Positions 1 through 49,119 of a DNA stretch of 49,119 nucleotides are shown here, piece by piece. Source of the DNA: Halocafeteria seosinensis (taxonomy: Eukaryota); assembly GCA_001687465.1 (NCBI GenBank), contig LVLI01000240.1, positions 1 to 49,119 on the forward strand, read 5' to 3'. The first letter of the stretch is position 1; each line of letters starts with the position of its first letter. Under the pieces are notes generated by a model. That model ran no database searches, was not told the origin of the DNA, and worked only from the letters and a program-made list of their open reading frames with translations. The position numbers and the translations under genes are program-made.

Positions 1-480
1 CGTGTTGGCGTGTGAAATCGTAAGCCTTCGATATGTCCAGTTCTGTTGCAAGAAGCGGCACCTGGTTTTTCCTGGCATGTTCCTCCACCAGGTGCTTTAC
101 GATGATAGGAGTACATAACTTTTTTGAAGAAATGAATCCGTGAGCCGAAGGAAGCAGGACCTGCATATCCTGCAATTGCTTCTGCAGACGTCTTGACAAA
201 ATGATAGTAAAGGCCTTCCACATGGCTTCCAATAAGATTATCGGTCGGCATTCTTCATGTGTGGGTACTCCAGGACACTTAGGGATCGGACGGATAAGTC
301 CGATTTTCAGGCTCTCTGGTATCACTCCTTGTGTCAATATTTTGGACATGTGTCCACCACAACTTCCTTGATTTTCGGGATGGAATATAATATCATCCTA
401 TAAGTGATTTTTGAATGCCGACGCGAGAACGCAGTTCTCGAAGTACCGAACGGACTTTAACGAACGCAGTATGACAAACC
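1..480 (-). mobile_element. Non-LTR (LINE-like) retrotransposon reverse transcriptase, N-terminal part, degenerate, runs off the window start
   Basis: Manual translation of 349->1: MSKILTQGVIPESLKIGLIRPIPKCPGVPTHEECRPIILLEAMWKAFTIILSRRLQKQLQDMQVLLPSAHGFISSKKLCTPIIVKHLVEEHARKNQVPLLATELDISKAYDFTRQH. It carries the IP..K, IPK, RPI.L, K....IL..RL, HGF and LDISKAYD motifs of LINE RT domains 0-3. The upstream SKITYRM motif (~394-414) is in a different frame, implying a frameshift. Not in the ORF track. Confidence 0.9.
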
Positions 481-524
481 CACCCACCCACCGGGAGTCT
501 CGTTCGATTTCCGCAAGTCAATTG

Positions 525-888
525 AGCTGTAACGAAGATTGGATGATGGAGCGAAATGGTAATATTAGCTGCATCAGCATCCAGGCAACTGTTTGAAAGC
601 GTAAGCATCCGGGCTCCAAGCCCGGAGATCTTTGCGCCCGGATGGGAGTGGGCGGTGGGACAGTGCCCCCAGTGTATTTTTGACAAGACCGTCTTAAAGC
701 TATAACGAAGATCGGATGATAGAGAGAAATGTTATCGTCTGGATCAGCGTCTAGGCGATTGTTTGTTGACCGGGCTCCAAGCCCGGAGATCCGGGCGCTG
801 AGCCCGTGGGATGGGAGTGGGAGTGGGAGTGGGAGTGGGAGTGGGAGGTGGGACAGTGCCCCCCAGTGTGTTTCTGACAGGACCGTCT
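525..888. repeat. Diverged tandem dimer (525-694 and 698-888) with a conserved hairpin and a (GGGAGT)n expansion
   Basis: Shared blocks AGCTRTAACGAAGAT, CCGGGCTCCAAGCCCGGAGATC, GTGGGACAGTGCCCCC and TGACARGACCGTCT. Copy 2 has (GGGAGT)x5 at 813-842. Confidence 0.9.
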
Positions 889-891
889 GGA

Positions 892-1536
892 CTAAAGTCC
901 ATCCGGAATTGGACAAAGCTTCGGTAGTTGGATAAGACAATGGGGGCTTGCTCGTACAGTAATCATGTTCACAGACGGTGCACGGAAAAGATCGCTATAC
1001 GCTTGATTCTCTCTTATCAATCGATTTCTCTCTTGGACAATAAGCTGCTCCGTGAGAGATTCGTCAAGAATCTGACCAAAATCTCGCTCGCCAATATCTA
1101 CGGAAACGGGAATTACACTGGTTCTTCCGAGACTTTGAGTGACGTCGAATGTTATAGTTATATGAGGCGCACCCAAGCAAATCAGTAAATATAGGACTGA
1201 AACCCCTGCTGCCTCCGTCATGCCATCGTCGGCAATCATTTTTTCCGATTTGATGGCCTTCTCTACCCAGCCTTCTAGAAAAGATCTTGGGTATTTGCGC
1301 ACATGTTCTGCACATCTACGTAAATCGTTTCTGAGAAACAGTGTCTCCGTTGACGGTGTTGATTCAATCTGTCTCGGAATACAGTGAAGGTAACATACCG
1401 CCACGGTTGGTTTGATCAATCGTATAGGGAGGTAATGGTCCCTGATACGTAGAATGGCGAATGGTACAAGAACATTGCACGGAAATTTTGCATTAGCTAA
1501 AAGTACGAGTAAATTTACAACTGATGCCCATGACAA
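892..1536 (-). pseudogene. Uncharacterised 214-codon ORF, possibly an upstream remnant of the LINE ORF2
   Basis: Same strand as the RT and upstream of it, intronless, with a YSDLF stretch resembling the LINE pre-RT linker. No domain recognised. Confidence 0.3.
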
Positions 1537-2448
1537 GGAAATCCCGAATTACGAATATCGATATACGAATCGGGAGCAAAGTAGATGCAGTAACGGATGC
1601 AGGTTCTTTAGCTGGCGTTTCTAGCGCACAGGCACACTCTAGCTTATGGGCAACTTGTCCAAGTTTATGAACAGTATTTCGGGTCGATCAGTATTCTTTC
1701 CTTGATTGATGTTTCGCCGAGGGAATCTGTTTCTGCAACGCCAGTTTAAACGCTCCAAAAAATTCATGACAAGTATCCGTCAGAATTGCAGCATTGTAAT
1801 ATGTCAACAGTGGTATTTTTCAGACGTTTGGCTGTCTATTAGCAGCAGGTGTTATATTTTCGGTACGTGGCGAGGTCTGAACTGGGAGTGGTCGGCTTGC
1901 AACTTGGCATCCTGCTGGAATCACAGTGCGAGGATCAATTTGTTATATTGAGTCCTGTGAGCGCAGAGTATCTTGGTTGTCAAAGCTGGAGCTACCATAT
2001 TGTATCAGTTCTGACTCTTTCACATTCATGCGAATATGTGTGGTCGTGCTACGGAGAGCCTCGGCCTTGTAGACTGTGTAGAGGCGTTGTACTACCGTAT
2101 GCACTTGCCACGTCAGTCGCAACATGCGACTGTCGTCCGTCCGGGTGGGTGCGGTAGGCTTTAGACAAGTTGTATTGAATGAGTTTGAGTATGACGAAGT
2201 ACAAGCGAGTGAAGCAAACTGTGAAGGACCAAGCTGTGGAAACTCTTTTTCGAAAGAGACAACTAGCTCACTTGTCCGGCAACATCGAACGTTCTACGCC
2301 GTCTGGGAGCTGCGCTTTTCGCCTAGCCTTGCTGGTGTAGATGAGCTTTGTTCAAGTATAGTACTGTCTACCTGAAACTTTGTCGATCCAATAGGATAGC
2401 TACTATTAACGCTTGATACGCTCCGTGGTTGTGGCCGAAAGGGGGAAA

Positions 2449-5400
2449 ATGAGCGAGGCTACCGAAGCGCCGCAATTTGGTGACGAGCCAACGGGGGATA
2501 GAATCTTCGCAACAAAGTCCGTTAAAGTGAGTGCCCCATTTCTCGTCGTTTCTCGGTCCTCATACTGCTTTGCACCCTTCGAACACGTTTGCAGGAGAGT
2601 GAAGTCAAAGTTGACGCACCAGTGGCGGATCACGAGAAAGATGAGCAGCAGCCTGAGAGTCAGAGGAAGCGAACCAAGAAGGGCAGAGGAAGGAAGATGC
2701 GCTCTTCGATGATCGCCCTAGCTCACGGATACGAAGCCTACTTAATTGAGGAGCAATATCGAATTCCAAAACTTCCCGAAATCTCGGTAGGTGCAGCGTG
2801 ACACAAACCCTCTGTCGTCGAATTGTTGTGAGGTGCACTGGGTTCTGCAGGTGAAATTCCGAGCGCTTTCGCATCATATTAATATGTCAACTAAAGCGCA
2901 AAGGATCCCGGATATATTATCTGCCGCATATGCAACGCTTAAGTGGATGGTGCCCTTCACATGGATGTACGCACTGAGGAGAACAAGCGGCCAGAGGGGA
3001 CAACCATTTCACACCTTGTATAACTGCAGTGGAGACCTCGAACCAGGGACAACGACTCTTGTTATGGCCCCTCCTGGTATGTGAGATGTGTTGCTTTACT
3101 TCATTTACCATCAAATGGAGCCGTACTTTTCAAGTGCAGGGCATGGCAAGTCGACTTTGATGAAGGCGCTAAGTGGGAGGTTACAGTCTTCCAACACCGA
3201 CGGGGAAGTACGTAGATATGACTGGGGTGATGCAAACTTAAAGGCCCTGCACAACTATCAAAGATACTTTCCAGGTACTCTATTCGGGAACGCGTCGAGA
3301 AGACATGAGCTGCACATTGGAGAAACTCGTGGCTTACGTGGATCAAAACGACATCCATCTGCCGTTTCTAACAGTCCGTGAAACTCTGCAATTCGCAGTG
3401 GATACACTCCTTGTCGTACGTAATTTGTTGGTCAACGGAACCACCGTTGTTAATAGTTAGTCTTGAAAGTTATTCCAACAGAGCGACAAAGAAATGGAGT
3501 CACTTGGTCTGTCTGAAGCCAAGAAACGCCGCGTCGACACTTTCTTGAAAGTATTGGGTCTCGAGGAATGCGCGGATGCGTTTATCGGCGACGACAATGT
3601 GAAAGGGATTTCAGGAGGACAAAAAAAGCGCGTTACAATCGGAGAAATGCTTGTATCCAATGCAAGGGTGCTCCTTTTGGACGAGGTACGTTCGTATTAC
3701 AGCTCACCGTCTTGAATTCATTGTGCTGAGTATTTGGGGTGTCATGTTGTCAGATTACTACGGGCCTGGATTCAGCCGTTGCTTTCGAGGTAAGATGACT
3801 CGAGAGTGAGAGGCGAACGTTAACAGGGCGCTTGTTTTGAATATTCACTCACTCAGATCATCAGCTCCATAAGGACGTGGTGTAAGACTACTAAAGGAAC
3901 GGCGTTAGCGGCGCTGTTGCAGCCCCCACCAGAGGTTAGTACGCCTGGGATAAATACTGACCGAGAGGTCAACTACTTTACAGCATTTGTTCTCTACAGG
4001 TTTTCGCACTATTTGATCAGTTAATTTTGATGCGGGAAGGGAGAATTGTGTACAATGGAAAACGGGAAAAAGTATTCGACTATCTCAGTGAATTTGGTGT
4101 GCACATTGGAGACGATGATGGTAAGTGGCCCAAGTACGATGCATGGGTCAGTATCATCCCGGTTCATTATTCTTTCCCTTCAGATGAAGCGTATTTTCTC
4201 TCCCGCTTTTTGATGGATCCCGATACTGTTCGGCGGACGAAGGGGATCAAGAGCGATGCTCCATGGGATACGGTGTTTCTCATTGATAGGTGGAACGAAA
4301 AATACACCTCCTATTTGCATTCGTACGAGCCGACGCAACCTGAGGATGTTAAGAGAGAGACCAGCAATGAAGGAGAGCAATGGGTTCCTCGAGCAACAGT
4401 ACGAGCACGAGTACCCACATAGCTGGTTTCATCTTGTGAGTTCTTGTATTCAAAGACAAGTAAAGCTAACAGTTCGTAACATCCAAGTGAGTAGTTTGTC
4501 GCCTATGTTAGCCGCACATATTCTCAAATTCTGTTCCTGTACAGCTTTATGGATTTCGGCTGGTGAGAGCCGCTATAGTTGGGTTGATCCTGGGTTCTCT
4601 ATTTTGGAACCTGGGGATTGAGGAATTTGGTTTAAAACTAGGGGTTCTAACTTTTAGCATAATTTTTCTTGGTTTTGGTAACATTGTAAGTCCTTCACTA
4701 CTTCTGGGTGCATAGTTCCACTTTACACCTTGTCCGTCTGGATTGGTATGTCCGTTGCAGGCGGAAATTCCAGAATCTATCAAGCAGCGTCAGATTGTCC
4801 AAAAACAAGTAGCAGCAAAATTGTACCCCACTTCGGCGTACACTGTTGCTGCAGGGATTATGCATGTCCCAGTTGCTGCGCTGGAGACCCTCATCATGGG
4901 AACAATAGTTTATTGGATGGTGGATTTTGCAGAGGCCGGAGGGCGTTTCTTGTTCTTCCTTCTTATTTCATTCCTAGCAAATATGGTGATAAACGTCATG
5001 TTTCGTATCATATCGTATCCATCGCAGAGCATGGAGGCTGCGGAGACACAAGGTACGAATCGCCTCTACCGTTTGAGTTCATCTTTCACAGTGGGAGAAC
5101 TAATACTTCTCGCAGGTGGTCCCATCATTGGTGTCATGATGGTGTTCGGCGGGTACCTTATTGCTGAGTTACGGGATATCGGCTACAGAGCTAACTCTCA
5201 AGTTCTGTGTCGTGTTCAGATTTTTGGTTCCCAGAAAAAGTATCCCTGGTGGACTAGGGTGGCTATATTGGATCTCCACGTTCAGGTGAGTTATGCATTG
5301 AGCATTTGAAGGGTAAAGTGCATAGCACTAGCTATGTCGTATGTCGAATAACTATTTCCTATGCTCTCAGTTGGACTACCACAAGTCTAATGCAAAATGA

Positions 5401-7738
5401 ATTGGGGGACGAAGAATTTGCCAAAAGGGTGCCAGGGGCAGGCATGACTCTCGAAGAACTCGGATTAGAGACTTACGGAATACCAACGGATGGCAGGTAC
5501 GTTTCCGAAAGGTACTGAATTGCAACATTTTTGTCCGTTTATTTTGCTATATTGGTGCAGTTTGAAATGGGGTGCGGTAGGAGTTCTACTACTGCAATTC
5601 TTGGTATTTTTCATCCTTATGACTCTTGTACTCAAATACTATGTTTATGACACAAACATCGGTTCCTCTCGAATGTCAGGAAGTGAGAAACCTACCGCAA
5701 TTTCTTCTGAAGACTGGCAAAGTGTTTCGCATAGTATGCACTTTGTTCCGCAAACTGTTAGCTTTCGCAATATATCCTATTCCGTCCGACTTTCATCAAA
5801 AGAGTGGAGAGCGCTGGTTCAAAACGTTAGTGGCGTGGCGTATCCGGGAAAACTTACTGGTCTAATGGGGGTTTCAGGAAGTGGGAAGACCACCCTCATG
5901 GACATGCTTGTTGGGCGCAAGTCTCATGGAAACGCCACAGGCGAAGTTTTCGTAAACGGCCATGCAAAAGATGATGATTACTTTCGAAGACTTGTAGGCT
6001 ATGTTGAACAGTTTGATCACCATATTGCGTTCTGTACGGTATTAGAGAGCCTCCAGTATGCAGCAGAGCTTCGTCTACCGAGTGGTCTGACATCTGCTGA
6101 TAGAAGGAAATTTGTCGATGAGGTTCTACAGCTCATGGAACTTAATGCACTTCAGAACAATCTTGTTGGGACCCCAGGACATGACGATGGAGGGCTATCT
6201 CCTGGGGAACGAAAACGATTGACGATTGGTGTGGAGTTGATTGCAAATCCCTCAATTATTTTCCTTGATGAGCCAACTACCGGACTTGATTCCCGCGCAG
6301 CTTTGTCCGTGATGCGAGTTATTCGCAAGATCGTGGATACGGGCCGCACAGTTGTATGTACAATCCATCAACCGTCTATCGAATTGTTTGAACTGTTTGA
6401 CGACCTTATACTGCTTCAACGGGGAGGATATCAAGTATACTCTGGTGGAATTGGTAAGAACGGTCGAGAGTTGAAGGAGTACTTCACTGCATGCGGAGCT
6501 CCTCGTCCACATAAAGGTGAAAACATAGCGGACTGGGTCTTAGAGGTCTTGCTTGCAAACGCCACGTCAGATGAAACGGGAACTCAGGACGAGAAGAAGA
6601 GCAATGGTGCAGCGACTGTAAACTACGGAAGGTTGTATACAGAATCGGATAGGAAACGGTCTATGGATCATGCAGTCCAGCTGACTCTAGAGAACAAAGG
6701 AAGCAATCCCTTCAATGCAATTGACAGGAAGTACGCTCGAGGGTATTTGACACAGTTGGGGGTGATTCTCAAGCGCTCATTTAGGTGTTATTGGCGAAAT
6801 ATTGCTTACAACTGGATTCGCATATTTGTGCTAGCATTAGTAGGCTTACTATTTGGAGGGACCTTTTACGACATTGAGCGGGATGCTGATGATGCATCCG
6901 GAGTACTAAGCATAGCAAGTCTTATCTTTACAAGCATTGCTTTTGGAAGTGCTACTAATTTCTTAAACGTGCTGCCGCTTATGTCACGTGAACGAGCAAC
7001 GTACTATCGTGAAGTGTCGAGTAACACGTATTACTCATCCGTGTACTCGCTGGCATTGACTATTGTGGAACTACCGTATAATGCCGTAATCACGTTGATT
7101 TTCGGAACAATTTACTATTTTATGGTACGTAGATTTGCTCTCCGGCTTTGACTCCGAAAATGAACCTACTCGGCCGCGCTGCAATTTGCAGGCCGGCTTT
7201 TCGAGTAACGTTGGGAGGTACTGGCATTCCATGTTCAGCCAGTTCCTCGCTATATTGGCGATGAACTATTCAGGTATGCTCTTTGCGTCTGCATTTCCAG
7301 ATGTCGAAAGCGCGAATGCTGTAGGATTCTTCTTGTACGTGGCTGTCGTTTCCTTAGTCGTGACTTATCCAACAGATACCAAGAACCCTTTGTTGATGCA
7401 GCGTTACCTTGTGCTTCTTATTCGGAGGCGTCTTCATCGACCTACCATCTATTCCAAATGGATGGAGTTGGTTCTACTATATCAACCCGATTGCATACGG
7501 GACAAATGTCTTTGCTTCAATACAGTTCTTTTGCGAAGGAGGTGACTGTCCCAGGGTGACTATTGTAGATCCAGAACAAGGCCCTATAGACGTAGATCGA
7601 TACGATTACGCCCTAGAGCAGTACGACTTTAATTACGGCAAGCGCTGGGAGTTCACGGGATACCTACTAGTTCTCGTCTTCGTTCTTCGGCTTCTAGGCA
7701 TCCTTAGCTTGAAGTATATGAATCATATGAAACGATAA
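2449..7738 (+). CDS. Full-size ABCG (PDR-type) transporter, NBD-TMD-NBD-TMD, multi-exon
   Basis: NBD1: APPG|HGKST, ISGGQKKRVT, LLLDE. NBD2: GVSGSGKTT, LSPGERKRLT, IFLDEPTTGLDS, CTIHQPS. Two hydrophobic domains with ERATYYRE and IPNGWSWFYYINP. Ends KYMNHMKR*. Many short GT-AG introns. Confidence 0.95.
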
Positions 7739-7856
7739 CCAAACAAATCAGTGGGTCCCATCGGTCCCAGTAGTCACTTGGCAACAACCATCATCAGTTG
7801 ATTGAAGTGTCAATACTGTAGAGAATGACAACGTAGGTACCAGGAATGCTGGTTGA

Positions 7857-9160
7857 TCACAACTGTACTTCCGTCCCTCTCGATATTTTCATGCGTGCAT
7901 CCATTCCGAAAGAAGCTAGGCATTGAAATTCCTTTCGGTCGTCTTCGACTTTAAATTCTCGAAAGCCTGTATTCTATGTGGCGCTCTAACATCGAAAGCT
8001 AGAGTACAACCATTTTCCTTAAACGCCGAGATCGTCTGCACATACTCGTTTGTACTTTGAGAAACACTCAATTCGTGGTTACAATTTTGTTCGCTTGTCG
8101 TACCTGAGGCGGCAAAGAACTATTGCCAATTATTTTCAAGGTAGTAAGTTTAGCTGACATTCGCTCGAGCTGCTCTGAGGCAGATTGCTGGACAGTTGAG
8201 CAAGAGGTAATGTTGGAGTGTGTTGCGAAACCTGAACTTCGCAAAACACTTACGATATGACGGAAATGAGCCAGCTCTAGTTTATGAAGTGATGGACATA
8301 TCTCGGTTAACCGGGTGACATCACTCATGAGAAAGGTATTGCGCGATCCATCCAAGCTCGCAATTCTGAGTAAAGCAAGGCAACGAATTTCACGCTACCA
8401 GCATAGATGCTTACCCCACCATGGTATCCCGCTTACCTAAGTGCTTCGGGGCGTAGTGCTTCGAATGGTTGAAAAGTTATGCTTTCGCATCCTTTGAGCA
8501 ATATGACTTGAATATGCGGGGACATACTGAAGAGTTGCCTGAGTCCATGATCCGTTAAACTATAGCAACCACTTAAATCCACTCGTTTCAAGCTAGGGGC
8601 CACTAGATCTTTAATTGTCTGTGAAAATGCAGGAAGTCAACAATATAACGACAAACAACCAGCATAATAACTCCCATATGATAGCGTACTTGATCGTTCA
8701 CGGTAGGTATCAATCGGGCATTCAAAGTCTCAAGAGCTTGCAAGTTTCTGAACATAGTCCGCAGCATCGTCTTGGGTACAATCGGTGATAACCAAATCGC
8801 TTTCAGTTGACGGCACATTCTAACGACACTTTCCGGATCCTGAATATTCTGAAAAAGTTGGAAGGAGGCCGACGCGAGGTTCAAAGTCTCGATAGCGGGG
8901 AAGGTATGGAGCACTTGGTCCAGTCGGAGACCCAACAGTTCCAAGTCTTGTGAAGTTATTTTGGTTCGCTGCCGCAAATTAGCCCCACAAGTCGTCTTCC
9001 ACTGATGACAGACAGCAGCAGCCGTCCCCAGCTCATGTACACTTAGGAAATCGAAGATCCGACTTCGGGTATCAGAGACCGTGTGTAGAGGATGCGACGA
9101 AGAGCAAGGACTCCCCAACTTCAACGTGGGATCTTCCGATCCCATTTCCAGTCCCATCAT
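7857..9160 (-). CDS. F-box/leucine-rich-repeat protein (FBXL-like), multi-exon, ends approximate
   Basis: F-box-like RIFDFLSVHELGTAAAVCHQWK followed by LRR units (IETLNLA, LETLNAR, LKRVDLSGCYSLTDHGL, LHKLEL). Confidence 0.7.
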
Positions 9161-10377
9161 TCTGCACGATACTGCTTCTATCGCAAGGATGACCTACACC
9201 TCTGCTGGAGTGAGGAAGAACACGACATCCAGTCCGGAAAACCAACACTGAGTGAATCATTGCTTGTGGAACAAGTTGTGATCGGCCCAATGTGGAACAC
9301 TGTACGAATCGACGCGCCAAAATTTGTTCGTTAAGCCACTCCTGTGAAGTTTCCATTATCTTCTGTACGGACTGCTATTCAACACCAGTGCATGTATGAC
9401 GTCGGTTGTGGTTTCGTTGGCAGCTTGAGTGGAAACTCCCGATGTGGCATATTGGGTGTGGCTGTCCATTGCGTAGAAGGCGACTGGTTTTGGCGAGCGG
9501 TGGGTCGCTCGTTGTAGTTCGGACGACTATATAGTTTCGTAGCCGCATTTCTTGTGTATAATTCCATATTTACGTATTTTATTCTGCCAAATTTAACGGA
9601 TACCATTGTGGTGCAAGAAGTGTGGCTTGGTCCTCGTCGGCAACTCATTTAGTACAACACGTGAGCGGACGCGCGGGGTCGATGGATGAGCGACGCGAAG
9701 TAACCCCTGAAGGCCAGAAAATACCGGAGGCGAAAGACCCACCACCTCCACCAAGACCGCATCGATTACGACCTCGTATGGAGTACACACGTGAGGAGGA
9801 AGGTGATCTCCACTATCCTCAACCGGTGTCGGCAAGAGTCCGTGGACGGGACTTGCTCAGTGAATTTAACCAGCGCGATCCAAACATAAAGTAGCTTTTG
9901 GTGGTATCCACTGGGCTTCATTATTGCGCATTCAATAAGTATTGACACGATATCTTACCTTCAGAAGTAGGGCATCAGCACCGAGACCACTTACGTTCAA
10001 CCGCGCGACAACGAAGTCGGACTTTGCGCACAATTGGCAATAGCAGAAAAAGAGTAAAGGGATCGGAGTGCGTTGAAGTCCGAATCAACACAACTTGCAC
10101 ATATTGATTTTTCTGCAAACACATCTTGTAAATCGTGAGGTGGCGCTGATAGCCAGGAGAATACAATGGCGCCGCTCTACTGTACGAGATTAATGAATGG
10201 ATGATGCCTACAGATATACCGAATGAAAAGAAGCGATTGACTGGAGACATCGTATTAGCTCGATAGAGCTAGGAGAAAGCGGACAGCGTTGTAGTAGCGG
10301 ATTGGAGTCCAGAAACTCATATTGTGAGAGCGATAGCTAGCACATCAACAAAGGCTAACGTACGTGATGCTATATTC

Positions 10378-10730
10378 GACCAGTGAACAGAAATTCCGTT
10401 CTGTTATACGCCGTAGAATACAACTATATAAAAACTGAAAAAGCCAGCATAGATGCAGGTCCCGACAATGGACAATGCTGCTGAGAGTTGAGGCCACTCG
10501 TTTCAAGTTGGAAGTATTGAAACTTGTTGTCATTGTTGTAGCTTCAGGAATATGGTTCAATATAAGAGGTTCCATCCAGGCGTTCTTCCCATAGTCTGAC
10601 TCCCACTTAGCACCCACACAGACATGTGGCAGATCGGATGATAACTCTGTCACGCTTGACCGCAAATTCATGAACCCAGAAGTTGAAGATCCCAAGAGGC
10701 GGGATAGAAGAGGGGTAGGAGCAGAGTTCA
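10378..10730. repeat. Diverged direct duplicate, copy A (partner at 13078-13440)
   Basis: Collinear matches at ~2.7 kb offset: TTCTGTTAT..GTAGAAT, CGTTTCAAGTTGRAAGTATTGAAA, ATTGTTGTAGCT.CAG, TCAATATA.GAGG, GGAGCAG(G)AGTTC. Confidence 0.75.
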
Positions 10731-13077
10731 TAATTATTATTGAGCTGTACAGTGTACGGTAACAGCCTAAAGCCAATCGATTTGCATGTCAAACAACTTT
10801 AACCATGTAGAAATGTGGTCGTGATTATGCCTCCAGACAGTATGTTCGCTGAAATAGCAGGATACTGATAGCTGCCCCATGCTGTATGGAGCAGTTCAAG
10901 CAGATTTTGAACGTCCAGTTTCTTGAGCAATAAAGCTGTATGCTGGTGTGGATGATTGCTTGCTGACCGGCTATCGGCGGATGGTTACGTTGTTTGAAAA
11001 GAAGATGGCCAGAAATACACGTGCTGTTCGACACAGCGAGTCGAGAGAGTACCGTTCCAAAGGCTGGTTTCATCATCAGCCACAATGGGAGGTCGGTGCC
11101 TCAAAATTTCAATAAAGTCACCTAGTTCAATCTCCTGTTGGAGTTTGTTGTATAGGCTGCTTTTTATACAGAGGATAGCTATGGCCTCATTCGTTGTGAG
11201 GCTTCCCGTCCTTTTTAAAACGATTATCCGAGATTGTGTTAAGAGCACAGCCAGAGGGATAACGTAAAAAGAAGTCTCGTGATGAACTAAAGTGTAGTAT
11301 CGGAAGACTAGGGGTGAACTTACTATCCTGTCTATAGCTTGTGCAATAAGCTATGTTGCATTTTTTTCATAATCGGTGACACACACACATTATCCCACCG
11401 GCCGGGTGTTGACCACATCCTCTTAACGAGAAGCCGTGTTCAGCATCGACGGGACCGCTGTTCCTGCAACCTTGCTGACATGCACCGTGAGGGAACACAA
11501 CACTGGGTTTGCTCGGGAGGATGGGGGCGGTTCCATGTCTGCGACAACGATGTCAGGATTACCGACAAGGCTCAGCCTGGTGAGAAGAAGGCCCGGTGCG
11601 GTGCCTGGTGAACAATTCAAATGTGAAACCACCTGTACTGCTGCTGTCAGCACTACGTTGTATTCCTATGGAGAAAAGAAAAGTAGAGGGATTGATACGG
11701 AACCAAACACCTTGGTTCTCTCTCCCTGCATTCTTTGGTGTCCGCTTTCGAAGATTGCTCCAATGCTCTAACCTCATGCTCACAAAAGTCCGAGTGTTGG
11801 TGAGCGCAGGTACCTGGGGAGATCTTCGACGGCGTGAGGATCCCCCAACTACATTTCCACTTAGCCTGTAGACCATAATTTATGGCCCATAAACAATACA
11901 TACTACTACTGTTCTGTGGTTTTGTCATGGAACACACTTCCCTGTAGTAATGGGGTATCCTCCAGAGCCCCGCCCCCAGGAGATATATTTCATTAATCCC
12001 CAACCCAACGTGAGTGTATCGCATACCATAATCACCAATATATACTCCAAAATAGGTCGTCCTGTAGGAGCCTGGTCTGGATGGAAGCAGCACAAGTATA
12101 GATCCTTGTTTCGGCAAACTTTACGTCGCTGCGTTGAGACATGAAAGACGATATGTATATATATATATACGGTATACATATATATGTAACCTATGTTCTG
12201 TTGTATGATGTGAAAATACTTCATTGCAGACAATTATATACATCATGTATATACATGGAGGGAGTACTTTTTTGGAGTACACCAGAGGTTGAGGTTGTAG
12301 GCAGACGGCGACGTTTCGGCAAAAAACTCACCCGCACCCTACGCTAAATCAAAATGTCATAGTCATCGTCACACTGCTGTCGGAAGGTACAGCCACGGTT
12401 CAAGTTACACAGTATGGACTTAGACTAGACTTCAACTTCCGGTAGGCGAAATCCTCATGCTCCCCTACGCCGTGTGAGGGCTCGAGTCTCTCCAGCATCT
12501 TCATCACCCGTACCTCTCCGCTTGTTTAGCAATAACAGCATAAAGTTTGGAGCCTCTCTCCAGCGCCGCCATCCGGTTTTGGTAACGTACCAGTGGTACG
12601 GTACCACCACTATGGCACCACTCCTTTCAGTACCAGTGGTAATAAGAAAACGATGAATACAACTATCTTGTCGCGAGAAGAATGAACAACTGTAGCATGG
12701 ACCGACAGAAGTCATGTCCGAATGTTGACCACAGTATATCCATTATTGCGGTTTGTTTTCGGCATCTGTGTTATCCTACCTGAATTCCTTTCGATTCTGC
12801 GCTTCCCCTTGACAACGGCAAATACATGTAGGTGATTTTCCCCGGAACGCAGCCAATGGGCCATGGCTTTCAAAGTCTCAACTGACGGAACCATTCGCTG
12901 TAAAGCTCAGTTGACTCATTCGCAACATGGGACGTTCAAATTTGAGGTCGAGTCACGGGTAACGGTACACGGGGTGCAGCCATTGTCTTTAGAGTATGGT
13001 AGGCAAAGCGCAAGTTCCATTGTGCCATTTTGCATGCCGCGAGTGTACGTACCATATATATATATATACCTAATTTA

Positions 13078-13440
13078 GACCAATAGAAAAGCAAGTTCTG
13101 TTATGTGTTGTAGAATGCAGTTACCTACAGATAGAAAAATTATAGCTGGGAAGCGTAAACGAAGCTCCCTAGTAGGGACATGCCCAGCCGTTTCAAGTTG
13201 AAAGTATTGAAATTTTGTCTCCGATTGTTGTAGCTGCAGAAACGTGACTCAATATAGGAGGATCCTTCCTACCCAGATGTTCTTACCTCCACCGGCACTC
13301 TGCTTGCGTACTGTGAGATACCGGAGAGTGTGGTGCGTAGCCTATGTCCCTGAATCGTTACAAAGCATTTTGGACGAGGTTGATGTCCCATTCTACCACT
13401 ATACTGTCAGCTATTCTGGCTAACTGCGGAGCAGGAGTTC
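13078..13440. repeat. Diverged direct duplicate, copy B, in the 3' flank of the GLUG-repeat gene
   Basis: Collinear with 10378-10730. Best block is 13189-13284 versus 10499-10587. Confidence 0.75.
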
Positions 13441-13488
13441 TTTTCGGTAGTCGAGTCAAAGGTTTTGGGCTCATACGTATTTTCAACC

Positions 13489-16400
13489 TCACGTTCTCCG
13501 TTTGACGGATCTTTTCGCTCTTTGGGCGTTTAGAACCTTGCGTTTTAGGGACGCGCTCGATTTTAACGGGAGCAAGGACGGATGGAGGTCGGCGAAAGTA
13601 CTATTTGGACTGAAACTTGACCGTGGCTCCATAGACTTAGCCGAAGCAGATGGGCTTGTTGGTGGACTTCTGGACGAAAATGGCGATGCGGAGGATGCAC
13701 TCAGTTCGGCAGTACCCTTGCTTGGGGAATGATTCACACTTTGCGAACTGCTGGAGAGCGGCAGGACCGAAAACGTGCTTGACGGTGACTTCGACACATA
13801 TTCCGATGGGGACGGAGAAGACGAGGGCGATGAGGTTGTAGACAAAGTCGGAGAAGAGGTAGTCGATACGGAGGGCGAAGCGCTCCGTAGTTGGAAGCGC
13901 AATATAGGCAACGCGTTATCGCTCGCGTTACTATTATTTAGAGCCCATGTTTCTTCGGACCATACTTTGGTATCATTGAAATGGTACAATCGTCCACAAA
14001 TTTCTCCTAAATCCCCAGAATTACCGTTTAGTTGGACAGTGATTTCTGGTGAATCGGCTCCGACCAATGAGGAGGGAAATGTTTCCGACTCTTTGTATAC
14101 TGAATAGTTGACTTGAAGAATTCTTTTGTCGCGAATAACAAGCTCCCCTACAAGCCCGCCGGCATCTACCCCTGAAACCCGACCGGAACTATAACTATTC
14201 ACTATGTGGACATTGCCCAATGTATCAATTCCATCACGACCGCCTGTTGTCCCCCCACATATACCGCCAGCTTTCGTTCCGCGCGTCTCGCCCGTAGTAT
14301 AGCAATTAGTGACCGATATGCTGCCTTCGTGTCCACCTGCGTTTCCCCCAACTATCCCCCCACTCTCTTCGCCTACAACATGCCCCGTACTGTAGCATTC
14401 CCCGATATATACTGATCCACCCCCCCACGCGGAATGACTACCTACAATACCACCGCTTCTTGCCCTCGCCTCAGTTCCATCGATATTCCCGATGGAATAC
14501 GACTGAGTAATGTATATTTGACCATTGCCAACACCCGCAAAAGATCCACAAATCCCACCGGCTTTCTCTCTGATACGCGCACTGGAGTGACAATTGGTTA
14601 CGTTGACGACACCTGAACGAGCCCCAGCGTTTTGCCCTAAAATTCCTCCAGCTTTAGGACTGATTACATTTCCCAGGGAGGCCGAGTTTGACACCAGAAT
14701 ATAACCAGAATCCAGACCACATGCATATCCACAGATACCCCCAGCCTCTTTTCTAGGTGTGCCTGATGAGCTACACGATTCAATTTTGNAGAAGTTTTGA
14801 TTTTTCTGAACAATAAAACCGCCTCTAAATGCAGCGAACCCTCCCTTCGTATGTACGTTTCGAATCAATGGGGCTTCATTAAAAGAATTCACACCCTCAA
14901 TTGTAAAAAGTCCTTCGAAATTCCTCATTCCATTCAAGTCTATGATGTTACCATCCCCTCCGTCGAACGTTTCGCCCGCCCGAAGGGAGATGTAATGTTC
15001 ATTACTATACTGGTGCTCCGCTGATGCCCATACAAGAACACTACAATTCAAGCGAAACAGGTTACGTCCCATCTCGTATTCGAAGCAGAGCTCTTTACCA
15101 GCCACAATACTATCTCTCAAATCGTGAGGCGGTGGAGGGGGTAATTGAAAACGCAAGACGGGGAGCTTATTGCAGTAGCCATTTAATGCCCAGCGTTGTG
15201 CTGACCATACTTGGGAGCTATCAAAGTGATAGAATTTGCCTTGGATCCTTTCCAAGTTCCCAGAGTTTCCATGAGAAGTATCGGAGAGTTTGTTCGCTCC
15301 AATTCCAACCAGCGCTGCTGGTTCTCTATAGACCGAGTACTTTACTTGAATGACACCAGTCGCATCCTTGTCTATATGTCCTATAATACCACCAGACGCA
15401 TTACCAGTCACAAAGCCTGAGGCGTAGGTATTCTTTATGAATACACTACCTGTAGGATCTCGCGGTTGGCCACCGGTCGTCGCTCCAGAGATGCCACCAG
15501 CACGCTCACCGCTAATATTCCCGCTGCTATAGCAGTTTGTAATGTGGACGATTCCGGCCTTTTCCGCTGTATCATCTCCTACGATACCTCCACTATTTGG
15601 CGAAGATATCTTGCCCGTGCTATAGCATTCTTTAATGTAGACAGAACCGAGCCTCCATCCCGCATCACTGCCCACAATACCTCCACTCTTGCCCCACTTT
15701 ACACTGTCACCCGTGGAAAAAGATTTTGACACATATGCGCTACCATTCTTACTCCCTGCAAATGACGCACAGATTCCACCAGCCTGGGACCCTTCTACAT
15801 TGCCTGTGGAGTTGCACTGTGTTATCTTAGCAAGCCCCTTTCTCGTTCCCGCATGAGCGCCTGCTATACCACCCGTTCCAGGCCCCTGAATCCTACCTGT
15901 TGAATAAGAGTTAGCGATTTCAATCTTACCTCCATCACGTCCACACTCGTATCCGCATATACCACCCGCTTTGGGATGCTCTATAGACCCTGAAGAGCTA
16001 CACGATTCTGCCACAAAGAACTTCTGCTTTTGCTGGATAACAAAGCCACTGAGTCGGGAAGTAGCACCGTCTATCATATGCACATTTCGAATCACTGGAG
16101 CTTCATCAAAAGACTTTACACCCTCAATTGTAAACAGACCTTCGAAATCCCTCATTCCATTCAAGTCGATAACATTTCCATCGCCCCCATCGAACGTCTC
16201 GTTGGCACGAAGAGAGATGTAATGTTCATTGCTGTACTGATTTTCCGCTGATACCCAGACAAGGACGCTACAGTTCAATTGGAATAGCTGATGCTCCGCA
16301 TTATACTCAAAACAGAGTTCTTTACCCTTCATGATGTTGTCTCTCAAATCTTTAGGTGGTGGGGTGGGTAACTGAAAGCGTAGAATGGGGAACTCCCTAC

Positions 16401-18021
16401 CACTGCTCCCGTTCAACGCCCAGCGTCGTTCTGACCATACCTGTATACCGCGAACGTGATACAATGTGCCTCGGATTGTTTCCAAGTTTCCAGCGTTTCC
16501 TTTTGAAGTATGGCAAAGCTTGCCCACCCCAATTCCAACAAAGGAGGTAGGGAATGTTAGTGGCTCTCTGTACACTGAATGCTTGACTTTGACGACAGCA
16601 CTATTATTCGCAATCGTTCCTATGAGACCCCCAGCTTCACTACCATGAATAAATCCAGTAGCATAACTGTTCGTGATACGTACTTCGCCGGTTGCACTAC
16701 CAGGTGCACCGCCGCTCCGTACGCCACTAAGGCCTCCCGATGTGTAACCACTAATATTTCCCTGGCTGTAACAACTACTTATGTGTACGAGTCCGCCTTC
16801 TTCTGCTGCGTCATCGCCAACAATCCCACCGCTCTGAGTAGCTATCATGGCTCCGCTGCTATAGCATTCCCCAATGTACGCATACCCACCTAATGAACCA
16901 CTGTCACCACCTAAGATACCACCTGCTGACGAGCCACCACCTTCGCGCCCAATGTCTCCCGCAGAAAAGGAGTTCGTAACAAAGATGTTTCCTCCATCAC
17001 TACCAGCGAAAGATCCACCAATGCCGCCTGCTTGTATCCCTTCGATATTGCCGGTGGAAGAGCAATTGGTTATGTTCACCTTTCCCCGCCCCCCTCCTAT
17101 CCGTCTTCCACCTATACCACCCGCATTTGTACCTGCAACGACTCCTGTTGAGTGTGAATTCACGACTCTAATTTCCCCTCCATTGCTTCCGCATCTATTG
17201 CCACATATGCCTCCACCATTGTGTGTAATAGTACCTGAAGAGCTACATGCTTGTACCGTGAAAAACCTTTGCTGTTCACGAAAAATGAATCCACCACGCC
17301 TAGCCGTTGTACCATTCCTAACGTGCATATCCAGGATTAAAGGCGCTTCCTCAAAGAAATGGACATCTTCAATCTTGAATATTCCATGGAAAGCTGTAGT
17401 GCCAGTCAAATCGATAATGTTTCCTTGTCCATTGAACGTCTCATTGGCTCGCAGAGAAATGTAATCATGGTCATTGTATTGCCACTCTAAACCTGCCCAC
17501 ACCACGGTGCAGTTGGCGGTGAACAGGTTCTGAAAGGGGATGTAGTACAAACACGGCTCTGTCCCATCTACGACGCTACTCCTCAAATCGGTAGCCCAAC
17601 CCGAGGAGACCATGAGTAAAAGCATAAAAAGTGATAGAGATATCGCTCTTGGCGATGTGTGTTCCTGTAAGTGAGACCACGAGCGCGGAAATCTTCTTCC
17701 ATGCTGGAGAGATACTTCAACAGTTTGCTTACTGCCGGAACCTTGTATTCCGTTGTCGATGGACGCCCGGACATGATTATTGAACGACAGAATCAAACTG
17801 CTTATCATGATAAGGGGCCACGTAAGAGCTATTGGGTTGCACATCCTATTCAAGGGCTTTATTTGCTGGGTTGTGGCTTGGCTTCCTTCCATTTCCCATG
17901 CTGAAGGTGAGTCGTCTGGTTTGACGGCCGTCTGTCTCACCTGCTTCAGATCCGCGGTCCGAGTGTTCCGAAGTCGTATTTCGTTGTACAGTGCCCCCAT
18001 CACACCGCATTGGCACATCAC
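13489..18021 (-). CDS. Large probably secreted or surface protein with three ~410-aa modules of GLUG-like Gly-rich repeats and a Ser/Thr/Pro-rich tail
   Basis: Uninterrupted 1510-codon ORF. Modules start at DLR (17589, 16350, 15123) and end W..xxWALN...PILRFQL. Repeated unit I..CYS.G.I....GGI.G. Hydrophobic segment SLFMLLLMVSSGWA precedes module 1, so the true start may be downstream of 18021. One N at 14789. Confidence 0.85.
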   Translation of the reverse strand: MMCQCGVMGALYNEIRLRNTRTADLKQVRQTAVKPDDSPSAWEMEGSQATTQQIKPLNRMCNPIALTWPLIMISSLILSFNNHVRASIDNGIQGSGSKQTVEVSLQHGRRFPRSWSHLQEHTSPRAISLSLFMLLLMVSSGWATDLRSSVVDGTEPCLYYIPFQNLFTANCTVVWAGLEWQYNDHDYISLRANETFNGQGNIIDLTGTTAFHGIFKIEDVHFFEEAPLILDMHVRNGTTARRGGFIFREQQRFFTVQACSSSGTITHNGGGICGNRCGSNGGEIRVVNSHSTGVVAGTNAGGIGGRRIGGGRGKVNITNCSSTGNIEGIQAGGIGGSFAGSDGGNIFVTNSFSAGDIGREGGGSSAGGILGGDSGSLGGYAYIGECYSSGAMIATQSGGIVGDDAAEEGGLVHISSCYSQGNISGYTSGGLSGVRSGGAPGSATGEVRITNSYATGFIHGSEAGGLIGTIANNSAVVKVKHSVYREPLTFPTSFVGIGVGKLCHTSKGNAGNLETIRGTLYHVRGIQVWSERRWALNGSSGREFPILRFQLPTPPPKDLRDNIMKGKELCFEYNAEHQLFQLNCSVLVWVSAENQYSNEHYISLRANETFDGGDGNVIDLNGMRDFEGLFTIEGVKSFDEAPVIRNVHMIDGATSRLSGFVIQQKQKFFVAESCSSSGSIEHPKAGGICGYECGRDGGKIEIANSYSTGRIQGPGTGGIAGAHAGTRKGLAKITQCNSTGNVEGSQAGGICASFAGSKNGSAYVSKSFSTGDSVKWGKSGGIVGSDAGWRLGSVYIKECYSTGKISSPNSGGIVGDDTAEKAGIVHITNCYSSGNISGERAGGISGATTGGQPRDPTGSVFIKNTYASGFVTGNASGGIIGHIDKDATGVIQVKYSVYREPAALVGIGANKLSDTSHGNSGNLERIQGKFYHFDSSQVWSAQRWALNGYCNKLPVLRFQLPPPPPHDLRDSIVAGKELCFEYEMGRNLFRLNCSVLVWASAEHQYSNEHYISLRAGETFDGGDGNIIDLNGMRNFEGLFTIEGVNSFNEAPLIRNVHTKGGFAAFRGGFIVQKNQNFXKIESCSSSGTPRKEAGGICGYACGLDSGYILVSNSASLGNVISPKAGGILGQNAGARSGVVNVTNCHSSARIREKAGGICGSFAGVGNGQIYITQSYSIGNIDGTEARARSGGIVGSHSAWGGGSVYIGECYSTGHVVGEESGGIVGGNAGGHEGSISVTNCYTTGETRGTKAGGICGGTTGGRDGIDTLGNVHIVNSYSSGRVSGVDAGGLVGELVIRDKRILQVNYSVYKESETFPSSLVGADSPEITVQLNGNSGDLGEICGRLYHFNDTKVWSEETWALNNSNASDNALPILRFQLRSASPSVSTTSSPTLSTTSSPSSSPSPSEYVSKSPSSTFSVLPLSSSSQSVNHSPSKGTAELSASSASPFSSRSPPTSPSASAKSMEPRSSFSPNSTFADLHPSLLPLKSSASLKRKVLNAQRAKRSVKRRT

Positions 18022-18810
18022 AGCAGTACTCTGCTGTAATACTGTTCATTCAACTGGTTGTTCGTGAGTCTACTTCTGGCGGAGAATAAACGGAATGAGT
18101 CACCATGCGACGCGGCCTGTACAGTACAACCTGGTCTCCTTACGCGGTGGCTTCCACCTCAGCGGCTCAGCCTGACTGCGCTTTGCTGTAGCTTAGCAAG
18201 GCAAATTGGACTAAACACTTAGCCAATGCTTCGAACAAATCCAATTTGGTGCTGTTAAATTCGTTGAGTCCCACTGTTGAAGGTTTTGGTGTTCTGCAGT
18301 TCGCAGCAAGTGCAATTGCGTTCGCAGGTTAAAATCGCACCCCAAAGTTACACCCACCACTCCGTTCAGTAGTAGGAAAATAAAAGTAAAAAACCTTGTA
18401 GCTATGAAAAGAATGAACAACTTTAACCTCAACAACTAAAAGTCGCCTGCGAATCTTGATAACAGGACATCAATCATTGCTTTGGAGAATCCCGGTCGGC
18501 CGAATCGTCTGAGGCGGGCGCAAGAGGAAGAAGATAATGCTCAGCCAAAAGCGCGATAGAAATGTTTTTTATAGTACTATTTACTACTTAAAACTCACAT
18601 CAGGGTTCACTGCTCCAGTGGGTTTGGAAACTAAATGGGAATATCCAGTACCACTGTATCTTCGTGTCAAGAGTGGATAAGCCTGGACCTCAGAGTGCGA
18701 TGTGGAGAGCACAAATCGTGACTATGCACGCGCTACAGCGTTCCTGCGCTGAGATGAAATCCACTCTGTCGTGTTGTGCTCGTACAGCGTTCTCATTCTT
18801 AGTACCTAGT

Positions 18811-18915
18811 ACGTGAAGAAGCTGGACCGGTTCCGGGTAGGGTTCACCCCTCACACAGCTTAGCGTAGCCCGTAGAAGCAGACACGTCTTCCGGTAGGGG
18901 CAATACAATACACAC
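18811..18915. repeat. Dispersed ~105-bp intergenic repeat, copy 1
   Basis: ACGTGAAGA..CGGTTCCGGGTAGG.TTCA.CCC..TTAGCGTAGCC.GTAGA..TCTTCCGGTA...GCAATAC.AATACACAC shared with 22765-22872. Confidence 0.85.
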
Positions 18916-19226
18916 TTAGTGCTTGTGCGGGTGTATCCCGTTTTCTCCAACTACAACGTAGGAGCAATACCAATATACACACAACGCTAGACAGCGATAC
19001 TTGGAACCGCTCCAGCATTCTCACATTGTGGCGCGAGGCACCTTGATTCAGTGGCTCGGTGCTTTCCCGGAAGTCCTCTTCGGGAAATTGACGGCGTCTT
19101 CACACTAGTAGTGTGGTATGTACTATTACACCGTATGGCCTACCGGCTAATTAGAACTAGTTAGGAGATCTTAGTGTTTCGCCTTCGAAAATTTTTGTTG
19201 ACGCTCGGGAAAGGAGAAACGCGGAA

Positions 19227-19703
19227 TTGGACTGGCAGATCAAGCAGGAGTTAGAGGAAATCCTAAGGACAGATACTCTCCGTCAAAAATTATATTCTAC
19301 GGCGTGTGAATTGGTACGGCCAAAAATGGGCAGCGAAAGGCTAGTGAACGCGCTCGAGATCTTGTTTCCAGAGCAGATCCCCATAAACAGCGTAGTCATG
19401 ATTCATAAACCCTTGGGACCACGAGAAGATGCTACCAAGGGTGGCTCCGACTTCTATATTTGGGCCGGGTGCTTTAACCCTGAGTGTCCCAAAACTGGCA
19501 AAAAAGCTACGAGATTTCTTGACTGCCGCGAACTCTGTGATTTTCATACCACAGTTATGGTGACGTTGAATCATTTCGAGATCGTAGATTGCGTAAGTTC
19601 GTCATTCGATTCTGGCGAACAGAAAACCCCGCAGCCAGATGAAGATGGGCGGAAAGAAGAGGAAAAATACAGGGTTTGTGCAGCAGGATCAAAACTTGGC
19701 TAA
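19227..19703 (+). CDS. Hypothetical protein, start uncertain
   Basis: 158-codon ORF with globular-protein-like composition. No family recognised, and the track start is not an ATG. Confidence 0.35.
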   Translation: MDWQIKQELEEILRTDTLRQKLYSTACELVRPKMGSERLVNALEILFPEQIPINSVVMIHKPLGPREDATKGGSDFYIWAGCFNPECPKTGKKATRFLDCRELCDFHTTVMVTLNHFEIVDCVSSSFDSGEQKTPQPDEDGRKEEEKYRVCAAGSKLG

Positions 19704-20368
19704 TGGTTAGTGACGCAAGTCCTGGTCACCATATTCTTAGGGTCCCATATTCTCATGTGTCGGGCTGAAACAGCCCATATCAAGATGGCATCGTGGGCAA
19801 ATTCAAGAGTTGGTAACATGAGCTTAATGCAAACATAGCACAAACGCTTCTTCATGTGCGTCTCTACAGACGTGCTGTTTCACACAAGTATAATAGTACT
19901 TATAGTGTGTCCTTTCTACCTAGCAATCCCGCTTAGGTGAGATAATGGAGCAGTGAGCGGCGGAGTCTTACATGATAGAGTCTCAGGTCCCGCTGCGGAG
20001 CTGTCGTCAGCGATAGTGAAAAACAGCCGCCGGTGTCACGAGAACCTCGCCCAGCAGCTTGGACGCGGCGCACTCTAAAGGGACAGCATCCCCCATATCG
20101 TTAGTCGTCATCCTGTTCATCGCCGCGCATTCTTCTGACGAATCACAACTCAAAGGCCGCATGTATCCTACGACAACTTGGAATGGGAATCAGCGTCTGG
20201 GGTTAGACAGTATCTTACGTATGCATGTGACCCGTGATAACATGGAAATCTTTATACATGACAGAAATCACCTGGATTACAGGCCTAAACAAATGTAGAA
20301 AGCGCTGACGAGAAGGTGGTAAACACCAAAACTCCTCTTATCCGATTAGCCTTATGTCAATCCCTCAT

Positions 20369-21916
20369 CTATTCATCAGTATCCCAGCCGGCCTGATCGA
20401 GCGGAAGAGCTCCAACAGGAGAAGCAAATCGTAACCCGACTTTATCTGGAACTGCAGCATTGGGCGCTTCACGCTTCTTCACCGTTGACACGTTATATAT
20501 CTCGCTCTGAGTTTCGGCTTCAGATGATTTCAACTTCCTTGGACGAGTCCCCGCTGGATTTTTCTTGGCACGCGTATCTTTGGAGCTCTGACGTGTATAT
20601 CCGTGGGCGGATAGGTCACTATTTTCTAAAACTTGCTCTCTAGCGCTTATGACTTCCGTCTCAGGGTGAGAGGGAGTTTTGACTTTGGCGCTTGCCGCAG
20701 ACATTTTGCTCGCCTCATTCAATTCTGTTCCGATAGAATCAGTACGCCCTTCAGTGGCTGCCTCCGAACGGATTTCAGTACTCCGTTCTCTATGGGTATC
20801 AACAATGCTACTTTCCGTAAGACGGTGTTTCTTGTCTAATCGCTGTGGTTTTACTCGGATGGCATCCGAAGATCCTCCCTTAGACTCAGTGCTGGTAGCA
20901 CTAATCTCCCTCCGGGAACGCTTGCCTCTTGGATTTCCCATCACCCGCACATTGTCAATCATTTGTACCGCGGGGAATACCCTTCTGATAAGATCCGCAT
21001 AACTCATAGATTGGCGTAAACTTTCGGCACGTTGAGGTGAGACTCCCTCATTCGACGAAATAGAGGTGCAAGAATTGGCGTATGATTGCGTTAGCTTGTC
21101 GTCGCCAGCAACAGGGTTGCCTTGGATGACTACATGGCGCAGTCCTTTCAGTGCCAGAAGGGGACCCAGTGAAGGATAGTCAGAAATTTGGTTGCTTCCG
21201 ACATCTACCATCCTGAGGTGGTCTGCAACATATATCATCACGGACTATGGTGCACACCATAACGGGGATGCAGCTTCCACCGTCCTTACTCATTGATCGT
21301 ATGCCATCTGGCACATTGCGAAGCTGGTTGTCGTTCAACCTTAACTCTTGGAGACCGTAAAGGTGACTAATTGCTGGAAACGTTCCCAACCTATTGTGCG
21401 CTCTGTAGGTTGCATCCAGGAAGTTATTTGGGGAAATGTGCTGCAGTCTCATGCAACATACTTACATCGAGAGCTTGGCTAATTTCGGCATACTCTTTAG
21501 AGGACCATGTTCGATACTCTCCAATTTATTGTGTGATAAGACTAAAGTATTCAGCTCTCCCAAATGGCCCACGTTCTCCAATTTTCTTATTTTGCATTCA
21601 GGACAGAGAGCTCTTCGAGATCCTTTATATCGGTGAGACTTTCACTGCATAATCCACATCCGGCTACATTGAGCCAGGTCAGTCGGGGAGCTATATCAGC
21701 CAAACCATGCAGGGTTTTCAGTGCAGGGTTTTCAGCAAGGTTCAGTTTACGCAGAATCTTCCCATGGTCGGAAGCAGATGCTGTCTGCTCCTGTATAGCT
21801 TCCTGAATTCTGTTATAAAGTGTATCGGCGGTCAATCCTTGGTTTTTGAGGTCAATGACGAGTTCGTGCTCTTTCGTGCTCGTTTTGCGCTTACTTCCCG
21901 AGTCTTTACGGCCCAT
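20369..21916 (-). CDS. Leucine-rich-repeat protein (SDS22-like repeats) with a low-complexity basic C-terminus, multi-exon
   Basis: LRKLNLAEN, LTWLNVAGC, LSVLNAK, LQELRLNDNQL, LRMVDVGSNQI, LRHVVIQGNPV and an LRR-cap-like FPAVQMIDN. Confidence 0.85.
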
Positions 21917-22764
21917 TCTGCATGCCAAACTCCTCGCGAGATACTGAAACTAACTACCACCCTATTATAAATACTGACAATCCATGACTACTAGAAACTA
22001 GTAGCGAGCTCCGCCCAATTCTTGCGACCGGGTACCAGCTATACAGTACCACTGGTACTACAGAATTCACATCCAAAGAAACAAAACAAAACAGGAAGTT
22101 GACACAGAGATCTTCCTGACTGCTGCATCTAAGCAGCCTGGTGGCAAAAGGAGCATTGCAGAATCAGTTAAAGGCTGAGTAGGTCAGTAAGTTACTGACA
22201 ATAACACTCAGTGACTCAGTGACCGTCAGATGGTGATTGGACAACAACAACTTGCAGAACTTGGGTTGCACTTGCACAGTGTGTATTAACGTTGCTTCTT
22301 CCGGAAGAAATTTGCAGTACATGGTAGTCTACATACCACCACCTAGCATCATCAGCTTCTGAAAGTCCACTGGGAGGCGGCAAGAAGGGAACGCCATGCA
22401 AAGGATCCGCCGTCATGACAGGATAGCAGTGGAACTGGAGAACTACATCCTGTATGAGTCAAATGCCAGTGGAGAGAGAGAGAGAGAGATAGGTGCACGT
22501 AGACCCGCGAAACGGAGGAGAAGCGAGACCAGTAACGGACCTAGGTCCTAGTAGTAAAGGTCCGAAGAGCACAGTTAATGTCGATGTGACAGTGCCAAAC
22601 CCATTCACACGAAACAGGCTAGCCAGGACAGCGGGAAGACCCCGTACCGCGGCAGAATCGGAGAGAATCCCCAGGAAAGCACCAGGCTCTTGCTGGGGAA
22701 CAAGGGAGATGCGGAACTTGCGACAGCTGACGATGCCAACCGTCTGCCACGTTAATGCGCCACA

Positions 22765-22872
22765 ACGTGAAGATGTGATGTTGGAGCGGTTCCGGGTAGG
22801 ATTCATCCCCACACGGGTTAGCGTAGCCTGTAGACTACAAATCTTCCGGTAAGAGCAATACTAATACACACC
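22765..22872. repeat. Dispersed ~105-bp intergenic repeat, copy 2
   Basis: Aligns with 18811-18915 in the same orientation. A partial third copy is at 34432-34457. Confidence 0.85.
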
Positions 22873-23527
22873 AAAAATTACTTTACTCATGGGTTTCCAT
22901 ACACTTGGGATTCCAAGCTGCGAAACATCTCACTTTCTTGACTTCTCTGACAGAACGTCTGCAGAGTGCATATATATTATGTTGGGTCCCTTTGCCAGAT
23001 ATTTTGCCTTATGGGGCAACCAATGGATAAATACCACGCGCAACGCTGAGTACAGTGTACAGTGTAGTAGACTTGAGTTCCTCACGAAATTCGGTTTGTG
23101 ACCAGTTGCTATTTGCTACTGGATGTTCACCACAAAATACATCGGACGGTTAAATTTGTGTATGTACAACACTGATGCTTCGCGTAATATCATATAGTAC
23201 ATTTATATTGGAATATTCAGTCTGGTGCTTCAGTTCAAGTTGTAGTGTACAACCCTAATTGACCCACGCAAGTTGTGACGCAACGTACATTATTTTGTCT
23301 TACTCTACCGCGTCGAAGCGTATGTTTGATTGAATGACGAACTATTCGCCGAATCGTACGACACACAGTAGCTCGATGTCAGTATAATGCCTTCTGTAAA
23401 TAGCGAAAGGTGTGCATGCACACTTTGATGGCAGAAAAACACGGACGACGTTAAGCGACTGAGGCCAACGTGCAATATAACAGGCCCACAGGAGGCTTCG
23501 TTCCTGTTATCAGGTACTCTCCCCATC

Positions 23528-26500
23528 ATGAAGTCTGGAAGACGCTCAGCAAGGAGCTCGAGGAGCTCTCATTCGAGGGCTTCGCGTAGATCCTCTGCAA
23601 CGACAAGGTCTGCAATGAGTAGGCCTTTGCCTCTCCTAGAATACAAGAAATGGGCAGTCAGTCAAGCTGTGGATCCCCCAAAAGTGAAACGATACGGATT
23701 GTGGAGTGATGTCATTTCTAGAGAGCGTTTTACCGCCTCCCGCGATGAGCGCTCTGGGACTTTAAAGACTGTAATAAAGAAGGCTACCCCAGACCCGTTC
23801 GGAAGCCCTCCACCTACCGTGAAGAGGAGACGACGCGGGTATACTCGGTCGAAGTTTCGATACTCACAGACTCCTGATTTTTCTGAAGTGCCTCTCTATG
23901 ATACATTTGAAGAGCAGAGGCAGAAAGTGCAACAGGGCGAGGCGATATACTGCATGTATAGGGATACGAACAAGATGCCCCTGAGGGCTACCCGCCAATG
24001 CTTGGACTGTGCATTGATGGATCAGAAAAAGGGTGGATACTATTGTGAGGAAGAATTCCATCGGGCGCATCCTTGGTACAGAAAGACCCACGAATGGGTC
24101 TATGTCATCCAAAGACCCGGAACACCACCACCAACTAAGCTAACGAAAGCCGAAAAAATGAAAATGGCTGCAGAGGACTTGCTGAAAGAGATTGGAGAAA
24201 CCAAGGAAGAATTCCGCAGAGGTGCAACCGAATCAGTACGTGTGTTGCTCCTGCAATTTGAATCCCAGTATAGCTTGCGACATTCTTCTTCGATCACTTT
24301 CGAAGCAGAGCAAACAGGAAACTATCCGGGCAGCAGAAAGCTGTGATATGTTACTAGAGCGCATGCTGTATGTGCAGACTTACATGTTCATAATATCAAG
24401 TGCTCACATTAAATTCCAATTAGTTTTCTTGTGGCGCAGCGGCCTAGTAAGTCTCGTTAGGAATGACACCAGAAGAAAACATACGTTTGCGGCGAGGGCT
24501 ATCCAGGTAGGTTTTTCTTCCATCGTTGACGCATGTTGCCATTAATGGATAGTTGATATTTGAGTTCCCAGAGGATGTTCCACACTCACCGTTCTTGGAA
24601 AAGACTGAAAACAATGTTTCGAATGAGGTATCAACAGGCTATTGACGAGGATACCAACCTTCCTTTTTACATTGACAGATACACCGATAAGGTTCGTCCA
24701 TAGGACAATCATCGTGACCTCGTTACTGCATTATTTCGAGCAACGTCTGCAGACCTTGATCCATAAACCGACACTCCTAGGAGTAGATGTTCCCTTGGAT
24801 TATTTCCCCTCTGTACGTAGATAGCCAGGGTACCATCTTGCCTCATTGCCACCTGTAAGCATTTGAAATCCTGCAGGTCACATATATGGAACTCAGCGAA
24901 AACGAGGCAGCTCATAAGATACAGGGGATGATTAGGACTGCTAACGCAAAGACACATCTCCGGAATGCGTGTCGGAGCATTTACAGAATCATTCGTGACA
25001 AGTCTTCGGGGAAGAAGTACTATTTCAACAAGCGTAAGCTCCATTATGTGTGCACTACTCCAGAAGAAGGAACTATAGGCAACTCTTGCGGACGTGTATT
25101 ATACAGTCACTGGTGAAACTACTGCTAAGAGACCTATACTACTTGGTCCTGAGAAGAAAACGAAACGACGGATTGTGAAAGCTAAAGAGTCCTTAGGAAT
25201 ATCTTCGCTCTCTTCGAATACCGCTTTCAACCTTGAGCGTTCCCAGATTCAGTCGATCGGAACAGATGAGGTCAGCAGCTCGGTTTCAATCCATTTGAGC
25301 TACCGTTTGTGTATGTATATTTAAGATATGCTCTCTGCAGGCAATTATAACTTTGCAAAGATTTGCTCGGAGGGTCATAGCCAGGGGCCGTGTACTGCGC
25401 CTACTTCCTGAGGTTTACGAAAAAATATTCGATCCTGATTCAGGGGAATATTTCTACCACAATAAGTATGTAGTAACGCGTAGCACTGGCTTCTCCATCG
25501 ACTTTATTATACCCCTAACTGCGCAGAAATATGGGAATCTCGACATGGGAGAAGCCTTTCATCTTTGGTAACGCGGATATCAAAGCACTGGACGAAATGA
25601 TGGAGCCTTCTGAGGCCTATGAAGTGGAGAAAAGGCAACCGATTAAACAGGCTCATCAAATGGATTACGACGAAGCAGCCACAATGATACAAACGATGTG
25701 GAGATCACTAAAGTCACGGGAGATCTTCGCTAATTTAGTCCGACAAGTGTGGAGTCATGTATGCTTTTTTACCGTTGAGTCGTGAGATTGCTGCTGTAAC
25801 TCACCATCTTTCACATGAACCGCACAGCATTTTGATCAAAGCTACGGAATGCATTACTTCGTCAACAACAATACTGGCGAGTCGACATGGGAAGCTCCCT
25901 ACATCATACAAGTGTACTTGGGAACCGATGAAGAAGACTCTGCCCAATTTGGTGACTATAAGTCGGCAAGGTTGGGTAATAGACACATTAGCCCCGTGGA
26001 GGCAGCAGCTATGATCCAAACTGCGTTTAGACGATACATAGCGGCTGTTCACGCTTTTGAATTCGCGCAAAGGGTATGTATTCTGAGACCTTACAATTCG
26101 AGCTTGCATTGTCCTCAATTCTGTACTACAGGTTTACGAAAAAGTATGGGACGAAGAAAAGCGGAAATTTTACTACTACAATCTTAAGACTCAAAAGTAC
26201 TTATGGACAAAGCCTCTGATTTTAGGCAAGGGCGACCTCTCAGAAACACCGGTTTCGCATGCAAAGTCGCTTAAGTATAAGGCCTTGAACAAAAGACCTC
26301 CCAGATTTGGCCGAGCGAAGGAGGACCTCAGCACATTGGAAGGGGTAACAAAAATTCAAGCATTTTACCGATACATTCGCGATCGTCAAGTTGCGAGACA
26401 GTATTACCTATCGATCTTTGAGAAGGTATGTTGCTTAAGTAAAACGTGCTCGGGCGAATAAGTATCGAGGAGAAAACATATTGCAGGTGTGGGACGAGGA

Positions 26501-28493
26501 ACATCAAATGCCCTTTTTCTTTAACCGACTGTCTTTAACCGCAACATGGTCGCCACCAAGGATCATCACTAACCTACCCATAAAGTTACTAGACTATCAG
26601 GAAAGCAAAGCGGCTTCATACGGGATCCGTCCTCTGGAAGAGCCAGGATCGGTGGACTTAGTCGCAAACAGACATGAAGAAGTTTCAGCCTATTCCACCA
26701 TTTCAATGGTCCCGGAAGAACCTAAGGAGGTTATTGAAGCCCAAAATACCCTTTCCGACGTGACGAAAAATGCGAAATCTGATAGAGACGCCAGCCTAAA
26801 GTACAAACTTGCTGCTGACTCGCTTGCATCGGTTGTGTCTCCTTGGGCAAGGACCAAAGCCGGAGAGGGAATACTGGACAGTCGTGCGCCTGATCGCAGT
26901 GCCAACAGCGCTATCCGGGGAAAGAAAGGGAAAAAGCACCCAGACTACGCGGCAACACGCATTCAATCATTTTGGAGAAGAATATTGGCCATTCAGGAAA
27001 CACGAACCCTGTTGTCAGACACCTACAAATGCTGTTTCGACACGATGCTGCAGCAGTACTATTACGCGAACATATACACTGGCGATACATCGTGGAATGA
27101 GCCGCGAATAGTCAGCCGCTTATTTTGTACCGTTTGCCCGAAGGAGAGCGGATCCACGGAGCTTTTGAATCATGAGGATGCATCAAAGCCGATAGGGACC
27201 TCGTTCCATGCCATTCGCCCAGTAACAATTGCTGGATTCACAGCGCTCAGCAGGAATACTGGTCATGAAGACACACACCATATCCCACAAACCTACTCTG
27301 AGAGCATCCTGGAAGGGGATTTGTCTGGAAGGGATAGACAGATTTGCAAGCATCTTGGAATAAATTTAGGCCGTGTAATCACGCTACAATCCTTGAAAAC
27401 CGAGCCATCTGCAGATTTCAAGGCTCGGATCAGCAAACAGTTTCTCAGGAGTTTAGTAGCGGAGCAGCCGGAGGCACTATCAAACATTGACATCGAGAAG
27501 TTTTGGAGAGAAAAGAGGCTAAACTGCTGGCTGGCTTTGGAGCGTTACGTGAAAAAGAGTATCATTGACGCGAAGCGAACAGCGATAGAATCCTTTTTAG
27601 CCGAGCACCAGAGTACCCTGGACTCTGTCATCAGGGGGATGCGGAGAGTTTCAAACGAGTTAAATTTTCCGCAATTGTATGAGCAGTATATTCTGGAAAT
27701 GGAGAGAAGAAGATTCGAGAGACAAACAAGCCGAGTAGATGGCACAGAGCTTTGCGAAGTAAGTAGAATACTTCGGCAATCCAGGGACGGAACACTTCCG
27801 ACAAGCAGCTTACCTGGTTACGGACAGACGCACACACAACAGTCGGTAGAGTTGCCTTCCCCGCCCCTTCCAGCTTTGAAGGAGGCTCGTAGGGAATTTC
27901 TCAGTAACCTGACAGAGTATATAACTCCTTCTGTCAGGCCCATTACGGCGGACTCCGCAGCAGTGAAGACACGCGAGACCTCCTTCCGAAAAAAACGGAA
28001 TAGTGTGGTGACTGTTCACCGAGGAAAGTTGTTCGGCACGGTGGCGTCATCTTCCAGGGCAATGAGAAGAGATCCAAGTAAGAGTACTCCGCGTCCGGGG
28101 CGAAAGCGGCCACCCTCAGTAGACAACACAGCGGTGGAGGCGACTAAGCTAGCCGCTTTGTGGCGTGGGTATCGAACACGGAAGACAACTAAAAGAATAG
28201 CGCAGCAAAAATACGTGAAAGTTTTCGATCCAACTTTGTCAAAAGTTTTCTACTACAACGAAGAGACAGGACACAGCTCGTGGTACAAGCCTATCATTCT
28301 TCATGACACTGATGTGCGGATGACTCCTCGAAGCCAGATCCCAGAGTCCACGCTGACTCCAACTGGTAGAGCCGCTTCGACTCGCACCGAGTATGAGAAA
28401 GGTGCCAACGCCGCGGTGGCTGCAATAAAAATACAGAGATTGGGAAGGCAGTTCTTAAGAAAGCAGCATGACCGGTACGAAAAGGGAGAGTAA
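23528..28493 (+). CDS. Protein with alternating IQ motifs and WW-like domains plus an N-terminal B-box-like Cys/His cluster, multi-exon
   Basis: IQ: AATMIQTMWRS, AAAMIQTAFRR, AATRIQSFWRR, AAIKIQRLGRQ. WW-like: YEKIFDPDSGEYFYHN..STWEKP, HYFVNNNTGESTWEAP, YYYANIYTGDTSWNEP, FYYNEETGHSSWYKP. Cys/His cluster CLDC..YC...HRAH..THEW. Confidence 0.85.
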
Positions 28494-28531
28494 ACAATAA
28501 CAAGTGCTGTCCTATTTAGTGTTAGGATTGT

Positions 28532-30655
28532 TCATTCTGTTTTCAATTTGCTTCTTGATCGCCACATCAGCAGCTTCCAAAGCATAATACTGGCAGCTGA
28601 AACCACGAAGTTAATAGACACTCCTACGGTTGCTAGCTTGAGTCCGAACAGCACTTCCCTTTGGCGGAACCAAACCTCGGCAGAAAGACTCAAACTTAAT
28701 CTGTGAAGAGTGTTGATTAATGCAACAATCTCATTGTGTTCCAATTCTACGGAAGATAAATCTTCTGAAAACATGAGTCTTAAGGCTGTACCAAGGCCTA
28801 AGAACTGTAGCTTTCCCCAGAGTCTGCATTTTTCGCATCCTGTATAGCATTGTAAGCAGAGTAACGCGGGGGGTGAGACAGATGATCGGCAGAATGAAGC
28901 AACGAACGTACCTACGCAATCCATGATCAATGAGATGTTGCGGAACTTTGTTTGGAATTGCTTTTTCAGGTTCTGTTTGAATGCCAGTTCTTCTTTCAGT
29001 TTGCGTTGAACTTTTTCAATATCCTCTTGGCTCCCTAGAAGCTCGGGTGTCGCGGCCATAAAATCCGCAGACTTAATTTTAAACATGCTCTGCTCATCGA
29101 ACCCCTTCGCAATCAATGGCTCATCGATTTCTAACAATGAGTTCATTTGATCTCTAGTTTTTCTGTCGTCATCTTCGTTCCCGGAGGTTAGGTTCTGTCG
29201 CAAGAGAGGATCCGCGCGGACTAATGCTCGCACAAGGAAAAGATAGGCGAAGTACAGGTTTCGTATCCTCTGCGGGTGGTTCCCGACTCGTGCTGCAAGC
29301 GATAAAATATTTCTTTCACGAGATCATATTTAACATCGTTTTTGTACTTGTCTCTTACCTTTCCACATTTCTAAACTTGGTTTGCCGTCGTTTACTGTCA
29401 GTGCAATGTGAGAGTTTATACTGGTTTGCAGACCACTAAGCAGCCGGAAAAAAACTCTTTCCTCAAAACATAAGTCCTTAGTGTGCCCCGCAAAACAATT
29501 TTCATCGTAGATTGATTGCCAAAGTCTCCTAGCATTAGGTCCGTCGTATCTGCACAGCGGAAAGGACATAATCTTGCATGCCGTGTTGATTGTGGAATTG
29601 CGGACGGTTACGTACCCGGTGTACCCTTCAGGATTGACATGAAGGTCAACATATCTCATGTCGGGTGATCCGTCATCTTGTACAATCCACAGATCCAACG
29701 CATTCTGCAATTTGCATAGCAAGTCCCAGTCGCGCAAGTAAGAAGCTGGAGCGCACCATGAAACTGCAACCTACCTGATTCTTCGCCACTTCCCAATGAG
29801 CAAAATCTCTACCTACTTGCTTCTGACTGGACTTTATTTTGGCTAAATGTTCCTCGTACGGACTCAGGTAGTCGTCAGGGCAGGATGCTAAAGATGATTT
29901 CTGATCTGCAACTCGTTGATACCGTATTGGAATTTATCCAGGATAGATAACACGGCAAAAAATTCTCAACCCTCACTTTGCTCAATCTCCCCGCGCCAAG
30001 CTCGAGGAATATCATCAGGAGCACATACACACACCGAGCAGTCAATCTGTAACACCTCAGTTCTCTGGGATCAATTTGCAACAGCCAACTTCCCAGCGCA
30101 AGAACTTACTTTGGCACACTGACCATCATCCGGCCAGAAGGGGCACGATTTCCACAGATCCACCTTAAAGAAGCGAAAATACACTCTGCAGACGAGACAG
30201 CCCAACGCATGCATACACGATATGCCAAGCATGCATACATTTCCCCGTACCTCTGCGTTAATTCATTCAATGTGGGCAGGAAGTGCTCCTTGTTCATCTT
30301 CTGCACCGTGTCTGCATCGCAGCAGCAGTCTCCGATTTTGCCGTCTCGCATGAGGGACTTATCCTGAGACGCACATGCACATAGACATGGACATGAATGA
30401 AGGAATGTGCTTGTAATGATGCGTTGACAGACGTACATCCGGGACCAATACGGACGCCAGGCGCTCCAGTCCTTTATCTAGGCATTCATGAGCGTATCCG
30501 GCACGATTCACTGAATCTCTGTTAAGCTTTGTATCGTAGTGATGGGACCGAATACGCAACGTATCGGCTATGTAATGGGTAAACCCTGAAGAAGCGCCTA
30601 CTTGCACTTGAACGCACGACACCACAAGAAGCAAGATGACGCCACGGGAGACCAT
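28532..30655 (-). CDS. ERO1: Endoplasmic reticulum oxidoreductin 1, multi-exon
   Basis: Signal peptide MVSRGVILLLVVSC, then DCCCD, FFKVDLWKSCPFW, YVDLHVNPEGYTGY, WQSIYDENCF, CFEERVFFRLLSGLQTSINSHIA and FRNISLIMDCV|GCEKCRLWGKLQ (CxxCxxC). Confidence 0.97.
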
Positions 30656-31321
30656 TCTCCTTAATTTCTAACAAATACGCAATGAAAAAAAACTGCAATA
30701 TGTCAACAAACCCTATCGTAGTGAATGATTGTGGTTATGTGCTCTGAGTCGTAATACGGCATCTGGAACTTCACTTCCACACTTGCGACGTTGGCCACGT
30801 GGCGGCCAACGCTATTCATGGCCCATAGAATTTCATCATTATCGGCGTACACTCATTCGTATACTTGCAGGACAGTGTCGTACTTTAGGTATCTGGGGGA
30901 TGCAGAGATGCTGGAGCAAAACAAAAGTCATCGCGGTGGTAATTGTACAAGTGTTCTCTTGGAATTCAAATGGCAACGTACAAGTATATTGTACAAGTAC
31001 GCCATTTTCTACTAAGGCTTCGAGACGCGACAAATGCTGTCTGTGTAGACGTGAAACTGTGGCTGTTATCCTAGCATCTCGGTATGATAGTTGGCACGAT
31101 TACAGACTCAGACATGGGCCCGAGGATCATTTCGGGTGGTCATTCAACAAAGAAGAAGCAACCGGCGGATATTTCCGACTACTAGAGCAACTGTGTAGGT
31201 GCATTCGTACGCACTGTGGTAGTGGACCCACTGTTGGCCTTAAATTAAATGTACATTGCTTCATGTACCATAGTCTGCAATTGCTCTTGGCTCCTTGGAG
31301 GGAGTGTTGCACTTGAGTTAA

Positions 31322-31749
31322 TTAGAGTCTGGAGAATATCTTTCCACGGAAGCCCACATTATCAGGTGGCATATCGACGAACTCCATGTAGTAGTTTCCA
31401 GAGTCGACACCAAAATGCTTGTTTAAAATGTCGGCCAATCCTTCTGAGAGCTTGGAGTTGTTCTGCAGGATAAGGCAAACCCACACGAGTTCATTTAGTG
31501 CATGCTTGTCGTCATTGTCGTCTCTAATAAACTCACATCAGGATTCACTGCCCCAATGGACTTGAAAACTGCATGGGCACATTTTGTAGACATGTTCCCA
31601 GACCAGGCCATCTGGCATCCAGTATCCAGGCGAACGGTGACGAAATCTGCAGGTTTACCCGTCACATTCGAGACAAGGTCCGTGCATTCCTTGATGACGG
31701 TTTCCACATTATCCGTCTTCGAGTTGGTCGCCACTTGTAACAGGGGCAT
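31322..31749 (-). CDS. MIF: Macrophage migration inhibitory factor / tautomerase family protein, 2 exons
   Basis: MPLLQVATN (Pro1), TGKP, KSIG. Exon 2 translated manually: NNSKLSEGLADILNKHFGVDSGNYYMEFVDMPPDNVGFRGKIFSRL*. Confidence 0.92.
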
Positions 31750-32270
31750 CTTTACGAAGGTAGTCGGTCTTGATACAACTCACAGTGAGTAAGCTAAGCT
31801 TCAAGCACCACAATGTGTTCGTGTATTTTCCTCTCAGTTTCTAAGCTGCGCGGCTCAAACGGGGTCCTTAAAGACTTCCTTTTCCTTGCACCAATTCAAT
31901 TCAGTCGTTTTGCAACTATTTACGGGTATCTACTCCGGGAACACTTGTAGAACACCGAGGACGGTCCGGGATTGTGTTGTGAAGCTCACGAAGTTGGACG
32001 TTCGAGTGAACTTCGTGGAAGGAACAGCAGGAACTCTGGCGGGGTTACGGAGCTTCAACGTGACAAACTCCTAGAACCCATCAGAAAGTGTTCTGCTACT
32101 CGTATAGGCGTTGTATGACTAAGTGTGTGGTGTTTGTATTGTGTAATTACGCCATAAAGTACCCGAAAAAGCGTGGCGCGACCTCCAGACCTCGGACACT
32201 GCTGATCCTGGGATTGCTGTCTTCTCCATAAGCCGAAAGAGCATACGATACGAACCTTTTGGAACTCGGT

Positions 32271-34175
32271 ATGCGATTGACACTATGTGCCATCCATATT
32301 GCACTCGCGTGTGTGTTTTTGATGGCCCAAAACGCGAATGCTGAAGCAGCTTCACTTTATCCCGCCCGACTCCGTAGAGGACATTCCCGAACTCAGCCAT
32401 CCGCCGCCGAAAGCCAGGAGACGGTCGGTATTAACGATGAGGTAGGCCTTCATTAGATGGCGTGGCAGATTTAGTGCAGTCGAATCATACCGACATTGGC
32501 ACTTTTTTCGCAGGTGACCGCGTTTCGAACAGCGCTGACGCAAGGTGGCTTCGACTGGATCACTGACACGGCGGTGAAAGCCATTGACAAGTATTTCACG
32601 ACGATTTCTATTCCAGAGCTGACATTTGAAAAACTGAAAATCAAAGGAAAAGTATACAACATAAAATGTAGCAAAATTTCCGTTAGAAACATTGACATGA
32701 AGGTGCAAGACAAACTGCACGGAACGGTCTCCGGCTTCCAGGTAAGCTGATACTGAAAGTTGGAGCTTCTAGGGTCTACATTCGTATCTCAACTATGATG
32801 ATAGCAGTTTCACTGCGATGCCAGATGGGAGTTGAAGCTCGCGATTTGGCCTCACCCCCACAAGCATGGATCTGCTGAGGCCTCTACTTCTGGTGCGGGC
32901 GCCAACCTTGTAGTTGGAGTAACTCATGACAACAACGGCCATGCAAAAGCTAATCCGGATACCATAGATGTTAGCTTAGGTGACCTACATGTACATATAC
33001 ACGGCGGTGTTATCGGAGGCATCTTGGATTTCTTCAAGAATATATTCAAGCACTGGATCGAGAAACACATCCGCGAGGCCGTAAATAAGGGTCTTAAAAC
33101 TGCCATTGGCGACAGAGTTAATCACGCACTGCAAAGAATCCCAGTGGTGGTTAACCCTATAAGTTCTCCTCCGTACAACGTTTCAACTGTCAAGATGGGG
33201 ATAACGTCAGTACCGCACGTTACGTCGAAATATATCGGGGCTGGACTGCAAGGGTACTTCGTGGATTCTGAGAATCCAACGAAACTGCCGCCGTTCAAAC
33301 ATCCTTCCTTGTAAGTACATAATGTTCATATTGATAACTCGCATGACCGTTTCACTCTACTGCTGCTCAGACCAAACTACGAGGAATCCACGGCAGAACA
33401 GGCATACCTTCAGTTGTTGATTTCCGGATACACCGTGGAGAGCTTCTTCTGGGTGTTCCAGTCCGAAGGCCTACTTCAGAAGACTATCGGGCCCAGTAAC
33501 GTCCCTCCCAGTTTCCCCTTGAAACTGAATACCCAAGATCCTGTGTGGGATGCAGTTGCTCCAAAGATGCCTTCAGTATATCCCAAAGATGATGTCCATA
33601 TTGTCTTCGAGATCCAGCCGGGAACAAAAGTCCAATCGTCAAAGAATGACAACTCTTTCTCCGTCAACATGCCTATCGCCATGGATATACAAGCAATAAC
33701 TCGCACTGGTGCAAAAAGTGCTTTTATCCTCGGGTGTCCAATGAAGTCTGCTTTGAAGGTCTCAGTGGAAGAGAGGAAAAATACTACAACGAAGCAAACA
33801 TCTCAAGTCATCGCAGGCAATATGGAATATTTGTCGTGTGATTTGAAGCTCGAGAACTCCACCGTCGGTAAGGTCCACTACTCTGCTTTGAAGAAAGGGA
33901 TTGACTTTGCTATCGAATATCTTGTTATGCCTCTCTTGAACAATGTCTTACGGGTAGGATTCCCCATTCCAAGTGGAGACTTTGTAACTCTCAAGAAAAC
34001 GTCCGTAAAATTTGGTGATGACTATGCGGCACTTGGGTCGCAGATATCAGTAAACCTAACAAAGATACTCGGCGACGCACCACCGATGTACATAGACTAT
34101 CTAACCACAGAAGAACTGGCTCGTATAGATGCCGAGTTCCGAGAAGAGAACGACCTCCCCAACACTACGTGGTAA
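32271..34175 (+). CDS. BPI/LBP/CETP-family lipid-binding protein, secreted, multi-exon
   Basis: Signal peptide, then ALTQGGFDWI..TISIPEL, VHIHGGVIGGILDFFKNIFK..I, VNHALQRIP, ISGYTVESFFWVF..G.L and MPLLNNVLRVGFPIP. These match the two-domain BPI pattern. Confidence 0.85.
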
Positions 34176-34216
34176 TCATTGTGTCAAAGAGAATATTTTA
34201 CACCAGCGACTGTCCT

Positions 34217-34329
34217 TATAGCCACATAATTCTATCTTACGCATTGGCCCGTTTCAGCAGTTCAGACAGTTATGAATATAGCCACATACTTCTATCTTAC
34301 GCGCTTGCCCGTTTCAACACCTCAGACAG
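34217..34329. repeat. 60-bp period tandem duplication just 3' of the BPI gene
   Basis: TATAGCCACATA.TTCTATCTTACGC..T.GCCCGTTTCA.CA..TCAGACAG at 34217 and 34277. Confidence 0.92.
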
Positions 34330-35075
34330 ACGAGACCAATTGCAATTAGTTTTCTATTACTGCTATCTGTCGATCTTAACTCTTTCAGTTTCTGAAAAAG
34401 GCGCGCATCTGCCTTAGACAGTCGACATAGACTTCCGGTAGGAGCAATACTAATACATAGTATTACGTATATAGGTACACTGAATGGCAGTCTTGTTGTT
34501 TCTCAACTATAATTTAAACGGGTCTTTATAAGATAACGGTACAGTGTGTAGTCCTTCCGAAAACTTATTTCAAGAATTGACGGTTCAACAGAGTCGGCGC
34601 AAGCAAAGCATACTGGAGTACATACGTATACCGTATGTATGTATATGCTATTCATTCATTGCCTTTTCCCGTGCATGTACAGTACAAGTACCGTGATTCA
34701 TGAAAAGAAATATGTTCACGTCTTATCGTTGTTGGACATTCCGCAGCTTGACGGTGCCAAACGTACAACAGTACAGTAAACAAAATCAGAACAAGGGAAT
34801 GGGAATAAAGTTTCTTTCTCAGGCCCAAAATGCAACCAGCACCAATGGCACTGTATTGTATGTGTTGTTCCGTTGTTGCAACTTGCAACTTCCTCCCTTG
34901 AACTTTTGTTGAAGTACACTCCAATAACAAGTTGAAGAAGGATGGCTTGTTCCATTATTCCATGATCTTGTTCCACATGAGACATTGGCAGTGATAAGGA
35001 TCGATTTGGTGCATTCTACGGACTGCAATTGTCGTGTCAGTGTTATTGGAGACTGCCTGGTTGGCGTGCATGTGA

Positions 35076-36484
35076 ATGAAAATGTCCCAGGAAGTGCTAC
35101 AATCTATCCTCAAGACCTCGTTGAGGGCTTCAGGCCATGACAACCCCGAAGAGATGGCACAAGCTGCCGTATCCGGCGACCAGCAAGCTGCTAACACTGC
35201 CGCATCCTCCGCGGAGCCAATGAGCCAGGAGAGGCAAGCATTTTTGAGAGGAGCTCTAGAGTCACTAGGGGACGAGGAAGCCAAAACCTTGGGTATGTCA
35301 ACTCGATATCAAACATGTTTGTCATATGTTTGAAGTGTGTATTACGTGTTGCAATGCTTGTGCATGCAGAGAAAGCGCATGCGACACTGGAGTCTTTGGT
35401 CAAGTACCTGTATGAGAACCGAAGCAGTGTGGGAATGGGAGCAATCCTGCCGCAACAAGACAAGCAAGAACCATCTGAAGATGCCCCGGCTGTACCCGCG
35501 GCAGCAGGAGGAGGGGACACTACACACCACCGAGGAGCGGTACCGACTGTCGGACAAGCTTTGGAGGCCTGCGATGAAGTGTGTGAATTTGTGGAAACCA
35601 TCGATTCGTCCCTGGGTATGTTTGTCCTCACATGTCGCCAGAAGTGTGGCGTTGCTTTGCTCACTTCTTTTTGTTGTGCCTATCACGCAGGTTGGTTACA
35701 CTCTGGAGGAATGGCCCTCTTGCAGCTTCTATTAGGGGTTAAGGGTGTCGATACCAGCGCTGAGTGCCCCATTCCAGAAGGAATGGCCAGAGCGACTCAG
35801 AGCTCGAGTAAGCTAGACGGGAGAGTCCTGAGCGGTATCTGTCGAATCCTGCAATGTGCGTCCCAGAATAATGAACAAGCACAACAAGAACTTGTGCAGG
35901 CGGGTGTCCTAAGACAGACCATTCGTTTATTGGACGAAGCAATAACCGCTGCGGAAAACAATGGTGTAAATCACGCATCTTTCACGGAACTAGTGCGGTC
36001 TCTAGTTGGAGGGTTAGGCTCCATCATCCGCTCTTTGTCCGCAGCACAAGAAGAATTCTTAGCCAACAACGGTACAAGGCTTTTGGTATCGCTGCTAGGC
36101 TTTCCTGCAAACTCCAAGGTAGAAATCCAGTGTCTGAAGAAAGTAACTCTCGTGCTCTTGGGCTTATGTAAGGCAGAATCTTCCACGTTGCGGGATAGAT
36201 TTGTAAAGCAGCTAAGCGACAGTGGGAGCGACAAGCTAGCTGATGCTCTTGCGGCGGCTCTTGAAACTGAAGATGTACAAGTGAGGGAAAACGTTTCCCA
36301 AATCTTAAGGTCCTTACAGCAGAACGCAAAGGCTCTTGAATTATTTCCCAGCATATGTGGGAAAACTCCGCCCAATTACGCGCTTGAGACTGCGGTAAAG
36401 AAGGCTATGGAAGCCGCACTGCATGACAATGTGGGTCTCGAAGAGTTAAAAGCAAGTCTAGCCATCTTGAGGTCCAAGCGGTAG
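35076..36484 (+). CDS. Hsp70 nucleotide exchange factor, HSPBP1/Fes1-like (ARM repeats), multi-exon
   Basis: LQSILKTSL..PMSQERQAFLRGAL (Fes1 N-domain pattern), VETID, ASQNNEQAQ, and LGSIIR..AQEEFLANNG..LL. Confidence 0.8.
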
Positions 36485-36490
36485 GGTAGT

Positions 36491-37981
36491 TCACTGTAAG
36501 ATACACCCGTGTGTTGCATACCCGGTTTTGGGCTCCTTCTTAAGAATTCTAACGGCGTCCTGGATTTCCGAATCTCCTCGATGCATGGCTTCAACGGTTT
36601 GGATAACACTCTTTCCACCTTGAAGGATGAAAATTTTTCTGCTGTCTCCTGATAAAACACAAATATTTTTGGGTGCATACACAGAGGGAGCTGCTTCCAT
36701 AGGGTGCGTTAGACCTTGGCTTACCTTTGTTGGCCACGTGCTCCAACGCCCATAGACCTCTAAGCGCAATCTTTCGGTTTGCGGTGTAGCGCATTAGAGC
36801 TTGCAATATCGCTGTTATTGCATCTGCTTTCTGTAATGCGACGTCAATCGAGGAGACTTTGTCATAGTCATGATGAGGAGCCCTCAAATATCCGCGATGC
36901 GGCATGATTTGGACATGGGTGGCGAAGTGTCCAAGTAATCCTAGCGTAGCGAGTACTTTTGTCTGGTGGTCAATCAATGCAACCAACTGATGTACTTGGT
37001 AAAGCACGTGGACAAACCTAGAGCATGTCTTACCACGTATTGGGGGTCCTCGATCTTCGTTTTCATGTTTCGAACCAAGTTCTTCGTTCCTGTGTCGATC
37101 ATCCGAAACCTGATTCATCCCAAGGGTATATTAGCAAAAGCAATGCGTAGCAACCTACCTAACCGTGAGTAGCGATTGGAATATTTCGTAGCTATATGTA
37201 GCGGACTCCACTTCCGATAGTCAATGGTGCCAAAGTATAGTGGCTCTTCTTCTTCCGGTAATTCCTCTCGTGCTTTATCTAACTTCTGCTGTTCGTACAA
37301 AGAAATCCCCGGTGTGAGCCCATCTTCAGTTCCGGGGTCATCTGATGGAGCAATTTCACTATGTACAAGCTGTTTTAGGTTAATGCCCACATTTCCACTC
37401 GTTTGCTGAGCTTTAGTGGCTTCTTTCGGTGTCATGGTATGTGAATACTTTAGTAGGCCAGATTCATTCTTTTGTATTCCTTTTGATGAGCCTGATACAG
37501 ACGCCGCTTGTTTCTGCTCCACTTTTGAACCTTCTTCCTCTTCGTCGTCTCCGACTTCTTGGACTTGCTTGAAGTCGCGAAAGGAGACGTTGGGAAACTT
37601 GCTTTGTGCCCCTTTGACGCCGTTGCCATTTCCGTTGCTTCCACTCTTCGTCTCATTTTCCGACTTATCCTTATCATTGGGCAACGCATGAAAGGATGCC
37701 TTGGGGAGCCTCACGGAACGTGTGAGGGTAGGCGCTTTCTCCACAGCAGTCTCTTCATCGGCCTCAGCAGTCTTTTTCACGTCTTCGAAGGCGATTTTAC
37801 GTCGAGCTGGCATTGCCGATGAAGGCTTCTGTGGGGAGGCTACAGGGCTCTCTGGAATAGATTTCATTGCTGAAGCACTCTTAGTTCGACTGGGTGTCTT
37901 GCTGTCGGAAGCTCCAGTAGGAGAGGAGAGATTGGATTTCCTCTGCATTACTGCAGCGCTCTTCATGCGCGGGAGACTCAT
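36491..37981 (-). CDS. Hypothetical protein: disordered Ser/Lys/Glu-rich N-terminus, helical C-terminal region, C-terminal CaaX (CILQ), multi-exon
   Basis: Three same-strand ORFs joinable through GT-AG sites, a single ankyrin-like WSPLHIA, and a last exon ending THGCILQ*. Confidence 0.6.
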
Positions 37982-38338
37982 GTTGATTGGATTAATGCAC
38001 TTTGGGTTGTCTGTATATGTTTGATTGAAACTCCCAAAAAACAAGGGGAAGTTAACACTCATGTAATCGCTACAATTCTATTTGCAACTTTTGATTAATG
38101 TAGCCATTTTTTTTTTCGTTTTCCGGAATGAAGCGCTCAACAAGGGTTCAACAACTCCCCTACCGCCTTTATCCTCTAAGGATTCCTCTTCTTTCAGAAC
38201 TTCCACAGGCAAACATTGACAGGTGCACACATCTTTCATATTTCGTGAAGAATGTGTATCAACAGATCAGGTATTCTGTATTGTGTGTGTGAATGGATGA
38301 GAACCCAAAGGCAACTCGTCTCTCTCGATACCGCAAAC

Positions 38339-39623
38339 TTAGCTCTTGGGTTTCCGTTTCCGACTGACGCTCCTACTGCGGCTCCCTGGAGTAGATCTAC
38401 TTGTGCTGCTTTGACTGCTCCTTGGGGCCCTTGGGGCCCTTGGGGTGGATGCACGCGTTCTTGAAGTGCTCCGTTTCTTACTTGAACTTGATGAAGCAGT
38501 AAAGCTCTGCTCAGCTTGGCGAACTGCATTGGCAAGCACAGCTGCTGAACGCTGCGGGCGTCGTTCTGCGATATTATCCCCTATGGCATTAGGGTTTGTC
38601 CCAGTGAATATCCGATAAAGGAAGTTCCAGGGGATTAAGGCGGGAACTTGCTCTTGGTAATGCTCGTATTGCTTCCCAAAATGATCGATCAACTTCCGTT
38701 CTTCCAATGGCAAGCCAACGGCGAATAAATAGCTCAGAAGGGAGACAGCCATCAAGGTTCGATCCAACGTTATTCTTGTTGAGCATAGGCACATCAGTAA
38801 CTGGCACGTGTACATCGGATGTCGTACAAAGCCATAGATACCAGTGGTGTGCAACTGATTGGAATGTTCAGCCTTTGTCCCAGATTTTCTTGAGCATCCG
38901 AAAAAGTCTGGGAACCCAAATGAAGCAACAACACCGAGGGCACACAGTCCAAAGAAGGTTGCCAGGAACAAATCCAAAGCATATCGCTGATGGGGAGCTA
39001 ATCCCAGAGCGCTTTCCACTGGGAACTCGTAGATCGTCACTGTACCAGCACGAGATAGCATAGGTAGTGCCAACAACAACTAACAGACATGGTCTCTCCA
39101 TGAGCATACATACCGCGAAGAGGCACCCAAAAGCCCATAAAGAGCACAAATAAAATGCCCGAGACGAAGTTGTAAACTCCTCGATATTGTCCTTCACTCA
39201 ATCCAGCATATCTCTTTCCCATTTTGTACGCTGAGGGCTTTGCCGTCAGCGAGTGAATAATGCCAAAGATGAGGAACAGTTGAACATTCATGTACGCTTT
39301 GACCGGGGTACTCCATTCCTCCACTGCGAAAGGCCACCAAGAAGCCTTGGGCGTTAACGTCCTCAGACCCTCGCCGTGATATACAGCTCGCATGACTTGC
39401 ATGACGTCCAATGGATCCCTGCAGTGCGCGCACATACACGTACGCAGTGTGATACAAGGAACTGGATCGGAAGAACTCACGTCGAGCAGTCGTTAGCGAC
39501 CCAAATAGGCCATAACGTCAACGTGAGCATTCCAATCGTCGCTAGGACGAGGGTTGCACCCGATTTGATGCTCTCTTTGAGGCCTCCATGGCCTTTCCGA
39601 GGCGCACTTTTAGTTCGCGCCAT
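38339..39623 (-). CDS. Nurim / MddA-like membrane protein (isoprenylcysteine carboxyl methyltransferase superfamily), 3 exons
   Basis: FGIIHSLTAKP, YRGVYN, FW.PL, DFFG, TTGIYGFVRHPMY and LEERKLIDHFGKQYEHYQEQVPALIP. Exon 1 (39623-39481) splices in frame to 39418. Confidence 0.88.
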
Positions 39624-40211
39624 TATTTAGACAGGCACTCGAGTCGAATATTTTCCATTTACTGTGACTCAAAACTTGATCAAGACCATGGAATTTGCTT
39701 GGACTTGACGAAGTTGCTATTGTTTTGAAAGTTCCCGACTCCCGACTGGAAGTTGTTAACGGCTGCTTGGACCACCAAATGTGCGAAATGGCCGGTATTA
39801 CATAAGCATCCGGTAAGTATATGGTAATGCAGGTTCCACTGGATGCGATCGAGTCCATTGGAAAACTTCGATGTCCATCATGATTCAGTCTGAATCATCC
39901 AGTTTGGTGGCTGAAGTCCACTTCCACACTGACTTTTTGACTTCCAGGTTCCACGCAGTCACAAAGAAGGGCGTTTAGGGTGAATGCATCCTGCAGCGCG
40001 GCATTATAACAGAGAATGTGGTGATTCATTTGGTGGATTTCCTTCCACGAGAGAAACTGGCCATTCATTGCATTCCTCTGATTCCACCATGGAACCACCC
40101 AGTGACTGAGTCAGTCAGCCGTTCATGTTCACAAGGCGGTCGCATACAGTAGACGAATCGTGTTTGGTGTTGTTAGTGCATGTAGCATGATAGCAGGTTG
40201 ATAGGTTAGTG

Positions 40212-43200
40212 ATGAACCGTCTGTTGACTCGTCATGGAGCAGGGGGGCGCCTGTATAGGAGCTCCATGCTCCTGGTCTCTCAACCCCCGATGTCTCTGAC
40301 ACGCTCTGGAGCAAATTTCACGACCAGGAGCTTCCAGGGGCCCTCTTCCATCGCTATCGGCGACATTTCTGCCCCGCTGAAAGCTCCCGCCAGCCCCCAT
40401 CTTGTGCCGCGGAATGGGAATACGGACGAGTTACTGGGGAACCTCACGGAGGAAGAAGTCAGTCATTTGAGGTAAGAATTCCAACCGTATTCACGTGCAT
40501 GCCACTATGCACGTTTTTCTTTGAATATTTCACGATGCAGATGGATGCTACAAAAGGATCGTCTCGGACAGGACATGTTTCTCCTGGGACCTCCTGGTAA
40601 GGTTCCAACTCGCTCGCCAAGTTTCTCATCGAAGGGGTTAGCCCTAGGTGCTCACTACAGGTCCTGATCGGAGGCGATTGGCATTACTGTTTTGCCAAAT
40701 GATGCAACGGGAGGTAGAGTTTATTTCGCTATCCAGAGATACAACCGAAAGGTAGGCCGCTGCTTCCGTGGCCGCCTTTCTGTTGCTAGGTTGACGTTGA
40801 CGTGCATGTCTTCCTCGTACTGCAGTGATTTGAAGCAGCGGAGAGAAATCGAAAAGGGGGAATCGTACTTCACTGATCAAGCTCCTGTCAGGGCTGCCCT
40901 GAATGGTCGTATCTTAGTCATTGACGGAATTGAGAAGGCCGAACGCAACGTTCTGCCTACACTGAACAATCTATTGGAGAATAGAGAAATGTCGCTCGAG
41001 GACGGCCGATTCCTGGTAAGCCCTCAGGCTTGGCAACGACTATCAGAGCACCATGGCACGACTCAGGACTCTCTTGCTGTAGGCGCTCACACGCTAGTGA
41101 AAGTACATGAAGACTTTCGTGTGATTGCTTTAGGGTTACCCAGTCCTCCATTCCCCGGGAAGCCTTTAGACCCTCCGCTACGATCACGGTTTCAGGCCAA
41201 GTTCATCACTCCCAAGAAAGCGGTGTTACCTTCCCAAAGCGACAACGTCCAAGAGGTTTCAACAAATTTGGCATCTTTTCAAGCGACGTACACCATGCTC
41301 CATGCGGATTCATTGACAAATGCTGCATCCAGCCGGCTTCCACCGTTTCCGCCTCACAGTGTAGAAGGGGTAATGAGGCAGATTGCGGTATTTCCTGATG
41401 ATGCCGTAGCTGTAGGGGATGTGTTGCACAGAAGCTTCCCGTTCACTCTCATGGATGATATCTCTCGTCATATTCGCCAGAAATTGGAGCATGAGGCCCG
41501 CAAGCAAAAGAAGGAATCAAGTACATCACGATGGGGAGCAGGCTGGGCCGGTTCTTTCGATGCGTTCAGTCAATCAAAAAATGATGGGCCAAAGGAGTCA
41601 AAGGAAGACACACATTCTCTCTCGGATAAGGTATCTCAAGTACTCGATACTGACTTGTTTCAGGTGCTCCGTGGAACATCGTGCTATTTTGACAGCGTCA
41701 ACCCATTAAGGCCCGCAGGAGTTACGCGGGACCAAGCAAGGCAACACGCTCCCGGGATGTTTTCTTCTGAGAGTTCTGGATATCAGCTTGAATCCATTTC
41801 CTCACAGGAGACAGGATTGTCGACAATTCGGTTCCGAAGCAAAGCTACCGGCGAGCAAATAGACGTCGAAGCTGCCTGTGGAAGTAACTGCTCTTCCATG
41901 GACAGTCTCGCTGTGCAGAATTGTAGTATCGCGCTTACGGAGAGCTTTGAGGCATTGATCACTCGCCTTCTCCAGGATCACTCTATGAATCACGATCTGT
42001 GCCTCGTAGGAGATAAGGTACGACGGTGAGGGTCAGTTTCTACTTGCGTAACATTTGCAATACAGAGTGTCAACGTCTATCCTGCAGGGTGCCGGCAAGT
42101 CTATTGCAACCCAATCTTTTGCGGAAATATTAGGCTATGATACAGAGTTGATCCCCCTTTATGCTGACATGTCGGCCCGTGATCTCTTACAGAAACGGGC
42201 AATAGACCCAGATACCGGAAATACAACCTGGAGTGACTCACCGTTGGTAAGTAACATAATATTTGCCCATATGGGCCCATAGTTTCACCTGTGTTTCTTG
42301 AATCCCTCCTGACAGGTTCACTCAGCGTTATCTGGAAAACTGTGTGTGCTTGATGGGCTTCACACCTTGGCAGGTGATGTTGTATCGACGCTACAACGTC
42401 TATGCGTTGATAGGGAGTTAGATCTGTTTAATGGAAACCGATTGGTATCTCGAGAAAAGTGGAACTATCTTCGCGAAAACTCGTTTATTGACGACTCAGG
42501 AAGGTCTGTAGGTGCTGGAGAGAATGCCAACAAAATCCTACCGATCCATCCGTCTTTCCGAATTTTTGCACTATCTAAGGAACCCTCTAAAGGAGTAATG
42601 TCACCGGAAACAGTGAGCTCAACCTCGTCTAATCACATTGCTTGGTTACATCCGGAGGTGCTCGGCATGTTTCGATTCCACACGCTTGGCGATGAGTTGC
42701 CCGATCAGGAGAAGTCTGCTATACTCAGTAGACAGTGTAGAAGTCTAAGTGAATCGCTTATTTCAAGGTTATGCACATTCAATTCTTTTCTCAAGAAAAA
42801 TCATTCAAGTTCCACGCGGGATCAACGGGAATCTCTGTCCGGGCTGTCCTTGAGACAACTGATTAAACTTGGAAAACGCTGCGAAAGTCACCTGAAGAAC
42901 TCAAAAAGCGACTCAGCAAATCTCAATATCCGGGATGATGTCCATTCTTTGCTCTTGACTCGGTTTTCTCCATCTTCCGTGAAATCTTCAGTCGATAGCG
43001 CACTGCGCGAAGCTGGGTTTCCGACGAAGCGTGGACCGGAACAGACCGATGGGACGGTTGTTGAAATCAATTATTCAGATGCTGGCGATGGATCACGAAC
43101 TTTACGGATAGGAAGGGTTGAAACCAACTCCTTGGACAGACCCACCAATCCCGAGCTGGTTCCTCACCCGCACTTTTATGACATTCCTCAACACAAGGTG

Positions 43201-45804
43201 CATTTGATGAACATGCTAGCTGATCTAAATGCTGGAGAGAAGCATCTTCTGCTTATCGGGAATCAAGGAACTGGAAAAAATATGCTGGCAGATCAGATGC
43301 TGCATCTTCTGAACGGAGAAAGGGAATACATGCAGTTACACCGTGATTCTACGGTAGGTGCACTTACTCTTACACCTGCTCTCGTTGACGGCAAACTCGT
43401 ATGGGAAAACAGTCCATTGGTACGAGCTGTTCGCGAAGGGCGAACTCTTGTTCTTGATGAAGCGGATAAAGCACCGACAGAAGTAGTTAGCATCGTCAAG
43501 AGTCTCATTGAAGACGGTCAAATGTTATTGGCTGATGGCCGGCGGATCGTGGATGAGGGCAGGTATCATACTTCTGAGGAGGAGGCAGACATAGTGCCGC
43601 TACACCCCCAATTCCGATTGTGGGTCCTGGCAAACAGGTATGTGCTTTCCACGTTGGCCAGTTGTTTTTTCCTTTACTCGACATACTTTCCACGTTCAAA
43701 TTCTGCAGACCTGGCTGGCCGTTCCTCGGTAATGATTTCTTTCGAGAGTGTGGAGGTATGTGCGTCGACAACGGTTGATACACTCTTCCGTAACAAGCCA
43801 AAACCTTGCTCTCCCTGTGGGCCGTACATGCAGACATCTTCTCGACTCATGTAATCGACAATCCAGGTATGTAATATTGGTCCGTTTCTGAGTTCCTCTA
43901 ACTCCTCATTTTCCCTTTTTATCGTACATGCAGATATTGAGAGCGAGGTATCACTCTTACAGTCTTATGCTCCTCGTTTGGAGAAAAATATTTTAAAGCG
44001 ACTGGCCTCCGCATTCTCCAAACTCCGAGAAGAGCACGAGACAGGAGGAATTTCATATCCGTATTCGACGAGAGAAGCCGTCGCGGTGGTCAAACACATG
44101 TCTTGTTTCGAGACTGATAATGTATCGCATGCTCTTGAGAACGTTCTCGCTTTCGATGCATTGGATCCTCATTTGCGCAGGAAGATTGTGGATATATTTG
44201 CTGAAGAAGGCTTCCGAGTTGCAGATTCGCCCCAGGCTACCTTTGGCTTTATGAGGAGCCTCTGGGATATGCGAAAAGGTGGAGATGAGGATAATGGATC
44301 TAAATTTTGGAACCTTCGCTCCGACGACCTCCGAATCCAGCGTTTTGACAATGAAGGGAATCCGTTCCAGGAGTACTCACCATCTTCCTCTACTCCCCCG
44401 CCTATCCAGTCTCCCAAGCATGGTCAGGTAGATGACGAGGAACATATTGGTGGGAGTACATACGCTGGTGGTACGGGTGGCTCGAATACTGCCGGTATGG
44501 ATTTGTATCTTTCTATGTCGATGTATCTTGAGTTATCCTAACGTCTGTTCTTGCAGGTCTTGGAGGACGCGGCGGCCCCTATCGGTTAGACAAGGGCCAT
44601 ACAGTGCATCAGGTCAGCGGTGATTGCTAACATATTTTATTACACTGAGAGCTTCATTAATGTGTTTTGAGTGTTTGCAGGTTTCGGAAGAAGCTAAAAA
44701 GGACGTGCCCCCAGAAGTACAAGAAAGAGCGAAACAAATGGCACAAGATGCGTTGAAAGAGCGGCTGAACGAGATCAAAATGTCTGAAGGGCAAATGGTA
44801 TGGTGCTGATAGTGAAGTACTAGCTATTCCTTGGCAATTTCATATTGTGGTGATATGCGTCCAGGAAATGTACACAAATCTCTTGGATCATGTAGGTGCC
44901 CATATCCATGCGCTGCGTAACGTCTTAGAAGCTGCGGAGATGAAGAACGAGGAACGCGTTTGGAAGAAGAATCAATTGCAAGGAGATCTGGACGACTCGA
45001 AGATAGTTGACGGAGTTACGGGGGAAAAAAACATATACAAACGCCGCGTGGTGGAGGACGTCGAGGAAGATCTACACAGCAATAATAAAGTCAAGCTTCA
45101 TTTTGTCCTCGACGTATCGGGGAGTATGTACAGGTTCAATAACCAAGATGGTCGGCTCAACAGATTGTTAGAAACATCGGTAATGATCATGGAAAGCTTT
45201 AGAGGTAAGCGCGCTGCGAATGAGTTTCTGTCTTTTCGACATTTTACCTTTTCTGCTGCTTCCGCAGGATTTGAAGACCGTTTTGACTACTGTATCGTGG
45301 GACATAGTGGGGACGCTGAGAAGATACCGCTAGTAAACTATGGCTCCCCACCCCAAAATGAAAAGGAACGTCTTGAAATCCTGCAAACAATGGTTGCACA
45401 TACGCAATTTTGTATGCCTGGCGACCATACTATCGAAGCAACTAGAACTGCTATTTCTGAAGCATCTGCTCTTGATGCCCCCAGTGGAGGCAAATTTGTA
45501 TTCATTGTATCGGATGCTAACCTGCGGCGCTACAACATTCCTCCCGAGGCCCTGGCGGAAGAAATCAACAGAGCCTCGAATTCTTTTGTCGATGCGTACG
45601 CTGTCTTTATCGCTAGCATTGCCGATGAGGCTCATCGTGTTGCTGATGCCCTACCGACGGGGCGGTAAGTTCTGTAAAGCTTACCTATGTTGGCTGTATA
45701 ATTGCATTTTCTTGTTCGACTTTGACTGCAGTGGCTATCCTGTATTTGATACTAGCTCTATTCCAAGTATCTTCCAGAGCATCTTTGTGGATAAGTTCCA
45801 GTAA
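40212..45804 (+). CDS. VWA8: von Willebrand factor A domain-containing protein 8 (AAA+ ATPase with C-terminal VWA), multi-exon
   Basis: RWMLQKDRLGQDMFLLGPPG, SDLKQRREI, DGIEKAERNVLPTLNNLLENREM, LLIGNQGTGKN, LDEADKAP, GGTGGSNTAG|LGGRGGPYRLD and LDVSGSMYRFN. Arg-rich N-terminus resembling a mitochondrial presequence. Confidence 0.97.
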
Positions 45805-45955
45805 CCTTTGATCATCCTCGGTTCATGCTTTCGTCAGAATAGAACCGAGGAAGTTTGGTGAACACTGCACCTCTAAGTTTTGCCATCATTGCAGATGGTG
45901 AGCATGATAATCAATTTGAAGTTGAATACACACCCTCGAAGTCATAGGCTCCACT

Positions 45956-46549
45956 CTAACTTACGAACGGTCGGCTTCCGACGGAAGTTTCGGGCTCGAC
46001 GGCTCCCATGTCTCGTACCGCCGGTGGGCCATCAGTCACATCTTCGTCGTCGTCTCGTACCAGCAGAGCCCTGAACAAAATATCTGCGGAATCCAGTCCA
46101 ACTTCGAGAAGCACAAATGAAGTGAGTTGAGCTTCGCATGCAAGCCTTCTTGGGAGCGCGTATAATGACTTACGGTATTTATAAGCATAGTCAATAGGCA
46201 AAATCTGTAGACTTTATCTAACGAATGCGGCGGCGCACTCGAACTCATAATCCCGTCCGATTCCAGACCGGGAATTTCCGGTTCTCCACAGGAAAACATG
46301 TCTTGCACGCCCCTCTTGTACCGGTAATAGCTGTCCATCTTCGTTTTTGCGATGAAGCCATTCCAGAACTCCATTAGCCTCACTTTCCGTATTGTCCTCA
46401 CTCGTTTCCAAACATTTCCCAATACTACTTGCGAAGGTTTCCTTTTTGCCTTCCTCCTCTTTGACGTTGCACCCTCCCGTTATGAACCAGCCCGGAATGC
46501 ACTTCTCTTTGATGGCTTCTAATAATCCAGGCTTTGGTTCTGCAGTCAT
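45956..46549 (-). CDS. Small hypothetical protein, exon structure unresolved
   Basis: ATG-started ORF MTAEPKPGLLEAIKEKC plus overlapping same-strand ORFs. No family recognised. Confidence 0.3.
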
Positions 46550-47310
46550 TTTCGTGTTCTTTTATGTTTTGTCGTTTCCGTTGGCTCTGCCGCGACAAAC
46601 TTCGTCTCCAGTAACCTAACCGGTTTGGGGTTGGCTGCGTTGGGCGAAGTCAATTCAACCCCCAAACCAAGTGACATCTACTTCCGTCTCATACAGTAGA
46701 TAGGACTATGAAATGGTGTTGTGCTATGCTTGCTGTGGGTAGCCAACAACAACAAGATTTTTTCCAATACAATGTCCTGGAACTAACTTCGTGGTACACC
46801 CAGCATGCTGTGTGTGCTATTATGCATGTATGGATATAATATGATGCTACTGTTGTACTTGTACCATGTACTCGTGTACCGTTATGGGTAAGAAGAAGTT
46901 AATGGTGCATTGATTGTTTCTGCTCTGTAATATGAGGATCAGAATCGTCGTGGCGTGTTTCCTTTTGTCAGACGCCGCGCTAGCACGGCCTATGAGCAGG
47001 GAAAGCTTAAGGGTCATTACCCTGTACAGAATAAGTCCCAAATGGATACGAGGTTTGAAGAATGGTTTAAAATTGCAAACGACTGTAAAATTTATAACGA
47101 CGGGAAACCAGGAGAGAGAGCACTGTTTCGGCTGAGAGAGGCTCTGTCTTCTTTGGTGTCCGAACTCTGCTACGATGAAAAAGGTAAGCCATCGTAGTAG
47201 TGTGTATTGTTATGGCCTGCCAGCTAGGAAGAGCTTTGAGGGCCTTGTTTCTTAAGTAGGTAACACAGTTTGCGTCCGAAAACTGTATCGAGACAGTGGC
47301 GTGGTGGAAT

Positions 47311-48312
47311 CTAATGCTGAGGGATGAAAAAAGTGATAAGGGAGAATGTTGGACCCATAAATTTTGCTAGTTCTTTCCTCTTTTTATTAAATATTGATTG
47401 TGTAATTTCGTTACTATGTTTCTTTTTTTCCATTTCATCTAAAAAGGTGCTTACATACATTTGCCGTAATTCATTTACGGATTTACCAATTAGACTTCCT
47501 AAGATATCACTAAAATAACGAGCATTTACTGGTTTACTATCTTTTAAGTCTACAACTAATAAATAGTCTCCATCTTTAATAACTTTAAGATTTGATTTTT
47601 TAACATAATTTTTAATGATATATCGTAGTTCAGTATTGTTAATATCTATCTGGTGTTCTCCATAACTTCTGCTGGTTTTATGAGTTCTATTAACTAACCT
47701 CCAATTATCCAAATCCATATAATTTCCTGTATCTGGTATTTTAGTTTTATTCCAATTACAAATTTTCACACTGTAATATTCTTGACCTCTTAAAGGTGGT
47801 AGGAAGTAATAGAATGATATGATTAAATAACGTTTCCATTTCAAATAATCAAAAGGTTCATTGTTTCTATCTCTTTCCTTTAACTCTTCTTTAATCTCCT
47901 CAAATTTCTTTTTAATGTCTTCTGGTTGTATTCTAGTTTTTAATTCCTTCTCTGTAGGTTCTTTATAAATATCTTCTTCATTACTCTCTCTTTTGTATTT
48001 CTGGTCGAAGTTCCTAAAGAGTTCTAATACCGTATTAATCTTTTCATTATCAATTTCTTCTTTAGTTATCTCTGTAATGACCAACAAAGCCCTCAAATAT
48101 GTTATGATGGTAGTTCTAGAATAGTTCAATTGTAAATGGATAATTACGTTATTTCTGTTATCAAACAATTCATTTATCAATTCTTCAAAAGTAGAAGGTA
48201 TAGCTTTACAAGTAAAACACTCAGTAGATAATTTTTTAAGGATATTCATATATCCATTAACAGTGCTGGGCTTCCTTTTAATAGATAATTTAGTTCTTAA
48301 TAGTTCGTCCAT
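47311..48312 (-). CDS. Tyrosine recombinase/integrase of viral type, C-terminus apparently truncated
   Basis: STVNGYMNILKKL N-terminal motif, LPPLRGQEY (catalytic R), HKTSRSYG (K), VNELRQMYVS (xxLR) and ELAKFMG. The expected His and catalytic Tyr are absent (MGPTFSLITFFIPQH*). Confidence 0.85.
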   Translation of the reverse strand: MDELLRTKLSIKRKPSTVNGYMNILKKLSTECFTCKAIPSTFEELINELFDNRNNVIIHLQLNYSRTTIITYLRALLVITEITKEEIDNEKINTVLELFRNFDQKYKRESNEEDIYKEPTEKELKTRIQPEDIKKKFEEIKEELKERDRNNEPFDYLKWKRYLIISFYYFLPPLRGQEYYSVKICNWNKTKIPDTGNYMDLDNWRLVNRTHKTSRSYGEHQIDINNTELRYIIKNYVKKSNLKVIKDGDYLLVVDLKDSKPVNARYFSDILGSLIGKSVNELRQMYVSTFLDEMEKKKHSNEITQSIFNKKRKELAKFMGPTFSLITFFIPQH

Positions 48313-48370
48313 TTATACGATATACTATAGATAATTATTTTAGATGTTTAAATTATAGAATAGATAAGGA
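48313..48370 (-). promoter_or_regulatory. 58-bp AT-rich divergent promoter region with four TCTA motifs on the minus strand
   Basis: TAGA on + at 48328, 48341, 48356 and 48361. The nearest TCTA is 15 nt upstream of the recombinase ATG. Confidence 0.5.
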
Positions 48371-49119
48371 ATGTCTACAAAGAAGAAAAGCATAGAGAAA
48401 ACAATGGATAAAATTTATTACAATGAAGGAAACCTATTTTCAAGAGATAAACTATTTGAAGTTATCAAGGATAGAAAGATAAAGATAACAAGGGATGAAA
48501 TGGATGACTGGTTAAAAAAGCAATATCTACACCAATTAACTAAACCACCTCCAAATTCAACCAAGGGAACAAGAAGTTTAAATAGTAATCAACCATTTAA
48601 TGTAATGGCTATGGATTTATCAAGTTTAGGAGATTTTATCTTCCTGGTATTAATTGATGTATTCACAAGGATGGCTTATGTAGAAATCATTGAAAATAAG
48701 AATGCTGAAACTGTAAAGAGAGGAATAAATAAAATCCTAATGAGACTACCAAAAATACGTAAAACTAGGAAAAGATACAAACCAAAAACAATATTAAGTG
48801 ATAATGGAGGAGAATTCAAGAATGGAATATTAAGAAACTTTATGAAGAAGAAAGGAATTAGACAAATATTTAGTATTGCTTCAAATCCCCAATCTAATAG
48901 TGTAGTAGAACGATTTAATGGAAGCTTTAAGAGATGGTTAAGAAAAATGGGAATGTTAAATGATATCATAGACCAAAAGACAGTAAACAAGATAGTTAAT
49001 AATTATAATCAATCAAACCACGAAACAATAGAGATGAGCCCGAAAGAAGCACTAAAAGAAGAAAACCATAAAAGGGTTAAACAAAATCTATTTAATAATA
49101 GAACCTTCAACCTACAAAG
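48371..49119 (+). CDS. Retroviral-type (rve) DDE integrase, Polinton/mavirus-like, 3' end outside the window
   Basis: Manual translation, open to the window end: MSTKKKSIEKTMDKIYYN...PFNVMAMDL...LVLIDVFTRMAY...ILSDNGGEF...NPQSNSVVERFNGSFK...YNQSNHETIEMSPKEA. Exactly 35 residues separate the second D and the E. Not in the ORF track. Confidence 0.95.
   Translation, partial: MSTKKKSIEKTMDKIYYNEGNLFSRDKLFEVIKDRKIKITRDEMDDWLKKQYLHQLTKPPPNSTKGTRSLNSNQPFNVMAMDLSSLGDFIFLVLIDVFTRMAYVEIIENKNAETVKRGINKILMRLPKIRKTRKRYKPKTILSDNGGEFKNGILRNFMKKKGIRQIFSIASNPQSNSVVERFNGSFKRWLRKMGMLNDIIDQKTVNKIVNNYNQSNHETIEMSPKEALKEENHKRVKQNLFNNRTFNLQ

What the first reader, a model, noticed from the sequence alone, without database searches (positions are those of the whole stretch)
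47352..49119. Endogenous virophage/Polinton-like element encoding both a tyrosine recombinase and an rve integrase, head to head
Seen: abrupt AT-rich, intronless DNA after ~47350. A YR gene (-) and an rve integrase (+) with an intact DD35E triad, missed by the ORF track, diverge from a 58-bp spacer. The integrase has its own ATG, shows no clear HHCC zinc finger and has no RT or RNase H upstream, so it is not an LTR pol gene. Established: Polintons and mavirus-type virophages integrate with rve integrases, while Sputnik-type virophages and many Polinton-like viruses carry a YR. Mavirus-like elements occur as AT-rich islands in bicosoecid genomes and can protect hosts from giant viruses. Inference: this is the edge of an integrated dsDNA virus with two chemically different integration enzymes, possibly in a host where none has been described.
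Basis: partly seen in the sequence, partly recalled or inferred. Interest (0 to 1): 0.88.

Follow-up and report, generated by a model that had tools for sequence, protein, structure and literature searches.

The report
Broken end of dual-integrase endogenous virophage
A protist genome holds an AT-rich stretch with two back-to-back genes for different DNA-joining enzymes, one of them cut off just before its catalytic tyrosine; it is likely the broken end of an inserted virophage, a two-enzyme arrangement already published for such viruses, probably in this same host.

Summary
Both genes are real. An rve integrase (48371 to the window end; D82-D144-E180; its relatives end in a chromodomain) and a tyrosine recombinase (YR; Cre/XerA-like fold) diverge from a 58-bp spacer in 28% GC DNA next to 47% GC spliced host DNA. 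At 47351|47352 it loses the His and Tyr kept by 135 and 137 of 142 relatives. The junction is thus a break inside the gene, not a natural virus end, and no terminal repeat is seen. In a DNA run of this organism both sides continue into other sequence, so the junction is a rearranged copy or an assembly join. Matching contig lengths suggest the pair recurs in environmental contigs. The pairing is published for mid-GC EMALEs of Cafeteria and for a subset of Halocafeteria seosinensis virophages. The host is likely H. seosinensis (GC match, plus a recalled transcriptome prefix). Capsid, ATPase and protease genes could not be reached, so 'virophage' is inferred. Verdict: real but known, and this copy is damaged. 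Bold alternative (about 4%): a self-disrupting recombinase whose attachment site lies inside its own gene.

The parts
47353..48312 (-). Tyrosine recombinase gene (320 homologous codons; likely OLV11-like), truncated before the catalytic His and Tyr
   Evidence: (R175, K212, R283 kept; His and Tyr lost)
47311..47352 (-). Read-through tail of the YR ORF into host repeat DNA (13 non-homologous codons and a stop)
47351..47352 (.). Junction between host repeat DNA and the AT-rich element; lies inside the YR gene; no terminal repeat seen
   Evidence: contigs end at 47351 and 47352 with no overlap; GC change point; no long inverted repeat
48313..48370 (.). 58-bp AT-rich (17% GC) spacer between the two start codons; likely shared divergent promoter; four TCTA on the YR strand, not above dinucleotide shuffles
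   Evidence: 711 of 10000 dinucleotide shuffles reach 4
48371..49119 (+). rve (DDE) integrase gene, 249 codons seen, cut by the window end; full-length relatives are 380-393 aa with a C-terminal chromodomain
46440..47351 (.). Host-like (about 42-47% GC) multicopy repeat that abuts the element and is also cut at the junction; family not identified; left limit approximate
   Evidence: many divergent contigs; one runs on 52 letters unlike the window past 47351; no family hit for its two ORFs

Best explanation
[quoted passage not shown] Shown: the two genes, their divergent layout, the intact DD35E triad, the recombinase fold and the cut. Inferred from related systems: the rve-chromodomain integrase would join the ends of the linear viral genome to host chromatin and leave a short target-site duplication, as in mavirus and EMALEs. 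The intact recombinase of sister copies would recombine a circular form, perhaps into a giant-virus genome; this is proposed in print and untested. Both genes would be read from the shared 58-bp spacer when a giant virus infects. The virus's own end (terminal repeat and the last codons of the YR) has likely been lost by a deletion or rearrangement against a host repeat, so this copy's recombinase is predicted to be dead. The host is likely the bicosoecid Halocafeteria seosinensis (about 0.8).
For: Integrase: Pfam rve pass. Ten relatives at 55-77% identity are 380-393 aa proteins, and 10 of 12 aligned rows carry Chromo. The top Foldseek hit of a relative's model is the mavirus rve integrase (E 1.9e-12; weak model). 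YR: nearest folds are recombinase-like proteins of giant viruses and Qinghai Lake virophage, and AaV is named as a carrier of OLV11-like recombinases (PMC4642659). Pairing: 2 of 3 members of YR cluster 2 and 2 of 3 members of integrase cluster 6 lie on contigs of the same source and length (JGI 3819, ENA 4429). Several copies: run X1 holds divergent contigs of the element (two alleles each at 48511-48588 and 48560-48635; a 947-nt contig with 14 other letters and 30 gap letters). Their depths are 237-370 against about 100 on the host gene (a hint only, the tool warns that depth is no copy number). Literature: the pairing is reported for virophages but not PLVs of H. seosinensis, with integration genes near one end, AT-rich elements in a 47% GC host, and 18 fragmented virophages. 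Host GC here is 47.1% against 46.8% published. Two fragments of the same YR clade come from one eukaryote transcriptome, records GECG01005188/9; that this prefix is H. seosinensis is recalled.
Against: No capsid, penton, ATPase, protease or polymerase gene could be seen: the window ends in the integrase, no genome is held, and 8 collection scans gave no locus (searches found none; 38 could not run). The integrase model is poor (pLDDT 51), and retroviral integrases rank just behind mavirus (E 3.2e-12). The integrase search covered only 136-436 aa, so fused pol forms were not looked for. At 28% GC this piece is more AT-rich than the published means for H. seosinensis virophages (35%) and PLVs (34%). 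A 2025 survey of 8300 elements found YR with rve in only 11 PLVs and one virophage, always as an RT-fused retrotransposon insert (PMC12220804). The host name is not confirmed by any search (paper search for the prefix found 0 papers). In run X1 both sides of the junction continue into other sequence, which leaves an assembly join open.
Confidence: 0.68

Rival explanations
1. The genes are real and belong to a multicopy virus-like element, but the junction at 47351|47352 is an assembly or chimeric-read join, so the YR truncation is an artefact. This rival concerns only the junction and is compatible with a virophage origin.
For: The summed depth of bin 47328-47391 (184.6) equals those two contigs alone. 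The locus is a patchwork of repeats, and short-read assemblies of such elements are known to be error-prone (PMC10120064).
Against: These contigs drop rarer variants and some records are filtered, so they show the other forms, not the absence of this one. The two matches abut with no overlap, whereas misjoins at repeats usually need shared sequence (own knowledge). Nearby joints at about half the host depth (54 against 100) show structural differences between haplotypes. The window copy also differs from the main X1 copy by indels, as a distinct minority copy would. Fragmented virophages are common in the likely host.
Confidence: 0.3
2. The element is a Polinton-like virus, or a capsid-less virus-derived transposon, that carries the same two-gene module, and not a virophage.
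For: No virion gene was seen. rve integrases are shared between PLVs and virophages of H. seosinensis, and fragments with only replication or integration genes exist. OLV11-like YRs are common in PLVs.
Against: The 2026 preprint finds RVE plus YR in virophages and not in PLVs of that host. In Cafeteria the pairing marks virophage types 5-7.
Confidence: 0.2
3. The junction is the recombinase's own attachment site: the YR integrates the virus through a site inside its own 3' end and so removes its catalytic His and Tyr, like the 'suicidal' integrases of archaeal SSV1-type elements.
For: The cut falls inside the YR gene just before the catalytic His. YR genes of PLVs lie next to their attachment sites (PMC4642659). 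The main X1 contig also ends 5 letters past this point. A precedent exists in archaea (PMC8371274).
Against: Only one such junction is known. The host-side and virus-side contigs share no overlap, whereas YR crossover normally needs a shared core. Archaeal suicidal integrases split into an N part and a whole catalytic C part, not a 10-codon tail. The main X1 copy runs on through the point. All 9 close full-length relatives keep the tail. Such enzymes are described as archaea-only.
Confidence: 0.04
4. Two unrelated mobile elements (a Crypton-like YR transposon and a Ginger-like or LTR-derived integrase) lie next to each other by chance.
For: Neither gene was placed in a tree with named reference elements. 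The longer-protein search for fused forms was not run.
Against: Both genes share composition (GC3 24% and 25%) and have no introns. One X1 contig spans both across the spacer (47564-48540). The pair likely recurs on two environmental contigs at 52% and 74% identity. 58 bp leaves no room for separate element ends.
Confidence: 0.03

Closest known systems
Endogenous virophages of Halocafeteria seosinensis with RVE plus Yrec (bioRxiv 10.64898/2026.07.28.741278; parts 1-4 of 5 read, figures and supplements not seen)
   Same: Both integrases in one element, near one end; AT-rich island in a 47% GC host; often inserted in or beside host repeats; fragmented copies common. The host is likely the same species.
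   Different: This piece is 28% GC against a 35% mean. No terminal repeat is present here. The text does not state gene orientation ('head-to-head' occurs 0 times), and I could not match this copy to a subtype.
Mid-GC EMALEs (types 5-7) of Cafeteria burkhardae (PMC8547959; passages read)
   Same: YR in addition to rve-INT; rve-INT with a chromodomain; proposed roles in host and giant-virus integration.
   Different: Those elements are 47-53% GC in a 70% GC host; the low-GC EMALEs lack a YR. Sequence kinship of the two enzymes to EMALE proteins was not tested.
Mavirus rve integrase and Maverick/Polinton integrases
   Same: Stand-alone rve integrase with DD35E, no HHCC finger, C-terminal chromodomain; top Foldseek hit is the mavirus enzyme.
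   Different: 18% identity only, from a weak model; mavirus has no YR.
OLV11-like tyrosine recombinases of PLVs, Organic Lake virophage, PgVV and AaV (PMC4642659; passages read)
   Same: About 300-330 aa YR; nearest folds are giant-virus and virophage proteins, AaV among them.
   Different: The window protein sits in its own well-supported 10-member clade; membership of OLV11-like is inferred, not tested against OLV11 itself. This copy is truncated.

Membership tests
rve (retroviral-type DDE) integrase, Polinton/mavirus type | Catalytic D-D(35)-E triad in an rve core | tested here: met
   D82, D144, E180, 35 residues between the last two; Pfam rve 41.3 bits over cut-off 32.6
rve (retroviral-type DDE) integrase, Polinton/mavirus type | Stand-alone gene, not part of a pol polyprotein; no HHCC finger | tested here: met
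   Own ATG, YR gene upstream; one His and no Cys in residues 1-75. Fused forms in other records were not searched (one search covered 136-436 aa).
rve (retroviral-type DDE) integrase, Polinton/mavirus type | C-terminal chromodomain | tested here: inconclusive
   Beyond the window end; present in 10 of 12 aligned rows
Tyrosine recombinase | Lambda-Int/Cre/Xer fold | tested here: met
   Model pLDDT 93.6; XerA E 2e-4, Cre E 4.6e-4; 21 of 143 family members hit PF00589
Tyrosine recombinase | Complete active site R-K-(H)-R-H/W-Y | tested here: not met
   R175, K212, R283 kept; His (135 of 142 relatives) and Tyr (137 of 142) absent in this copy. It is a truncated member, not an active enzyme.
Virophages (Maveriviricetes/Virophaviricetes), endogenous | Virophage-type double jelly-roll MCP and penton | not testable with these tools
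   Window ends in the integrase; no genome held; no related locus fetched
Virophages (Maveriviricetes/Virophaviricetes), endogenous | Packaging ATPase and cysteine protease | not testable with these tools
   Same reason
Virophages (Maveriviricetes/Virophaviricetes), endogenous | Terminal inverted repeats and target-site duplication at the host boundary | tested here: inconclusive
   The boundary cuts the YR gene, so no terminal repeat is present at this end; the other end is outside the window
Virophages (Maveriviricetes/Virophaviricetes), endogenous | GC content and intron-free genes distinct from the host | tested here: met
   28.0% against 47.1% GC; host gene has 8 GT..AG introns of 62-78 nt; both element ORFs are colinear with their relatives
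Maverick/Polinton | Protein-primed DNA polymerase B together with rve integrase | not testable with these tools
   Downstream DNA not available
Suicidal (SSV-type) integrases | Attachment site inside the recombinase gene, with a shared core and the other gene part at the far end | tested here: inconclusive
   Cut is inside the gene, but contigs show no shared core; far end not available; tail not in the window

The most novel reading that the evidence does not exclude
The junction is the virophage recombinase's own attachment site: integration through a site inside the YR gene clips off the catalytic His and Tyr and locks the provirus in, a self-disabling switch so far described only for archaeal 'suicidal' integrases, while the neighbouring rve integrase offers a second, terminal-repeat route into the host.
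Probability: 0.04. Interest if true: 0.75.

Novelty: already known. Interest (0 to 1): 0.2.

Why it matters
As it stands, little. The two-integrase arrangement is published for endogenous virophages of two bicosoecids, and this copy is a damaged 1.8-kb end. What it adds is a compact head-to-head layout on a 58-bp spacer, a distinct YR clade and a likely environmental counterpart. These give a small test unit for an open question: whether the rve integrase serves the host genome and the YR the giant-virus genome. If the cut inside the YR proved to be a recurrent attachment site, it would be the first self-disrupting recombinase outside archaea.

Tried and rejected
No whole genome is held, so the contig could not be extended. 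Scans for loci of either enzyme found nothing: viral contigs (could not build patterns), metagenome contigs, genome contigs. tblastn of relatives P0005 and P0002 against the phage collection gave no match. The protein atlas gave no answer. No RNA holder was listed. In the three runs with spliced contigs (X2-X4) the element has almost no cover (0 in 8 of 8 bins from 47488 for X3 and X4, 0 in 6 of 8 for X2); this is not used as evidence of silence. No contig bridging 47351|47352 was listed in X1 (8 of 41 records shown); that is not proof of absence. The TCTA (mavirus/CroV late promoter) idea is not supported: 4 copies in the spacer, reached by 711 of 10000 dinucleotide shuffles, though by only 11 of 10000 mononucleotide shuffles. 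The missing YR tail is not elsewhere in the window. Rfam gave one chance-level hit far under its cut-off. The two ORFs of the left-hand repeat have no Pfam or NCBIfam hit. A host protein search did not name the host: best named hits were 31-57% identical and scattered over eukaryotes. Searches for the prefix GECG in two papers and in the library found nothing. The first tree run timed out; a FastTree run replaced it and holds no named references, so it cannot place the YR among EMALE, PLV or Crypton enzymes. No integrase tree was built. Look-ups in earlier findings by place and by sequence were empty. No complex prediction was sent.

Full report
Observation. GC is 47.1% over 1-47351 and 28.0% over 47352-49119; the best single change point is about 47356. 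Two ORFs fill the AT-rich part: 47311-48312 on the minus strand (333 aa) and 48371 to the end on the plus strand (249 aa, open). Their start codons are 58 bp apart, in a spacer of 17% GC. Third-position GC is 24% and 25%, against 44% and 51% in two host exons. The neighbouring host gene is a VWA8-like AAA+ ATPase (names), with 8 GT..AG introns of 62-78 nt shown by spliced contigs.

The integrase. It passes Pfam rve and has D82, D144 and E180 with 35 residues between the last two, and no HHCC finger. One search returned 6 proteins: five close relatives and one distant bacterial-labelled DDE protein. With cluster members there are ten close relatives at 55-77% identity and 380-393 aa. 10 of 12 aligned rows carry a chromodomain; in the window it would lie past the end. 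The search covered 136-436 aa only, so fused forms were not examined. A model of relative P0005 was poor (pLDDT 51). Its best viral match was the mavirus rve integrase (E 1.9e-12), with retroviral integrases just behind, so this leans towards a mavirus/Polinton type but does not prove it.

The recombinase. It has no Pfam hit of its own at E<=0.01. A profile of five close proteins found 668 relatives at E<=0.001, of which the best 150 were listed. I aligned 142 of 157 fetched proteins, dropping 15 outside 250-420 aa. R175 is invariant (142 of 142), K212 and R283 are kept in 141 of 142, and a His (135 of 142) and a Tyr (137 of 142) near the C-terminus complete the active site. 21 of 143 rows hit Phage_integrase. 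The model (pLDDT 93.6) matches XerA and Cre among solved structures. Among viral models it matches proteins of Hokovirus, Pyramimonas orientalis virus, HaV01, AaV and Qinghai Lake virophage. AaV is named as a carrier of OLV11-like recombinases (PMC4642659, passages), so that family is the likely home; this was not tested against OLV11 itself. The window protein and nine relatives form one clade with support 100 in a FastTree run without named references.

Homology stops after G320. Where relatives continue with the His and the Tyr nucleophile, the window reads 13 unrelated codons of host repeat DNA. All 9 close full-length relatives keep the tail. The tail is not elsewhere in the window. So this copy's recombinase is predicted to be inactive, and 47351|47352 is a break inside a gene, not a natural end with a terminal repeat.

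The junction in public runs. Four runs of one organism hold the stretch. A 189-nt contig matches 47352-47535 and has 5 more. The two matches abut without overlap, and the bin's depth is exactly their sum. Other forms of both sides therefore exist. Whether the window's join exists in the reads is not shown either way, since these contigs drop rarer variants and only 8 of 41 records were printed. The element has several divergent copies in X1: two alleles at 48511-48588 and at 48560-48635, and a 947-nt contig across both genes that differs from the window by 14 letters and 30 gap letters. The left neighbour, about 46440-47351, is itself a many-copy repeat, and joints at half the host depth show structural variation from 45898 onward. 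I put a real rearranged copy at about 0.7 and an assembly join at about 0.3.

Is the pair a unit? YR cluster 2 has members on contigs of 3819 nt (JGI) and 4429 nt (ENA); integrase cluster 6 has members on contigs of the same two lengths and sources (2 of 3 members each). They are about 52% and 74% identical to the window's proteins. The simplest reading is that the pair recurs on the same environmental contigs; I could not read their DNA. No scan returned a locus, so no virion gene was seen.

Host. Not named by any search. It is likely Halocafeteria seosinensis (about 0.8). Window host GC is 47.1% against 46.8% published for a diploid, repeat-rich genome (bioRxiv 10.64898/2026.06.25.734631, parts 1-2 of 3 read). 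Two fragments of this YR clade come from neighbouring records of one eukaryote transcriptome, GECG01005188 and GECG01005189; they are closer to P0020 (63%, 47%) than to the window (50%, 27%). That this prefix belongs to H. seosinensis is my recall; searches did not confirm it. That species has 74 virophage and 70 other MCP genes in a published survey (PMC10120064, part 2 of 7 and supplement rows).

What is known. All mid-GC EMALEs of Cafeteria encode a YR, and types 5-7 have it beside rve-INT (PMC8547959, passages). A subset of H. seosinensis virophages, but not its PLVs, encode both. The authors propose one enzyme for the host genome and one for a giant virus, place integration genes near one end, and count 18 fragmented virophages (bioRxiv 10.64898/2026.07.28.741278, parts 1-4 of 5 read; figures and supplements not seen). 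Against generality, a survey of 8300 elements found the two together in only 12, always through an RT-fused insert (PMC12220804, passages). Two 2026 frameworks treat RVE and YR mostly as alternatives tied to different replicases (passages). A model of end-module turnover would read the pair as a transient state in which one integrase replaces the other (PMC11296320, passages). An earlier unchecked note of this scan reached the same verdict for a similar pair in a fungal genome; I treat it as a lead only.

How it likely works. Shown: genes, layout, triad, fold, cut. Inferred: the rve-chromodomain integrase would insert the linear genome by its terminal repeats with a short target duplication (3-5 bp mostly in EMALEs, 5-6 bp in mavirus). 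The intact YR of sister copies would act on a circular form, perhaps with a giant-virus genome. Both genes would be driven from the shared spacer. In this copy the terminal repeat and the YR tail were likely lost by deletion against a host repeat. The spacer has four TCTA motifs on the YR strand, the mavirus/CroV late-promoter motif, but this is not above dinucleotide shuffles (711 of 10000).

Boldest reading. The cut could be an attachment site inside the YR gene, as in archaeal suicidal integrases, which a review calls archaea-only (PMC8371274, passages). One literature search listed no such case for virophages. The lack of a shared core, the single junction and the run-through of the main X1 copy argue against it: probability 0.04.

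Verdict. Real genes, a known arrangement, likely an already surveyed host, and a damaged or misjoined copy. Interest 0.2.

Noticed in passing
window 46020-46055: A short element of about 36 nt, single in the window, is matched by very many contigs in all four runs (bin depth 5056 in X1). They share the same ~30 letters before it and have many different continuations after it. It is probably the end of a high-copy repeat; a joint at half depth replaces 46004-46106 by 10 letters.
   Followed up: partly
window 46297-46930: Opposite-strand joints 46297-46929 (all four runs) and 46500-46930 (three runs) suggest that another haplotype or copy has this segment inverted or rearranged.
   Followed up: no
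window 46440-47351: Multicopy host-like repeat with two short divergent ORFs (46214-46549 minus, 46955-47197 plus), a common 1-nt insertion at 46977/46978 in other copies, and no family hit.
   Followed up: partly
window 47574-47582, 48358-48391, 48750-48790: The window copy has 9 extra bases in the YR and 21 extra in the spacer and integrase start compared with the main X1 contig. The integrase has an 8-residue basic insertion absent from its relatives but present in X1's contig.
   Followed up: partly
window 13489-18045 (-): A stop-free frame of 1518 aa with a likely signal region, three glycine-rich repeats that recall GLUG-type beta-helix adhesins (label recalled) and a Ser/Pro tail; no Pfam hit at E<=0.001 for the 1103 residues scanned. 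It holds the window's only N.
   Followed up: partly
window 40668-45680 (+): VWA8-like AAA+ ATPase gene; closest database relative only 65% identical, the rest about 31-65% over shorter stretches; 8 introns of 62-78 nt.
   Followed up: partly
window 32805-34175 (+): LBP/BPI/CETP-family lipid-binding protein gene (Pfam PF02886).
   Followed up: no
window 3961-7151 (+), 8603-9193 (-), 26439-28493 (+), 28532-29323 (-), 38339-39079 (-): Ordinary host genes: ABCG-type transporter, F-box protein, WW/IQ protein, ERO1 and a PEMT/ICMT-type methyltransferase.
   Followed up: no
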